A stretch of DNA of 64,000 bases from Candidatus Omnitrophota bacterium (GTDB lineage Bacteria; Omnitrophota; Gorgyraeia; Duberdicusellales; 4484-171). The position numbers and the translations under genes are program-made. The notes under the pieces were generated by a model. It worked only from the letters and a program-made list of their open reading frames with translations, made no database searches and was not told where the DNA came from. Positions 1 to 64,000 of the stretch are shown one piece after another (positions within the stretch are counted from its first letter, which is position 1; each line of letters opens with the position of its first letter). Location of the stretch: positions 1 through 64,000 of the forward strand of contig JAIPGM010000006.1 of the NCBI GenBank assembly GCA_021735655.1. Reading direction: 5' to 3'.

Positions 1-118
1 CTCCTTTACGGGGTCAATTAAGCCCCAGAAAAACAATACAACCTATAACCTATCTACTCTGTGACTATCTATTTATTCTACTGATAATCCAGAGTTTTCA
101 CCAACTATCATTGAACAA

Positions 119-1441
119 TTATCGTATCATCTCCTTTTTATCTTTCCAATATTTTAATAGCCTTTCTAGGCGTTTTATCACTCGATCTTTACCAATGAGT
201 TCAATTACCTCAAATAATCCCGGACCATCTTTCCTGCCGATTAAAGCCACCCTTACTGGCTGGACCAACAGGCGCAGTTTTAAATTCAAACTTTCGGCTG
301 CTGACCGAAAAATCTGTTCAATAGCTTCTTTTTGAAAATCAACCATCGGCCTTAACTTATCTAACAAAAAAGATACCTCTTTCGATGAATCAGTTTCGAG
401 AATTTTTTCTCCTTTTTGATCATAGTTAAAGTCTTCAGAAAAACAAAAACGTGTTTTACCAACCAACTCCGATAAAGTAACCGTTCTCTCCCTAAAAAGG
501 CCAGCCACCTTCTCTAAATATTCCCTACTTACTTCTAAAGGCAAAACTTTAGCCTCTTCTAAATAGCTTTTCATAAGATCAGTAAAAACTTTTGGGTCTT
601 TTCTTCGAATATAGTCTCCGTTAAGCCAGTTTAGCTTATCCAAAGAGAAAACCGCACCAGTTTTATTTACCTTCTTTAAATCGAATAACTCTTGAGCTTC
701 GGCCAACATAATAATTTCTTTATTTTCACCAGGAGACCAACCTAAAAGTAAAAGATAATTTACCAAACTCTCAGACAAATATCCGGCTTGCCGATACTCC
801 CTTATTGATGTAGCCCCAAACCTCTTAGACATTCTGCCGCCACCAGGAGAAAGGATTAAAGGCAAATGGGCAAACTGAGGAATCTCAAAATCTAAAGCTT
901 TATACATTAAAATTTGCTTAGGAGTATTAGATATATGGTCCTCGCCACGAATCACACAATTTATTTTCATAAGTGCATCATCAACCACGCAACTAAAATT
1001 GTAAGTTGGCGAACTGTCACTTTTAATTATCACTTCCTCAGGCTTAGGCAACTCAGTAAAGACAATATTACCTCTAATTAAATCATTTATCTCAATATTC
1101 TGAAAATCATATTTAAAAAATACGGCACCGTCTTTTTTATAAGCCTTACCTTCGTTAATAAGCTTTTGAGCATACTCTCGGTAAATATCAAATCTTTGAG
1201 ACTGCTGATATATTTGGTCCCAATCCATTCCTAACCATTCAATACTTTCTAAAATTTCATCTAAATACTCTTTTTTGGAACGTTCCTGATCGGTATCTTC
1301 AATCCGCAGGATAAACTCACCTTTATTTTTACGAGCATAAAGCCAACTGAAAAGACAAGTCCTGGCCCCACCGATATGCAAATATCCAGTCGGCGAAGGG
1401 GCAAACCTGGCTCTCAAAATTGGTTTATTGTTAACCATCAA
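119..1441 (-). CDS. gltX: Glutamyl-tRNA synthetase
   Basis: N-terminal class I aaRS HIGH motif (PSPTGYLHIGGART), KMSKS-like MSKR, length and overall composition typical of GluRS. Confidence 0.9.
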   Translation of the reverse strand: MMVNNKPILRARFAPSPTGYLHIGGARTCLFSWLYARKNKGEFILRIEDTDQERSKKEYLDEILESIEWLGMDWDQIYQQSQRFDIYREYAQKLINEGKAYKKDGAVFFKYDFQNIEINDLIRGNIVFTELPKPEEVIIKSDSSPTYNFSCVVDDALMKINCVIRGEDHISNTPKQILMYKALDFEIPQFAHLPLILSPGGGRMSKRFGATSIREYRQAGYLSESLVNYLLLLGWSPGENKEIIMLAEAQELFDLKKVNKTGAVFSLDKLNWLNGDYIRRKDPKVFTDLMKSYLEEAKVLPLEVSREYLEKVAGLFRERTVTLSELVGKTRFCFSEDFNYDQKGEKILETDSSKEVSFLLDKLRPMVDFQKEAIEQIFRSAAESLNLKLRLLVQPVRVALIGRKDGPGLFEVIELIGKDRVIKRLERLLKYWKDKKEMIR

Positions 1442-3365
1442 GGTCTCCTCCTAAGCTATCTAAACTTATCTTTAAACTCTCGGCTATTCTTTTGGCTCCA
1501 TCAATATTACCCAACTTTAAGTAAATTTTCGCTAAAAGCCTATGGGCTTTATCGGTAGGGTGAAACAATAGGCTCTTTCGACAATGAATAAAGGCTTTCT
1601 GATAATCATCCTCTTGGTAGGCCATTTGTGAAAGAAGATAATAACTATCAGAGTCACCCGGTGAAACCCTTAGAATCTCTTCTAAATATTCTCGGCTCTT
1701 TTGATTGTGACCTAAGCTATGTAAAATATTAGCCATATTAAAATAACCTTTCAGGGAAATTTTTTCAAACCTAACCTCATTCAAAAGATCTAGCTTTTTT
1801 AACTCTAAGGAAGCAAAGTTAACTTGATCTTGCTTAAGCTTAGGATTTTTCTTAAAAAAATCAACTGAAACAAAAATTATCCCCTTTTGACCAAAATAAA
1901 TACATTGATATCCTCGATCTCTTAACAGCTTGATTAACGGAGGTGGTGAGTCACGAAAATAAGTCAAGGCAAACCCTTCTATTTGATATTTCTCTACAAT
2001 TTCATCAAAGACTTTCTCATTGGCCATAACTATTTCACGATATCGAGAAAAAAACTGATGACCGTAGAACTCTGCCCTTCCGTCAATGAAAACTTGCCGT
2101 TGCGGGAAAAAATTAAATATCATTGCTGCCCCGAGATTAAAACTATTAAACATCCTCTCGGGCAACTCACGACTCTTCATAAAATCAATCATATCCTTCG
2201 GATACACCGATAAGTCTCGAGAGAAAAATATGCTCCGCTTATTGATCTTACCATCTCTAGTGATATGGGCTCTGCCTAATTTAGGAAACTGTATAACTTT
2301 CTTGGCCATCGGAATAGAAAGATTGACTGAATAAACTACAAATAAAACCTCCAGCAAAAGTAAACCCTTTTTATGCAAAATTGTTCTTAAAACAGTCTCC
2401 TTAATCACTGGATAACGATCAACAAATATTGCTATTGCCACCGGAATAAAAAAATACATATTCCGTAGCGAGTTTATAGAAAATATAAGCATTAAGACGC
2501 CGAGGCCCAAATAAAACCAATTCAAGCTGCTTAAAAAGCAAAGGCACAATATAGCAAAAATAATAAAAATAAAAAACTGCGGTTGAGCATGAATATTACG
2601 TAAGGGGCTTTCCAACTCCTGTATATATTTATAAAATAGAGCTTGTTGGCCAGTAATCATACCCTTGATAACTGTTAACGGATAACCAATCACAGCTAGC
2701 GGCTGAGGAGTAAAAAGACAAGCAAAAATACTACCGAAAAAGACCACCTTGGCCATTTTGTAAAAATCTTTATCTTCGGAAACTTTATTGAACTTACTTA
2801 GAATTAAATAAAGAATCAAAATCAAAGGACCCAAAAAGAAAAAGCCGTGAACATTAACCCAAATCAACTGGACAAAAGGCAACAGCCAAAGCAACCACTT
2901 TTTCTTAAAAACAAAAGGCAACAAAAATATGATCATAAAAAGAAGACTGAAGTTGTCCGGTCGCAAGGTAAAACGCCTCAAAGCTAACTGCAGCCCATAA
3001 ACCAGCAAAGGAAACCCAAATACCCAATTAGCCTTCAGAACCATCACCGTTAAAAGAAAAAATATCAAGGAAAAAAGCACTATTCTTAGAATAAAAAATC
3101 CTTGTAAACCAAAAGAATCATGAAAGCGATAAATTAAGGCTTGATACAACCATTCGTGATCAACCCAACCCTTACCATTCATAGTAAAAGAAAATATATC
3201 CGTCTTAGGGATAACTTTGCTGATAGTAATATATTCGCCAACCTTGGTGTGGAAAAAATAATCAGCACCACCTAAATTATAACAAGCACATAGAACCAGA
3301 TAAGAAAAAAAAATGAATAAAATTGGGACTTTTAAAAATCTAACTATTGTTTGAATAACTTTCAT
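1431..3365 (-). CDS. Polytopic membrane protein with C-terminal TPR repeats (possible GT-C-fold glycosyltransferase-like)
   Basis: More than 10 predicted hydrophobic helices in first ~400 aa; C-terminal ~130 aa with TPR-like helical repeats; 11-nt overlap with gltX. Confidence 0.5.
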   Translation of the reverse strand: MKVIQTIVRFLKVPILFIFFSYLVLCACYNLGGADYFFHTKVGEYITISKVIPKTDIFSFTMNGKGWVDHEWLYQALIYRFHDSFGLQGFFILRIVLFSLIFFLLTVMVLKANWVFGFPLLVYGLQLALRRFTLRPDNFSLLFMIIFLLPFVFKKKWLLWLLPFVQLIWVNVHGFFFLGPLILILYLILSKFNKVSEDKDFYKMAKVVFFGSIFACLFTPQPLAVIGYPLTVIKGMITGQQALFYKYIQELESPLRNIHAQPQFFIFIIFAILCLCFLSSLNWFYLGLGVLMLIFSINSLRNMYFFIPVAIAIFVDRYPVIKETVLRTILHKKGLLLLEVLFVVYSVNLSIPMAKKVIQFPKLGRAHITRDGKINKRSIFFSRDLSVYPKDMIDFMKSRELPERMFNSFNLGAAMIFNFFPQRQVFIDGRAEFYGHQFFSRYREIVMANEKVFDEIVEKYQIEGFALTYFRDSPPPLIKLLRDRGYQCIYFGQKGIIFVSVDFFKKNPKLKQDQVNFASLELKKLDLLNEVRFEKISLKGYFNMANILHSLGHNQKSREYLEEILRVSPGDSDSYYLLSQMAYQEDDYQKAFIHCRKSLLFHPTDKAHRLLAKIYLKLGNIDGAKRIAESLKISLDSLGGDLDG

Positions 3366-3898
3366 GGCTTATTAAACCTTTCGCCCAGCTTAAAAGCTTT
3401 AAGGTTAACTTCAAAACTACCCTTTTTGCTAAAGGTTTCTTCCAAAATAGAAATTATTGTTTTTCTCGCTAGAAGCTTTGGCTTCAAAGCGCTTAAAACC
3501 CCCAAAACTATAATGTTAGCTACCTTTATATTCCCACACTCCAAGGCCATTTCATTTAAAGGTAAAGCTATTGTCTTTATACCTGTTTTTAAGTTTATTT
3601 TGGGAATCAAGTCGGAATTTAAAATAACTAAACTGTTTTGCCTGAATTCACTTCTAAATTTATCCAATGAAGGCTGGTTAAAGATAATCGCAACGTCAGG
3701 GCTATCCATAAAAGGAGAGGCTATCGATAAATCAGAAATTTTTACTAAACAGTGAGCGGTTCCACCCCGCATCTCTGCTCCGTAAGAAGGAAAAAAAATA
3801 GTATGCTTGCCTTCACAGGTAGCAGCTCTAGCTAAAATCTTACCCAAGCTCATTAAGCCTTGACCGCCAAATCCTGAAATTAAAATATCTGTCTTCAC
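3362..3898 (-). CDS. 2-oxoacid:ferredoxin oxidoreductase gamma subunit
   Basis: MKTDILISGFGGQGLMSLGKILA motif typical of POR/KOR/VOR gamma subunits; operon context with alpha/beta/delta. Confidence 0.85.
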   Translation of the reverse strand: MKTDILISGFGGQGLMSLGKILARAATCEGKHTIFFPSYGAEMRGGTAHCLVKISDLSIASPFMDSPDVAIIFNQPSLDKFRSEFRQNSLVILNSDLIPKINLKTGIKTIALPLNEMALECGNIKVANIIVLGVLSALKPKLLARKTIISILEETFSKKGSFEVNLKAFKLGERFNKP

Positions 3899-4632
3899 TA
3901 TTCTTTAATAACTCCTAAGGGAAATTCTTTTACCATTTCTTCTTCAATCCATTTTACCGATTCCAACGCTGACTTCTGCCAAATTGTCGGACAACTACTT
4001 AAAACTTCAACTAAAGAAAAACCCTTTCTGGAAATTTGATTCATAAAGGCTTTCTTTATATACTGACGAGTCTTAACTACCTGTTTAGGACTACTAACTG
4101 AGCTACGAACAATATAAGTTACCCCGTTAAGATCTTTAAGCATTTCGCTTAGATGTAAGGGCCAACCTTCACCACTTCCAGGATCTCTTCCCCAAGGAGT
4201 AGTAGCTGTTCTTTGCCCAACGACAGTGGTCGGAGCCATTTGGCCTCCGGTCATACCATAGCAAGCATTATTCACAAAGATACAAGTTAAGTTCTCTCCT
4301 CTATTGGCAGCATGGACAGTTTCAGCCAAACCAATAGAAGCTAAATCTCCATCACCTTGATAAGTAAAAACTACGTTTTTCGGCAAGCAACGCTTTATAC
4401 CGGTTGCAACAGCTAAAGCTCTTCCGTGAGCAGCCTCGGAAACATCAAAATCCCAATAGTCATAAGCAACTACTGCACAACCCACCGGAGCAACTCCAAT
4501 AATTTTATCTCTCAAACCCAACTCATCAACAACTTCAGCTACTAACCGGTGTAAAATTCCATGACCGCATCCAGAACAATAATGCGTGCTGACGTCTTTT
4601 AAGCTTTGTGGTCGACTGAATTTTTTCTTCAT
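3898..4632 (-). CDS. 2-oxoacid:ferredoxin oxidoreductase beta subunit (TPP-binding)
   Basis: CSGCGHGI N-terminal Cys motif and GDG TPP-binding signature of POR beta subunits. Confidence 0.88.
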   Translation of the reverse strand: MKKKFSRPQSLKDVSTHYCSGCGHGILHRLVAEVVDELGLRDKIIGVAPVGCAVVAYDYWDFDVSEAAHGRALAVATGIKRCLPKNVVFTYQGDGDLASIGLAETVHAANRGENLTCIFVNNACYGMTGGQMAPTTVVGQRTATTPWGRDPGSGEGWPLHLSEMLKDLNGVTYIVRSSVSSPKQVVKTRQYIKKAFMNQISRKGFSLVEVLSSCPTIWQKSALESVKWIEEEMVKEFPLGVIKE

Positions 4633-5747
4633 ATCTGTTTCTTTACGAATTTAACAATATCTAAGGTAGACGGAACCCCGCCGCCAGTTTTTCCTAAAAA
4701 ATAAACTTCCTTCTCAGGCAAAGCCAAACGTACGTCGTCTACCATTTGGCCCAAAGACTGTTCTACAACCACTAACCTCTTTAACTTTTCAGCAGTCTTT
4801 CGTAAACCCTTTTCAGGATAAGGCCATAAACTTATTGGCCTGAAAAGACCCGAGTTTATGTTTTGCTTTCTTAAAATATCCACGGCTTCTTTAGCCATGC
4901 GAGCCTGTGACCCATAGGCAACGATTAAAATTTCAGCATCTTTAACCTTGTAAGTAGAGAATCTTTGTTCGCTTTTTTTAATTTGCTCCCATTTTTTCTC
5001 TAATTTCAGATTATGTAACTCAAGCAAACCTTCTTTCAAAAAGAACGACTTTACTACTTTAGGAGATTTTTTCTTTAAACAACCTAAAGCCCAGTCTTTT
5101 TTGGGCAAGTTTTTCTTAAATACTTTTTTAAATTTTAAGCTAACTGGTTCCATCATCTGACCAATAACCGCATCAGCCAAAACTAAAACCGGATTTCTAT
5201 AGTAATCAGCTAAATCAAAGGCTAAGACAGTAAGCTCACCAGCCTCTTCAACGCTCCAAGGAGAAAGGGCCGGAGTAAAATAATCACCATGACCGCCACC
5301 GCGAGTAGTCTGAAAATAATCTGCCTGCGAAGGAGCGATATTGCCTAAGCCCGGTCCACCCCGCATCACATTAATAATTACTGCTGGGAGCTCGGCGCCA
5401 GCCAAATAAGAAATTCCTTCCTGCTTTAAAGATATTCCCGGGCTAGATGAACTAGTCATTGACCGTCGGCCAGTGCTGGATGCACCAAAAACCATATTTA
5501 TTGCTGCCAGTTCACTCTCGGCCTGAATAAAGGCTCGACCACACTGCTTCATCGCCTTAGCCATATAAGCAATGATTTCATTCTGAGGAGTTATTGGATA
5601 ACCAGCATAAAAATCGCAACCGGCCTTAACTGCAGCCTCGGCCATAGCTTCATTGCCAGTCATTAATCTTCTCTTTTGTTGTCGACTATTCTTCATGAAC
5701 TTCAATACAGGTTTCCGGACAAATAAAAAAACAAAATCCACAACCAA
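4629..5747 (-). CDS. 2-oxoacid:ferredoxin oxidoreductase alpha subunit
   Basis: Typical POR alpha domain composition (GYPITPQNEI, transketolase-like C-terminal domain); translationally coupled with beta. Confidence 0.85.
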   Translation of the reverse strand: MVVDFVFLFVRKPVLKFMKNSRQQKRRLMTGNEAMAEAAVKAGCDFYAGYPITPQNEIIAYMAKAMKQCGRAFIQAESELAAINMVFGASSTGRRSMTSSSSPGISLKQEGISYLAGAELPAVIINVMRGGPGLGNIAPSQADYFQTTRGGGHGDYFTPALSPWSVEEAGELTVLAFDLADYYRNPVLVLADAVIGQMMEPVSLKFKKVFKKNLPKKDWALGCLKKKSPKVVKSFFLKEGLLELHNLKLEKKWEQIKKSEQRFSTYKVKDAEILIVAYGSQARMAKEAVDILRKQNINSGLFRPISLWPYPEKGLRKTAEKLKRLVVVEQSLGQMVDDVRLALPEKEVYFLGKTGGGVPSTLDIVKFVKKQI

Positions 5748-5952
5748 TGCAATTAGTTTTTGGATTTATTTCAATATACTTAACCCCTTTTTTATTTAAA
5801 TCTAAAGACTGCTTAAGGTATTTGGTCGGACAATAAAAAATGCAAAGCTCGCAGGCCTTGCACCTATCCTTATCTACGATTATTCGGCAAGAAACCGGCC
5901 GGGATATTTTTTGATTACTGTTTTTTTTACGGCTGGTATACAGCTTACTCAT
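5686..5952 (-). CDS. 2-oxoacid:ferredoxin oxidoreductase delta subunit (2x[4Fe-4S] ferredoxin)
   Basis: Two CxxCxxCxxxCP ferredoxin motifs (CKACELCIFYCP, CIGCGFCFFICP). Confidence 0.85.
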   Translation of the reverse strand: MSKLYTSRKKNSNQKISRPVSCRIIVDKDRCKACELCIFYCPTKYLKQSLDLNKKGVKYIEINPKTNCIGCGFCFFICPETCIEVHEE

Positions 5953-7820
5953 TTTTTTACTGATCTTGTTTCCAATGCTTTTCTTATTTTACCACTAAGA
6001 CTTTCGGCATCTAAACCATACATGTTTAGCAAATCTTTTCTTTTAGCTGCCGGTATAAATTCATCAGGGAATCCAACCCTAATCAATTTAGTTTTTTTAA
6101 GTAAATCATAGGACTCATATAATTCGATAACAGCACTACCAAAACCACCGGCTAAATTTCCTTCTTCAATGGTAATAATTAAATCATGATTCAAGACTAG
6201 TTGTTTTAATAGGTCCTCATCAAGAGGTTTTATAAAACGAGCATTTACTACTGTAAGCTTAATCCCCTCCTTAGCCAACAAATCGGAACATTCTACAGCT
6301 ACTCTAACCATTGAACCAAGTGCAATTAAACAAACATCTTCTCCGGCCCTGATAAGCTCTGATTTACCAATTTCAATGGCCTGTTTTTTGTCTAAAGAGT
6401 AGGCTGCTTCGCGTGGATAGCGTATACTCACTGGTTTTTTAAGACTCGTGGCAAATTCTAGCATATTCTGAAACTCTTCGCCATCTTTAGGTGCCAAGCA
6501 AACCATGTTTGGAATGGCCCGTAAATACCCAATATCAAAAACGCCGTGATGAGTAGGGCCATCTTCTCCTACTACTCCGGAACGATCAATAGCGAAAATT
6601 ACGCCCAAATTTTGCAAAGCTACATCGTGAATAATTTGATCATAGGCCCGCTGCAAAAACGTAGAATAAATAGCAACAACCGGTTTAAGACCCCGCTTGG
6701 CAAGGCCAGAAGCAAAACCAACAGCATGAGACTCAGCAATGCCAACATCGAACAACCTACCAGGAAATTTCTTACCAAATAAATCAAGCCCGGTTCCTTT
6801 TGGCATAGCAGCAGTTATCGCCACTATCTTAGGATCTTTCTCAGCTAAAATAATAAGTTTTTTAGCAAAAATATCACTAAAGGTCTCTTTGACTGGTCTA
6901 TCCGACTGACCGGTTTCAACATCAAAGCCTGATGTTCCATGGAAATATTCAGGATTCTCTTCAGCATGGACATAACCCTTACCTTTTTTAGTTATGACAT
7001 GCAAGACTCTCGGACCACTAAGAGTCGCAACGTTAATCAAAGTAGGAACTAAAGCTTCTAAATTATGTCCATCAATCGGACCAAAATAACGAAAACCTAA
7101 CTCTTCAAAAAATATTCCTGGAACAACTAAACCCTTTACGCTTTCTTCAAATTTACGGGCTCTTTTTACTAGCCCTTTGATTAAAGAAAAATGTTCTAAA
7201 AAAGATTCCAATTCATTTTTTATCCGGTTATAAATCGGTGCTGAAATTATCTTGGTAAGATGTGCACTCAATGCTCCCACCGAAGGTGAAATGCTCATCT
7301 CATTATGATTAACAACTACTAAAACATCATTCTGAGAATGACCACAAGAATTCAACGCCTCAAAACACATCCCTCCAGTTAACGAACCGTCGCCGACTAC
7401 GGCTATGGTTTTTGTCTTATCTTTTTCAAGTCGCTTAGCCTCAGCTAGTCCTTGAGCCCAAGATATTGCCGTAGAAGCATGGCCAGAAATATATAAGTCA
7501 TAAGCTGACTCCTGATAATTAGGAAAACCGCTTATACCTTTATATTCTCTCAAAGTAGAAAAACTTTTTTTGCGACCAGTAATTATTTTATGAGCATAGG
7601 CTTGATGCCCTACATCAAAAATAATCGAATCTTGCGGTGTATCAAAACAATAATGCAAAGCCAAGCATAGCTCAACTGCTCCTAAAGATGAGGCTAGATG
7701 CCCACCTTTCTGAGAAACTACCCTAACAATTAAATCCCTTATTTCCTGACTTAAAAGTTTCAGCTCCTCAATGGTTAGCTTTTTTAAATCTTGACTGGAA
7801 TTCACCCTATTCAAAATCAT
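5949..7820 (-). CDS. dxs: 1-deoxy-D-xylulose-5-phosphate synthase
   Basis: GHLASSLGAVELCLALHY and GDG TPP motif, transketolase-like C-terminal domains; 623 aa. Confidence 0.92.
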   Translation of the reverse strand: MILNRVNSSQDLKKLTIEELKLLSQEIRDLIVRVVSQKGGHLASSLGAVELCLALHYCFDTPQDSIIFDVGHQAYAHKIITGRKKSFSTLREYKGISGFPNYQESAYDLYISGHASTAISWAQGLAEAKRLEKDKTKTIAVVGDGSLTGGMCFEALNSCGHSQNDVLVVVNHNEMSISPSVGALSAHLTKIISAPIYNRIKNELESFLEHFSLIKGLVKRARKFEESVKGLVVPGIFFEELGFRYFGPIDGHNLEALVPTLINVATLSGPRVLHVITKKGKGYVHAEENPEYFHGTSGFDVETGQSDRPVKETFSDIFAKKLIILAEKDPKIVAITAAMPKGTGLDLFGKKFPGRLFDVGIAESHAVGFASGLAKRGLKPVVAIYSTFLQRAYDQIIHDVALQNLGVIFAIDRSGVVGEDGPTHHGVFDIGYLRAIPNMVCLAPKDGEEFQNMLEFATSLKKPVSIRYPREAAYSLDKKQAIEIGKSELIRAGEDVCLIALGSMVRVAVECSDLLAKEGIKLTVVNARFIKPLDEDLLKQLVLNHDLIITIEEGNLAGGFGSAVIELYESYDLLKKTKLIRVGFPDEFIPAAKRKDLLNMYGLDAESLSGKIRKALETRSVKK

Positions 7821-8176
7821 TGTTCTTTAGAAATAATTGCTTCGACTAGTTTTTTAATTAATTCTTGGTCTTTTTGACTAATTTGATAAAACTCTATTCC
7901 AGTATCATATCCTAAAGATTCAGAAGACTCTAAGTCTCGCCTAGGCACCATCCAAGTTACCCTGCCCTTGCAGCTCACTACGCTACTATTTACTTCAATT
8001 TCCAAACCAACCATCGAAGAAACCTCAATAGCTTCATCAATAATAACTCGAACTCCTCCGGCGCCGATATTTTCAGTTATAGTCGCGATGACACTCTCTT
8101 TTGGAGTATGGACAATTATTTTACAAGGAAGATTAGCTCGAGGAAAACGTCTTTTTTCTGTATTTTGCCAACTCAT
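7817..8176 (-). CDS. PilZ domain protein (putative c-di-GMP receptor)
   Basis: RRFPRANLPCKII (RxxxR) followed by D-x-S-x-G-G motif (ENIGAGGVRV), 119 aa. Confidence 0.7.
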   Translation of the reverse strand: MSWQNTEKRRFPRANLPCKIIVHTPKESVIATITENIGAGGVRVIIDEAIEVSSMVGLEIEVNSSVVSCKGRVTWMVPRRDLESSESLGYDTGIEFYQISQKDQELIKKLVEAIISKEQ

Positions 8177-8182
8177 TATTTT

Positions 8183-8965
8183 TCACCTCACATCTTTTTT
8201 ATACTCAACCCTCTTTATTGAAAGAGCTTTGCCGGTTTCTGGATCAGCCTCAAACAAAACCCCCTGTATGCGCACATCATCTTGGGCTAAATCAAAACGT
8301 ATCGGTAGATTGGTAACAAACCGCTCAACAATCTGACCTTTCTGGCGCCCCAAAACAGAATCAAAACTTCCAGTCATACCACAATCAGTAATATAGGCCG
8401 TGAAGTCATCAATAATCCTTTCATCAGCAGTGGGTATATGAGTATGCGTACCAATAACTGCCGTTACCTTCTGAGCAAGAAAATAGCCCATAGCTAATTT
8501 CTCACTTGTTGCCTCAGCATGCATATCAACAACAATTATCTTAGCTTGACTGCGAATCTCTTCTAAGACCGCCTGAATTGCCTTAAACGGACAATCCGCC
8601 GGCTGCATAAAGACTCTCCCTAAGAGGTTAACTACTGCTATCTTACTGCCAGCGACCTCCTTAATCAAATAGCCTCTACCGGGAGCGGTTTCTCCATAGT
8701 TTAATGGTCTTAAGGTATCGCTATTCGCCAAAACATCTCTTGCCTCTTTCTTTTTAAAAATATGATCACCACTAGTAACCAAATCGATACCTGAGCTAAA
8801 AAGATCTTTGGCTGTATCAAGTGTGATACTTGAACCGCCGGCTGAATTTTCACCATTAGCAATAATAAAATCTAAGCTGAGTTCCTTCCTTAAAGAAGGA
8901 AGAAAATCATTAAGATAGATCCTGGCTGGCTTTCCAACAATATCACCAATAAACAATATCTTCAT
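8183..8965 (-). CDS. ymdB: YmdB-family metallophosphoesterase (TIGR00282)
   Basis: MKILFIGDIVGKPAR ... ANGENSAGG ... HAEATSEK motifs; conserved rny-ymdB gene pair. Confidence 0.85.
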   Translation of the reverse strand: MKILFIGDIVGKPARIYLNDFLPSLRKELSLDFIIANGENSAGGSSITLDTAKDLFSSGIDLVTSGDHIFKKKEARDVLANSDTLRPLNYGETAPGRGYLIKEVAGSKIAVVNLLGRVFMQPADCPFKAIQAVLEEIRSQAKIIVVDMHAEATSEKLAMGYFLAQKVTAVIGTHTHIPTADERIIDDFTAYITDCGMTGSFDSVLGRQKGQIVERFVTNLPIRFDLAQDDVRIQGVLFEADPETGKALSIKRVEYKKDVR

Positions 8966-9002
8966 TTTTTTATTCCCACTCCTTTAGACTTAAAACCTGG
9001 AC

Positions 9003-10553
9003 CTATTTAGCATAATCAACGGCTCTGGTTTCTCTAATTACGGTAATCTTGATATTGCCAGGATAATCCATTTCTTGCTCTAGTTTCTTTTTTACCTCAT
9101 GAGCCATAATAGCAATTTCATTATCCTTAACTTTATTCGGCTGGACAATTACCCGAATCTCACGTCCAGCCTGAATAGCAAAGCTCTTATCTACCCCTTC
9201 AAAAGAATTAGCGATTGTCTCTATCTGCCTGAGTCGTTTAATATAAGTTTCTAAGGTTTCTCGACGGGCTCCCGGTCGGGAAGCTGAAATTGCATCAGCA
9301 ACAAGGGCGAGAAGAGAATACAAAGATATAAAATCAACATCTTCATGATGAGACTCGGCGGCGTTAATAACAAACTCATGTTCGCCATATTTCTTTAATA
9401 GGTCAGCTCCAATTTCAGCATGCGTTCCTTCTACTTGATGATCGATAGCCTTGCCGATATCATGTAATAAACCAGCCCGCTTAGCAATTCGCGAATCAAG
9501 TTCGAGCTCAGAAGCTAAAATACCCATAATAATTGCAACTTCTTTTGAATGCTGAAGAGCATTTTGGCCAAAGCTAGTACGATATTTTAGCTTACCAAGA
9601 AGTTTTATCAATTCCGGATGCAAGTTGTGAATTCCAACATCAAAGGCTGCGGTTTTTCCTTCTTCCATCAGGCGTTTATCAAACTCCTGTTTAGTCTTCT
9701 CAACAACTTCTTCGATCCGGGCCGGATGGATTCTTCCATCCTGAACTAATTTTTCTAAAGCTGTTCGGGCGATTTCCCGACGAATAGGATCAAACCCAGA
9801 AACACTAACTGCCTCAGGAGTATCGTCAATGATTAAATCTACTCCCGTGGCCATCTCAAACATCCGAATATTGCGCCCTTCTCTTCCGATTATTCTTCCC
9901 TTAATCTCATCGTTAGGTAATGAGACTACACTCACTGTAGTCTCAGTTGTATGCTCGACGGCGCAACGTTGGATAGCCTGAGAGATAATTTCTTTGGCTT
10001 TCTGATCTGACTCCTCCTTAACAGCCTCTTCCATTTCACGAATCATTTTTGCTTTTTCGCCACGCAACTCTTCTTCATAGCGCCTCAACAAAAGCTCGCG
10101 GGCTTCCTGGGGAGTTAAAGAAGATATACTTTTAAGCTTCTCTTTTTCCTCCTCGATTAATTGATTCAAAGCTTGATTTTTTTTATCTGCTTCATAAGCC
10201 GCTTGTTTTAAATTTTCCTCTTGCTTAGTTAACTCATTAGATTTACTCTCAATAAAATCAAGCCGTTTTTCTAAATTCTCCTCTCTTTGAAGAAGCCGTT
10301 TTTCAAGTTGTACCAGCTCACTCTTCTTGGAAGAATTCTGCTTTTCAAAGTCTATCCTTAACTTATAAAGTAATTCCTTTGCATCAAGATCTGCCTTACG
10401 AACAATCTCCTCGGCTCTAAACTTAGCTTCTTTAACTATCTTTTCAGCATCTTCTTTAGATTTATTAACTTTATTCTTTTGAATAACTTCGCCTAACCAC
10501 CATCCGATAATTGCGCCAGTGACACCACTAATTGCAATGTAAAGTGTAAACAT
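9003..10553 (-). CDS. rny: Ribonuclease Y
   Basis: N-terminal TM helix, long coiled coil, KH domain ([12 protein letters not shown]), HD domain (LHDIGK...HH). Confidence 0.92.
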
Positions 10554-10680
10554 GTTGCCTCCTTTATTTAAACCCGCCGGGCCTAAGTAAACCAGCAGGG
10601 ATTGGTGCAGATTTATTTCCCTAAATAATACAAGATCTCTTCTAATAAATTATTTTTGAGATCTACACCCAGTTTGTGAT

Positions 10681-11262
10681 TTAAATGATACTACTTTCAG
10701 TAACGACGATGTCGACTTTCTGATCTAAAGGAAGATAGGTAGGAAGGTCTTGGGAAATTTGAAAATCAAAGGCAATGCCAACTTTCTTGGTAGATGGGGT
10801 TAACCTTTGCAAAAAGCGGTCGTAAAAACCGGCTCCGCGGCCTAACCTGTTGCAATTGCAATCAAAGCTAAGACCAGGAACAATAACCATATCTATTTTT
10901 TCAATATCAAACTTTTGAGTCTTCTCTGTGTCTGGCTCCCTAACTCCATAAGGGCCAACAACAAACTGATCATTTAAATTTTCCACCTCATAAGCCTGCA
11001 ATTTTTTTGCCTTTGTATCCATTACCGGAAACAGAAATTTTTTACTTTTAATATCCTTCCTAACCATCTCTAAAATATCTACCTCACCCTTTAAAGGGTA
11101 ATAGACCATAATGTTTTTTGCTTGTTTGTATTCACCCAAACTTGATAATTTATCTTCAACATCTTTGCTCCTCCTTTTTACCTCTTCTTTCGTAAGAGAC
11201 AAAAGTTGTCCTAGTAATTTTTGCCGCAATTCTTGTTTTTCTCTGTTTATAACCATTTCCAT
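10681..11262 (-). CDS. 5-formyltetrahydrofolate cyclo-ligase
   Basis: MTHFS-family length and motifs (GxGxGFYDRFL-like GRGAGFYDRFL). Confidence 0.8.
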   Translation of the reverse strand: MEMVINREKQELRQKLLGQLLSLTKEEVKRRSKDVEDKLSSLGEYKQAKNIMVYYPLKGEVDILEMVRKDIKSKKFLFPVMDTKAKKLQAYEVENLNDQFVVGPYGVREPDTEKTQKFDIEKIDMVIVPGLSFDCNCNRLGRGAGFYDRFLQRLTPSTKKVGIAFDFQISQDLPTYLPLDQKVDIVVTESSII

Positions 11263-11394
11263 ATTTTACCGTATAAGCTTAACTGACAGGGTAAAATTAT
11301 ACCACTGGCCCAATCAAAAATCTATGAAAATTTTACCCTTTTTTGACCTCAAACTGAAGCTAAAAAGTCCTTTAAATATATGCAAAATTCGGAC

Positions 11395-12207
11395 TTACTG
11401 TCTTTTGCAGATAAACCCACCAGCTGAATCAAAATATTTAAGAACTTTGAACCCTGCCTTTTTAAGTCTTTTTTTGACTGATGCCGGAAAATCAAAACCT
11501 TGCCTTACCTTGTAACGCGGTGTGTAATGGAATAATCTTCCTCCCTGGCGCAGAGTTCGAAAAAGCTCCGAGTAGAAATGTCCCGAATAGAGCTCACCGG
11601 CTAATTTAAAAGTAGGTGGATCATGAATAATGCAATCAAAATAGGCACTTGGCTCCTTACCAATCTCTAAACTTACGTCACCTCTGCGAATTGTGATCTT
11701 CGGAGACGAAAAAAGCTCTTGAGACACCGGATTAAGCTGAGCTAGCTCAAATACCGAATCATCTTTCTCAAAAGTAATTATTTTATGAGCCCGCTTAGAA
11801 GCCAGAATAGCTGTATAACCTAAGCCCATACAAGTATCAAGGACAATTCCCGAGGGCCTAAGGGCCTCAATCTTAGCCTCAGTATCTTTTTTAGCTGAAA
11901 GTAACCGATGCATCGGAACTGAGCCAATAGTAACTGTTGGCCAATCACCAGTAGGTAACAACTTGTAGAACCTATTGGTTTCTTCAGAAAAAAAAGATAC
12001 TTTTGTAACCTCTTGAGCTTCTAGTAAATAGCAAAACTTTGCTTTAAGTTTCTGGCTTAAGTCCAAAGTGATTCCACCCTCAATTACTGCCTGGTGAACC
12101 TCTCGCTTAACCTTAACTTCTCGCTGGCCAAAGTCAACTTTAAGCTGAAACTCATCACCTGGTTTAGCCTTTTTAATCGCCTCAAATTCAACAATAGTGA
12201 TAATCAT
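11395..12207 (-). CDS. Class I SAM-dependent methyltransferase with N-terminal TRAM/PUA-like extension (putative RNA methyltransferase)
   Basis: VLDTCMGLGYTAI SAM-binding motif I, IHDPPT (DPPY-like) motif IV. Confidence 0.6.
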   Translation of the reverse strand: MIITIVEFEAIKKAKPGDEFQLKVDFGQREVKVKREVHQAVIEGGITLDLSQKLKAKFCYLLEAQEVTKVSFFSEETNRFYKLLPTGDWPTVTIGSVPMHRLLSAKKDTEAKIEALRPSGIVLDTCMGLGYTAILASKRAHKIITFEKDDSVFELAQLNPVSQELFSSPKITIRRGDVSLEIGKEPSAYFDCIIHDPPTFKLAGELYSGHFYSELFRTLRQGGRLFHYTPRYKVRQGFDFPASVKKRLKKAGFKVLKYFDSAGGFICKRQ

Positions 12208-12266
12208 CTTAGTCGATTATAAGCATTAAAGCCCATTTTACAATAAAAAATTTATATTTAAATTTC

Positions 12267-12294
12267 TTGACAATAAGCCCTTGAGCTATAAAAT
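12267..12294 (+). promoter_or_regulatory. Sigma70-like promoter upstream of hup (TTGACA-16-TAAAAT)
   Basis: TTGACA at 12267-12272, TAAAAT at 12289-12294, followed by AAGGGGG RBS and ATG at 12346. Confidence 0.55.
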
Positions 12295-12345
12295 AGTAAA
12301 AGTAGTTGAAAATATTAACTTTTTTAAATCTAAGGGGGTGTTCAG

Positions 12346-12615
12346 ATGAACAAGGCACAGTTGGTTGATGTAATCGCCGGACAAACTGCTACCAAAAAGC
12401 AGGCTCAAGAAATCATAGAAGCAGTTTGGGATTCAATTAAAAGCAGCTTAAAGAAAAAAGAAGATGTAGCTATTTCTGGTTTTGGAACATTTAAAGTAAA
12501 ACAAACAAAAGCCAGAATGGGAAGAAACCCTAAAACTGGTGAAACAATCCAGATTCCTGCAAAGAAAAAAGTTGCTTTTCGCGCATCAAAAGATCTAAAG
12601 TCTCTTCTTGCATAA
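12346..12615 (+). CDS. hup: DNA-binding protein HU
   Basis: 89 aa, canonical HU/IHF signature (GFGTFKV...RNPKTGE...IPA). Confidence 0.93.
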   Translation: MNKAQLVDVIAGQTATKKQAQEIIEAVWDSIKSSLKKKEDVAISGFGTFKVKQTKARMGRNPKTGETIQIPAKKKVAFRASKDLKSLLA

Positions 12616-12631
12616 ATAGGTTTTGTATAAT

Positions 12632-12669
12632 AAAAAAGGGTATACTGATAAAGTATACCCTTTTTTTTA
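12632..12669. terminator. Bidirectional rho-independent terminator (A-run / GGGTATAC stem / T-run)
   Basis: aaaaaaGGGTATACtgataaaGTATACCCtttttttt between convergent hup (+) and rsmB-like (-). Confidence 0.75.
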
Positions 12670-12678
12670 TCTATAAAA

Positions 12679-13626
12679 CTATACTGAAATCTTATTTAAC
12701 TTAGCAATAAAAAAACCTTCCATTGTTTCGTTAGGAATAATTCTTCTAGTTAATCGCAAACTCTCGGAAAACCTTTTATCCTTCCAACGAAGCAACCCTT
12801 CCCTTGCATTAGTTAAAGGTATTTTAAACTGCACCAACTCTACTCTTTCCTTAAATTTATTTACAAACCAATCAATAACCCCTTCATTCTCTTCCGGTGA
12901 AAAAGTACAAGTAGAATAGACAAGGGTTCCTCCCTCTTTCAAAGCAAAAAAAGCCGAATGAAGAAGTTTCTTTTGTTTGTGAACCATCTCTTTAACTTTA
13001 TGTTGTTTCCAATATTGATAAGACTTAGGGTTAGAAACTAAGAACCGCCCCTCGCTTGAACAAGGTACATCAGCCAGGATTCGATCAAACTCTTCGGGAA
13101 ATTTTTTCCTTACCCAAACACTATCTAAAATAAGAGTCTTAACTGTTTCAACACCTTGAGACTTTAAATTAGCCAAAAGTTTATAATAACGGGTACGGAT
13201 CTTTTCAATTGCCAAAAGATCAGCTTCCGGGGCCAAAGAAACAATCTGAGTGGTCTTTACTCCCGGGGCAGCGCACAAATCAAGAATTTTCTCTCCATTC
13301 TGAGGATCAAGAACCAACACCGGAATCATACTCGATAAGTTCTGAACAAAAACTAACCCCTGCTTATAAATCTCGGTATTTTGAAAATTACGCAAAGGTG
13401 TCTTTAGAATGAATGCCCCTTGAGGGTAATCTAACTCTTTAAACTTTACTCTTTGATCAAATAAAGCTTTCCTTAAAGTAATTAAATCGGTTTTTAGATA
13501 ATTTATCCTAAACGCCGGTTCAGACTTATTAAGAAAGGTATCAGCAACCCTCTCGTAATCTTTAGGGTAGATCTTCTTTAGCTTATGTAGAAATTCTTGA
13601 GGTAGTTTGGAAATAATATCTTTCAT
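12679..13626 (-). CDS. RsmB/RsmF (NOL1/NOP2/Sun) family RNA m5C methyltransferase
   Basis: DLCAAPGVKTTQ SAM-binding motif, DVPCSSEG and TCT(F)S Cys motifs characteristic of Sun-family methyltransferases. Confidence 0.82.
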   Translation of the reverse strand: MKDIISKLPQEFLHKLKKIYPKDYERVADTFLNKSEPAFRINYLKTDLITLRKALFDQRVKFKELDYPQGAFILKTPLRNFQNTEIYKQGLVFVQNLSSMIPVLVLDPQNGEKILDLCAAPGVKTTQIVSLAPEADLLAIEKIRTRYYKLLANLKSQGVETVKTLILDSVWVRKKFPEEFDRILADVPCSSEGRFLVSNPKSYQYWKQHKVKEMVHKQKKLLHSAFFALKEGGTLVYSTCTFSPEENEGVIDWFVNKFKERVELVQFKIPLTNAREGLLRWKDKRFSESLRLTRRIIPNETMEGFFIAKLNKISV

Positions 13627-14303
13627 TATTGCTTTATCCCTTTTTGTTTTATAAAAAACGGAACTAATGAAACTATAATTATATAAAGCATCATAGCCAC
13701 AGCAATTGCCATATTTTGTTCAAAGTAAATTAGCATCTTCTCTACTGAAAATCCACGCATTGCTGCTAAAGGAAACTGAAGCCAGAATATCCGCGGCCCA
13801 GAAGCAACGATAATAGCCAACAAAAACTTACGCCAAGAAATTCTGCTTAGACCTAAGCCAACATCGAAAACCCGATAAGGAATCAAAGGGTTAGCTCTCA
13901 AAAACATTACCTTTGCCAAACGTGCACCTTCTAGGCTTTCATAAAACCGTTTAAAGCCTCCACCGACTTTACGTTCAACAAAATCTCGGCCAAGCAGACG
14001 ACTTAGTTTAAAAAAGACTATTCCATTAATTAGTTCAGCAATATATATTAAGCCGGTACTAATATAAGCTCCAAAAAGAATCGCACCGACTACCTTAAGC
14101 GGCTCCTTGAGAGTCCATAAAGCAAAAGTGCCTAAGGTGTAAAGTAAAACAAATATTAAAGCAGCATAACCTATTGGGAATTTATCAAATAACGAGTTAA
14201 TTTTAGCTTCATCAATTGAAAATGTTACTCCAATAATAATGATAACTAAAAGAACAGCCACAAAAACCAAGAAACGCTTAAATGATTTTGGTTTTCTCTC
14301 CAT
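13626..14303 (-). CDS. TVP38/TMEM64 (DedA-like) family membrane protein
   Basis: Multi-TM 225-aa protein with SNARE-associated/TVP38-like hydrophobic pattern. Confidence 0.55.
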   Translation of the reverse strand: MERKPKSFKRFLVFVAVLLVIIIIGVTFSIDEAKINSLFDKFPIGYAALIFVLLYTLGTFALWTLKEPLKVVGAILFGAYISTGLIYIAELINGIVFFKLSRLLGRDFVERKVGGGFKRFYESLEGARLAKVMFLRANPLIPYRVFDVGLGLSRISWRKFLLAIIVASGPRIFWLQFPLAAMRGFSVEKMLIYFEQNMAIAVAMMLYIIIVSLVPFFIKQKGIKQ

Positions 14304-14310
14304 GATTATC

Positions 14311-15336
14311 CTACTTATTCAAGCCTGAAGCCCGCAATTGGCCACAGGCAGCATTGATATCTGAGCCGCGTGACTCTCTTAAAGTAAAGAATACTCCAGC
14401 CCTTTTAAGCTCTTTTCTAAAACTATCTAATTCGGCTTGATCCGGAGATTTATACCCCGCATCTAAGCAGTTAAGTGAAATAAGGTTTACCTTATAACGC
14501 ATGCCTCTTAAAATTCTAGCTAAAGCTTGGGCATCTTGTTTGCTTGTATTATACCCCCTGAGCAAGGCATATTCAAAAGTAATTAAGTGCTTTTCCTTGC
14601 GACTAAAACTTCTAGCCGCCTTGATTAACTCTTCTAAAGGATATCTTCTATTAATCGGCATCAGTTTAGTGCGTTTCTTGCTGTCTACACTATGCAAAGA
14701 TATCGAAAGCTTAACTCCCAGTTTTAAATCAATCAGCTTTTCTATTTCCGGAATAAGACCGCAAGTTGAAATAGAAATTCTTCTTTTTGAGAAATTAATT
14801 CCTTTGGTTTCCGTAAGCACTTGGATTGACTTAATCAAATTTACAAAGTTATCCAAAGGCTCTCCGATTCCCATAAAAACAATATTAGTTATGCTTTCGG
14901 GAGCTATGAGTTTGCCTGCTTCTAAATATTGGTTTATAATTTCCGACACTTTTAAATTGCGCTTAAACCCACTTTGCCCACTCAAACAAAAAGAACAATT
15001 AAACTTACAACCTACCTGAGTAGATAAACATAAAGTGTTTCTGTCTTTTTTGGGAATTACTACCGTTTCGATGGAGCTCTCGTCTTCCAAGGTAAATAAG
15101 AATTTCTTAGTGCCATCGACCGAGACCTCTTGTTTCGATAACTTAACTTTTGAAAAGCAAAAATTTTCCTTTAAAAATCCTCTTATCTCCTTAGAAAGAT
15201 TACTCATCGAATCAAAACTTTCAACATTCTTCCTATATATCCAATCAAAAACCTGCTGGGCAGAAAAATTAGAAAACCCCTGCTTTTGCAACAATTCTTT
15301 CAGGTCTTTTAAGGTGTAATTTTTTACGTCCTTCAT
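14311..15336 (-). CDS. rlmN: 23S rRNA/tRNA adenine-C2 methyltransferase RlmN (radical SAM)
   Basis: CLSTQVGCKFNCSFC radical-SAM Cx3Cx2C, C-terminal Cys (NAACGQL), typical length. Confidence 0.9.
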   Translation of the reverse strand: MKDVKNYTLKDLKELLQKQGFSNFSAQQVFDWIYRKNVESFDSMSNLSKEIRGFLKENFCFSKVKLSKQEVSVDGTKKFLFTLEDESSIETVVIPKKDRNTLCLSTQVGCKFNCSFCLSGQSGFKRNLKVSEIINQYLEAGKLIAPESITNIVFMGIGEPLDNFVNLIKSIQVLTETKGINFSKRRISISTCGLIPEIEKLIDLKLGVKLSISLHSVDSKKRTKLMPINRRYPLEELIKAARSFSRKEKHLITFEYALLRGYNTSKQDAQALARILRGMRYKVNLISLNCLDAGYKSPDQAELDSFRKELKRAGVFFTLRESRGSDINAACGQLRASGLNK

Positions 15337-15390
15337 AGCTTTCTTATTGTATTCTATAATCAGGATCTTTTCAAACGATACTTTCTGGTC

Positions 15391-15419
15391 TTGAATTTAT
15401 CTACATTTAAAAGTATAAT
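15391..15419 (+). promoter_or_regulatory. Near-consensus sigma70 promoter (TTGAAT-17-TATAAT) upstream of plus-strand islet
   Basis: TTGAAT 15391-15396, 17-nt spacer, TATAAT 15414-15419. Confidence 0.55.
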
Positions 15420-15470
15420 AATACTATACATTTGCAATTACCAAAAATGTAAAATAAAAAAGTTAAAATC

Positions 15471-16139
15471 GTGTATCAAATTTTAAAAATAATACTTCGC
15501 CTGGCTAAAAATCCTCAAATCATCTTAGACAACAGGGGCTACATATTCATTTTAAGCCATATGCGTAGTCGCTCAACTTTACTCGCACACATCTTAGGAA
15601 GCAATCCTGAGATTGGCGGTTATTTTGAACTTCACAAATCATACCTAAACTGGCTAGATCTTATCATTTTACGCCTCAGGGTCCAGCTTGATAATAAAAA
15701 CATCAAATTCGCTTTAGATAAAATACTTTGGAACCGATTGCAAATCTCTGAAAAAATATGCCTAAAAGAAAACTTAAAAATAATTTTTTTACTAAGAAAA
15801 CCCGAAGATACAATAAAAAGTATAATTAATATGGGTAATTGTCTAGGAAATCAAGGCTATAAAAATTACCAATGGATAACAAATTATTATTGCTCTCGTT
15901 TAGAGAACCTTATCTATTATTCATCTAAAATAAGGCCTCAAAATGGTTTATTCATCGAGTCCGATAAAATCATTCAGGATACGGACCATGTCCTTAGCTA
16001 TTTATCTACTTGGCTGGGCCTATCAAAAAGGTTAAACTCACATTACTTGCTATTTAAGAAAACTGGAGTTCGGGGAATGGGGGACCCCTTAAACAATATA
16101 ACTAAGGGTAAGATAATTAAAAAAAATATCAGAATATAA
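15471..16139 (+). CDS. Sulfotransferase-family protein (PAPS-dependent, putative)
   Basis: N-terminal 5'-PSB-like loop ILSHMRSRSTLLAHIL resembling xxRSGTTLL of Sulfotransfer families; GTG start. Confidence 0.5.
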   Translation: MYQILKIILRLAKNPQIILDNRGYIFILSHMRSRSTLLAHILGSNPEIGGYFELHKSYLNWLDLIILRLRVQLDNKNIKFALDKILWNRLQISEKICLKENLKIIFLLRKPEDTIKSIINMGNCLGNQGYKNYQWITNYYCSRLENLIYYSSKIRPQNGLFIESDKIIQDTDHVLSYLSTWLGLSKRLNSHYLLFKKTGVRGMGDPLNNITKGKIIKKNIRI

Positions 16140-16244
16140 AGACATCTCTATTCCTCCGGCTTTACTAAATAAAGCTAAAATGGCCTATGACCAGTGTCAA
16201 AAGAATTTATTAAAGAATATTGAAAGCCTGTAATAGCTTTTATA

Positions 16245-17330
16245 TTGTGTAAAAAAATGAAAAAGCCGCTAAATTGTAAAATTTTTGCTTACGGCAGTTC
16301 ACCCTTCCTAAGCCAGTTATATACTGGTTTTTCAATTCTGGCTAAGAATCGAGAAATCAATCTGGTTCAGAAATTAAATAACTATCGTTATCAAAACAAA
16401 AAGCCAATAAGTATCGTGAAACCAAACAAATTTAAAGGCCTATTTGTAATGATAAATGAAGAAAAATTAATATTTTATGATACCAAAGACGATCCCAGAT
16501 TAGATAGCCAAGCCTTAAATATAGTTGACGCCTACTTTAAAAGAAGCTATTTAGCATCAGCTATCCCCGAAAATTATAAATCTAAAGTATTTCCTTTAGG
16601 GTTACATTATAAATTGTATACCGGTAAACCGGATCGTTACGATTTGATAAGATTACTCAAACAATTTAAATCTGTTGGTTATGTAGCTAGACATTTTGGC
16701 AGACATTGCGGCCTGTCCTATAAGCCTACTCCATCAAAAATGAGCTCAGCGCCAAATAAGAATCAGGAACCGCGGGTAATCTTTAGTACCCACGCCTGGA
16801 ACCCAGATAAAAACCCGCCCGGGTTATCAGCTAAAAGCAAAGAAGAGCGTATACAGATCAATGAAACAAGAGCTCAAGTAATCCGCTTACTAAGAAAAAA
16901 TCTTGGCAAGCGTTTTTATGGCGGTTTTCGGCCTGATCGATATGCCGTTAGCAACTTCAAAGATATACTGCTAAAAAATGATCATTCCTGGCTTCAAAAA
17001 AACTATATTCCCTTGCTTCGGCAATATCCAATATGCATAGCTACTACTGGTTTATCCGGCTCAATCGGCTGGAAATTAGGCGAATATGTAGCCTTGTCCA
17101 AAGCTATTGTTTCTGAAAAATTAAACTATTTAGTTCCTGGTGGTTTTTCTAAAAATATTAATTACTTAGAGTTTGATAAACCTGAGTCATGCCTTCAAGA
17201 AACTATAAAATTAATTGAAAATAGAGATCTTAGGCTGAAAATAATGAACAATAATTGGAAATATTACAAAAAGTATTTAGCTCCCGATGTGCTGATCATG
17301 AGAACTCTCCGCATCGCTATGGAAATATAG
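16245..17330 (+). CDS. Hypothetical protein (361 aa), no recognisable motif; co-transcribed with sulfotransferase
   Basis: ORF only; alternative ATG start at 16257. Confidence 0.4.
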   Translation: MCKKMKKPLNCKIFAYGSSPFLSQLYTGFSILAKNREINLVQKLNNYRYQNKKPISIVKPNKFKGLFVMINEEKLIFYDTKDDPRLDSQALNIVDAYFKRSYLASAIPENYKSKVFPLGLHYKLYTGKPDRYDLIRLLKQFKSVGYVARHFGRHCGLSYKPTPSKMSSAPNKNQEPRVIFSTHAWNPDKNPPGLSAKSKEERIQINETRAQVIRLLRKNLGKRFYGGFRPDRYAVSNFKDILLKNDHSWLQKNYIPLLRQYPICIATTGLSGSIGWKLGEYVALSKAIVSEKLNYLVPGGFSKNINYLEFDKPESCLQETIKLIENRDLRLKIMNNNWKYYKKYLAPDVLIMRTLRIAMEI

Positions 17331-17412
17331 TTTACATAAAAAGACGCTATGATTAATCACTACGTTAAATTAAAATTTTAGATATAGGAAAATAATAAAA
17401 TTGGAGTAAAAA

Positions 17413-17784
17413 ATGAAATTTTGCACATCAATTCATTGTATGGATGGAAGAATACAAGAACCAATAATAAAATATTTAAAAGAAAAATATAATGTAGCTT
17501 ATATTGACACCGTGACTGAACTAGGCCCCTGCAAAATACTTTCTGAGAATAAAGATAACGCGTCAATTAATTCAATCGCAGAAAGAATTAAAATATCGAC
17601 GCACAAACACGATTCAAAACTTATTGCTATCTCTGGACATCACGATTGTGCAAAAAATCCCCAAAATGGAAAAACACAAAGAAAACAAATAAAAGAATCT
17701 GTCCAATACCTTAAAAACAAGTATCCTGAAATAGAAATAATTGGGTTATGGGTTGATAATGAGTGGAAAGTGAATCCTGCCTAA
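17413..17784 (+). CDS. Small hypothetical protein with C-x-D-x-R ... H-x-x-C motif (beta-carbonic-anhydrase-like metal site?)
   Basis: HCMDGR near N-terminus and SGHHDCA at residue ~77-80; 123 aa; good RBS GGAG. Confidence 0.35.
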   Translation: MKFCTSIHCMDGRIQEPIIKYLKEKYNVAYIDTVTELGPCKILSENKDNASINSIAERIKISTHKHDSKLIAISGHHDCAKNPQNGKTQRKQIKESVQYLKNKYPEIEIIGLWVDNEWKVNPA

Positions 17785-17814
17785 CACAAGCAGAAGATAA
17801 AGACAACGAAAACT

Positions 17815-19311
17815 CTAAGAACCGTACCAATAATTAACCAAAGGCTTTGCGTCTTTGGCTTTATCAATCAGAATATTTTTAAGCTGAGTATACTCTAAAA
17901 ATCCTTCTCTCCCCAGTTCTTTACCGAAACCACTTTGTTTAAATCCTCCATAAGGAAGCTGATTAAAAAACATACCATAAGTATTAACCCATACTGTCCC
18001 GGCGTTAAGTTCTTCGGCTAGACTCTTAGCTTTTGATTCATCTTTTGTCCAAATACAAGCTGCCAAAGCAAATTCTGAATTATTAGCTAACTCAACAGCC
18101 TCCCTTAGCGAAGAAAACTTAACTACGCAAACCACCGGCCCGAAAACTTCCTTCTGAAAAATAGACATCTCAGGGCTCACTTCAGCAATCACTGTCGGCT
18201 CAAAGAAAAATCCCTTTTCTAAACTAGAATTATCAGGAATCTTTCCACCACATAACACCTTAGCCCCTTGTTTCTTAGCCTCTTCAATAAAACTAATTAC
18301 CCCTTTTCTTTGACTCTCTGAAATCAATGGCCCAATTTGAGTCTCAAAATCTAAACCATCGCCTAATTTAATAGCTTTAGCTTTAATTATAAAATCATCA
18401 ACAAATTTATCATAAACTTTATCTTCAATTAAAATTCTCGACATTGCTGTGCACATCTGGCCCTGATTTAAAAATATCGAACACAATGAACCATTGACTG
18501 CTGCCTCTAAGTCACAATCAGCTAAAACTAAACTAGCTGATTTACCGCCCAGCTCCATGACTAGCTTTTTTACACTGCTTGAGGTATACTCAATAATTTT
18601 TTTACCAACTAAATTTGAACCAGTAAAAGATATCATATCAACTCGCTTATCAGAACAAAGCGCCTTGCCAACGGTCTCTCCCTTTCCGGCTAAAATATTA
18701 ACCACTCCCTTGGGTAATCCCGCCTCTTGAACTATCTTACCTAACTCTAAAGCAGTTAAAGGCGTAAGGCTCGATGGTTTTAGAATAACTGTATTACCGG
18801 CAGCTAGACTTTGAGCTAACTTCCAAGAAGCGATTATTAACGGGTAGTTCCAGGGAACAATCAACACCACCACGCCTCGCGGTTGACGAATCAGCTCGCT
18901 CTTTGCTTGGGCAATTTGAGATTGGATATCTACCGTCTCAGCTTCTAGAAACTTCTCTAAATTATTGGCAAAATAATCAAAAGTTTGAGCACTGGAAGGT
19001 ATATCCATAAAAGTTGACTCTTTGATTGGTTTCCCATTATTTTGTGTTTCTAGCTGAGCTAACTCAGCTGCTCTGTTGAGAATACCTTGTGCTATCTTTA
19101 AAATAAAACTTTTACGCTCAAGTAGTGAAAGCTTAGCCCAAGGACCTTGATCGAAGGCAATCCGAGCCGAGCTTATTGCTAGCTCAACATCAGAAGCATC
19201 AGCCAGGCTAACTGTAGCTATTGGTTCTCGATTAGCTGGATTGACTATAGTTTCTTTTGTGGCTGACTCTTTAAACTCACCATTAATAAATAAAGGATAA
19301 TTTGGTATCAT
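17815..19311 (-). CDS. NAD(P)-dependent aldehyde dehydrogenase
   Basis: ELGGKSA glutamate motif and catalytic Cys (GQMCTAMSR), 498 aa. Confidence 0.88.
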   Translation of the reverse strand: MIPNYPLFINGEFKESATKETIVNPANREPIATVSLADASDVELAISSARIAFDQGPWAKLSLLERKSFILKIAQGILNRAAELAQLETQNNGKPIKESTFMDIPSSAQTFDYFANNLEKFLEAETVDIQSQIAQAKSELIRQPRGVVVLIVPWNYPLIIASWKLAQSLAAGNTVILKPSSLTPLTALELGKIVQEAGLPKGVVNILAGKGETVGKALCSDKRVDMISFTGSNLVGKKIIEYTSSSVKKLVMELGGKSASLVLADCDLEAAVNGSLCSIFLNQGQMCTAMSRILIEDKVYDKFVDDFIIKAKAIKLGDGLDFETQIGPLISESQRKGVISFIEEAKKQGAKVLCGGKIPDNSSLEKGFFFEPTVIAEVSPEMSIFQKEVFGPVVCVVKFSSLREAVELANNSEFALAACIWTKDESKAKSLAEELNAGTVWVNTYGMFFNQLPYGGFKQSGFGKELGREGFLEYTQLKNILIDKAKDAKPLVNYWYGS

Positions 19312-20309
19312 CTAAACTTAACCTCTTTAAATAATTGAAATAAACGGGTAAACGGCACATACCATTTACTCAACTGGCCAAGTTGCCCTTCTAGCTTCAT
19401 CTTTCCTTGAGTAACTGCTACGAATGAATCTAATTTTCCCAAAAATACCTGTTGCCAAACATCAGACTCAGCCGAAATCACAAAAGGAGCATCACAGCTT
19501 GCATCTAAACTAGTAACTTTACCCTCTTTGAAGGTAAATCTATAAGCACTATCATCTTGGTTAAGCTTAATAGCTAACTGCACGGTTAAACCTAACTCCT
19601 TTCCTTTTTGAGCGATAAATTCATCCTTATTCACCAAATCGACTATCGCCTGAATATGCTCTTTAGAAAACATTGGGTAACTTATTTCATTTTTAGTAAG
19701 TGTATCTTTCAAAGACTTATCTAAATCATCTAGAATGTCCTTCTTAAATAATCTAGCTACAGCCGTAGTTCTTACCGCCTCCTCTAAAGCCTCAACTAAA
19801 CTTAAAGCATCAGAAAAATTATCACCGATTGCCACTGCTCCGTGATTTTTCAAAACTACTAAATTGTTAGTCTTTAGAGCTTCAATTACCTTTTCCGGCT
19901 TGGTGACAGTCGGAGTGTCTTGTTCGATAACCGGAACTTCCCCTAAATAAAACTTGGTTTCAAAAGTTAAAGCTTTTAGTTTTGAGCTGACTGCAAAATA
20001 ACCATTGATTAAGGGTGGATGACAATGAATAACTACCTTTTGATCAGAATTTTTATAAACCAAACTGTGCAAAGAAAGCTCTGAAGTCGGGGTTCTGTCG
20101 CTTTCAGTCCTTTGACTGGCTAAATTAACCTTAACAATATCATCATCGCCTAATTCACCGAGTGAAGTCTGAGTTGCTGTAATTAAAATATTTTCTTTAT
20201 CTAGACGACAACTTATATTCCCCGATTTAGCAACGGCTAAATCTTTTTCATAAAGTTTTTTGCCAACTTTAATAATCTCAGCTTTTAAAACTTTCTCCTG
20301 ATCGTTCAT
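19308..20309 (-). CDS. Class II aldolase/adducin-family protein (MtnB/FucA-like) fused to C-terminal SCP2-like domain
   Basis: SGNISCRLD and VIHCHPPLING aldolase_II motifs in first ~210 aa; extra ~120-aa C-terminal domain with SCP2-like pattern. Confidence 0.65.
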   Translation of the reverse strand: MNDQEKVLKAEIIKVGKKLYEKDLAVAKSGNISCRLDKENILITATQTSLGELGDDDIVKVNLASQRTESDRTPTSELSLHSLVYKNSDQKVVIHCHPPLINGYFAVSSKLKALTFETKFYLGEVPVIEQDTPTVTKPEKVIEALKTNNLVVLKNHGAVAIGDNFSDALSLVEALEEAVRTTAVARLFKKDILDDLDKSLKDTLTKNEISYPMFSKEHIQAIVDLVNKDEFIAQKGKELGLTVQLAIKLNQDDSAYRFTFKEGKVTSLDASCDAPFVISAESDVWQQVFLGKLDSFVAVTQGKMKLEGQLGQLSKWYVPFTRLFQLFKEVKFR

Positions 20310-21244
20310 TTTTTAACCTCTAAATGAATATGTTTAGTGATTAATTTATTCGGTGTAACATCAAAGGCCGGATAATAACCCCGAACCCCTTTGGGTGCGA
20401 TCGGTACCCCAGCTAACTCCAACAACTCCTTATCTGGTCTTCTCTCTATTTTTATATCTTTACCAGTTTTAGCCCTTGAGGCCGGAGGGCAAATAACATA
20501 AAAAGGAACCTTAAAATGCTTAGCTAAAATAGCAATCTGATAAGTTCCAACCTTATTAGCAATATCGCCATTTTGAGCTAAATTATCAGCCCCAACAATA
20601 ACCTTATCGATTTTCTTCTCCTGCATTACCTGAGCTACCATATTATCGGTAATTATTGTAACTTTGAATCCGGCTTGGGACAATTCCCAGGCCGTAAGTT
20701 TTGAACCCTGTAAGTATGGTCGAGTTTCAGTAACAAAAAAAGTAACTTTTTTCTTTTGTTCGGCAGCAAATTTACCAATTAGAGGCATAAGCCCGCTAAT
20801 ATTACAGTGGGTCAGAACTACATCGTTGTCTTCAACTAACTTGCTGGCCGTTTGAGCCTGAGATATGCGTTTATTCTTAAGCATCTCTAAAAAGCCGACT
20901 ATAGCCTTCTCAACCGGCACACCAGAAGTAACCCAGGCCAAAACCATATCAGTTAAAAACTTAAAAGAAAGAGTTGGCCGAGTTGAGTTAAGCGCTTTGG
21001 CAACCTTATTTAGTAAAACTAAATTCACTTTTCCTTTATTCTTCCTAATAACTAAAAGAAATGTATACATAACAAGTAAAACTTGGCCTACGGCCCGAGT
21101 TTTCATCTTTTTTATTGCCAAACAGGCCTCTTGATAAGTCTTTACTTTTATGTATTTCACCTTAAAAGGAAGTAAGGTTTCATCAAGAATATAAATAGTA
21201 TCTTTTTTTAACTGAATTGGCCAAAATAAAGGTGAATAATTCAT
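20306..21244 (-). CDS. mtnA: MtnA / eIF-2B-family sugar-1-phosphate isomerase (5-methylthioribose-1-P / 5-deoxyribose-1-P isomerase-like)
   Basis: VLTHCN, ETRPYLQGSKLTAWEL, VGADNLAQNGDIANKVGTYQIA, PAFDVTP motifs diagnostic of MtnA. Confidence 0.8.
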   Translation of the reverse strand: MNYSPLFWPIQLKKDTIYILDETLLPFKVKYIKVKTYQEACLAIKKMKTRAVGQVLLVMYTFLLVIRKNKGKVNLVLLNKVAKALNSTRPTLSFKFLTDMVLAWVTSGVPVEKAIVGFLEMLKNKRISQAQTASKLVEDNDVVLTHCNISGLMPLIGKFAAEQKKKVTFFVTETRPYLQGSKLTAWELSQAGFKVTIITDNMVAQVMQEKKIDKVIVGADNLAQNGDIANKVGTYQIAILAKHFKVPFYVICPPASRAKTGKDIKIERRPDKELLELAGVPIAPKGVRGYYPAFDVTPNKLITKHIHLEVKK

Positions 21245-22044
21245 AGTTTTTTCCTATATTCAGAAAGTATCTTTAAGGTGACTTCGCCGGGGACGCCTTT
21301 TCCTATTTTTTTATCCTCGACCTCAACTAAAGGCATCACCTCCATGAGGCTGCTAGTAACAAAAGCTTCCTCAGAAGCATGAATATCCTCTACTCTAAAT
21401 TCTTTTTCTTTTAAGATTAAGCCGAGTTCTTTAACTATATCAATAACTACTCTTCTGGTGATCCCATCGAATGCTCCATCTTCTAATCTAGGAGTGAAAA
21501 CCTCTTTATCTTTAACCAAAAATAAATTACTTCTTGAACCGCCAGCTAAAAAACACTTAGGATTTATGACTAAGGCTTCCTCTTTGCCCTTACGTTGAGC
21601 CTCTAGCCAAGAAATCCTATTTCTTAAGTAACTTATACTCTTTAACTTGGAAAGCAAATCCTTACCACATCTCCTATGGGAAGAAACTATTGCCGAAAAA
21701 CCCTTCTCATAAACCTCGGAACTATAATAGCCAAATTTATCTACATAAAGCAATACGCCAACCCCTTTTCGCTTCTTATAAACAGTTATCCGAATGTAAG
21801 CATCTTCTAATTCATTCTCTTTAAGCAAAGACTTGATTTCTGTTTCCCAATCCTTTCCTACACTTTCAATTCCGATTAAATCCAACCCTTGGTTTAATCT
21901 TGTAATGTGCTTTTTTAGAAAAGGAATATTTCCTCGATAGGCTCTGAACGGCTCAAAAAGCCCCCAGCCGAATAAAAACCCTGGCTCGAAAATTTCTGCT
22001 ACCTGGGATTTGTCAACTATGTTTCCGTTACAATAGACCTTCAT
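21241..22044 (-). CDS. Class IV (fold type IV) PLP-dependent aminotransferase
   Basis: Length 267 aa and conserved pattern of BCAT/DAAT/ADC-lyase family. Confidence 0.65.
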   Translation of the reverse strand: MKVYCNGNIVDKSQVAEIFEPGFLFGWGLFEPFRAYRGNIPFLKKHITRLNQGLDLIGIESVGKDWETEIKSLLKENELEDAYIRITVYKKRKGVGVLLYVDKFGYYSSEVYEKGFSAIVSSHRRCGKDLLSKLKSISYLRNRISWLEAQRKGKEEALVINPKCFLAGGSRSNLFLVKDKEVFTPRLEDGAFDGITRRVVIDIVKELGLILKEKEFRVEDIHASEEAFVTSSLMEVMPLVEVEDKKIGKGVPGEVTLKILSEYRKKL

Positions 22045-22937
22045 TAACCAAATATATTAAAAAAATTCTTATGGGTAATTTTTTCCTTTACCTTGCCCCC
22101 AAGCGAATCTAACATTTTCAAACTATTGTTAACATCTCCACAAACCGGATAGTCCGAACCCCAAAGAAGTCTATCTTGACCAAACAAATCAATAGCTAGT
22201 TCAATATTCTTTAAAGATCCCCCGGAAGTGTCAACATAAACATTTTTTAGAATCTCACTCGGTGACTTTCCTAAATCTTTAACAATTTCTCTTTTTCTAA
22301 GCATTGCATAGACCCGATCAAATCTATCTTTTAAAAAAGGTACAACCCCGCCTAAAGATGAAAAGATAAAATTCAACTTATACTTTTCTAAAATACCTTC
22401 AACCATCAATAAACCAAGGAATATTGAAGCATCAAAGCTATACTCTAATACCGGCATAAGCAAGGGATCTTTCACCCTTTCAAAACCAATCGGATTGATT
22501 GTCTGAGGATGCACGAAAATAGGCAAGTTGTTACTTTCAGCTGCCTCAAATAGAGGCTCAAGCTCTTTAACCAAAAATTTACCGTTGTGGCTTGAGGCAA
22601 TGCTAATCGCTCCAAAACCTCGCTGCTTTAACTCCTCAACCTGAAAAGCAACTGTTGCTAAACTTTCCGTATCAACAATGCCAGCACCAATAATTTTAGA
22701 ATTTTCCTTAGTGATTTCCTCAAGGGCAGAGTTATAAATATCACAAACTCTTGCGAAAACTTCTAATTTTAAATGAGCGTCAGTTGATGGATAGCAAAGA
22801 AGCGCTTTTTCTATATTATGTTTATCAAGATAAGCAAAAAGCGCATCCCGATCAGTCCAAACACCTTTATAAAAAGCTGTGTAAGCTGATAGCTTTTCAG
22901 GGATAAAATGAATATGAGAATCACACAAGATACTCAA
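22044..22937 (-). CDS. Amidohydrolase-2 family TIM-barrel metal-dependent hydrolase
   Basis: N-terminal CDSHIH metal-binding motif, ~300 aa. Confidence 0.6.
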   Translation of the reverse strand: MSILCDSHIHFIPEKLSAYTAFYKGVWTDRDALFAYLDKHNIEKALLCYPSTDAHLKLEVFARVCDIYNSALEEITKENSKIIGAGIVDTESLATVAFQVEELKQRGFGAISIASSHNGKFLVKELEPLFEAAESNNLPIFVHPQTINPIGFERVKDPLLMPVLEYSFDASIFLGLLMVEGILEKYKLNFIFSSLGGVVPFLKDRFDRVYAMLRKREIVKDLGKSPSEILKNVYVDTSGGSLKNIELAIDLFGQDRLLWGSDYPVCGDVNNSLKMLDSLGGKVKEKITHKNFFNIFG

Positions 22938-24394
22938 ATATGTTTTTCTCCTTTAACTGCACCTTCTTCCCACTTAGCTACGCCCTGCATAACATCCTGA
23001 AAGCATAGCTTAGCTAAAGGGTCAAAATCAGAAGTCATAATTCTCTGAATTCTTCCTGGTTTTGAGAAAAACTCTCGCATCGACCAGGCCCCAAGCCTTC
23101 CTAAATCTTCAATTGTCAAATGGTCAGTCGGTATTACCGGATGTAAAAAATCCCATTTACGAAAATCAATCTTTCGTGGATCAAACCACCCTTTCTTTAA
23201 GCCAATTCTCCACATTGGTGAATTCGGAGCCGGTGTTACATAACCAACCCAAAGAATATCCGGATCAACAGTGTCAGTAAACTCATGTCTTTGTTTAACG
23301 ATCTGTTCAGTGTCATGATCAAAGCCAATCATAATGTCCGCAACCACAGCTACATCCTGAGCTCGCAAGATATCGATTGTTTTTTTAATATGTTCAATGG
23401 TTACCCCTTTAGCAATTTTCTTTAACTCTTCCGGAGTAGTTACCTCTATTCCAAAAACTCCCATAAACAGACCAGTTTCTTTCATTAACGGTAAGATCTT
23501 TTCACAATTTACCCAGTCAATAGCTCTCCCTAAAGAAACCCACTTTATCGGATTTCCTTTTTCCTTCTTTAAATTACAGAACTTCTCCACTCGATCAGCA
23601 TCAACATTAAAGTTATCATCCTGAATTACCACGACTTTAGTCCCAAACTTATGATGCAATAACTCTAGTTCCTCAATTACCCGCTCAGGCGATTTAGCTC
23701 TCCAGGTTAAAAAATCATTAGGTGAGCGAGGATCGTACTGGTTCCACTCATAACAAAAGGTACAGGCTGAAGGACAACCTCGAGAGGTTATCATTTCAAC
23801 AAATGGTTTCCAATGAGTATGACCAACGTATTTATCCATCGGAAACAAATCATAGGCTGGCAAAGGTAAACTGTCTAAATCAGTCATTAACGGTCGGTGT
23901 GGCCCCATCTGAGGCTTGCCATCGATCCTTGACGCTGTTCCAGCTACATCTTTAGTTGAAGTACCAGCTTCAATTGTTTGAACCAAATCAAGAAAACCTT
24001 CTTCCTCAGCCATAACTACATGATCAATAGCCGGATTGTCTTCTAAGGTTTCAATCGGAGTTGCTGAATACCAAAGACCACCAACAACAACTTTAACATT
24101 CGGTAAAACCTGTTTTATCTTAGCGGCGGCTTGATTAAAATGCCAAACAACTCCAAAGCCAACCGCACAATGAATCATATCACCGAGTAAAACTAAGTCA
24201 GGATTAATATCTTTTACCTTTTCTCCCAACTGATCTAAAGCGATACCTAAAACTGTACAATCAAGCACCTGTAAATCATTATAGCCATGTTCGCGGATAT
24301 AGGCTGCCCATTGAGCATATAGTTGATTAGGAGCAAAATGCTCTCCATGAGTTGCCCAAGCGCCTACTTTTGGTGATACAAATAAAATTTTCAT
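22934..24394 (-). CDS. B12-binding-domain radical SAM protein
   Basis: N-terminal Rossmann-like B12-binding region followed by TSRGCPSACTFC Cx3Cx2C. Confidence 0.8.
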   Translation of the reverse strand: MKILFVSPKVGAWATHGEHFAPNQLYAQWAAYIREHGYNDLQVLDCTVLGIALDQLGEKVKDINPDLVLLGDMIHCAVGFGVVWHFNQAAAKIKQVLPNVKVVVGGLWYSATPIETLEDNPAIDHVVMAEEEGFLDLVQTIEAGTSTKDVAGTASRIDGKPQMGPHRPLMTDLDSLPLPAYDLFPMDKYVGHTHWKPFVEMITSRGCPSACTFCYEWNQYDPRSPNDFLTWRAKSPERVIEELELLHHKFGTKVVVIQDDNFNVDADRVEKFCNLKKEKGNPIKWVSLGRAIDWVNCEKILPLMKETGLFMGVFGIEVTTPEELKKIAKGVTIEHIKKTIDILRAQDVAVVADIMIGFDHDTEQIVKQRHEFTDTVDPDILWVGYVTPAPNSPMWRIGLKKGWFDPRKIDFRKWDFLHPVIPTDHLTIEDLGRLGAWSMREFFSKPGRIQRIMTSDFDPLAKLCFQDVMQGVAKWEEGAVKGEKHI

Positions 24395-24408
24395 CTCTTT
24401 AATCCTCC

Positions 24409-25173
24409 TTATTTATCTTCTGGGTGATCTTGTTTAAAAGGAATTACTGGCTTTGTCCAAGGAGTTTGCTGGTTAATAACTGCTATCTCCAAAGGACAGA
24501 CATTTTTATCCTGTTTCAAAGCAAAAATAACAGTATTAGCTACTGCTTCTGGCTCCATTAATCTATCTTCAGCTATATCCTTTAACTTCCCAGTTAAAGG
24601 GGTTCTGGTAACTCCCGGGAAAATTGAAGTAACTTTAATTCCGAAATCACGCATCTCCCAAAAAAGCCCTTTAGCGAAAGCTCTGAGAGCTACTTTAAGC
24701 GAAGTGTAAACAATAAAATTACGCGGTGGGGGATCAACCATAACCGAACCGCTAGTTATATTAACAATATTTCCTCCACCTTGATCTTTCATCGGACCAA
24801 CGACTAACCGAGCAAGCATAACGTAACTAAAATAATTAGTATACATTATCTTTTCGATATCTTCAATTGGCTGATTCCAAAAAGGATGCTGGCTGGACAC
24901 ACCGGCTCCGTTAACTAGACAATCAACTCGGTTAAACTTAGATAAAGTCTCATTGACTAAATTCTCTAAATCAGCTTGTTTAGTAACGTCACACCTTAAG
25001 CATAAAACTTTATCCGGATTCGGCAAAGTTTTTTTAAACTCTTCCAAAACTTCTAGCCTTCTTGCCGCTAAGACTAAAGTCAAACCTTCTTTGGCCAGAC
25101 TTTCAACGATAACCTTACCAATCCCGCCGGAAGCCCCGGTAACAATACAAACTTTTCCTGTTAAATCAGACAT
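24409..25173 (-). CDS. SDR-family oxidoreductase (ketoreductase-like)
   Basis: TGASGGIGK cofactor motif and YxxxK region. Confidence 0.85.
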   Translation of the reverse strand: MSDLTGKVCIVTGASGGIGKVIVESLAKEGLTLVLAARRLEVLEEFKKTLPNPDKVLCLRCDVTKQADLENLVNETLSKFNRVDCLVNGAGVSSQHPFWNQPIEDIEKIMYTNYFSYVMLARLVVGPMKDQGGGNIVNITSGSVMVDPPPRNFIVYTSLKVALRAFAKGLFWEMRDFGIKVTSIFPGVTRTPLTGKLKDIAEDRLMEPEAVANTVIFALKQDKNVCPLEIAVINQQTPWTKPVIPFKQDHPEDK

Positions 25174-25185
25174 AACGCTCCTTTC

Positions 25186-26340
25186 TTAATGAGACTGCCC
25201 TTTTAAGGTCTTAGTCGAATTATCCAATAATCTATTCATAAAGAATCCTAGAAAAAATAAAATTATAGTCATGATGAAAAATAAAATTTTAAAACCAATG
25301 ATTGAACTTGCTAACAAGCTACCAAAAAAAGCCCCTAGGCCACCAAAGCCTAGTCTTAAAGAACTATTTAAACTAGAAGCATCTCTTAAAATTTTATCCG
25401 GCAAATGAGCCAAGTATGCCGACAACCCGGTATGTGAAAGAGCCCAGCCAGCGCCCCAAAAAACAATGGTTAAAATTATTAACTGATATTGCCAACTGAA
25501 CAATAAAATAGCAGTAAATACACTCATCGATATATATCCTATACGAGTAATTTTAATATTCCCAAAAGTAGAGCTCAAAAACCCACCTAAAAACCTAATA
25601 ACTATCGCGCAAACTGTTGAAATAGTAAAAATCGAACTTATCGCAACTTGCCTTAAAGCAAAACGTTCACTCAAATAGACTCCCAAATTTTGTTGTAGAC
25701 CATGGAATAAAAAACTGCCCAGGCCAACTGCTAAGAAAAGACGCAAAGCTTGCTTGTCTTTAAAAGTCTCAAAATAGCTTATCTTGAACTTTTCCCCTCT
25801 AAAATCAAAATCCTCTAAATAAAGTAAAATCAAAATGAAAATAAAAAAACAAAGAACTACCGGGGTTAAATAAATCGCCCGCCAAGGTAAAAAACCGCTC
25901 AAGAAAACTCCCAAGCAAGCTGAAACCGTAGAAAGAGCAAAAAATGTCCCTAAGTGCTTAGCCTTTTTGTCTGAATCTACGGCCTTCCCAATCGTAATAA
26001 AAGCTAGAGGTACGAAACCTGAACCAAAACAACCCATCATAAATCGAAACAAAAATGCCTGGTTTATACTCTGGGAAACACTAAAAAGCAAAGTCGAAAC
26101 ACTAAAGCCTATGATTGATATAAGCAAAAGATTTTTTACAGTAACGCTTCTCGATAGAGGCCCCCAGAAAAAAGCAAAGATGCCATAAGGAAGCATATAA
26201 ATCCAGGTAAGCCGGACAGCTATGTTTTTAGCAACCCCAAAATATTCAGCAATCGTTGGAACCAAAGCTGCTGTAGCTGATAAGCTAAAAGCAATAGCAA
26301 TAAAAATCAAACAAAAAATTAAAAAACTTCCTTTAGGCAT
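25186..26340 (-). CDS. MFS transporter
   Basis: 12 predicted TM helices, 384 aa. Confidence 0.7.
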   Translation of the reverse strand: MPKGSFLIFCLIFIAIAFSLSATAALVPTIAEYFGVAKNIAVRLTWIYMLPYGIFAFFWGPLSRSVTVKNLLLISIIGFSVSTLLFSVSQSINQAFLFRFMMGCFGSGFVPLAFITIGKAVDSDKKAKHLGTFFALSTVSACLGVFLSGFLPWRAIYLTPVVLCFFIFILILLYLEDFDFRGEKFKISYFETFKDKQALRLFLAVGLGSFLFHGLQQNLGVYLSERFALRQVAISSIFTISTVCAIVIRFLGGFLSSTFGNIKITRIGYISMSVFTAILLFSWQYQLIILTIVFWGAGWALSHTGLSAYLAHLPDKILRDASSLNSSLRLGFGGLGAFFGSLLASSIIGFKILFFIMTIILFFLGFFMNRLLDNSTKTLKGQSH

Positions 26341-26768
26341 TATTCCTTCTCAATTATCTCCTTAAATATCTTCATATTTGAAAGAGAATGATCATTGATC
26401 ATTTTTTCAGCTTGCTCATCATTAAATTTTGCGCCAGCAGCCATTTTAAAATCTTGGATCCAAGTCATCTCAGTCCCACCTTCAACCTCACGATACAACC
26501 AAATAATCTTCATAAATTCAAACGGGGCCATTGGCTCAACCCGAGATGCATAAGCAAATTTATCTTCTTTAAATAAAAGTCGGTAAGACTCCCAACTGCG
26601 GCCATTTTCATGGGTAAGCTTAAAAACTATCTTGTTTCCGGAAGTTTCTAAAACATCGCTTTCAACATATTCCTTAAAAAACTCTTTCCAACGTGAAATA
26701 TCATTGCTCATATCAAAAACCTTATCGTAAGTTGCCTTAATCACTACTGAATTTCTAGTGTGTGCCAT
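26340..26768 (-). CDS. SRPBCC-superfamily protein (polyketide cyclase/aromatase-like or lipid-binding)
   Basis: 142 aa, Bet v1-like pattern; context next to KS/CLF/ACP. Confidence 0.5.
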   Translation of the reverse strand: MAHTRNSVVIKATYDKVFDMSNDISRWKEFFKEYVESDVLETSGNKIVFKLTHENGRSWESYRLLFKEDKFAYASRVEPMAPFEFMKIIWLYREVEGGTEMTWIQDFKMAAGAKFNDEQAEKMINDHSLSNMKIFKEIIEKE

Positions 26769-26912
26769 TTTTTCTACCTCCTTTCAATGAGACTTAGTCT
26801 TTTTCTTCGCCTTCGGTTTGAAAAAGACTGTAGTCGAATTGATCCCGCCGAGCCTCGGGTAAATTTACGAAGGAAATTTACCCGATATCCGGGCGAGGCG
26901 GGATTACCTATA

Positions 26913-27716
26913 TTAATTATCAACCATAGCTACCACTCTCGCCCAGGCAGCTCCGGTTTTTCTTATTCTAACTGGAAAACAAATTACTTTGAAACCAAAA
27001 TCAGGTAACTTATCTAAATTGGCTAATCTTTCTATATGAATGAATTCACGTTTTCTTCCATAAAAATGGGTTGGCCAAAGCTTCTTTGGATCTTTTAACT
27101 CTTGAAACTCTTTAATCATAAACTTATAAGGCCGATCAATACCCATAGTATCAACACCGAAAATATTCACTTGCCTTTCAAGCAAATAGTCAATAACCGA
27201 TACATCTATCCCGGGATAATCAGAAAAATACTCTTTTTTGCCAAACAACTTATCCGAACCAGTATGCAATAAAACAATATCTAAAGGTTTTAATGAATAG
27301 TTAATCTTTTTTAGGCCGGCGTCTATATCTTGAGCAGTAATAACCTCTTCTGGTTTCTTATGCGTTAAATCGATTTTTACTCCCTGCTGGTAACACCAGT
27401 CTAAAGGTATTTCATCGGCAGTTTTTGAAGGGCGCCCCTGGGACTTACTACCATAATGATAAGAATAATCGAGATGTGTCCCACTGTGGACCGATGAATA
27501 AACCATCTCTAAAGATAAAAACTCTTCATCGGGCAAGTCTTCTTTTTTAATCATTCGCTCACCCTGTTCATAGCGAGCTTTACTTTCCGAATCACGCGAC
27601 ATCAAAACCTTATTTAACTTCTCAACCCCTTCACTGTGAGAAGTGCGCTCAATTCTTAAAGGATGTACTTCAAAGGCTTGGTCATCTATCGGCAGGCTCA
27701 AATCAACTATTTTCAT
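26913..27716 (-). CDS. Cyclase-family protein (kynurenine formamidase-like, PF04199)
   Basis: HSGTHLDYSYHYG resembling the HxGTHxDxPxH metal motif of the cyclase family. Confidence 0.65.
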   Translation of the reverse strand: MKIVDLSLPIDDQAFEVHPLRIERTSHSEGVEKLNKVLMSRDSESKARYEQGERMIKKEDLPDEEFLSLEMVYSSVHSGTHLDYSYHYGSKSQGRPSKTADEIPLDWCYQQGVKIDLTHKKPEEVITAQDIDAGLKKINYSLKPLDIVLLHTGSDKLFGKKEYFSDYPGIDVSVIDYLLERQVNIFGVDTMGIDRPYKFMIKEFQELKDPKKLWPTHFYGRKREFIHIERLANLDKLPDFGFKVICFPVRIRKTGAAWARVVAMVDN

Positions 27717-27731
27717 ATGTCTGTTATTTGC

Positions 27732-27965
27732 TTACTGCTTTTTTTTAGAAATTGTTTCGGTTATCTCTAAGGGAGTGGAAAACTTTGTAACCTCATCGGC
27801 CTCAAGATTAACTTGAAAGTTTTTCTTTAAGGCCACTACCAATTCCACTACTTCGGTTGAATCTACACCGATCGAATCATACATTTTCTGATCTTCTTTT
27901 AATTCCTCTTTACCAATATCTAATGTTTTACAAATAAGCTCAATTACCTCTTCTTTTAGCGCCAT
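27732..27965 (-). CDS. Acyl carrier protein
   Basis: 77 aa, acidic four-helix pattern with DSIGVDSTEVVEL phosphopantetheine-attachment-like site. Confidence 0.7.
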   Translation of the reverse strand: MALKEEVIELICKTLDIGKEELKEDQKMYDSIGVDSTEVVELVVALKKNFQVNLEADEVTKFSTPLEITETISKKKQ

Positions 27966-27980
27966 ATTTACCTCCTCAAT

Positions 27981-29213
27981 TTATTCTTTCTCAATTGCTA
28001 AAACAACATTTATTCCGCCACGACCTCTGGCCAAGATAAGAGCTTTCTTAACCTCAGCTTCCCTAGATTTATTCGGAGTATAATCTAAATCGCAGCAAGG
28101 ATCTTTCATTTCATAGTTAATGGTCGGTAGGATGGTTGAACTTTTCATCGAAAAAAGTGTCGAAATTAAATCTAAAGCTGTTTGAGCGCCCAATAAATTG
28201 CCATACATACTTTTAGGAGCACTTAAAGCAATATCTTTTATCCTTGTGCCGAATACATTCTTTAAGCTTCTGGTTTCAAGATAATCACCAAGTTCAGAAG
28301 CCTCAGCGTCTAAGCAAATATAATCAACCGCATCTTTTTTCCAACCAGCATCTTTGAGACATTCTTCTATCGCATACTCAAAATTACTTGAGTCGGGCCG
28401 GTAGCGTGAATAATGGTATCCATCAGAAGAAAACCCGATACCTTTTATAAACCCATACACCGGTACCCCTCTTTTTTTGGCTTGTGATTCCCTCTCTAGA
28501 AGCACAGTGCCTGATCCTTCGGCAATTACAAAACCGTCTCGATATAAATCGTAAGGTCGGTAGGCTTTTTTAAAGTTAAGGTTATTCTTTGATAAACCAC
28601 CCCGAGAATTAGCACATAAAAGTGCGTAGGGGCTAATCGGGGCTTCCATACCCCCAGCTACAACATAATCGTTTTTACCTTGGGCTACGGTTTTTGCCCC
28701 ATACCACAAAGCTAAGGCTGATGAAGCCTTGTCAGCGACTATGGTCTTACTATACCCTTTAAATCCGTAATAAATAGTAACTTGTCCTTGAGGGGCTGCC
28801 GGAAACCAGGCACTAGCCATATAAGGCGAAATACCTTCTCTTCCTTCAATATACATATCACGTAATTCGGTTTCAGCAAAAAGCCAGCCACCTAAAGCAT
28901 TACCCATAAAAACGCCAACTTTATTTTTATCAATATTATCTAAATCAATTTTTGAATCTTTAAGTGCCTGCTCACAAGAAACAAGAGCCATATGAGAAAA
29001 AACATCGATCTTTTTTACTAAGCGACCGGAAAGATGAGTATAGTGATCAAGCTCATGAACTTGACCGGCAATTCGTGAAGGATAACCGGAAGAATCAAAA
29101 CGGTTTACTTCATCGATAAACGATCCGCCTCGCTTAAGGTTAGCCCAAAAAGTTTCTTTCTTCAATCCACAAGGTGAAACTACACCAATACCAGTTATTG
29201 CTATTCTTTCCAT
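27981..29213 (-). CDS. Ketosynthase-like protein lacking catalytic Cys/His/His (chain-length-factor / KS-beta-like)
   Basis: Thiolase fold; active-site positions read ...DKASSAL... (no Cys), DAEAS instead of NAHGT, SMYGN instead of SMxGH. Confidence 0.75.
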   Translation of the reverse strand: MERIAITGIGVVSPCGLKKETFWANLKRGGSFIDEVNRFDSSGYPSRIAGQVHELDHYTHLSGRLVKKIDVFSHMALVSCEQALKDSKIDLDNIDKNKVGVFMGNALGGWLFAETELRDMYIEGREGISPYMASAWFPAAPQGQVTIYYGFKGYSKTIVADKASSALALWYGAKTVAQGKNDYVVAGGMEAPISPYALLCANSRGGLSKNNLNFKKAYRPYDLYRDGFVIAEGSGTVLLERESQAKKRGVPVYGFIKGIGFSSDGYHYSRYRPDSSNFEYAIEECLKDAGWKKDAVDYICLDAEASELGDYLETRSLKNVFGTRIKDIALSAPKSMYGNLLGAQTALDLISTLFSMKSSTILPTINYEMKDPCCDLDYTPNKSREAEVKKALILARGRGGINVVLAIEKE

Positions 29214-29216
29214 TAT

Positions 29217-30467
29217 TTAAGCCTCCCACCGTTTGAATACAATTGATGAATGTATTCCTGAAAATCCACTGCTTGTTTTTAATATGTAATTAGGCATAAG
29301 TTTTCGTTTTTTATTAGGAATATAGTCTAGATCGCACTTTGGATCTTGTTCTTCCTGATTAATGGTTGGCGGGAGATAACCACCTTTAAAAATCATACAG
29401 CAAAGTACAGCTTCAGCAGCATTAGCTGCAGCTAAAGGATGACCAATCATTGACTTTATCGAACTAATCGGAATTTTATAAGCTAAGTCACCAAAAACTT
29501 GCTTATAGGCATCCGTCTCAAAAGTATCGTTCTGCCTGGTGCTTGAACCGTGGGCATTAATATAACCTATCTCTTCCTTCTTAATCCCTGCCTCTTTAAT
29601 TGCCTCCTCCATACAGCGAGCCATTGGCTCACCGCTAGCCGGTAGATCAGTCATATGATAAGCATTGCAACTTGTGCCATAACCTAAAACTTCCGCATAA
29701 ATTGGAGCCCCGCGCTTTTTAGCATGCTCAAGCTCCTCCATAATTACAATTCCCGCTGCCTCAGAAATTACAAAGCCATTTCGCTTATTATCAAAAGGAC
29801 GCGAGGCCTTATGTGGCTCATCATTATTTTTAGCTAAAACATTTACCACGTCAAAAGCACCAAAGGTAATCGGAGTAACCGGAGCCTCACTTGCCCCGGC
29901 AATAATAAATTCCTGCCTGCCCTCACGAATAAGCTCATAGGCAAAGCCTATCGAATCGCTTCCTGCGGTACAACCAGTTGAAACCGTACAGTTCATACCT
30001 TGAGTTCCATAAACTGCTCCCACCTCAGCGCTGGGACTATTAAACATAGCTGCATCATAAAGATAAGGTCGACCTTTTCTTGGATCAATTGGTTTTTTAC
30101 CCCACTCGGTAACTAATAAAAACTCCTCTTCCATGAAGCGGGTTCCGCAAATTGCATTAGCTAAAACTACACCACAGCGACGGCGGTCAACGCTTTCAAA
30201 GTCAATTTTTGAATCGCTAACTGCCTGTTTAGCCGCGGCAACTGCAAATTGAACATACCTATCCATACGCTTATGCTCAGCGATTCCATAGTTCAAAGGA
30301 TCGAACCCTAAAACCTGAGAAGCAATCTTTGAAACAAAAATACTAACATCAAAATTTTCAACTAGCTCAACGGAAGACCTACCTTCAATAAGGTTATTAT
30401 AAAACTCATGTTTATCTTCGCCAGCTCCCGAAATTATCCCAACTCCAGTAATAACTACTCTTCTCAT
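29217..30467 (-). CDS. Beta-ketoacyl-ACP synthase (FabF-like, active KS-alpha)
   Basis: STGCTAGS active-site Cys, NAHGSST and IGHPLAAA His motifs. Confidence 0.88.
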   Translation of the reverse strand: MRRVVITGVGIISGAGEDKHEFYNNLIEGRSSVELVENFDVSIFVSKIASQVLGFDPLNYGIAEHKRMDRYVQFAVAAAKQAVSDSKIDFESVDRRRCGVVLANAICGTRFMEEEFLLVTEWGKKPIDPRKGRPYLYDAAMFNSPSAEVGAVYGTQGMNCTVSTGCTAGSDSIGFAYELIREGRQEFIIAGASEAPVTPITFGAFDVVNVLAKNNDEPHKASRPFDNKRNGFVISEAAGIVIMEELEHAKKRGAPIYAEVLGYGTSCNAYHMTDLPASGEPMARCMEEAIKEAGIKKEEIGYINAHGSSTRQNDTFETDAYKQVFGDLAYKIPISSIKSMIGHPLAAANAAEAVLCCMIFKGGYLPPTINQEEQDPKCDLDYIPNKKRKLMPNYILKTSSGFSGIHSSIVFKRWEA

Positions 30468-30480
30468 TATTTAATACTCC

Positions 30481-31104
30481 TTAATCTTTTCGGGTAATCT
30501 TAAAAATAATATTTCCACCATCAGGACAAGTTACTGTATCAATAGAATTATGATCCTTCATGAAGAAAAATTTAGCTCCAAAATTAAGAGCAAAAAGAGC
30601 CGGAAAGGCGACATGCCAGGCTGCCCCACAAAATCCATCAATACACTTTAAACCTTTTACCTGCCACTTATCACCCAGCTTATATTTATAAGAACATTTA
30701 CCTTTAGCTTTAACAACTTCAATCTCCATGTTTTTAGGATTAGGTCCTTTGTGGTTAGGGTCTTTAGGAATAAATTTAACTTTGTCATTCTTGTCTAATA
30801 GCTCAACTAAAAATTCGGCCTTTCCACCATCAGGGCAAGTAACTTTTAGAGATTTCTGATTATCCATAAAGCCAAACCGGGCGCCAAAACTTAGAGCATA
30901 AGCAACCGGAAAAAGTGCATGGGCTAAACCTAAACAAAAATGTTTAGGCGGATGGGTAAAATCTCCCAAAATAAACTCATCGTTAACTTCGTAACCATGA
31001 TAACACTCTCCATAAACTCCAATACAAGTTAACTTCAACCTAGGAAAAGGAGTATTGATATCGGCACAGTTAGCCTTGCAATATTCATCTTTACAATTTT
31101 TCAT
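30481..31104 (-). CDS. Tandem-duplicated Cys/His-rich small-domain protein (TIGR04076-like, tentative)
   Basis: Two internal repeats each with FC.G.AHA.FP...AL.FGA.F.FM......VTCPDGG. Confidence 0.45.
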   Translation of the reverse strand: MKNCKDEYCKANCADINTPFPRLKLTCIGVYGECYHGYEVNDEFILGDFTHPPKHFCLGLAHALFPVAYALSFGARFGFMDNQKSLKVTCPDGGKAEFLVELLDKNDKVKFIPKDPNHKGPNPKNMEIEVVKAKGKCSYKYKLGDKWQVKGLKCIDGFCGAAWHVAFPALFALNFGAKFFFMKDHNSIDTVTCPDGGNIIFKITRKD

Positions 31105-31137
31105 ATGATTTTAGCTCCTTAATAAATCTATCCTTTT

Positions 31138-32142
31138 TTAAGAATTAATCGAATTTATTTCTCTCAACAACTCTTCTTTAGATAAAAATCTACCAGTCTC
31201 CTCTAAATTATGCACTAGCTCAACTATTTTTTGATTAAGCTTAGCCGGCTCACAGTTAGCTATAGCCTGATGTATGATTTCTCCGTTAATATAGTCAATT
31301 TCTGATTTTTTCCCACGCTTTATGGATTGTAAAATTGAACCATATAAAGGTTCTTTGCTTAAATTAGTCATAATTTTTGAGAATAGACCAGCTGCTTCAT
31401 CTAAAGGCATCTTAACTAAGCCTTCAATTCTCTCCTTGGGATAAGTTAAAAGACTGGCTAATTCTATATTAGCCTTGGTTATAATTTCATAGGCTTCTTT
31501 GTTCAGCTTAATTGCCAAGCGGGCTAAGTCTATATCAACAAATGCCTCCTGCATCGAAACTCCCAGAATAGCCGGAATGCAATTATTTAAATTTACAAAT
31601 AACTTAAGATACTTAGCACCTTTTATATTATCTGAACTAACTACGTTGAAGGCTGGTTTAAGTAGATTAACGACTTCTTCGTATTTTTCTACTTTAGTAT
31701 TATATATATTTCCTAATACGAGTTCACCTTCAAAATTATGGATAACCTTATCCGGTGAGTAAAAAGTTGCCCCAAACATAACAATCCCGCTCAGTATTTT
31801 ATTTTCGGGGATAAAACTATTAACAATATGATCGGCCTGTATTCCATTTTGAGTAGTTAGAGCTAAAGAATTTTTCAAAAATTCAAAATTGTCGTTGATA
31901 ATTGCTTCAAGATCATTAACCTTGGTTGCAAAAATGGCTAAGTCTACCCTTTCAGTTAACTTTGTATCAACCTTAACTTCTTGCTTATGACTACCGCGGA
32001 CACCCTCTAAGCTCAGGCCTTCTTTTAGTAATAAACCTTTCTGATGATCACGAACAACGCCGACTACATCATGGCCATCTTTAGCAAGATAACCTAAAAA
32101 TAATCCGCCAATTGCTCCGCAACCTAATACTGCTATTTTCAT
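31138..32142 (-). CDS. Ketopantoate reductase (ApbA/PanE) family NAD(P)-dependent oxidoreductase
   Basis: MKIAVLGCGAIGG Rossmann motif, length 334 aa. Confidence 0.75.
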   Translation of the reverse strand: MKIAVLGCGAIGGLFLGYLAKDGHDVVGVVRDHQKGLLLKEGLSLEGVRGSHKQEVKVDTKLTERVDLAIFATKVNDLEAIINDNFEFLKNSLALTTQNGIQADHIVNSFIPENKILSGIVMFGATFYSPDKVIHNFEGELVLGNIYNTKVEKYEEVVNLLKPAFNVVSSDNIKGAKYLKLFVNLNNCIPAILGVSMQEAFVDIDLARLAIKLNKEAYEIITKANIELASLLTYPKERIEGLVKMPLDEAAGLFSKIMTNLSKEPLYGSILQSIKRGKKSEIDYINGEIIHQAIANCEPAKLNQKIVELVHNLEETGRFLSKEELLREINSINS

Positions 32143-32151
32143 AAATTTATT

Positions 32152-32412
32152 CTACTCTTTTATATATTTCGAATATTCAATGCCCTGCTGGCTAAAAAGT
32201 CTTTTCATCATATCTTTAAAGGCCGGGGGCACTTCTTTAAAAAAAGCGATAACCACATCTTGGTCTTCTACGGCCTCAGAGTTTCTTTTGGTAGCTAGTT
32301 CTTCAGCGCTTTCTTTAACTAGTTGCTCAGCTATTGAGCGATGAAATTGGGGAAGATTTTCAATTACCTTATCAAAATGTTCTTTTGCTTTATCGGACCA
32401 CTTAATATCCAT
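32152..32412 (-). CDS. Small PCP_red-like domain protein
   Basis: IKWSDKAKEHFDKVIENLPQFHRSIAEQLVKESAEELA matches W-S/T-x-E-A...IP-x-F-x-R pattern of standalone PCP_red (PF08369) proteins. Confidence 0.45.
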   Translation of the reverse strand: MDIKWSDKAKEHFDKVIENLPQFHRSIAEQLVKESAEELATKRNSEAVEDQDVVIAFFKEVPPAFKDMMKRLFSQQGIEYSKYIKE

Positions 32413-32421
32413 ATAATCCTC

Positions 32422-33156
32422 CTACAGTTTATCAATTGCCTCAAAGGCTAAATCAGTCATCTTCATTTCAGCCCCGAAAAAACGATAATCACTAAATCCC
32501 ATCTGGCCGGTTATGAGATTGTCCGACACTACACAAATTGCCGCAGCCCGTTTATTATTAAGGTTAGCAACCGTTACAAAGGGTGAAGTTACCATGTCTA
32601 CGGCAATCGCTCCTTTCTCAATATAGGGGTTAACAATTTCTTTGGTCTCACGAAAGATAGCGTCGGTAGTCCAAATCCCTCCTCGGTGAACAGATCCGGC
32701 CCCGGAAAAAGAATTCTCTAAAATGTCGGTTACCTCATTGTCTACCTTAGGTTTATAATCGTCATCAACATAATAACGAGTTGTTCCATCTCCACGCAAA
32801 ACATCGGTCACTAAAACATAATCCCCGATATTAATGTCCTGACGTAGAGCCCCACAAGAACCCAATCTAATAAATGTCTTAACCCCTCCGGCACAAAGTA
32901 TCTCAGTAGCTAGGGCTGAGTCAGGAGCGTAAAATCCTCCATTACCGACAGTAATTTTTCTCCCCTTATAAAGCCCGGTCCAAAAGGTATAAGCTAAAAA
33001 AGTAAAGTTCTTGACTGGATTTTCTAATTTCTTTAGACACATTTGAGCCCGATGTTGTTGACCGCTTACTAAAACAATATCACCAAAATCACCCGGCTTA
33101 AACTGCAAAGAAGCTAAAAGCCCCTTAGGATCCATATGAACATCTCTCTGCATCAT
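32422..33156 (-). CDS. PNP/UDP-family nucleoside phosphorylase (putative 5'-deoxyadenosine/MTA phosphorylase or futalosine-hydrolase-like)
   Basis: RLGSCGAL phosphate-binding motif and VDMVTSPF (E-M-E-x-A-like) region. Confidence 0.7.
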   Translation of the reverse strand: MMQRDVHMDPKGLLASLQFKPGDFGDIVLVSGQQHRAQMCLKKLENPVKNFTFLAYTFWTGLYKGRKITVGNGGFYAPDSALATEILCAGGVKTFIRLGSCGALRQDINIGDYVLVTDVLRGDGTTRYYVDDDYKPKVDNEVTDILENSFSGAGSVHRGGIWTTDAIFRETKEIVNPYIEKGAIAVDMVTSPFVTVANLNNKRAAAICVVSDNLITGQMGFSDYRFFGAEMKMTDLAFEAIDKL

Positions 33157-33158
33157 AG

Positions 33159-34631
33159 CTATACTCCTCGATTAATTAGTTTTGTTTTATCTATCTTTCC
33201 GGTTCTATTTTTAGGTAACTCTTTTACAAATTCAAAATAATGCGGCATTTTAAAATGAGCTAAGCTCTGTTTTAAAAAATCTTTTAACTCTGAATCATCT
33301 AAATTTTCCCCGTCTTTAGCAACAATGAAAGCTTTTGGAACTTCTCCACGTAGTTTATCACCCACACCAATAACAGCCGCCTCTTTTACTTTGGGACATT
33401 GGCTTATTTTTTCTTCGACTTCAGCCGGAAAAACAATCTCACCAGCTACCTTAATCATATCTTTTTTTCGCCCAACAATATAATAAAGGCCTTGGCTGTC
33501 AAACGATGCAATATCTCCAGTTCTAAACCAGCCATCTTCGGTTAGGGCTTCTTTAGTTAAATCTGGCTCTCTAAAATACCCCTTAGTCACAGCTTTACCT
33601 TTAACCATTAGTTCCCCTTTCTTATCAAGCCCGAGAGACTTACCTTCAGGATCAACAATCTTTACTTCTAAGTCAGAGGTAAAATTACCAATGCTTCTTA
33701 TCTTATCATCGCCGGGCGGTGAAATAGTATTGGGAGCGGCGGTTTCGGTCATCCCCCAACCATTGGCTAATTGAGCATTAGGATAAGCCCTATGAAAACG
33801 CTTGAGTAGGGCTGGTGAAGATGGCGCACCGAAAACAACTGCATAACGCAGAGAAGAAAAATCAAAACCCTGGTATTCTTTCAAAGATAAAATAGCCATA
33901 AACATTGCCGGAACAATACAAAAAATAGTTACCTTATGTTCTTGAATATTCTTTAAAAACTCAAAAGGATGAAAGCGTGGCATCAAAACTAACTTACAAG
34001 AAAAATAAAGCATCAATAATATGTAATCTAAGCCACCGACATGAGAAAAAGGAACTCCGCCGCATAAAAATACATCACCGGAAGAAACGCTTAAAAACTG
34101 ATCAATAACCTTTGGTGGGTTACCGAGTTGTGAATAGTTAAGCATTACCCCTTTGGGATGACCAGTTGAACCAGAAGTATAAAATATTGCTGCTAGGTCG
34201 CTTTCAGAAATATCTAAAGATATCTCATCGGTCTTCTCAAAGCTTAATTCAGTAACTATTTCACCTAAGTCAGGACAACTGCTTTTAATTTTATCTAAAT
34301 CAACTCCCTTTCTAGGCTGGATAATTAATAGTTTAGCCTGACTATGATTAAGAAAGTTTATAACTTCCTCTTCAGTAAGCATATAGTCTAAAGGCACAAC
34401 GCAGGCTCCAAGACAAAATACTCCTAAAAAACTATAGATAGTTTCCGGAATATTAGGAAGGAAAAGGGCCACCTTATCATCTTTGCCAATACCCTTAATT
34501 TGCAAATAATTACTAACCCCCAAAGCCATAGCTTTAACCTCTGAGAAAGAAATACTCCTTCCTTCAAAGATAATAGCTGATTTATCCGAACAATTTTGGG
34601 CGTGCTTTTTAAGTAAATCCTGAATATGCAT
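33159..34631 (-). CDS. AMP-dependent synthetase/ligase (fatty acyl-AMP/CoA ligase)
   Basis: YTSGSTGHPKGV AMP-binding motif, 490 aa; first gene of minus-strand operon. Confidence 0.85.
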   Translation of the reverse strand: MHIQDLLKKHAQNCSDKSAIIFEGRSISFSEVKAMALGVSNYLQIKGIGKDDKVALFLPNIPETIYSFLGVFCLGACVVPLDYMLTEEEVINFLNHSQAKLLIIQPRKGVDLDKIKSSCPDLGEIVTELSFEKTDEISLDISESDLAAIFYTSGSTGHPKGVMLNYSQLGNPPKVIDQFLSVSSGDVFLCGGVPFSHVGGLDYILLMLYFSCKLVLMPRFHPFEFLKNIQEHKVTIFCIVPAMFMAILSLKEYQGFDFSSLRYAVVFGAPSSPALLKRFHRAYPNAQLANGWGMTETAAPNTISPPGDDKIRSIGNFTSDLEVKIVDPEGKSLGLDKKGELMVKGKAVTKGYFREPDLTKEALTEDGWFRTGDIASFDSQGLYYIVGRKKDMIKVAGEIVFPAEVEEKISQCPKVKEAAVIGVGDKLRGEVPKAFIVAKDGENLDDSELKDFLKQSLAHFKMPHYFEFVKELPKNRTGKIDKTKLINRGV

Positions 34632-34661
34632 TGAAATACCTAGTAAAATTAAATTAGTAAA

Positions 34662-34689
34662 ATTTTACTATATTTCCTATTTCAGTCAA
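34662..34689 (-). promoter_or_regulatory. Sigma70-like promoter for the biosynthetic operon (TTGACT-16-TAAAAT on minus strand)
   Basis: Reverse complement of 34662-34689 reads TTGACTgaaataggaaatatagTAAAAT, ~30 nt upstream of AMP-ligase ATG. Confidence 0.5.
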
Positions 34690-34738
34690 GCTTTTTTTAC
34701 CTTTCTATATATCTGATCTCGAAACGGTAAATTAAAGG

Positions 34739-35884
34739 TTATTTGCGTTTTAGTAGACTCAAAACCTCAAGATGCGGGGTATGGGGAAAAAAGTCAAAAG
34801 GCTCAATAAAATCAATGCTATATTGATCGCTGAGGCCTTTTAAATCAATGAAAAGAGCGGTTGGGTTACAAGAAGAATAAATAATTTCCTTAGGCTCTAG
34901 GCGCAAAATGGCCCGAATGATCTTTTTAGAAAGACCAGAACGAGGTGGGTTTACGACTAGAAGGTCTACATCCCTATAAAAAATACCTTGAGTATTCAAA
35001 AACTTACGAACATCGGAAGTAAAAAAAGAAATATTATCAATATGGTTTAATTTAGCATTTTGCCAAGCCAAATCGACTATCTCCTTAACTACCTCAACCC
35101 CCCAAACAAACTTTGCTTGATTGGCAAGATGAATACCGATAGATCCTAAACCGCAAAAAAGATCTAATACTCTCTTGTCTTTAGAAAGACCCCCATAACT
35201 AACAAGCTTCTTATAAAAGTCAGCAATCATTCGAGGGTTTACCTGGAAAAAAGTATCAATCCCAATTTTAAATCTGAAATCTCCCAATCTTTCCTCCAAG
35301 AACTCATCGCCAAACAATAGTTCTTTTTTATCAAAAATAACCGCATCACTTAAAGAATCATTAATAATCCAATAAATAGACTTTATTTTTGACTTTAATT
35401 TTAATTTATTTAGTTCATCAATAAAGCTTTGTGAATTTAATTCTTCGCTACTGGAAGTAACCAAACCGACCATTAGCTGATTGGTAAATTTAGTTTCCCG
35501 AACTATCAAATTTCTTAAAAAACCTTTATGAGAATATTTATCATAAACAGAATGCTTATTATCTTTTAAAAAATATTTAATCGCCTCTAGAATTAGTCTT
35601 AAATCGGATGAGAAAATTAAACACTCCTCCAAATCAACAACTCTTCTCTTTTTATCCTTGCTATACAAGCCGCAAACGACACCTCTCTCGTAACCAAAGC
35701 TAAACTCCATTTTGTTACGATAATACCACTGCTCTGAAGAATTGATTGGCTTTAACTGAGTAGATAGCTCTGAAAGTTCAAGTAAGCCTTTAACTCTAGC
35801 TTCTTTAGTTTCAAGCTGTTGTTGGTAAGGAATATCTTGAAAGCGACAACCGCCACATTCAGAAAAATGTTTACAAATTTTCAT
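34739..35884 (-). CDS. RNA (uracil-C5)-methyltransferase, TrmA/RlmD family with N-terminal Fe-S Cys cluster
   Basis: CKHFSECGGC Cys cluster; C-terminal SAM-MTase motifs (DLFCGLGS, catalytic Cys SSCNP). Confidence 0.8.
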   Translation of the reverse strand: MKICKHFSECGGCRFQDIPYQQQLETKEARVKGLLELSELSTQLKPINSSEQWYYRNKMEFSFGYERGVVCGLYSKDKKRRVVDLEECLIFSSDLRLILEAIKYFLKDNKHSVYDKYSHKGFLRNLIVRETKFTNQLMVGLVTSSSEELNSQSFIDELNKLKLKSKIKSIYWIINDSLSDAVIFDKKELLFGDEFLEERLGDFRFKIGIDTFFQVNPRMIADFYKKLVSYGGLSKDKRVLDLFCGLGSIGIHLANQAKFVWGVEVVKEIVDLAWQNAKLNHIDNISFFTSDVRKFLNTQGIFYRDVDLLVVNPPRSGLSKKIIRAILRLEPKEIIYSSCNPTALFIDLKGLSDQYSIDFIEPFDFFPHTPHLEVLSLLKRK

Positions 35885-36375
35885 TTTATTATTAGACTTT
35901 TGAGTTTTTTTCTTTTAGTCAGTCGAGGATAAGAAACAGGAGCGCCTAAAGCTATAACCGCTTCTAGCTCAAGGTTAGGCCTTAACTTAAGATATTTATG
36001 AACCTTTTTCTTTTGATTAAGAATCTCACCTAGCCAGCAGGCGCCTAACTTTTTAGAATGAATACAAAGTAATATGTTTTGAATACAAGAACCAATGGCC
36101 ATTAGATCTTTCTCATAATTATAAGAGGTCTTCTTATCTAAAAATACTAAAATAAGTTTATCGGCTGATTTGATAATATGACCATAATGAGTAAAAACAG
36201 CCAAAGCATCCTTTTTCTCCTTATCTAGAACCATAAACCGCCAGGGCTGGTTATTGAGTCCCGAAGGCGCCCAGCGACCAGCCTCTAAAATTTTGTTAAC
36301 CGTCTGCCTAGAAACAGCCCTCTTTTTAAACTTTCGCACTGACCTTCTATCTTTTATTAACCTTAACGCTCTCAT
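35881..36375 (-). CDS. Nitroreductase-family protein
   Basis: DRRSVRKF ... APSGLNNQPW nitroreductase motifs. Confidence 0.8.
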   Translation of the reverse strand: MRALRLIKDRRSVRKFKKRAVSRQTVNKILEAGRWAPSGLNNQPWRFMVLDKEKKDALAVFTHYGHIIKSADKLILVFLDKKTSYNYEKDLMAIGSCIQNILLCIHSKKLGACWLGEILNQKKKVHKYLKLRPNLELEAVIALGAPVSYPRLTKRKKLKSLIIK

Positions 36376-37699
36376 AGCTAGCTACTCCATTATTCTTATC
36401 GCTAAACCCTCTTTTATCATAAAGATTATCGAGCGGGCTTTCAGGGATATTTACCATATCCCTTAATATATGCGTATAAATCATTGTAGTTTCTACATGC
36501 TTATGCCCTAACAGTTCCTGGACTTCTCGAATATTAACCCCATTCATTAAAAGATGTGTTGCGAAGCTATGCCTGAGAGTATGCACGCTGGCGCGTTTTA
36601 TAATTCCGGCTTTCTTTACCGCAATAGCTACAATCTTTTGAACTGTATTGGGACTTATATGATGTCTTCGGATTTTACCACTCCTAGGATCAATTGAAAG
36701 TCGAGAAGATGGAAAAGCATACTGCCACCCCCACTCCTTAGCAGCTTTAGAATATTTGTGCTCTAAAGCATTCGGTAGATATACCTCTCCATAACCGGCA
36801 GCTTTATCTTCTTCGAAAATATTCTTAACTTGCTCTAAATGTTTTCTGAGAGAACTACCTAACGCCTGTGGCAGCATAGTGCTACGGTCTTTATCCCCTT
36901 TTGCTCCGCGTAAAAATAAAATATTGCTCTCAAAATCAATATCCTGCACTCGCAAGCGCACGAGCTCCATAAGCCGCAACCCTGAACCATAAAGCAATTG
37001 CACAATTAATAAATCTTTATTCCTTAGTTGTTCAAATAACCCTTGTATTTCCTTAACTGACAAAACTGTTGGTAATTTAGGGCCCCGCTTTGCGCGAACG
37101 GTTTCAGCTAAATTATTTACTTCTATTTTTAGAACATCTCGAAATAAAAATAAAAGTGCATTAAAGGCTTGGTTCTGGGTCGAAGATGAAACTCGACCCT
37201 CTATAGCTAGATATGTCAAATAATCTTTAACATCTTCTGGGGTTAGCTTCTGAGGATATATCTGCTTTCGCTTTCCTTTATTTAAATAATCAAAAAATCT
37301 CTTTGCCCATGTAACGTATGTCCTTTCTGTGCTATAAGAAAAATGCTTCACTCGAATGGCATTCGTCATTTTCTTTAACAAATCATCAAAATTAACATCT
37401 TCATCTTTAAATCTAGATACTTCGACAGATTTAATCTTATAAATTTGAGGTGGAGCAAAATTGTCTACATATATACTTATCGCTTCTTTGGCCTGCTGAA
37501 ATTGCCACTCTTCAATTTTTATAATCTTTAGCTTTTCAAAAAACTTTTCTTTCTGTTCCTCAAGTGATGATTTTGGACGAATACAACAGAATTTAAGAAA
37601 TCTATCTACCCAATAGGCATAAAAAGGGGCTGTTTTTTCTGTAGCTAATTTCTTTGAAATTAAAAATCTTTGAAATTGAGATAACACACCTATTTTCAT
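36347..37699 (-). CDS. intI: Integron integrase IntI (tyrosine recombinase) with ~110-aa N-terminal extension
   Basis: [37 protein letters not shown] (IntI-specific insertion, matches IntI1 ALERKYPRAG...DPRSGVVRRHH), [24 protein letters not shown] with catalytic Tyr. Confidence 0.92.
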   Translation of the reverse strand: [450 protein letters not shown]

Positions 37700-37879
37700 G
37701 ACTTTTCTTTCTTTGCCATAAATCCAATGATATACATAATATACATTTCCTGATATTATAGATAAATTACATAATTAAAGCAACATTTTTCTTCCAAAAT
37801 CATTAAAAACATGCTAAAATTTTACTATATATATCAATAAAATATAAAAACATATATTATGCATATTAATTGTTAGATG
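37700..37879 (+). other. attI region with GTTAGAT core site (recombination point G37872|TT)
   Basis: aattGTTAGATgtaaaat immediately upstream of first cassette ORF; AT-rich. Confidence 0.65.
37713..37741 (+). promoter_or_regulatory. Candidate cassette promoter Pc (TTGCCA-17-ATAATA)
   Basis: TTGCCA 37713-37718 and ATAAT(A) 37736-37741 oriented toward cassette array, located at intI 5' end/attI as in known integrons. Confidence 0.5.
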
Positions 37880-37905
37880 TAAAATAAAATGATAAAAGGA
37901 GAAAA

Positions 37906-39189
37906 ATGAAGCAAATTTTGCGCTATTTTTTGGTTTTCTTTTCCCTAATTATATTTTTAAATTTATCTCCTTTTGCTTTTGGACAACAGGACCAATCCTC
38001 CGGTGATTTTATTGATGGGAATTTTGAAGAAATAGGTCGTCTCAAGAAAGATTCTCAGAAACTTGATACCAGTAAAACCGGCGATCTGTTTATGGATACA
38101 TGGATGGGGATATTAACTAGCCCAAAAGAATTTTTTTCTTGGAATACAAAAGGCGATGTCAAACTGGTCTATGATGGGAGTAACACACTGGTTGAATTGA
38201 CACAGAGTAAAGAAGGGCCTGCGTCTATAAGCCAATTCTTTGGTTTTAAAAATAAAGATGCGTCAATTGAGTTTGATGTTAAAATTATAAAGAAAACTAC
38301 CTCAGATGAATTAGAAGTGACAGTAGCAGATGTGGGTGGGCCTGCCTGGGGTAAACCCCCTGCAATAGAGATTCCGCTGGAGACATTTCGGCTCTCAACC
38401 ATTTATCCGACTAAACATATCTCCATTGACCTTTCAAATAGTAAATATTTTTTAGATAAACAAGCTAAAGATGAAGCTAATGATATGGACTTAGTTGATG
38501 CATCTATTTTTGGTACGATAACTTTTCGCTTGAAGGGAAATGCTGAAGAACCAACAACAATACGATTGGATAACCTTAAGGTTACTTATTATAAAAAAGA
38601 AGGCGAAGTGAAACGTTATTATAAAGATAATCAGCCGAAGATAGATAAATTCTATAAAGATGGTAAGCAGGAAGGTCTGGAGAAGCGTTATTATCGCAAT
38701 GGACAGTTACAGTCGGAGCACCCATATAGGAATGGTAAACTAGACGGGATACAAAAGTATTATGCTATAGATGGAAAAGTCTGGGAAGAAACGCCTTACA
38801 GAGACGGCAAGCGAGAGGGAACACAAAGACGTTACAGAAATGGGGTGCTGACGGAAGAAAGATTATATAAAAATGATAAGATGGTAGAAATTAAAATTTA
38901 TTATAAAACTGGTGAAATAAAATCAGAAGCAACGATTAGGAATGATAAGACAGAAGGGTCATCTAAAGAGTATTATAAAAATGGACAAGTAATGGAAGAA
39001 CGTATCTATAGCGATAGCCAGAGAGTAGGCGTAACAAAGCATTACTATGCTAACGGACAGCTAAAAGCAGAGATACCTTACAAGAAGGATAGAAAAGATG
39101 GCATTGCGAGGATTTATAATGAAGAAGGCAACTTAGTAAAAGAAGAAGTTTGGGAAAAAGATAAACTCATAAGTACTAGAGAGAAATAA
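37906..39189 (+). CDS. Cassette 1: secreted MORN/YwqK-repeat protein (427 aa)
   Basis: Signal peptide MKQILRYFLVFFSLIIFLNLSPFAFG; C-terminal ~200 aa of tandem Y-x-N-G-x-x-x-x-E repeats (YYKDNQPKIDKFYKDGKQEG..., MORN/YwqK COG2849-like). Confidence 0.8.
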   Translation: MKQILRYFLVFFSLIIFLNLSPFAFGQQDQSSGDFIDGNFEEIGRLKKDSQKLDTSKTGDLFMDTWMGILTSPKEFFSWNTKGDVKLVYDGSNTLVELTQSKEGPASISQFFGFKNKDASIEFDVKIIKKTTSDELEVTVADVGGPAWGKPPAIEIPLETFRLSTIYPTKHISIDLSNSKYFLDKQAKDEANDMDLVDASIFGTITFRLKGNAEEPTTIRLDNLKVTYYKKEGEVKRYYKDNQPKIDKFYKDGKQEGLEKRYYRNGQLQSEHPYRNGKLDGIQKYYAIDGKVWEETPYRDGKREGTQRRYRNGVLTEERLYKNDKMVEIKIYYKTGEIKSEATIRNDKTEGSSKEYYKNGQVMEERIYSDSQRVGVTKHYYANGQLKAEIPYKKDRKDGIARIYNEEGNLVKEEVWEKDKLISTREK

Positions 39190-39203
39190 ATATTAAATTA
39201 CCC

Positions 39204-39278
39204 ATCTAACAAATCAATCCAGCCGACCCTCCCCGCGCGCTGGCGCGCTTGGTCGGGCGGCTGATTTTTGTGTTATCT
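39204..39278 (+). repeat. attC1 (R'' ATCTAAC ... R' GTTATCT)
   Basis: Imperfect palindrome aatcaatccagccgaccc...gggcggctgatttttgtgtta; member of 9-copy family. Confidence 0.85.
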
Positions 39279-39284
39279 TAAAAA

Positions 39285-40109
39285 ATGAATCAAATACAAA
39301 TGATAATAAACATAGGAATAGGTGTAATATCTGGCTTAATAACCTTCATTGTATGTGAATACATTCTTAAACCATATCTAAACCAAAAAATAAATCCTAA
39401 AAAAGTTACTAATTTTTTTAGAAGTGGACCATTTTTGTTTGTCTTGGCTGTCCTGATTGCTTTTATCTTAAGTGCCTCCAACCAACAACTGAGAATGACA
39501 TTATTTGGCCATGGCTTAGGCTCTTCTACTGTCGTTAGGGAATTAGAAAATTTATATATGTCAATTCCCGAAATGAAGGATGAAATAATTAAATCATCTG
39601 AGGGAAAGTTAAAGGAAAAAGATTTAATTAACTTGTGTCTGCAAGAAAAATTATATTATTTGAAATTAAAGCAAACCGGGAAATATTCCTACAAACAAAA
39701 TAACGCAAAGGAAGCTATTAATTTTTCAGGCAATCATAAAGTATTGTATCCGAATAGTCAGATTTACTCTGAAACAACATATACAAATGGCGAACGTTTA
39801 GATGCAAATTTTAAAGCTTATTATTACAATGGGGTCATTAGAGCAGAAATTATAACCGACAAATCTCAAATGAACGACACCACGAAAATTGTAAAATATT
39901 ATTACAACAACGGCAAAATATGGTGCGAATATAGATATCACGACAACAAACACATGACTGGTATTATTTATGACAAGGAAGGTAATATACTAGGTAAAGG
40001 AAAAGGTCTTTTTCTAGCAATTCTTATACCTGGTTATTTTGAAAAAATCGAAAGACAAGTTTACGACGTGCGCTACAATCCAAATACATTTTATGATTAT
40101 GGATTATGA
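39285..40109 (+). CDS. Cassette 2: membrane-anchored MORN/YwqK-like repeat protein (274 aa)
   Basis: Two N-terminal TM helices; C-terminal repeats (YYYNGVIRAE, YYYNNGKIWCEYRYHDNKHMTG). Confidence 0.7.
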   Translation: MNQIQMIINIGIGVISGLITFIVCEYILKPYLNQKINPKKVTNFFRSGPFLFVLAVLIAFILSASNQQLRMTLFGHGLGSSTVVRELENLYMSIPEMKDEIIKSSEGKLKEKDLINLCLQEKLYYLKLKQTGKYSYKQNNAKEAINFSGNHKVLYPNSQIYSETTYTNGERLDANFKAYYYNGVIRAEIITDKSQMNDTTKIVKYYYNNGKIWCEYRYHDNKHMTGIIYDKEGNILGKGKGLFLAILIPGYFEKIERQVYDVRYNPNTFYDYGL

Positions 40110-40122
40110 GAAAATTAATAAA

Positions 40123-40195
40123 AGATAACAAAGCAATCCAGCGGACCAATTCCGCCGCTTCGCGGCTCCATTGGCCGCTGATTTCTATGTTAGAC
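40123..40195 (+). repeat. attC2 (R'' AGATAAC ... R' GTTAGAC)
   Basis: aaagcaatccagcggacc...ggccgctgatttctatgtta. Confidence 0.85.
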
Positions 40196-40222
40196 ATAAA
40201 AAAATAGAAAATAAGGAGAAAA

Positions 40223-41077
40223 ATGAAAATAAAAGCAAAGGAGCCGTGGTTGGCAGTTTTCTTGAATCGCTTGTTGCCCGGATTAGGGTATCTTTACACG
40301 AAGAATTTAGTTAGAGCAATTATTGTATTTTTAGTCACCATATCATTAACGTTTATTGCAGTTTCGACATTGATCGCTTTTGCCAAAAACGATACGACTG
40401 TTACATCCAAAGTATTATGGGGAGTCATTATTTTTGTTGCAGTCAATTTTATATTTAATTTCGCTATCTTGATAGATGGGTATTTGTGTGCAAGGAAACA
40501 TAATCTTTCTAATGACGTAAAGCCTTCGCGCATGGGGCTTCGTATTTTTGCTATCATTGGAACTATAGTTTTATTGTTAACTGGAGGTATCTCTATTTTT
40601 CCGGTTATCTACATAAGAACTCATTTGATACAGTTTTTTAAAATGCCTACCACATCAATGGCTCCAGCGCTAAAACTTAATGATAAAATCATGGTAGATA
40701 AAAAAGCATACAATAGCAATAAGCCACAAAGAATGGAGATAGTTGTATTTCTTCCTCCTCACGATAATAGAAAGTATTACCTGAAGAGAATTATTGGTTT
40801 ACCAGGAGAAGAAGTGGAAATCAAGGACGGCAAGGTTTATATAAACAACGAGGTCATAACTAATCTATTCGTGACAAATAACTATTATTATAATCAGGGT
40901 GATTACGCCAAAAAAGGTAAAAAGATAATCGTGCCCCCAAATAATTATTATGTTTTAGGCGACAATAGCGTTTCAAGTTTGGACAGTAGATTCTTTGGAT
41001 TTGTTCCCGAAAAAAATATAACAGGAAAAGTAGTTAAAATATATTGGCCTCCTGAAAGATCAGGAAGAGTTAAATAA
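40223..41077 (+). CDS. lepB: Cassette 3: signal peptidase I (S26) with ~120-aa N-terminal 4-TM extension
   Basis: Catalytic Ser box PTTSMAPAL, Lys box YLKRIIGLPGEEV, box E VLGDNSVSSLDSRFFGFV. Confidence 0.85.
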   Translation: MKIKAKEPWLAVFLNRLLPGLGYLYTKNLVRAIIVFLVTISLTFIAVSTLIAFAKNDTTVTSKVLWGVIIFVAVNFIFNFAILIDGYLCARKHNLSNDVKPSRMGLRIFAIIGTIVLLLTGGISIFPVIYIRTHLIQFFKMPTTSMAPALKLNDKIMVDKKAYNSNKPQRMEIVVFLPPHDNRKYYLKRIIGLPGEEVEIKDGKVYINNEVITNLFVTNNYYYNQGDYAKKGKKIIVPPNNYYVLGDNSVSSLDSRFFGFVPEKNITGKVVKIYWPPERSGRVK

Positions 41078-41084
41078 TAAAAAT

Positions 41085-41168
41085 GTCTAACAAGTCGATC
41101 CAGCGGACTTAAAAGCGCCGCCAATTAAAGCGCAAAGCGCTTTTAAGCCGCTGATCTTGATGTTATGA
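41085..41168 (+). repeat. attC3 (R'' GTCTAAC ... R' GTTATGA)
   Basis: caagtcgatccagcggac...agccgctgatcttgatgtta. Confidence 0.8.
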
Positions 41169-41178
41169 GAAAAATAAA

Positions 41179-41676
41179 ATGAAAAAAATAAATAAAATTT
41201 TCTTTGTTTTAATTTGCGTTCTTTGTTCTGCGCAATTAGCACTTTATGCAGAATATAATTCAACCCTCTTAAAACATCATATACAATTTTCTCCACCTAC
41301 CGGTTGGAATCAAATTTCACTTGGCCCTTTTGCCGCAGATATAGAAGGAATTGCATTCCGCAGCCCTGATGAGAAAGCGGTAATTACCGTATCCTTGCCC
41401 AAAAAAACTAATTTTATTTCGTTTCATGGTGCTCTTATATTATTTCGTTTAAGCAAAAGGCCAAAGGAAGAAAAAATAACATTTTGTGATGAGTCATGCT
41501 ATATTTTTGATTTTGAACAAATCAATAAAAATAATATAAAAGTACTGACAAAAACCTATAAATTTTTAAAGAAAAACAAACTATATACAATCAGCTATTA
41601 TTCATCTCCCAATGAATATCGACAGTATTTACCCGAATTTAAGAAGGCGTTAGCAACGTTTAAAATTATTGAATAA
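41179..41676 (+). CDS. Cassette 4: secreted hypothetical protein (165 aa)
   Basis: Signal peptide MKKINKIFFVLICVLCSAQLALYA; single ORF between attC3 and attC4. Confidence 0.7.
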   Translation: MKKINKIFFVLICVLCSAQLALYAEYNSTLLKHHIQFSPPTGWNQISLGPFAADIEGIAFRSPDEKAVITVSLPKKTNFISFHGALILFRLSKRPKEEKITFCDESCYIFDFEQINKNNIKVLTKTYKFLKKNKLYTISYYSSPNEYRQYLPEFKKALATFKIIE

Positions 41677-41681
41677 ATGTC

Positions 41682-41766
41682 TCATAACAAAGCAATCGAG
41701 CGGACAATCCTCGCCGCTAAATAGAATTCGGGAAAGCTCGGCTTGCCACTCATTTTTATGTTAGAC
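41682..41766 (+). repeat. attC4 (R'' TCATAAC ... R' GTTAGAC)
   Basis: aaagcaatcgagcggaca...cttgccactcatttttatgtta. Confidence 0.8.
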
Positions 41767-41778
41767 GAAAATAAAAAA

Positions 41779-42318
41779 ATGATTAAAAAGATAATAGTAA
41801 TTATTTGTTTTAGTTGCATAATCTGTTTAAATTTAGCATATTCTAAATATGTTGACCCAGACGCGATTGTTAGGATAACACGCAAAATTACTCAAAGAAT
41901 TTACAAAGATATAATTTCAATTAAAGACGAGTATGAAGAATTGAAGGGTTTTGATGAAAACTTTTATGGTAAAGGGACGAGATTCCAATATCGCATAGTT
42001 AGTCCCACAATCGAATATATTTATTGTCCTGGTACATACAATCAATCTTATGAACGAGTTATGGAATTGTATTGCAACCCTCAACCCCCTGCTATTCATC
42101 TAAGGTTAGTATTCCTTAGCGCTCCTTGTGGCACAAACAAGTGCGACATAGTTAGCATTTGTCCGGATGGAATCGAAGCCCAAATTTATATCGAAGAAAT
42201 TGATCGTTATCTAATATTCAGTCAGCGTAGTGGAAATGCTGAGCTTGATACAAAACTTATGGAAATTTTCCGCAAACACACAAAAAAATACAAAACAAAA
42301 GAAATACCTTGGGAATAG
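41779..42318 (+). CDS. Cassette 5: secreted/lipoprotein-like Cys-containing hypothetical protein (179 aa)
   Basis: Start re-called to ATG 41779 (ORF-track TTG start 41743 lies inside attC4); hydrophobic N-terminus MIKKIIVIICFSCIICLNLAYS. Confidence 0.65.
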   Translation: MIKKIIVIICFSCIICLNLAYSKYVDPDAIVRITRKITQRIYKDIISIKDEYEELKGFDENFYGKGTRFQYRIVSPTIEYIYCPGTYNQSYERVMELYCNPQPPAIHLRLVFLSAPCGTNKCDIVSICPDGIEAQIYIEEIDRYLIFSQRSGNAELDTKLMEIFRKHTKKYKTKEIPWE

Positions 42319-42322
42319 GCTC

Positions 42323-42398
42323 ATCTAACAAGGCAATCCAGCGGACCTTACCTCGGCCCTAACGGGCTTCGGCAAGGCCGCTGATTTTTGTGTTAGAT
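42323..42398 (+). repeat. attC5 (R'' ATCTAAC ... R' GTTAGAT)
   Basis: aaggcaatccagcggacc...aaggccgctgatttttgtgtta. Confidence 0.85.
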
Positions 42399-42460
42399 GT
42401 AAAATGAGATCACTAGATGAAAAAAATATTTCTATTAACATGCTATTATAGGAGGGGTAT

Positions 42461-42805
42461 ATGAAAAAAATTTTATTGTGGATGGGTTTTATAATAAACC
42501 TTTTAGCATTCTTAGGTATTGCCTGCTATGGGTCATGGTCTGTTTGGGCTGGAATACTAAGCATTTCTAAATCAGAATATGCAAATATGTATATCGTTTT
42601 CGGAATAGTTCCTGTTTTAATAAGCATTCCTTTTAATATCTTTATGAATCTTTGCTTGAACTCAATTCTGGATAAGAAGAAAAGATTCCCAACAAAATGG
42701 GTTATTTTTTCCCAATCAATCATATTTATTTTGACACCAATCGCTCTACTTACTGGGATTGCAGATTTAATTTCAGATGCATGGAGTTTTTTTACACTGC
42801 GTTAG
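42461..42805 (+). CDS. Cassette 6: small 3-TM membrane protein (114 aa)
   Basis: Three hydrophobic helices; RBS GGAGGGG 8 nt upstream. Confidence 0.65.
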   Translation: MKKILLWMGFIINLLAFLGIACYGSWSVWAGILSISKSEYANMYIVFGIVPVLISIPFNIFMNLCLNSILDKKKRFPTKWVIFSQSIIFILTPIALLTGIADLISDAWSFFTLR

Positions 42806-42847
42806 ATACCGTGCAAGTAATTAAAATTATTTAGGAAATTAAAAAAC

Positions 42848-42925
42848 TTCTAACAACTCAATCCAGCTGACCCTTTGACTCGGCCTTTCAGGCCTCGCTC
42901 AGGGCAGCTGATTTTTATGTTATGT
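42848..42925 (+). repeat. attC6 (R'' TTCTAAC ... R' GTTATGT)
   Basis: aactcaatccagctgaccc...agggcagctgatttttatgtta. Confidence 0.8.
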
Positions 42926-42967
42926 GAAAATAATAAAAACATTCTCGCACAAAAAAAGGAGGAGAAA

Positions 42968-43321
42968 ATGGACAAGAAAAAAACAGATTGGACAAAACCA
43001 AGCTTGATAATGCTCGGGATTGATGTTCTGGCGCTGTTCATTATGATGATCGTTTTGGGAAATCTTGTTAATAGATTTAATGAATTATACAGTCAATTCA
43101 GCATTGAATTATCACCTATTGCACAATTTAGCTTAACCGGATATAAAATATTTTTTCTACTGCTTTTAATTGGGCTTTTGGGCAAAGAGTTTTTGAAAAA
43201 TAAAAAGGCAACATTCATAATAAATATATCGGCACTAGCTGTTACCCTTTTTATATTTGTGCCTTTTATAATTTTAGGAATATTTTTTCCTTTGTTTAAC
43301 TTAACAAGCATGGGGGGATAA
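42968..43321 (+). CDS. Cassette 7: small 3-TM membrane protein (117 aa)
   Basis: Start re-called to ATG 42968 preceded by AAGGAGGAG RBS (ORF-track start 42875 lies inside attC6). Confidence 0.65.
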   Translation: MDKKKTDWTKPSLIMLGIDVLALFIMMIVLGNLVNRFNELYSQFSIELSPIAQFSLTGYKIFFLLLLIGLLGKEFLKNKKATFIINISALAVTLFIFVPFIILGIFFPLFNLTSMGG

Positions 43322-43341
43322 ATTTAAAAGTTTTAATAATC

Positions 43342-43516
43342 ACATAACAAGACAATTCAGCCAACCTTCATCCGTTGCCTGTTGGGTTGGCTGGTATGCC
43401 GAACCCTTCATAATAACAAAATGCTTCGCATTTTAAGTATATGGATTCGGCATAGTTCGACTAAGTATTTTTGCTCGCAAAAATGCCAGTCTCATTAGCT
43501 GATTTTTGTGTTATAG
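43342..43516 (+). repeat. attC7, unusually long (~175 bp) with nested extra hairpins (R'' ACATAAC ... R' GTTATAG)
   Basis: Canonical ends (aagacaattcagccaacc ... ctcattagctgatttttgtgtta) enclosing additional inverted repeats (cagccaacc/ggttggctgg; tatgccgaa/ttcggcata; tttttgctcgcaaaaa). Confidence 0.7.
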
Positions 43517-43539
43517 GAAAATAAAACGGAGGAGTTAAG

Positions 43540-43812
43540 ATGGAAAATGTAAAAAAAATATATAAAGAAGGAGTAGTAAAGGGTGTTCGTTATTTTGTTA
43601 TTACATTATGGGTTAATTTTCTATGCATTCCGTTGTACATGATAAAAAATTTCTTTGAGCCAGAGCAGGGATGGAATTTTCAAGAACACACGTTATTAAT
43701 TATTGGTTTCTGTATTCTAGTTGTTGTATATTTACCATTTGCTGTTTATTTGGCATCGAAAAGATCAAACCAACTGAATACTCCTATATTGAAAACAAAT
43801 ATTTCGATATAA
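43540..43812 (+). CDS. Cassette 8: small 2-TM membrane protein (90 aa)
   Basis: RBS GGAGGAG; two hydrophobic helices. Confidence 0.6.
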   Translation: MENVKKIYKEGVVKGVRYFVITLWVNFLCIPLYMIKNFFEPEQGWNFQEHTLLIIGFCILVVVYLPFAVYLASKRSNQLNTPILKTNISI

Positions 43813-43817
43813 TATTT

Positions 43818-43892
43818 GTATAACAAGGCAATCCACCTGACCATACTCGCCGCTTTTAGCGGCTCGTCTGGCCGGTGATTTTTGTGTTATGT
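43818..43892 (+). repeat. attC8 (R'' GTATAAC ... R' GTTATGT)
   Basis: aaggcaatccacctgacc...ggccggtgatttttgtgtta. Confidence 0.85.
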
Positions 43893-43903
43893 GAATATAA
43901 AAT

Positions 43904-44476
43904 ATGAATAAAATTGACCTTTTATTTATAGTCTGTCTTCTAGCCTTACGTTTTCTACCTAGAAAATCAGCAAAATATAGATACTATTGGGTGTTTCCTT
44001 TATTAGTCTTTTTTTTAGCTATCGGTATCCGAATTAATTCTAAAATCGAGAGTCGGAAACGTTCAGAAAGAATTCAAGAGCTAGAAAGCAATCTTAACGC
44101 TTTGCGCGATTATAGCTCTATTGCAAAACTTAATATTTTAGGCTTACCTGCTCGTGCAGGTTCAGGCATAAAATTATCTACTCCAATTTCAACTTCGCTA
44201 GAGAATGCAATAATTGAAAAGGATGGCAAATATTTCCCCACGTGCAGCAAGGAAGCGGAAGAAAAATTTAAGCAGACTATAAAATCTTATCCACGATTTC
44301 CATTTTCATACTATGGCTTAGCCGTCTGTCTCAGGAGTAAAGAAGATGAAGCTTGGAAGGATTACGCAAATCAAGCCATAGAAATATTTAAAAAAACTAT
44401 CAGCATTAAAGATCATAATTCTGGGCACGACCAAGCAATGAAAGAATTAATCAGATATTTAGAAGAAATAAATTAA
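43904..44476 (+). CDS. Cassette 9: membrane-anchored hypothetical protein (190 aa)
   Basis: Two N-terminal TM helices plus ~120-aa soluble domain; single ORF between attC8 and attC9. Confidence 0.65.
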   Translation: MNKIDLLFIVCLLALRFLPRKSAKYRYYWVFPLLVFFLAIGIRINSKIESRKRSERIQELESNLNALRDYSSIAKLNILGLPARAGSGIKLSTPISTSLENAIIEKDGKYFPTCSKEAEEKFKQTIKSYPRFPFSYYGLAVCLRSKEDEAWKDYANQAIEIFKKTISIKDHNSGHDQAMKELIRYLEEIN

Positions 44477-44493
44477 AACTAGGTAATTAAAAC

Positions 44494-44575
44494 ACATAAC
44501 AAAGCAATCCACCTGACCCTCCTCGCGGCTTCCTGAGACCGCGGGCTCGTCGGGCAGGTGATTTTTGTGTTAGGA
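44494..44575 (+). repeat. attC9, last attC of array (R'' ACATAAC ... R' GTTAGGA)
   Basis: aaagcaatccacctgaccc...gggcaggtgatttttgtgtta. Confidence 0.85.
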
Positions 44576-44599
44576 GGTAAAAATTTACGCAAAATTTTC

Positions 44600-44628
44600 T
44601 TTCTTTGCCAAGATTAGAATGCTATAAT
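44600..44628 (+). promoter_or_regulatory. Promoter with extended -10 (TGcTATAAT) for post-array gene
   Basis: TGC+TATAAT at 44620-44628, weak -35 TTTCTT/TTGCCA, AGGAG RBS then ATG 44647. Confidence 0.45.
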
Positions 44629-44646
44629 TGTTTTTAGGAGATAACT

Positions 44647-45378
44647 ATGTTCTGGATTTGGATAATGATTATTATGATAGTAATGGCCGCTGGGGTTGTA
44701 ACCTTAGCTCTCCTGCCGACCTCTAAAGAATTGGCTTATTTAGAAAAATTACGAAAAATAGCTGATGATTTGCTTTATAGACTAAAAAACACCTTAAGAG
44801 AAGCCTGGAAAGAAAAGAAAAAACTTCCACTACCACTTGTAATTTTGGGGGCTGTCTGGATATTGAATGGCTTATATATAAGCATAAGTACTTTAATGAC
44901 CCCTTCTCAAATCACAAAACTAGAGACTCTAGCTGGTATATTCAGGATCTTAAGCATCGGTTGGATTATTATTGGGGTAACTTTATTTAACGGCTATATT
45001 TTAAGTAGAAAATTTGCCTTTATCGCCGCAGGAATAGTAATTAGCCTTGGTATTGCTGTTATTGCAGTACCACCGCTTACCCAAGAAGAATATCTTCTGC
45101 AACAATATGAAATATATCTACAAAATCAACAGTATCAACAAAATACTCTAGGAATTAATGAATATGTAACCTCGCGGCTGGTAGATCCTGGCGAAGGTAG
45201 GCCTACGAAAGCTGAGATAACCAAAGAACAAGCTATAGCTATAATCAATATGCTTATTGCCCTGATTACGATACTTTATCTAATTACTCCGAAAGCTAAA
45301 AAATATTTTGGTATCGAAAAGGAGCAATCTTTTTCATTTAAAGAGGGAATTGGTAGTTCATTTCGTCGCTACCGCTAA
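44647..45378 (+). CDS. Membrane protein, hypothetical (243 aa), immediately distal to integron array; no attC follows
   Basis: 5-6 TM helices, internal QQ-rich linker; stop overlaps era stop (convergent). Confidence 0.6.
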   Translation: MFWIWIMIIMIVMAAGVVTLALLPTSKELAYLEKLRKIADDLLYRLKNTLREAWKEKKKLPLPLVILGAVWILNGLYISISTLMTPSQITKLETLAGIFRILSIGWIIIGVTLFNGYILSRKFAFIAAGIVISLGIAVIAVPPLTQEEYLLQQYEIYLQNQQYQQNTLGINEYVTSRLVDPGEGRPTKAEITKEQAIAIINMLIALITILYLITPKAKKYFGIEKEQSFSFKEGIGSSFRRYR

Positions 45379-46304
45379 TCCAACCAGTAGCCTAATTCTT
45401 TTAATATTCGAGGACGTTCTTGCCAATCTTTTAAAACTGTAACCCAAATATCTAAAAACACTTTCTTGCCATATATCTTTCCGATCTCAAGACGCGACTC
45501 AATTCCAACATTTTTAAGTATTTGGCCATTTTTACCGACAACTATTTTTTTCTGAGAATCCCTTTCTACATAAATATTCGCCTTTACGTATACGACCTTT
45601 TTTTTATCCTTTATTTCAGAAATCTCAACTGCCAAGGAATGCGGTAACTCCTCATCCAACTGTAAAAATAACTTTTCGCGTATTATGTCAGCAACCCTAA
45701 ATTTATCAGGAAAATCAGTTAAAGTCTTAACATCGTAATAAGCTTGAGCTACCGGCAAGATTTCCACCAAAACATCTCTCAACTTGTCGATATTTTTCCC
45801 AGTCTTAGCTGAAAGCGGAATATAATATTCTAAAAAACTATCCTTCCCAGCCTTCTTAGACTTCTCTTCCCACAAAGCCATATAATCATTAAGGAACTTT
45901 ACTCCTTTATCCACTTTGTTAAGCACAATTATGGTTTTTACTTTTTGAGTTGTGATAATTTTCATTAGGGTTTCCTCTTCCTGCCCGGGTTTGCGGGAAA
46001 GATCAACCACGTAAATTATTAAATCACACCCTTCAATAGATCTTTTAGCTATCGTATTAAGATGAGAGCTTAGTTTATCTTTAAACGAATGGATTCCCGG
46101 AGTATCGACAAAAATTGCCTGGGCATCTTTTAAATTCATAATTCCCCTTATTTGATGCCGAGTTGTCTGAGGAATGCTAGACATAATACTTATCTTATCC
46201 CCAACCAAAGCATTAAGGAGCGTTGACTTTCCTACATTCGGACGACCCAAAATTGCTATAAAACCTGATTTAAAATTTTTACTAATCATAGTTAATCCTT
46301 CCAA
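45375..46304 (-). CDS. era: GTPase Era
   Basis: G1 GRPNVGKST, G3 DTPG, NKVD, C-terminal KH domain. Confidence 0.92.
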   Translation of the reverse strand: MEGLTMISKNFKSGFIAILGRPNVGKSTLLNALVGDKISIMSSIPQTTRHQIRGIMNLKDAQAIFVDTPGIHSFKDKLSSHLNTIAKRSIEGCDLIIYVVDLSRKPGQEEETLMKIITTQKVKTIIVLNKVDKGVKFLNDYMALWEEKSKKAGKDSFLEYYIPLSAKTGKNIDKLRDVLVEILPVAQAYYDVKTLTDFPDKFRVADIIREKLFLQLDEELPHSLAVEISEIKDKKKVVYVKANIYVERDSQKKIVVGKNGQILKNVGIESRLEIGKIYGKKVFLDIWVTVLKDWQERPRILKELGYWLD

Positions 46305-46327
46305 TTAATTGGTCTATACCTCAAGCC

Positions 46328-48088
46328 TCATTCCGGCTTACCCTGATAAATACTTTTCAAAGATAACTCTAAAAAATCAGCCGCCAGCGGATTATAGCCT
46401 TCATAAGCAAGCAAAAAGTAAGCGGTTGAAGCTAAAGACCCGGTTCGACCACCCCTAGGAGTTCTCCAGCCATGGCCAGTATCTGCCCCCGGTGAAGAAG
46501 CATAGGGTAAACAAGGATCTTCGCGACCCACCAAAGAAGGAGATGTTATTAGCATTTTCTGTAATTCATTAAAATAAAAATAAGCTTTCTTTAAGTATTC
46601 TTTTGACTTCTCGGGATCCTTATCTTTGAAATAATCAGCCATTATCTCAAAAGCTAATATCATCTGACTGGTCCATTCCCCAGATACTACTCCTCCCCGA
46701 GCAATATGTTTAGCCTTGGCAAAATCAAAACCAGTTAATTTTGACACTCTTTCCTTATATTGGAATTCGACTGAAACTTGACAATTCTCAATAGCAAAAT
46801 CTAGAATTGCCTCTGGATTCATACCCAAAGAATAAAGCGCTTCCGGGCCGAAAGAACTTACCGACCAAGTATAGGTATCAGTCGCTATAGTAGAGTCACC
46901 CTTACCTCGCTTAACCGGCTGGCCATAATCACTATAAGCATAGCGCGCTACCCAATTTTTTATTCCCTCAGCAATATCTCGATATCTTACGTCACCGCTA
47001 AGCTCATAAAATAAACGGAAAAAAGCGAAAGCATCAAGATTGTGTTCGGTAGAATACCAAGAAACTTCCGGTCCACCCTTAATTCCTGCCTCTTTGTCCA
47101 TCATCTTAATCAAAAATCTACTCACTGTCTCAATTATTGGTAAATATTTTCGATTGCCGGTATGCTTAGTATAGCAAAGTGCCGCCAACCCTATCCAAGC
47201 ATTAGGCCCGGAATGTTGAACATATTCGAAAACTCCACCTCGAGTGAAATAAGCATTATAGATAAGTTTATCAGTATTTATTTTATCTAAATAAAAATTA
47301 AGAATTTTTTCTGCTCTTTCAGTGTCACCACGAACCAAAAAAATAATTGCCGCTAAAGACTGATCATAAGTAAAACAAACCCTTTTAAGACTATTGTCTC
47401 CTTCGAAACTAAGCACCAGGCCCCGGGAAAGATCCTGTCGGTTCTTAATCCAAGAATACATCCCTTTTATTATCTGAGAAGAAAAACCTATTCTTTCTTT
47501 ATCTAAGCTAGCTACTTCTTTTTTAATATCGCTCTTTGCTGAAGACTCAACCCCTTCAGAAAGAAGCTCTTCCAAGGCTGAGGTTCTTTCTAAAACTTCA
47601 ACATAATCACTTACTAATTTTTGATTTGCCTTAGTCAAAGAAAAATTATGCCAAAACAAAGACAAAGCGACGGCAACTAAAACGAACCCCGCTAAACTTA
47701 CCGAGAAAGGAATGCTCTTCTTCACAACTGCATATTTAAATATTCTATTACTTGCCGATTTATCAATATCTAAAAAATCTAGACCAGCCAGATATTGGAT
47801 AAAATCATCCTCGCCTTTACTTCTTAGCCAAGAAACCTTTGCCTCCAGGCATACCGGTTTAGCTATAAAAGGAAAATTTACCCTTAATGATATTCTTGCC
47901 CCAGGAGATCTTAGCTTATCGTAAAACCCACGCCAAAGCTCATTAACAATAAGGCAAATTCCACCTTTGCCGATGTCGCGTGTGAATCCTTGCAACCAAG
48001 GCGTGATTCTTCGACCCTGGCTATCAATAATAAAAAATTCGACCGGCAAAACAGTAGAAATTCTTAGATATCTTCGACGGTTACTCAT
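46328..48088 (-). CDS. PilZ-domain / TM / (alpha/alpha)6-toroid glycoside-hydrolase-like fusion protein
   Basis: N-terminal RRRYLRIS...DIGKGG PilZ motifs, one TM helix (residues ~128-150), ~430-aa C-terminal domain with glycosyl-hydrolase/epimerase-like (alpha/alpha)6 pattern. Confidence 0.55.
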   Translation of the reverse strand: MSNRRRYLRISTVLPVEFFIIDSQGRRITPWLQGFTRDIGKGGICLIVNELWRGFYDKLRSPGARISLRVNFPFIAKPVCLEAKVSWLRSKGEDDFIQYLAGLDFLDIDKSASNRIFKYAVVKKSIPFSVSLAGFVLVAVALSLFWHNFSLTKANQKLVSDYVEVLERTSALEELLSEGVESSAKSDIKKEVASLDKERIGFSSQIIKGMYSWIKNRQDLSRGLVLSFEGDNSLKRVCFTYDQSLAAIIFLVRGDTERAEKILNFYLDKINTDKLIYNAYFTRGGVFEYVQHSGPNAWIGLAALCYTKHTGNRKYLPIIETVSRFLIKMMDKEAGIKGGPEVSWYSTEHNLDAFAFFRLFYELSGDVRYRDIAEGIKNWVARYAYSDYGQPVKRGKGDSTIATDTYTWSVSSFGPEALYSLGMNPEAILDFAIENCQVSVEFQYKERVSKLTGFDFAKAKHIARGGVVSGEWTSQMILAFEIMADYFKDKDPEKSKEYLKKAYFYFNELQKMLITSPSLVGREDPCLPYASSPGADTGHGWRTPRGGRTGSLASTAYFLLAYEGYNPLAADFLELSLKSIYQGKPE

Positions 48089-48185
48089 AATTTAAAAAAT
48101 TCTTTATTCCTTTACTATTAAAATTCTTGAAAGAAACCGGTGGAATTTTAGATAAATTAAAAAAATGAGAATTTCCTATCTAATA

Positions 48186-48572
48186 CTATTTCTCTATATT
48201 TTTTAATTTTTGATAGAAGACTATAAACTCTTTCAAACCACGCACATTTTCTAAATCCGCATCTTCTAAAATATAAGCGAAATCATCATAACCAAGCAAA
48301 ACTGCCTTCTTTAGTTCATTAATCGCTTGCTTAGGTTTTCCGGTAAGCGAAAGGCTACAAGCAAGATTATAATGAATAACCGGGTCGTCCGGTTTCAAAC
48401 TCACTAATTTTTTATCTACAACCAAACCTTGGGTATAAAGACCTTTGCGAGTATAGGCATCCCCTAAAGAAATTAGCGCTCCGACAAAATCAGGGCGTTC
48501 CTTTAAAATATTTTCATAAAAAGATATCTCTAAATTACTTATTTTTCTAGATTTATCCTTATCCTTCTTCAT
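48186..48572 (-). CDS. TPR-repeat protein (128 aa)
   Basis: Three TPR-like helical hairpins. Confidence 0.55.
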   Translation of the reverse strand: MKKDKDKSRKISNLEISFYENILKERPDFVGALISLGDAYTRKGLYTQGLVVDKKLVSLKPDDPVIHYNLACSLSLTGKPKQAINELKKAVLLGYDDFAYILEDADLENVRGLKEFIVFYQKLKNIEK

Positions 48573-50968
48573 TTAACCTTTTCCAAAATAATCTCTTCGC
48601 GTAATCTATAAATGGCATCTTCAAGGAATTTCTCAAATCTTGAGTATTCCTCAGCCTCAACAAAACGTTTTTTCATCTTAAAATTTTGATGGAAATCAAT
48701 ACCCTGGTCAAGTTTCTTGTAAGAAACTTGAAGATCAAACCAAGGATTTTCCAAAATAAATGTTTCCGGTAAATATTTAACTTTCAAATTTTCCGGCAAA
48801 ATTATCCTTATCTTAGAATCCCGGCCGTGTAATCCTTCAAAATCTATCGGGTACTTCCTCTGATCTTTACTAATAAGTTTATGATCTAGCTGAAGTTGAT
48901 CTAAAACCGGAAGGATTCGTAAATCCCCAGCCGGGTTTAAAACTTTTTTAGCTTCAAAATTATAAGTAAGCATTGGATTTTTGGAAAAATCGTCAACATT
49001 TTTAATACTATAGTCAACAAAAGTAGAAAGCGACGATATCTCCCGCATTTTTTTACGGAGATCTTCTTCGATTAAGGCCGGGTGTGTATACTTTAGATAC
49101 CAACGATAAGAAGCAGCAAAAAATCCACTACTTATCACTCTGCGAATAACCTTCGCATTCTCGTCAGCATCAACTGTAATTTTCATATCATATTTAACTC
49201 TATTTTTTTTCAATGTATCGGTAGTAACAATCTTCCAGCCTTGATCAAAAAATACCATCACCGAACGATTCTGATCAGAAAGCGGTATATCCATAAAAGG
49301 AGTTGTTTCAGAGGTAGGATCCATAAAGATTAATTTATCGTCAATTTCAACAGCAGCAATAGCATGGTTAAAATTAATTGAAGGGAAGCTTTCCTCGATA
49401 GGATAAACGCTATCAGTAGGGATAAGCACCGGATAAGCCTTAAGGCCAGCTTCTCGGAGCAAAGAAACTAATAATACCGCCTGGTCCTTACAATCGCCAT
49501 AGCGATTCACAAACACTTCTTGGGCTGAGTGTGGTTCGTGTCCACCTTCTCCATACTCAATAGCTACATACCGAATATTTTTAGCCACAAATTCATGAAT
49601 TTCTCGAGCCTTGCCAAAGTCATCGGTGGCAGTTTCAATGATTTTACTCAAAAACTCTCTCATGCTTTCAGTTACCTGAATTTTATCTTGATAGAGAGAT
49701 TCCCACCACTCATAAATCTCATCCCATGAAGAAAAGCTCGATATTAGAATTGCTGGGTTAACATAAGCGTAAGACGGCATTGAATACTCGGGAATTATTG
49801 GTTTTATTCGATTGAATTCCCACCTATAGACCTTTGAATCATCACTTTCAGATAAAGATGGCTTAAGATCTATGCCTTCGGCATAATTTTGATTAAAAAA
49901 CTTAAAATTTACCGGGCTCTCTCTAGGCGTAACAAGATTAAAGTACGCTTTAAACACTGGGTATTGCTCCCTTAAGCGATAAATAAAGGTAAATTTGTCC
50001 TCGTTAACTAATTTTGATGAATAAATTTTGAATTTATATTCAATGAATGAACCAACATCTACTGAAGGCATAGAAATAATTCGAGCTCGCGAATTACTAT
50101 AAAGAGGAAAATTAAGATAGCGGCTAACGTCGCGGATATTCTCTTCTCCGACATATCTAACCTGCCCTTCCTTAGTTATCGTACGAGCAAACTCTAGCTC
50201 TATACGCTGGTAAGTTGAATCATACCCAATGTCGACTTCAGCTAATTTTTTGCCTCGCTCTTTTAAAACTTGCTCGATAACATGAACCGTAGATACCGAA
50301 GTATTTTTAGGAGTAATCTCCGTCGCCTCATCTACAAGAAGATAAACTGCAGCATCGTCGTTTATTTCAGTTAAAAAACTTTCTGCACTTTTAGTGATTT
50401 CTTTTATCTCTAAAGGTATTCCTTCCTCTACTTTGGCCCCAATCGCTTTAATTCTTTCTTTGGCCCGAGACTCAAAAGGCGGTGTAACTTTAGCATATAT
50501 TTTTAAAGCCTTAGGGAAAAGATTTTTCTCCTCTAATACTGTTCCATAAAGATAAAGGTATTCTGGGTCTTTAGGCAGCGGTTTTAATTGTTCAAAAATT
50601 TCAATAGCTAAGGCGTACTCTTTAAGCCTGGTATAAGCCTTAGCTAAAATAACTCTTGCCTGAATCAGATCAAAACCTTTAAACAGATCAATTGTGCGCT
50701 GATAATCCTTGAAACCATAATAGAATTGGCCAAGCTCAAGGCGTAAGGAATTATTTTGGGGGTCACTCTTGAGAAGTTCTTGATGTTTACTAATCAGATC
50801 TTCATATCGCTCCGAGAAATCACCAAAATCATCAGAATTAATGGGTTTATCCATTGGCTGGGGAGCACAACCTAAAAGGGCAGCAATAGCTACAAACAAA
50901 ATAAACCTGGAAGCGTAAACTTCCCAAATAATATTTTTTCTAAGCTTCGGAGTTCTAAAAATAGGCAT
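48569..50968 (-). CDS. Secreted TPR + transglutaminase-like domain protein (799 aa)
   Basis: N-terminal lipoprotein-like signal (LLGCAP), TPR repeats, transglutaminase core Cys (RYGDCKDQAVLLVSLLREAG). Confidence 0.7.
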   Translation of the reverse strand: MPIFRTPKLRKNIIWEVYASRFILFVAIAALLGCAPQPMDKPINSDDFGDFSERYEDLISKHQELLKSDPQNNSLRLELGQFYYGFKDYQRTIDLFKGFDLIQARVILAKAYTRLKEYALAIEIFEQLKPLPKDPEYLYLYGTVLEEKNLFPKALKIYAKVTPPFESRAKERIKAIGAKVEEGIPLEIKEITKSAESFLTEINDDAAVYLLVDEATEITPKNTSVSTVHVIEQVLKERGKKLAEVDIGYDSTYQRIELEFARTITKEGQVRYVGEENIRDVSRYLNFPLYSNSRARIISMPSVDVGSFIEYKFKIYSSKLVNEDKFTFIYRLREQYPVFKAYFNLVTPRESPVNFKFFNQNYAEGIDLKPSLSESDDSKVYRWEFNRIKPIIPEYSMPSYAYVNPAILISSFSSWDEIYEWWESLYQDKIQVTESMREFLSKIIETATDDFGKAREIHEFVAKNIRYVAIEYGEGGHEPHSAQEVFVNRYGDCKDQAVLLVSLLREAGLKAYPVLIPTDSVYPIEESFPSINFNHAIAAVEIDDKLIFMDPTSETTPFMDIPLSDQNRSVMVFFDQGWKIVTTDTLKKNRVKYDMKITVDADENAKVIRRVISSGFFAASYRWYLKYTHPALIEEDLRKKMREISSLSTFVDYSIKNVDDFSKNPMLTYNFEAKKVLNPAGDLRILPVLDQLQLDHKLISKDQRKYPIDFEGLHGRDSKIRIILPENLKVKYLPETFILENPWFDLQVSYKKLDQGIDFHQNFKMKKRFVEAEEYSRFEKFLEDAIYRLREEIILEKVK

Positions 50969-50971
50969 AAA

Positions 50972-52123
50972 TTATTTTAACTTTCCTAAAAACTTCTCAA
51001 TTCGAATTATTGCTTCTTTTAAATTGTCTAAAGAATTAGCATAGGAAATTCTAATATAGGAACTAAGCTCTTTACCAAAAGCTACTCCCGGCACTACAGC
51101 TACCTTTTGTTCAAATAAAAGTTTTTTAGCAAAGCTCAATGAATCTATCTTAAATTTTTCTAAAGAAGGAAAGCAGTAAAATGCTCCTTGCGGTAAATTC
51201 GTAGTTAACCCTAACCGATTTAGCTCTTTTACGACAAGCTCTCTTCTGCGTCGATAGGCCGAACGCATAGCTATAACTTCCTTCTGACTAAGCAAAGCTT
51301 CCGAGGCAGCGACTTGAGAGATAGTCGGCACACACATTATTGAAAAAGAATGGATTTTAGACATTGCTGCGATGATCTCCTGACTAGCGCAAGCATAACC
51401 TACCCGAAAGCCAGTCATCGCATAACCCTTGGAAAATCCATTAAGCAAAATCGTTCGCTTTTTTGCCTCTTTAGACAAACTAGCAAAAGGGCTATGTTTT
51501 TGATCGTAAATCAATTCATCATAAACTTCATCGCTAATAACCAATGTCTTTTTATTAGCGATAACCTTCCATATTTTTTTAAGCTCTAGAGAGGTATAAT
51601 GTGTCCCGGTAGGGTTGGAAGGATTATTTAAAATAATCGCTTTTGGGTTAGCTTTAAGAAGCTCTTTTAATCTCTTAATATCTATTTTAAAATTATCTTC
51701 GGCCTTTGTAGTTAAATAGAGAACCTGGCCTCCAGAAATCTCAACCAGAGCCGGATAAGCGACATAATGCGGAGTCACTACGATAACCTTATCTTTTGGC
51801 TCTAAGATAGCCCTCAAAGCCAAATCTAAAGCCTCACTCACCCCAACAGTTATCAGGATTTCGGTTTTAGGATCATAGCTTAAAGAAAATCTTCTCTTAT
51901 AGTGGTTGGCTATGTCCCGACGCAAAACAAAAAGCCCCTGGTTTGAGGTGTAAGAAGTCATTCCTTCCTCAAGGGCGGTAATTGCCTTTTCGCGAACCCT
52001 CCAAGGAGAGATAAAATCTGGCTCACCGACCCCCAGAGAAATAACCTCTGGCATTCCCATAACTAAATCGAAAAATGCCCGTATCCCCGAAGGGGCTAAT
52101 TTTTTAACTCTTTTAGAAATCAT
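50972..52123 (-). CDS. Class I/II PLP-dependent aminotransferase (aspartate/aromatic type)
   Basis: PLP-lysine motif FSKGYAMTGFRVGY, 383 aa. Confidence 0.8.
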   Translation of the reverse strand: MISKRVKKLAPSGIRAFFDLVMGMPEVISLGVGEPDFISPWRVREKAITALEEGMTSYTSNQGLFVLRRDIANHYKRRFSLSYDPKTEILITVGVSEALDLALRAILEPKDKVIVVTPHYVAYPALVEISGGQVLYLTTKAEDNFKIDIKRLKELLKANPKAIILNNPSNPTGTHYTSLELKKIWKVIANKKTLVISDEVYDELIYDQKHSPFASLSKEAKKRTILLNGFSKGYAMTGFRVGYACASQEIIAAMSKIHSFSIMCVPTISQVAASEALLSQKEVIAMRSAYRRRRELVVKELNRLGLTTNLPQGAFYCFPSLEKFKIDSLSFAKKLLFEQKVAVVPGVAFGKELSSYIRISYANSLDNLKEAIIRIEKFLGKLK

Positions 52124-52133
52124 TCATATCCCT

Positions 52134-52616
52134 TTAATAGGTTATTGCTAATCTTTGATTCTTATCTTTCTTTACTAAAATAACTCCATCTTCTTTATAT
52201 TTCTTAAGCATAAAATGAGTCGCGGTTCCTCTTACCTGATTTAAAGGAGCGAGCTTCTCGGAAACAAAACTGGCCACCGTATTGATATCGTCACCTTCAA
52301 CCACCAATAATAAATCATAAGTTCCTGAAAGAAGATAACAACTTTTTACTTCCGGGAAACGATAAATTCGCTCAGCCACTAAATCAAACCCCACATCTTT
52401 CTGAGGAGCTATTTTAACTTCGATTAGAGCCCGAACACTCCGCTCACCTTTAATTTTCTGCCGATTAATCACAGTCTTGTAGTTTACAATAACTCCTTTT
52501 TTCTCATAGCTTTTTATAGCCTTACTGAGCTCTTGCTTACTTTTACCAGTTAACTTCTGAAGCTCCTCCAAGGTAATCCGAGCATTACTTTCTAAAATCT
52601 CTAATATATCATCCAT
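52134..52616 (-). CDS. Lrp/AsnC-family transcriptional regulator
   Basis: N-terminal HTH plus RAM domain, 160 aa. Confidence 0.8.
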   Translation of the reverse strand: MDDILEILESNARITLEELQKLTGKSKQELSKAIKSYEKKGVIVNYKTVINRQKIKGERSVRALIEVKIAPQKDVGFDLVAERIYRFPEVKSCYLLSGTYDLLLVVEGDDINTVASFVSEKLAPLNQVRGTATHFMLKKYKEDGVILVKKDKNQRLAITY

Positions 52617-52670
52617 GTTAAGCCCTCCTTTTAGCTTCTCTATTGTATCAAAATAGCTTTTGCTTGTAAA

Positions 52671-53507
52671 TTAAGCTCTCGCCGAGGGAATTTGCACTTC
52701 TAAAACTCTTCTTAAGAGTATCCGGCGCGGCTCTTTAGCTTGCCCCTGGAATAAAAAATAAAAAAATCTCCCCTCTCTAACGAGACGCAAAGGTAATACC
52801 TGATCATGCTCTAAGATATTTGAACTGGAAAAATATTTTATATCTATTTTGTGGTCGTTTTCGATGGCTTCCTTTAAAATAGCAATTTTTTTATCTTCTT
52901 TGATTTTAAAAATATCATTACTGCAACTATAAAGCGACACGTAATCATCTAGGCTTTCAATCTTTTTATTTTTAAACCCATCTATAAGCTTTAAGAAAGT
53001 TTGGTAGGTCACCAAAGCATCGTCTAAAGCTCTATGCAGCCCACCTTTACAATCAATGCCTAATGACTTAGCTACCGTTCCTAAATTGTAACGAGGCAAA
53101 TCAAGCCCATCTCTAGCCATCGCCAAGATATCCACTGTCGGTAAGTTTAAAGGTTCCCGTCCAATTCTCTTTAAACTATAATCAATAAACTTTGCATCAA
53201 ATTCAACATTATAGGCACAAAGTACTGTCCCTTTTAAAAAATCAAGAAGCTTATCGGCTAGCTTTTCAAACGGCGGAGCATACTTTAAATCTTGATCTGA
53301 TATTTTATGAATTTGATAGGCTGCCTGAGGTACGGCCATTTTAGGGTTTACCAAACTATGAAATTTATCAACGATCTTTCTGTTCTTAACTTTAAAAGCC
53401 CCAATTTCACAGATGGCGTCACCCATGACCACATCTAAACCGGTAGTTTCTAAGTCTAAAAAGGTTAGCTGATAATCTTCAAGCGGTTTGCTTAAATCTA
53501 TATCCAT
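52671..53507 (-). CDS. DEDDh 3'-5' exonuclease (DnaQ/epsilon-like) with C-terminal uncharacterised domain
   Basis: Exo I FLDLETTGLD, Exo II CAYNVEFD, Exo III HRALDDA motifs. Confidence 0.75.
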   Translation of the reverse strand: MDIDLSKPLEDYQLTFLDLETTGLDVVMGDAICEIGAFKVKNRKIVDKFHSLVNPKMAVPQAAYQIHKISDQDLKYAPPFEKLADKLLDFLKGTVLCAYNVEFDAKFIDYSLKRIGREPLNLPTVDILAMARDGLDLPRYNLGTVAKSLGIDCKGGLHRALDDALVTYQTFLKLIDGFKNKKIESLDDYVSLYSCSNDIFKIKEDKKIAILKEAIENDHKIDIKYFSSSNILEHDQVLPLRLVREGRFFYFLFQGQAKEPRRILLRRVLEVQIPSARA

Positions 53508-53523
53508 TTGGTCTTTGCTACAT

Positions 53524-53934
53524 TTAATTAATTACTTTGGCTACTATCTCTCTATGCCTAGCTCGAGTATCAAAATCAATCAAAACTACCTGTTGCCAAG
53601 TTCCTAAATCAAGATGGCCTTGACTAACCGACACAAAAAGGCTAGTTTTAATCAAGGAGCTACGTAAATGTGCGTGTCCGTTATCATCCGACCAAGTAAA
53701 GTTATGAGCATAGTCCTTACGATAGGGCAAAAGCTGTTCAAAAGCTTGCTTTAAATCTTTTTCTAACCCCGGTTCATACTCCATAGTAGTGAGAGCTGCG
53801 GTTGAGCCGATAACCGACAAAAAAATAACCCCTTCTTTAAGGTTTTCTTTTTCAACTATTCGCTTCAACTCAGAAGTAATGTTGATTATATCGCAATTGC
53901 CTTTAGTCTTTACTTTGATTCGATCTGTTTTCAT
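53524..53934 (-). CDS. YjbQ/UPF0047 family protein
   Basis: 136 aa, characteristic YjbQ pattern. Confidence 0.65.
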   Translation of the reverse strand: MKTDRIKVKTKGNCDIINITSELKRIVEKENLKEGVIFLSVIGSTAALTTMEYEPGLEKDLKQAFEQLLPYRKDYAHNFTWSDDNGHAHLRSSLIKTSLFVSVSQGHLDLGTWQQVVLIDFDTRARHREIVAKVIN

Positions 53935-53973
53935 CTCCCCAGACTCGCTTACACTATGCTTTCGATCTGTTTG

Positions 53974-54294
53974 TTATTTAATTCTACTGCCCGGCTCTAC
54001 CTTTTTATCGCAAACAATAAGACTAGCATCATCTTTGCTTTGAGCAACGAGCACCATACCCTCAGAAGCGGCCCCACGGATAGTTTTTGGCTCTAGATTA
54101 ACTAAAACCACTACTGATTTGCCGGCCAAATCTTCAACTGCGTAAAAAGGTTTTATACCAGCAACCAATGAAATGGTTTTTTCACCAATGTCCACGGTCA
54201 GCAAATAAAGTTTTTCGGCGTTCGGATGTAATTCAACCGTTAAAACTTTACCCACCCTTAAATCAAGCTTAGAAAAATCGTCAAAAGTTACCAT
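53974..54294 (-). CDS. tRNA-binding (Myf/EMAP/CsaA-like OB-fold) protein
   Basis: FSKLDLRVGKVL...VVVLVNLEPKTIRGAASEGMVL typical tRNA_bind domain. Confidence 0.8.
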   Translation of the reverse strand: MVTFDDFSKLDLRVGKVLTVELHPNAEKLYLLTVDIGEKTISLVAGIKPFYAVEDLAGKSVVVLVNLEPKTIRGAASEGMVLVAQSKDDASLIVCDKKVEPGSRIK

Positions 54295-54387
54295 TATCTA
54301 CCTCCATAAATTACAATAATTAAAAAACAGGTCTACCAATAAACAATGGGGCGATCTTAAAGGTAGGAAATATACAAATACACACTA

Positions 54388-54702
54388 TCAACTCGCCAAA
54401 ATAATATCTTTAAGTATTACCCAAAGAAGCGTGATGATAATCGCTGCGGTAACAATATAGAAATCGTTAAAATAAAAAAATTCTCTTACGGCTTCGGTGC
54501 GCCGATGCTTTTTCTCAGGAATGTTATACCTTTTCTTAATCGCTGGCGCCACCTTTAATACATCTTCCCTTTTAAACCTTAGAAATTCTCCCGCCACCTT
54601 AAAATGAGGTATAAGCCGAGAACTTGCTAATTCAATTACATCCTTCTCGGAAATCCCCAATACATGGGACACTTCCCTAGTACTAAGAAGCTTTTCTCTC
54701 AT
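54388..54702 (-). CDS. Excisionase/MerR-type HTH protein with C-terminal TM helix
   Basis: LSTREVSHVLGISEKDVIELASSRLIPHFK HTH_17-like; hydrophobic C-terminus. Confidence 0.55.
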   Translation of the reverse strand: MREKLLSTREVSHVLGISEKDVIELASSRLIPHFKVAGEFLRFKREDVLKVAPAIKKRYNIPEKKHRRTEAVREFFYFNDFYIVTAAIIITLLWVILKDIILAS

Positions 54703-54736
54703 AGTTTAAACACCAATCAATCTTTTCTTTCTCAGG

Positions 54737-55234
54737 TTAAATTTTATGAGCTATCCAATCTTCCACTTGGTCCCGATCAAACAAAAATTTATTCCCTTCT
54801 TTTTCTACTGGAATTTTACCGCCTTCAACCCATTCCATAATTTTTTTTTCGCCGACTGATAGATAATCAGAAAGTTCCTCTAAGGAAATCTTCCCTTCGT
54901 TCATCCTGCATTTACCATTAAACACAGCCCCTTTTTCAATAGTAATTTGAGAAACGTTAACGTCTCCAAAAACCTTAGCAGTTGAAGTTAATCTTATGCC
55001 TTCGGTTGCTTTAATATTACCCTTAACTGTTCCGGCAACAATTACTTCTTCTCCAGAAATATCTGCTTTTACATCTGCGCTTGAACCAATAGTTAAGCTC
55101 CCCTTGGTGGTCAAGCTACCTTCAAACCTGCCATTTATTCTCAAATTCACGGGGTCAGAAAAAACTAAGCTTCCTTGCATGGCAGCATTCACATCAAGGA
55201 TTTTGTCTTCGCCTCTTCGTTTACTCATCTTCAC
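54737..55234 (-). CDS. Bactofilin-domain protein fused to C-terminal excisionase-type HTH
   Basis: Beta-helical bactofilin repeats (GSLTTKGSLTIG...GTVKGNIKATEG...GDVNVSQITIEKGAVFNG) plus C-terminal ISLEELSDYLSVGEKKIMEWV HTH. Confidence 0.6.
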   Translation of the reverse strand: MKMSKRRGEDKILDVNAAMQGSLVFSDPVNLRINGRFEGSLTTKGSLTIGSSADVKADISGEEVIVAGTVKGNIKATEGIRLTSTAKVFGDVNVSQITIEKGAVFNGKCRMNEGKISLEELSDYLSVGEKKIMEWVEGGKIPVEKEGNKFLFDRDQVEDWIAHKI

Positions 55235-55273
55235 ACCCCCTGTTAAAATATTCCTATTATATATATTAAATAT

Positions 55274-55690
55274 TTAATTTTCAAGTTTCTTCAAAAAAGA
55301 AAGCGACAAGTAAGATATAAGCGTCGCCATAAGGGCCGCGCTTATATAACCACAACCAACAGCCAAGCCGATAGCTGAACTTATCCAGATACTAGCAGCA
55401 GTAGTTAAACCCTTAACCCCTTCGCGGCTACGGATAATCGTTCCAGCGCCTAAAAACCCGATACCAGTAACTACTCCGGCAGCAATTCGGCCAGGATCTA
55501 TCGCCGTCTGGCCCTGATATATCTCAAAAATGTGAAGCGAAACCAACATTATCAATGTTGACCCGGTACAAACTAAAATATGAGTACGAAGACCGGCAGA
55601 ACTAGCTTTTTTTTCACGCTCAAAACCAATGATACTCCCCAAACAAAAGGCAATCAGCAGTCGAAAAATAGTATCAAATAGATTTAACAT
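55274..55690 (-). CDS. MgtC/SapB-family membrane protein
   Basis: 138 aa, four TM helices with MgtC pattern. Confidence 0.7.
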   Translation of the reverse strand: MLNLFDTIFRLLIAFCLGSIIGFEREKKASSAGLRTHILVCTGSTLIMLVSLHIFEIYQGQTAIDPGRIAAGVVTGIGFLGAGTIIRSREGVKGLTTAASIWISSAIGLAVGCGYISAALMATLISYLSLSFLKKLEN

Positions 55691-55691
55691 T

Positions 55692-56681
55692 TCAATTAGG
55701 TTTAGCCTCTAAAGCAATATTACTCTCTTTACCTATTTTATTATACAAGTAAAACCCTAATCCTGCAACCATTGCCGCATTGTCTCCCGTATACTCTTTA
55801 GAAGCAATAAAAACCTTAAGCCCTCGGTCCTGGTAGTCTTTTAGGCGCCTACGTAAATAACTATTCGCTGTAACCCCACCCCCACAAACTATAGTTTTAA
55901 CTTTTAGTTTATCCACCGCCTCTTCGGTTGCTGCGATAATAGCTTCTAAAGCTGCATATTGGAATGAAGAAAGAAGTCTTTTTTTCATCTTCGCATCAAA
56001 AACACCTTTTTTCTCCATCTCGATTTTCTTGTAAATTAAAGCCGTTTTTATGCCACTAAAGCTTAAATCTAAACCACTGCGACCGCAGTTAAACTTAAAA
56101 TCGGACCTTTGGTCGTAGTTAAACAACCTATCAATCAGTGGGCCTCCAGGATATCCCAATCCATAAGCTTTAGCTACCTTGTCAAACACCTCACCACAAG
56201 CATCGTCGCGGGTTGAACCGACCAAATTAACTCGATCGAAATCATCGACTCGGTAAAATTCAGTATGCCCCCCGGAAACTACCAACCCTAAAAAAGGAAA
56301 AGGAATTCTTTTATGATAATCTAAAAAAGGAGAAAAAATGTGAGCTTGTAGATGATTAACGCCAATAAAAGGTTTTTTCAGCGCCAGAGAAAGGGCCTTA
56401 GCAAAATTAAGCCCAACGACCAAACTTCCGATTAACCCGGGGCACTGGGTTACTGCAATTAAATTTATTTTCTTTAAAGGAACCTTGGCTTTTATTGTAG
56501 CTAGCTCAACAACCCGGTCAATACTAACTAGGTGTGCCCGGGTAGCAATTTCTGGAACTACCCCACCATACTTTTTATGCTCGCTTAGAGAAGAAAGAGT
56601 AACGTTAGAAAGAACCTTGTTATTTTTTAAAATTGCACAAGAAGTCTCATCACAAGATGTTTCTATACCAAGAGTGTACAT
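55692..56681 (-). CDS. tsaD: tRNA N6-threonylcarbamoyladenosine synthase TsaD
   Basis: MYTLGIETSCDETS N-terminus, HLQAHI, GVxxGGG motifs of Kae1/TsaD. Confidence 0.92.
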   Translation of the reverse strand: MYTLGIETSCDETSCAILKNNKVLSNVTLSSLSEHKKYGGVVPEIATRAHLVSIDRVVELATIKAKVPLKKINLIAVTQCPGLIGSLVVGLNFAKALSLALKKPFIGVNHLQAHIFSPFLDYHKRIPFPFLGLVVSGGHTEFYRVDDFDRVNLVGSTRDDACGEVFDKVAKAYGLGYPGGPLIDRLFNYDQRSDFKFNCGRSGLDLSFSGIKTALIYKKIEMEKKGVFDAKMKKRLLSSFQYAALEAIIAATEEAVDKLKVKTIVCGGGVTANSYLRRRLKDYQDRGLKVFIASKEYTGDNAAMVAGLGFYLYNKIGKESNIALEAKPN

Positions 56682-56699
56682 AAATAAAATTAACTATAT

Positions 56700-57914
56700 T
56701 TATTCACTGCCTTTCAAAACTAAAATGCCTTTAAGCAAATCAACTGCTCTTACTATCTGATAATCTTTCTTATAATCAAAGTCATCTTCTTTGAGCTTCT
56801 TAAAAACATCTTCCTTGTTTTCTTTACTCTCATCAGGGACTACCACGATGTCTGGATTGACTCCCTTTTCATGAATACTTATTCCATCAGGAGTATAATA
56901 TTTAGATGTGGTTAGCCTCAGAGCCGATCCATCAGAAAGAGGAATTATCGTCTGGACTGAACCCTTACCAAAGGTAGTTTCACCAAGAAGTATTGCTCGA
57001 TTGTTTTCCCTAAGGGCTGCAGCAACAATTTCGCTTCCCGAAGCGCTTCCCTTGTTAATCAACACCACTATCGGAATATCTAAATATTTCTTCTGAAAAG
57101 GAAGAGACTTGTAAATACTTTCGTCTTGATCGCGAGTTTTAGTTGAAACCACCACCTTGCCGTCTTCAAGAAATCTACTTGATACATCGATCGCTGAAGT
57201 CAACAACCCCCCAGGATTATTACGTACATCAAGGATAAAGGCTTTCAGATTATTTTCTTGCAGTTTTTCTAAAGCTTTTCCTAAATCTTTAGCTGTAGTC
57301 TCACGAAACTCAGAAATTCTGGCATAACCAATACCATCATCCAAAATTACCGCTCGCTTAATATCTTTTATCTTAATAATGCCACGAGTAATCGTAACTT
57401 CTTCAAGTTTTCTAGTAACTTCTCGTAAAATTGTTATAGTAACATCAGTACCGGGTTTACCACGAAGCTTCTTAACCGCTTCATTGAGAGTAATTCCTTT
57501 AGTTAACTCACCTTCTATTTTAATAATTATATCACCAGGCTTAACTCCTGCTTCCCAGGCCGGGGTATCTTCAATCGGGGAAACTATTGTCAATAGTCCA
57601 TCACGAATGGTGATTTCAATCCCCAACCCGCCGAATTTGCCTTCAGTCTCAATAAGAAGATTTTTATAATCTTCAGGAGTTAAAAATTGGCTATAGGAAT
57701 CCAAGGAAAAAAGCATGCCACGCATCGCCCCATAAATTAAATCCTCGGCTGACTTATCTTCTACATATTTTTCTTCAATAACCGCTAAACCTTCGGAGAA
57801 TATCTCTAACTCCTTATAAACATCCTCTCTATCTTTTCCAAAAGAAAACCCCATCGTATAGGAAATCAATACCACTGCTACAGCCATTGCAAAGATAATA
57901 ACTCTTTTTCTCAT
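56700..57914 (-). CDS. C-terminal processing peptidase (S41, CtpA) with PDZ domain
   Basis: PDZ region, catalytic GSASGSE serine motif, signal/TM N-terminus. Confidence 0.85.
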   Translation of the reverse strand: MRKRVIIFAMAVAVVLISYTMGFSFGKDREDVYKELEIFSEGLAVIEEKYVEDKSAEDLIYGAMRGMLFSLDSYSQFLTPEDYKNLLIETEGKFGGLGIEITIRDGLLTIVSPIEDTPAWEAGVKPGDIIIKIEGELTKGITLNEAVKKLRGKPGTDVTITILREVTRKLEEVTITRGIIKIKDIKRAVILDDGIGYARISEFRETTAKDLGKALEKLQENNLKAFILDVRNNPGGLLTSAIDVSSRFLEDGKVVVSTKTRDQDESIYKSLPFQKKYLDIPIVVLINKGSASGSEIVAAALRENNRAILLGETTFGKGSVQTIIPLSDGSALRLTTSKYYTPDGISIHEKGVNPDIVVVPDESKENKEDVFKKLKEDDFDYKKDYQIVRAVDLLKGILVLKGSE

Positions 57915-59329
57915 CTAGATAACCTCCTTTCTAACATTTCCCGGGCTACTTTAGGATTAGCCTTACCTTTAGTTTTTTTCATAACCTGCCCGACTAAAAA
58001 CTGTATTGCCTGCTGTTTGCCGGCTAAATACTCATCGACAACTTTTTGGTTTTCAACAACAGTCTCTTCGATATACTTATCTAGCTCAGCACTATCAGAA
58101 ACCTGAACCAGCTGCTCACTATTTATAATTTCATCAACATCCCTGTCAGTGGCAATGCTCAAAGAAAGTGCTTTTTTAGCAGCTAAGTTATTCATCTTGC
58201 CCTCTGAAAAGTATCTTATAATTTTAGCAAAATTAGCTGCCGATATCAAAACTTCATTAAAACCGTCCTTTAAACTATTCACCTGCTCTAGAAACGGGCC
58301 AAGCAGCCAATTAAAAACCTCCCGGCTCTCAGGGTATATCTTCACGGTGTCCTCAAAAAGATCAGCAAGCTTAGCTTGATTAATTATTATATCAACTTCT
58401 TTCTCTTCTAAAGAATAATCTTTTAAGAATCTTTTTCGCTTAGCTAAAGGTAACTCCCCCAAAGCTAACTGCTGATTTTTAATTAGGTCTTTAGCTACCG
58501 AAAAATCTAGCAAGTCTGGTTCGGGAAAATAACGATAGTCGTGAGCTTGCTCTTTGCTGCGCATAACTATAGTTTTCAACTTTAATTCATCCCAAAGCCT
58601 AGTTTCCTGAATCACCTTCTCTCCCTTAACCAAGGCCGCTGCCTGCCGCTTAACTTCATATTCTAGGCCCGCCTTAACCCCCTTAAAACTATTCATATTC
58701 TTAAGCTCAACTTTTACCCCTAATTTTTTATCGCCTTTCTTTCTAAGTGAAATATTAGCATCACAGCGCAAAGACCCTTTTTCCATATCACAGTCAGAAA
58801 CGCCGATATACTGAAGCATTAGCTTTAAATGGCTCAGGTATTCAAAAGCCTCATCTGGGCCACTGATGTCCGGCTCAGAAACTATCTCTAACAAAGGTGT
58901 TCCAGTACGATTGAAATCCACCAAAGAGTGATCTTGCTTATGAATCAGCTTCCCTGCATCCTCTTCAAGATGCACTCGGTTAACTCTTATTTTTCTACCC
59001 GAAATTAATTCCAAAGAACCCGCCTCACCAAGTGGCATCTTATACTGAGAAATTTGATAGTCTTTCGGCAAATCAGGATAAAAATAATTCTTGCGCTCAA
59101 AGTATATACTTGAGTTAACCTTACAATCTAAGGCACAGCATACCCTTACTGCCAACTCTAAGGCCTTCTGGTTAAATACCGGAAGCACTCCTGGATAACC
59201 GCAACAAACCGGGCAAATATTACTATTAGCCGGACTTTCAAAATTAGTAGAACAGCTACAAAAAATCTTTGACTCTGTTTTAAGCTGGGTATGAACTTCT
59301 AAGCCAATTACTGTTTCTAAATCACCCAT
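57911..59329 (-). CDS. gatB: Asp/Glu-tRNA amidotransferase subunit B
   Basis: MGDLETVIGLEVHTQL N-terminus and full-length GatB pattern. Confidence 0.92.
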   Translation of the reverse strand: MGDLETVIGLEVHTQLKTESKIFCSCSTNFESPANSNICPVCCGYPGVLPVFNQKALELAVRVCCALDCKVNSSIYFERKNYFYPDLPKDYQISQYKMPLGEAGSLELISGRKIRVNRVHLEEDAGKLIHKQDHSLVDFNRTGTPLLEIVSEPDISGPDEAFEYLSHLKLMLQYIGVSDCDMEKGSLRCDANISLRKKGDKKLGVKVELKNMNSFKGVKAGLEYEVKRQAAALVKGEKVIQETRLWDELKLKTIVMRSKEQAHDYRYFPEPDLLDFSVAKDLIKNQQLALGELPLAKRKRFLKDYSLEEKEVDIIINQAKLADLFEDTVKIYPESREVFNWLLGPFLEQVNSLKDGFNEVLISAANFAKIIRYFSEGKMNNLAAKKALSLSIATDRDVDEIINSEQLVQVSDSAELDKYIEETVVENQKVVDEYLAGKQQAIQFLVGQVMKKTKGKANPKVAREMLERRLSR

Positions 59330-59359
59330 GTTAGTTTTAGCCCTCTATACTATCTAAAA

Positions 59360-60730
59360 TTAGCAAACCGGAATCTTTTTATGAAAATCGGTTAAACTCT
59401 CAAAAGCAGAACCGAGTTTAAGTAAAGTTACCTCATCAAAAGCCTTGCCAACCAGCTGAGCTCCGATCGGTAAATCTTTTTTATCAAAGCCACAAGGAAA
59501 AGATACCGCAGGTATGCCAGCAAGGTTCGCTGGTATAGTGTATATGTCAGATAAATACATACTCAAAGGATCACTTGCTCTTTCGCCAAGTTTAAAGGCG
59601 GTAGTCGGAGAAGTCGGAGTCAAAATAGCATCGACCTCGGAAAAAACCTTATCAAAATCATCCTTAATCAATCTTCTCACCTTCAAGGCTTTCAGATAGT
59701 AAGCATCATAATATCCGCTAGAAAGACTATGGGTTCCTAAAAGTATTCTTCTTTTTGCCTCAGGCCCAAACCCAGCCTCTCTGGTTTTCAAATAAAGATC
59801 AATTAGGCTCTTAGACTGCTTGCGTAAGCCATATCTTATGCCGTCAAACCGCTGCAGATTAGAGCTCGCTTCAGAAGAAGAAATAATATAGTAAGTTGCG
59901 ACTGCATAATCAGTATGAGGAAGACTAATTTCCTTAAAAATAACACCTTGCTTCTTGAAGTTAGAAATTACATCATCAATCGCTGCTTTTACTTCTTGGT
60001 TTAAACCTTTGCCAAAGTATTCTTTTGGTAAACCAACCTTTATTGCTTTAATTCCACCTTTAAGGCCTTCGCTAAAATCACAAAAATCTAATTTTGCTGA
60101 GGTAGAATCTTTCCGGTCATGACCGCAAATTATATTAAGCAGCTGGGCACAATCTGAAAAGTTAGTGGTTATCGGACCGATTTGATCAAGGCTTGAACCA
60201 AAAGCAATTAACCCATAGCGGGAAACTCTCCCATAAGTCGGCTTAAAACCAATAACTCCGCAAAACGATGCCGGTTGCCTGATTGAACCCCCGGTATCAG
60301 AACCTAATGCAAAAGGGACTAACCTTGCAGCTACTGCTGCGCAGGATCCGCCGCTAGAACCGCCAGGAACTCTTTGAGTGTCCCAAGGATTTCTAGTTGG
60401 GCCATAGCAGGAATTTTCAGTAGACGAACCAAAAGCAAACTCATCAAGATTGGTTGTACCGACGATGGATAAGCCTGCGTTTTTAAGCTTTTCAATCACG
60501 GTTGCATCATAGACAGCCCGATGTGAAGATAAAATCTTCGAAGCGCAAGTAATTATCTTATCCTGAATACAAATATTATCTTTAATCGCAATCGACATTC
60601 CGGCCAATTGCGAACTTCCGCTTCCGGCTACAGGCTTATCATAAATCTCAACAAAACTATTTAGAAACTTATCCTTCTTCTTGGCTCTTTGAGCAATTTC
60701 AGAAGCAATAAGTTTACTTAAATCTTCCAT
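59360..60730 (-). CDS. gatA: Asp/Glu-tRNA amidotransferase subunit A (amidase)
   Basis: Amidase signature GGSSGGS, 456 aa. Confidence 0.92.
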
Positions 60731-61021
60731 TTATTCAATTACCTTTGGAATTTTGAAATAATCTCCCTCCCTAGAGGGTGAGTTGTTTAAGATTCTATCC
60801 CGATGATCTGAGGGCCTGGCTTCATCTTTACGCAAAACACCTTGAGCCTGGTGTAAATTGCGCATCGGCTTAATTGACTCAGTGTCTAGCTCTTTTAACT
60901 TATCAATGTAATCAAAAATTTTAGAAAGTTGAGCGATAAGCGACTTTTTCTCTTCTTCAGCTAAATTAATTCTGGCTAAATTAGCCACATACTCAACAGT
61001 TTTTTTATCTACTTTACTCAT
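60731..61021 (-). CDS. gatC: Asp/Glu-tRNA amidotransferase subunit C
   Basis: 96 aa, position in gatCAB operon. Confidence 0.85.
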   Translation of the reverse strand: MSKVDKKTVEYVANLARINLAEEEKKSLIAQLSKIFDYIDKLKELDTESIKPMRNLHQAQGVLRKDEARPSDHRDRILNNSPSREGDYFKIPKVIE

Positions 61022-61023
61022 TT

Positions 61024-62568
61024 TTAAGAAGATTTAAATTTACCGCGAAAAAGAGTAAGCTCTAAAAATGTCTGAAGCCGTCGCGAACGGCTAGGGTGAC
61101 GTAGTTTCTTTAAAGCTTTGGCTTCAATTTGACGAATTCGCTCTCGAGTAACCTTAAAAATAGTTCCCACTTCTTCTAACGTCTTTGGGCTTCCATCCTC
61201 TAAACCAAACCTTAAAGTAAGAATGTTCTTCTCCCGATCAGTCAGGCTTTCCATGGCTTGTTCTAATTCCTCCTTAAGCATAGAGAAAACCGTAGCATTA
61301 GCCGGGGATACGGCTTTTTTATCTTCAATAAAATCACCGAAAGAAGTATCGCCATCATCGCCAATCGGAGTATGGATTGATATCGGCTGTTGTGAAACTT
61401 TGATAATATCTTTTATCTTAGAAACCGGAAGTTTTAGTTCCTTTGACAGTTCATCGGGAGTAGGCTCGCGTCCTTTTTCTTGAATGAAAAGACGCGATAT
61501 ACGGATAATTTTGTTGATCGTCTCAGTCATGTGTACCGGTATTCTAATCGTTCTAGCTTGGTCAGCGATTGCTCGAGTTATTGCTTGTCGTATCCACCAG
61601 GTAGCATAAGTAGAAAATTTATATCCCCGTTTATATTCAAACTTCTCTACCGCTTTGATTAAACCAATATTACCCTCTTGAATCAAATCTAAAAAGGATA
61701 AGCCTCGATTTACATATTTTTTAGCAATACTCACTACCAACCTTAAGTTAGCCTCAACTAAAGTTCGCTTAGCCTGATTGTATAGCTTAGTCCTATCATT
61801 GATCATTCTCATCCGATCCCTAAGCTGACTTTCGGGAAAACCTAACTGTCTCATTGTCTTACCTTTCTGCCGGATGAGACTACGGCGCAAGGTTTGGTTA
61901 GCCTGGCTCCTACCTTTGACTTTTTCAAGCTTTCTTTTTAGCTTATCGACCTCTTTGGCTAAAAACTTGGTTCTAGTGATTATTCGCTCAATAATACTAA
62001 TAGTAAAATTAAAAGCCTGTAAAATTTTCCTCTGACTTTCAATTTTCTTTATTCTCGCCAGCTTCCCATATAAAGACTTCAACCGATTAATTTCTTTTTC
62101 TTTATTCTTAATTTCTCCTTTAACAAAATCATCAGCGTTTAGCTCTTCTTTAATAATTCTTCTAGTAATACTTAAAAACATATCTCGGGATATGCCGGTT
62201 GAAAAAACCTCTTTTCTCAAGAGCTCTTCGGCGTCTTCAATTTTTTTAGCTAAACTGATTTCCTCTTCCCGAGTAAGCAAAGGAATCTGCCCCATCTGTT
62301 TTAAATACATCTTAACCGGGTCATCAATCGGTTGAGTCGTGGCCGTACTCTGCTTTTTCTTTATCTTCTCCCATTCAGAAACTTCCTTTGTTTCCAATAC
62401 GCTTATGTCTTTTGAATTGAGACGCTCAAAAATGGCATCCAAATCTTTAGCGCTGGATATTTCTTCGGAAAGAAAGTGATTTATCTCATCATAAGTAAGA
62501 TAGCCTTTCTTTTTTCCTAAATCGACCAACTGACCGATGCTTCTCTCTAAAAGTTTCTTTTTAACCAT
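61024..62568 (-). CDS. rpoD: RNA polymerase sigma factor RpoD (sigma-70)
   Basis: Region 2 [17 protein letters not shown]...[15 protein letters not shown], regions 3/4 present. Confidence 0.92.
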
Positions 62569-63997
62569 TTTTTACCTCTCTACTATTTACTTTTTCAAAT
62601 TCTGTAATTAATATTTTTACTTTCTTTGTATCGCCCTTTGCTTCGGCATCACGTATTTTTTCACGAAGCTCACTCTTAAACTGAATTATTCCTTTTTTCT
62701 TTAACTTAAGCAAACTCTCCTTAAAGGTATTTTTATCCATCGGTATATCGTCATCAATAAGAATTTTAGAAATAAAGCTACTAATTTCCTTGTCGTTAAT
62801 CGTACCCAAAAACTTTGGCCCGGATACCCCAGCTTCAATCGAATTGTTTAAAAATAAAGAAATTGCTTTACGGGAAATCGGTGAACTGAAATATTCCTGT
62901 TTTAAGTTCTTTTTAACCAAAGGAAAAGTTTTTGGATTAGTAAGAAGAAACTTAAAAATTACCTTCTCGGTAACTGGCAAGAGTTCGTTTTTATTTAGTC
63001 CGGCTGACTGGTTTCCCCCAGGGGCAGAAAATTTGTTTCGCCGAGTATTATTGACTGGGCTCTTCTTTTGAAACTCAGCAATCATGATCTCTTCTTTAAC
63101 TGAAAGTGCGCCGGCTAACTTTCTTATGTATTCATACTTTTTTATTTGCGAAGGCAGTTTATCTATCGTCTCAAGCATCTCTTTAGCAATCTTAGTTTTA
63201 CCGTCTATGCTATCCTTGTCATAAATATTGCTAAGGACATCTACCTTGTAATCAAAAAAATCACGAGCCTGCTTTAAAAAGGTCAAAAAATCAGCCCGAT
63301 CTTTATTTCTAAAAAAAGAGTCCGGATCGCTGCCTGACGGCAATTGCATAATCTCAACCTCTAGTCCTTGCTCAAGAAGCAAGTCCAAAGAACGCAGAGT
63401 AGCATTCTGCCCGGCCTTGTCAGAATCATAAACCATGACCACTCGCTGGGCATAACGCTTAATCAAACGGATCTGCTCTTCGGTAAGAGCGGTGCCTAAT
63501 GAGGCAACCACATTGCTTATTCCACGCATAAAGGGCGTAATCATATCTAAATACCCTTCAACCACAATAGCGGTCTGTTGATTTGAAATCTCATCTTTTG
63601 CCAAATATAAACCATAAAGATGGTTTCTTTTGCTATAAAGAACATTTTCTAAAGAATTGATATATTTCGGAGCCTGCGTATCTTTTGTATGTATCCGAGC
63701 ACCAAAGCCAACCACCCGCGAACGAATATCCAAAATAGGAAAGGTGATTCGATTACGAAATACATCACAAAAACCGCCACCCCTTGATGTAATTAACGAA
63801 CATTTCTCTAAAATTTCAAGGGTAAAACTTTTCGTCCGCATATAGCTCATCAACCCATTATTGCCCGGAGCATAACCCAGCTGAAACTTCTTAATCGTCT
63901 CTGGGCCAACACCTCGCTCAGCTAAGTAATCCCGCACTCCTTGTAATTTTTTATCATTTTTCAAATTATTATGAAAAAATAAAGTAGCTACGCTCAT
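62561..63997 (-). CDS. dnaG: DNA primase DnaG, truncated at window edge (N-terminal zinc finger missing)
   Basis: TOPRIM region [12 protein letters not shown]...MVYDSDKAG; ORF runs to window end so true start lies beyond 64000. Confidence 0.85.
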
Positions 63998-64000
63998 TGC

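Follow-up and report, generated by a model that had tools for sequence, protein, structure and literature searches.

A tandem TIGR04076 protein as a fixed member of the type II polyketide synthase operon conserved across Omnitrophota

[quoted passage not shown] In anaerobes and Gram-negative bacteria, an architecture in which KS, CLF and ACP are joined by a TcmN-type and an OxyN-type cyclase has been described as the 'ancestral' form of these systems (PMC7693217), and it is found in the clusters for dendrubin (den), clostrubin (clr) and AQ-256 (ant). A catalogue of CLFs lists Candidatus Omnitrophica among the phyla that carry KS-CLF pairs and is silent on the TIGR04076 protein described below (PMC10132072).

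The window analysed here, a stretch of 64,000 nt from a Candidatus Omnitrophota bacterium, contains an operon that shares this KS-CLF-ACP-TcmN-OxyN architecture (Table 1). To our knowledge, there is no pure culture of any member of the Omnitrophota. The genes of the operon mark it as a type II PKS: they encode KS-alpha, CLF, a discrete ACP and both types of cyclase. The Cys-His-His residues of KS-alpha are intact (STGCTAG, YHMTD, AHGSST); in the CLF a Lys replaces the active-site Cys and the second His is absent. An SDR ketoreductase is likewise common to this operon and the ancestral-type clusters. In contrast, the published description of those clusters (PMC7693217) contains neither a TIGR04076 protein nor an ApbA-type reductase, a B12-binding radical SAM enzyme or the PNP/IF-2B/aldolase set that is present here. 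The radical SAM enzyme has AprD4 and TokK as distant relatives in the PDB.

Table 1. Features of the operon in the window, listed from the upstream to the downstream end
Feature	Coordinates	Strand	Evidence or remark
AMP-forming ligase	33159..34631	-	upstream in 28 loci
PNP_UDP_1 phosphorylase/nucleosidase	32422..33156	-	upstream in 39 loci
86-aa DUF2621-like protein	32152..32412	-	PF11084, 29.9 bits
ApbA/PanE-family NAD(P)H reductase	31138..32142	-	Pfam ApbA and ApbA_C; TIGR00745, 147.8 bits
Tandem TIGR04076 protein, 207 aa	30481..31104	-	ORF, translation, TIGR04076 profile
N-terminal extension, residues 1-18 (C4, C9, C13)	31051..31104	-	CKDEYCKANC stretch; closest relatives only; pLDDT 65-72
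TIGR04076 repeat 1, residues 19-107	30784..31050	-	hmmsearch boundaries
TIGR04076 repeat 2, residues 119-207	30484..30750	-	domain match
KS-alpha	29217..30467	-	Pfam ketoacyl-synt N and C domains; alignment
Chain-length factor (CLF, KS-beta)	27981..29213	-	Pfam; alignment
Acyl carrier protein	27732..27965	-	PP-binding; DS motif
PF04199 'cyclase' (OxyN-type)	26913..27716	-	Pfam
SRPBCC polyketide cyclase/aromatase (TcmN-type)	26340..26768	-	PF10604/PF03364
MFS transporter	25186..26340	-	domain match
SDR ketoreductase	24409..25173	-	domain match
B12-binding radical SAM enzyme	22934..24394	-	best profile BchE, below the BchE cutoff
Amidohydro_2 family protein	22044..22937	-	domain match; one also in the Bacillota cluster
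Class IV aminotransferase, IF-2B/MtnA-like isomerase, class II aldolase + SCP2, aldehyde dehydrogenase	17815..22044	-	

The gene at 30481..31104 lies, as had been noticed from the sequence alone, between KS and a reductase in an operon that contains a radical SAM gene, with ApbA upstream and KS-alpha downstream. It is a single ORF of 207 aa, as first read, whose strand required correction: it runs on the minus strand from an ATG at 31104 to a stop codon at 30481-30483, and the plus-strand reading of the same interval is riddled with stop codons and was ruled out. An AAGGAG ribosome-binding site precedes the ATG, and the TAA stop is embedded in the TAAGGAG ribosome-binding site of KS-alpha.

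Two TIGR04076 domains in tandem fully account for the protein. The 91-position NCBIfam TIGR04076 profile matches it in two stretches (E 5.7e-26, with a score of 90.9 bits where the curated cutoff is 33), so that the tentative family assignment of the sequence-only reading held up in a profile search. The two repeats of about 90 aa recognized in that reading are also evident from the protein itself, residues 19-104 aligning over 88 aa to residues 121-207, with 33% of the positions identical (E 2e-14 in a single pairwise comparison). TIGR04076 is the JGI 'uncharacterized repeat protein, TIGR04076 family', and has neither a Pfam model nor a solved structure; its domain length of about 90 aa, its three invariant Cys and its one to four repeats are all seen again in this protein. 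A Pfam search of the 207-aa protein gave sub-threshold noise only, and the same search with 50 diverse family members (E up to 10) returned nothing recurrent and no known Fe-S or Zn family. Fer4- and Fer2-type profiles did not match the protein or 50 of its relatives, and searches of the PDB by single sequence and by profile produced chance-level matches only (TRIM25, ASH2).

The motifs proposed earlier could be confirmed in part. Both halves contain A-L-x-F-G-A-x-F-x-F-M and V-T-C-P-D-G-G. The proposed C-x-G-x-A-H-x-x-F-P fits repeat 1 (C57 LGLAH ALFP) and is out of register in repeat 2 (C159 GAAWH VAFP); the feature really common to both repeats is C-x4-H-x2-F-P. The additional N-terminal Cys exist as C4, C9 and C13 (MKNCKDEYCKANC) and are missing from most orthologues, which begin near residue 15; this Cys-rich extension sets the near relatives of the protein apart from TIGR04076 at large.

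We found 743 homologues of the protein, the top 120 of which are 71-90% identical to it and, where a source is named, come from Omnitrophota; the closest homologues with a phylum-level name (71-92% identity) are Omnitrophota metagenome-assembled genomes (MAGs). A search of 1.84 billion cluster representatives yielded 176 relatives (E up to 0.001), and the representative proteins matched by the domain profile carry one copy in 99 cases, two in 35, three in 6 and four in 11. The named sources seen (Omnitrophota, Dehalococcoidia, Bacillota MAGs, Methanobrevibacter and Bilophila) are all anaerobes or MAGs of lineages known chiefly from anoxic habitats.

An alignment of 191 domain copies, drawn from clusters that share under 50% identity with one another, revealed three Cys per domain that are each 99% conserved. 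The first occurs as G-x-C after strand 1, the second in P-x-G-x-C-x-x-A, where it caps the N-terminus of the helix, and the third in C-P-D after strand 3. In the same copies the Pro of C-P is conserved at 93% and that of F-P at 90%. The His five residues past Cys 2 is conserved at about 42%, with mostly Asp or Asn otherwise. The invariant residues are C34, C57 and C90 in repeat 1, where H36, H51 and H62 are conserved within the clade, and C137, C159 and C193 in repeat 2, where C154 and H164 are kept only in the near clade. In tandem relatives down to 45% identity, six of the six Cys are invariant, and H62, H164 and C154 are not. Judged from these alignments, the conserved signature is a Cys triad rather than a Cys/His site: the conservation that had been predicted for the Cys is there, and that predicted for the His is not, H62 and H164 being replaced in divergent tandem relatives. 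The profile match and the conserved positions in homologues on which the sequence-only reading had staked itself were both found, in the form of the TIGR04076 match and the Cys triad. The Omnitrophota tandem clade differs from TIGR04076 at large in the additional conserved H36, H51 and H62 and in its fixed type II PKS location.

An AlphaFold2 model built with 121 orthologues is a compact two-domain structure (pLDDT 90.6, pTM 0.88), in which each domain is composed of strand-strand-helix-strand-strand. The suggestion that the repeats form a pseudo-dimer fits this predicted model, and a single-domain model built from 100 distant single-domain relatives (pLDDT 87) is consistent with it. Foldseek comparison of the tandem model with the PDB gave no match below E 0.4. 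The fold resembles a chain of the XdhC/CoxI family (PDB 2we7, 3on5), a likeness that was not significant in Foldseek with the tandem model. XdhC is a molybdenum-cofactor chaperone with a single highly conserved Cys, debated to be either a cofactor ligand or a persulfide carrier (PMC2997495). We treat the likeness as a resemblance of fold and not as membership, because no relationship is seen at the sequence level: PF02625 (XdhC) had no match in the 207-aa protein or, up to an E of 10, in 50 members of the family. Moreover, XdhC/CoxI proteins have one conserved Cys whereas a TIGR04076 domain has three, the protein is filled by its two domains and leaves no room for the C-terminal Rossmann-like XdhC_C domain, and the annotated cluster neighbours include no molybdenum hydroxylase or cofactor-enzyme genes. 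An IscU-type scaffold, prompted by the C-G-x-A helix-cap motif, was rejected as well (hhalign probability 0.4%, E 0.13, with an approximate IscU sequence as query).

To follow the arrangement across genomes, we scanned one genome per GTDB species. A relative is encoded in 272 species-representative genomes, and in the best 80 of these 272, whose loci were compared, all loci with a phylum name belong to Omnitrophota except for one contig in a Methanosarcinales bin. The gene order 86-aa protein, ApbA, tandem TIGR04076, KS-alpha and CLF is kept wherever the contig suffices (86 loci): KS is found in 84 loci, ApbA in 83 and the 86-aa protein, at the same position, in 80. In the two loci that show no KS, the contig stops within a few hundred bases past the gene. 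The distance from the ApbA stop to the TIGR04076 start is 1 nt in 29 loci, and the two genes overlap by 4 nt in 14. It is firm that this conserved type II PKS operon of Omnitrophota includes the tandem TIGR04076 gene as a fixed member, closely spaced to both of its neighbours and with its translation coupled to that of ApbA.

Within this operon the tandem TIGR04076 protein is the most conserved component. In the 37 loci that carry all twelve core genes, it ranked first in 23 by identity to the window proteins, with a mean of 77%, followed by the B12 radical SAM enzyme (73%), KS-alpha and the PF04199 cyclase (71% each), CLF (66%), ApbA (54%) and ACP (52%). More divergent metagenome copies, 52-63% identical, retain the same cluster, and one such cluster (L103) also retains the PNP, IF-2B, aldolase and aldehyde dehydrogenase genes.

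Gene fusions link the domain firmly to the PKS through two partners, the ApbA reductase and, in another phylum, the ACP. The tandem TIGR04076 is joined in frame to ApbA as a single ORF in seven of the species-representative genomes, for example a 548-aa protein (L075, 8996..10642) matched by both the ApbA and the TIGR04076 profiles, and an independent ApbA-TIGR04076 tandem fusion was found in a protein library (P0126). In a Bacillota MAG (L097/P0166), a single TIGR04076 domain stands N-terminal to a separate C-terminal ACP domain, and this fusion protein takes the place of the ACP in a cluster of the order KS-CLF-ACP-cyclase-SRPBCC, which has a further TIGR04076 gene, standing by itself, immediately ahead of a KASIII gene. 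Searching for homologues with the first 90 residues of the TIGR04076-ACP fusion gave no candidates. The cluster further carries Amidohydro_2, DUF362 and DUF169 genes, and no ApbA or radical SAM gene occurs within 10 kb. The role of the domain therefore requires neither of the two, and what the clusters of the two phyla share as partners is the set of condensing enzymes, ACP, both cyclases and Amidohydro_2. The invariant synteny and the fusions to ApbA and ACP, found in the neighbourhood survey, strongly support the partner role in the operon that had been suggested earlier. The more specific proposal of a substrate carrier found no direct support: the 207-aa protein has no PP-binding (PF00550) or other carrier signature, and the cluster encodes a separate ACP.

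Conservation above that of KS, together with fusions to two partners, points to a multi-partner accessory subunit of the PKS core. We tentatively favour the reading that this subunit is a metal-binding adaptor or a redox subunit of an anaerobic minimal PKS. The Cys triad of each domain would hold a metal centre, most likely an oxygen-sensitive Fe-S cluster, possibly with a further ligand from either the Asp of C-P-D or the semi-conserved His/Asp at the fifth position past Cys 2. We infer the metal centre, and an Fe-S cluster as its most likely form, from the sequence-distant Cys of the triad, the C-P motif, the anaerobic or anoxic sources and the Fe-S-rich partners. The two domains would pack as a compact pseudo-dimer, which, as an accessory subunit of the minimal PKS, would bind both to the KS/CLF-ACP machinery and to the ApbA reductase. 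It would probably lend redox or substrate-anchoring support to those PKS steps that are carried out in aerobic type II PKSs by oxygen-dependent or stand-alone enzymes. Against this reading stand the negative searches for known Fe-S and Zn families and for IscU, and the Bacillota cluster with no ApbA or radical SAM gene within 10 kb. In addition, ApbA/PanE proteins are flavin-free hydride-transfer enzymes, which makes a one-electron relay from ApbA to an Fe-S centre chemically awkward.

The same observations could also be explained by a purely structural zinc adaptor, in which three Cys and a His or Asp would bind Zn and the protein would scaffold ApbA, KS-CLF and ACP with no redox function; we consider this rather unlikely. 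The analogy is with archaea, where a DUF35 zinc-ribbon protein serves as the scaffold for thiolase and HMG-CoA synthase. The DUF35 OB-fold/zinc-ribbon protein is also small, Cys-rich, highly conserved and encoded beside condensing-enzyme genes, but its fold and Cys pattern differ from those of TIGR04076. Conservation beyond the level of the catalytic KS is typically seen when a protein has several binding partners, the fusion partners are of two different kinds, the Bacillota cluster has a TIGR04076 copy beside each condensing enzyme, and no similarity to known catalytic folds was found, all of which agree with a zinc scaffold. A plain Zn module, however, leaves unexplained the anaerobic or anoxic sources and the recurring Fe-S and redox neighbours, and Fe-S ligands are the more typical setting for a C-P motif.

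An electron-transfer function dedicated to another enzyme of the cluster is unlikely. Here the protein would be a small ferredoxin-like carrier that delivers electrons to the B12-binding radical SAM enzyme for reduction of its [4Fe-4S] cluster and cobalamin. The radical SAM gene is indeed co-conserved in the Omnitrophota clusters, and in one clade directly follows CLF. Several contexts elsewhere in the family point in the same direction: another tandem TIGR04076 gene, located right after the E1-alpha and E1-beta genes of a 2-oxoacid dehydrogenase-type enzyme, belongs to a cluster with eight radical SAM genes; the Bilophila copy is two genes away from the glycyl-radical activase IslB; one protein consists of three TIGR04076 repeats fused to DUF362 and a 2x[4Fe-4S] ferredoxin domain; and one single-domain gene immediately follows that of an HdrD-like Fer4/CCG protein. 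Yet the Bacillota PKS cluster has two TIGR04076 domains with no radical SAM gene within 10 kb, the direct fusions observed are to ApbA and ACP and never to a radical SAM enzyme, and it is ApbA and KS, not the radical SAM gene, that the TIGR04076 gene always adjoins. It is because of this Bacillota cluster and the fusions that we give less weight both to a dedicated carrier and to a protein unrelated to the PKS (see below).

Thiol chemistry offers a further, quite doubtful explanation, in which the protein would be an acyl relay or a small enzyme. A Cys thioester would move a starter or intermediate from the AMP-ligase or the ApbA product to ACP or KS, or else an acyl group would be taken up by two redox-active Cys in the manner of a lipoyl domain. 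This would suit the ACP fusion and the positions directly before KS-alpha and KASIII, as well as the tandem gene that follows E1-alpha and E1-beta, where the E2 lipoyl acceptor is normally expected. DUF362 shares a Pfam clan with the LarA 2-hydroxyacid racemases (PMC11770544), so that the partners ApbA, E1 and DUF362 are all tied to 2-oxo/2-hydroxy acid chemistry, and the HdrD-like protein adjoining one copy is of the disulfide-reductase type. On the other hand, neither a single nucleophile nor a pair of the CxxC type suits three sequence-distant invariant Cys as well as a metal site does, acyltransferase and thioesterase folds are unmatched, and each of the contextual associations comes from one or a few loci.

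Finally, single-domain relatives and one tandem relative outside a PKS context would allow a general housekeeping protein of anaerobes, embedded in the operon with no polyketide role, which is very improbable given the invariant position next to KS in 84 of the 86 Omnitrophota loci, the translational coupling on both sides and the in-frame fusions to ApbA and to a PKS ACP in two phyla. These relatives nevertheless count against our favoured reading of a PKS adaptor or redox subunit. The single-domain copies, of Dehalococcoidia and others, are mostly found in housekeeping neighbourhoods, and a further Omnitrophota genome has a tandem copy, of 53% identity, with no PKS gene nearby. Members in housekeeping contexts imply that TIGR04076 is not specific to PKSs, and its PKS role may be a local recruitment.

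What emerges is a type II PKS that carries one more subunit, highly conserved and uncharacterised. Although the TIGR04076 family is known and named, its link to PKSs appears unreported: in the literature searched we found nothing connecting TIGR04076 with polyketide synthases, and a search for Omnitrophota and ketosynthase returned no paper linking the two. The papers found to mention the family touch on it briefly, guess at 'iron cluster metabolism' or a 'fimbriae-associated' role, and do not concern a PKS. The fusions to ApbA and ACP provide a first concrete functional anchor for TIGR04076, with ApbA, KS-CLF and ACP as defined partners, and suggest that genome-mining rules for PKSs of anaerobes should include TIGR04076. 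The operon bears on the priming, oxidation and tailoring of aromatic polyketides in strict anaerobes, which have no oxygen-dependent enzymes for these steps. Its conservation suggests that the subunit may be a missing piece in the making of aromatic polyketides without oxygen. The phylum-wide conservation also hints that the product perhaps belongs to the core physiology of Omnitrophota rather than being an occasional antibiotic.

A bolder reading, to which we assign a low probability, would make TIGR04076 a fourth 'minimal' component of type II PKSs in strict anaerobes: an Fe-S or thiol module docking on ACP and condensing enzymes, which would prime or redox-tailor aromatic polyketides without oxygen alongside ApbA, DUF362 and E1 2-oxo/2-hydroxy-acid chemistry. 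If so, TIGR04076 would be a portable cofactor- or acyl-handling domain of anaerobes, with a status like that of ACP and lipoyl domains.

Two minor observations concern the neighbourhoods of single-domain members. The HdrD-like neighbour gene was seen in a single lineage, and a divergently transcribed NMO/FabK-like gene occurs near single-domain members in three loci.

In the chain-length factor (CLF) of the cluster, a lysine (motif VADKASSA) occupies the position at which the ketosynthase (KS) carries its active-site cysteine. Actinomycete CLFs have a glutamine at this position, which has been credited with decarboxylative priming, and the presence of lysine instead of glutamine may therefore reflect a different priming mechanism. 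The B12-binding radical SAM enzyme ranks second in conservation among the cluster proteins (73%), and its top profile match is BchE, with a score far under the BchE cutoff. Since BchE acts in chlorophyll synthesis as an anaerobic oxidative cyclase, this BchE-like enzyme might replace the oxygen-dependent tailoring of an aromatic polyketide.

Coordinates of cluster members, flanks and TIGR04076 settings
Feature	Sequence	Coordinates	Remark
PNP_UDP_1, IF-2B, aldolase-SCP2 and aldehyde dehydrogenase set	window	17815-21244 and 32422-33156	beside the PKS
Same set	L103	17-4278	divergent cluster copy
B12-binding radical SAM enzyme	window	22934-24394	
CLF	window	27981-29213	
86-aa protein	window	32152-32412	
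Upstream operon end and reversed segment	window	35881-45378	
Giant ORF	L001	1-6257	
CMD, DUF362 and DUF169 genes	L097	12256-14378	consecutive; Bacillota PKS cluster
Tandem TIGR04076 gene and cluster	L099	1-16540	
TIGR04076/NMO-family pair	L087, L092, L095	about 4850-6270 each	Dehalococcoidia-type

The PKS is accompanied, also in the divergent copy of the cluster, by a PNP_UDP_1 phosphorylase/nucleosidase, an IF-2B (MtnA-like) isomerase, an SCP2-fused class II aldolase and an aldehyde dehydrogenase, a set that we take to resemble DHAP-shunt-type salvage of 5'-deoxyadenosine or methylthioadenosine. Recycling of the by-product of the radical SAM enzyme could be one function of such a set, and supply of acetaldehyde or acetate to the pathway another. 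A further fixed, uncharacterised cluster member is the 86-aa protein, present in 80/86 loci, always ahead of the ApbA/PanE-family reductase gene, with a weak DUF2621 match and a sub-threshold match to PCP_red.

TIGR04076 genes also occurred in other settings. In L099, a tandem TIGR04076 gene lies immediately 3' of the genes for TPP-dependent E1-alpha and E1-beta, in a cluster with eight radical SAM genes (SPASM domain match in 6/8, B12-binding domain match in 2/8), an epimerase, an AICARFT-like gene and a methyltransferase, which looks like an unusual biosynthetic cluster by itself. Two of the consecutive genes in the Bacillota PKS cluster belong to the functionally unassigned families DUF362 and DUF169. 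Besides the DUF362 gene of this cluster, the DUF362 domain was found joined to three TIGR04076 repeats and a 2x[4Fe-4S] ferredoxin domain in a single protein, P0264. In the three Dehalococcoidia-type loci, a single-domain TIGR04076 gene is divergent from an NMO-family (PF03060) gene, which adjoins a seryl-tRNA synthetase gene; because the enoyl-ACP reductase FabK belongs to the NMO family, the NMO-family neighbour is a possible second link of TIGR04076 to acyl-ACP chemistry.

One contig labelled as a Methanosarcinales archaeon MAG (L079, JAIWAR010000044.1) carries an Omnitrophota-type cluster at 72-82% identity, and its archaeal label is probably a binning artefact. The label could otherwise stem from attachment of Omnitrophota cells to methanogens; predation on methanogens by an Omnitrophota species has been reported. 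The caution applied to this label may equally be deserved by the 'archaeal' KS-CLF matches in a published catalogue (PMC10132072).

At its upstream end, the operon is flanked by genes for a tyrosine recombinase of the phage integrase family and for a nitroreductase, past which gene orientation and GC skew both switch for about 8 kb. This segment, whose plus-strand genes include one for a MORN-repeat protein, may be an insertion. In a close relative, a giant ORF just upstream of the cluster encodes more than 2,500 aa, a lower bound as it extends past the edge of the locus.
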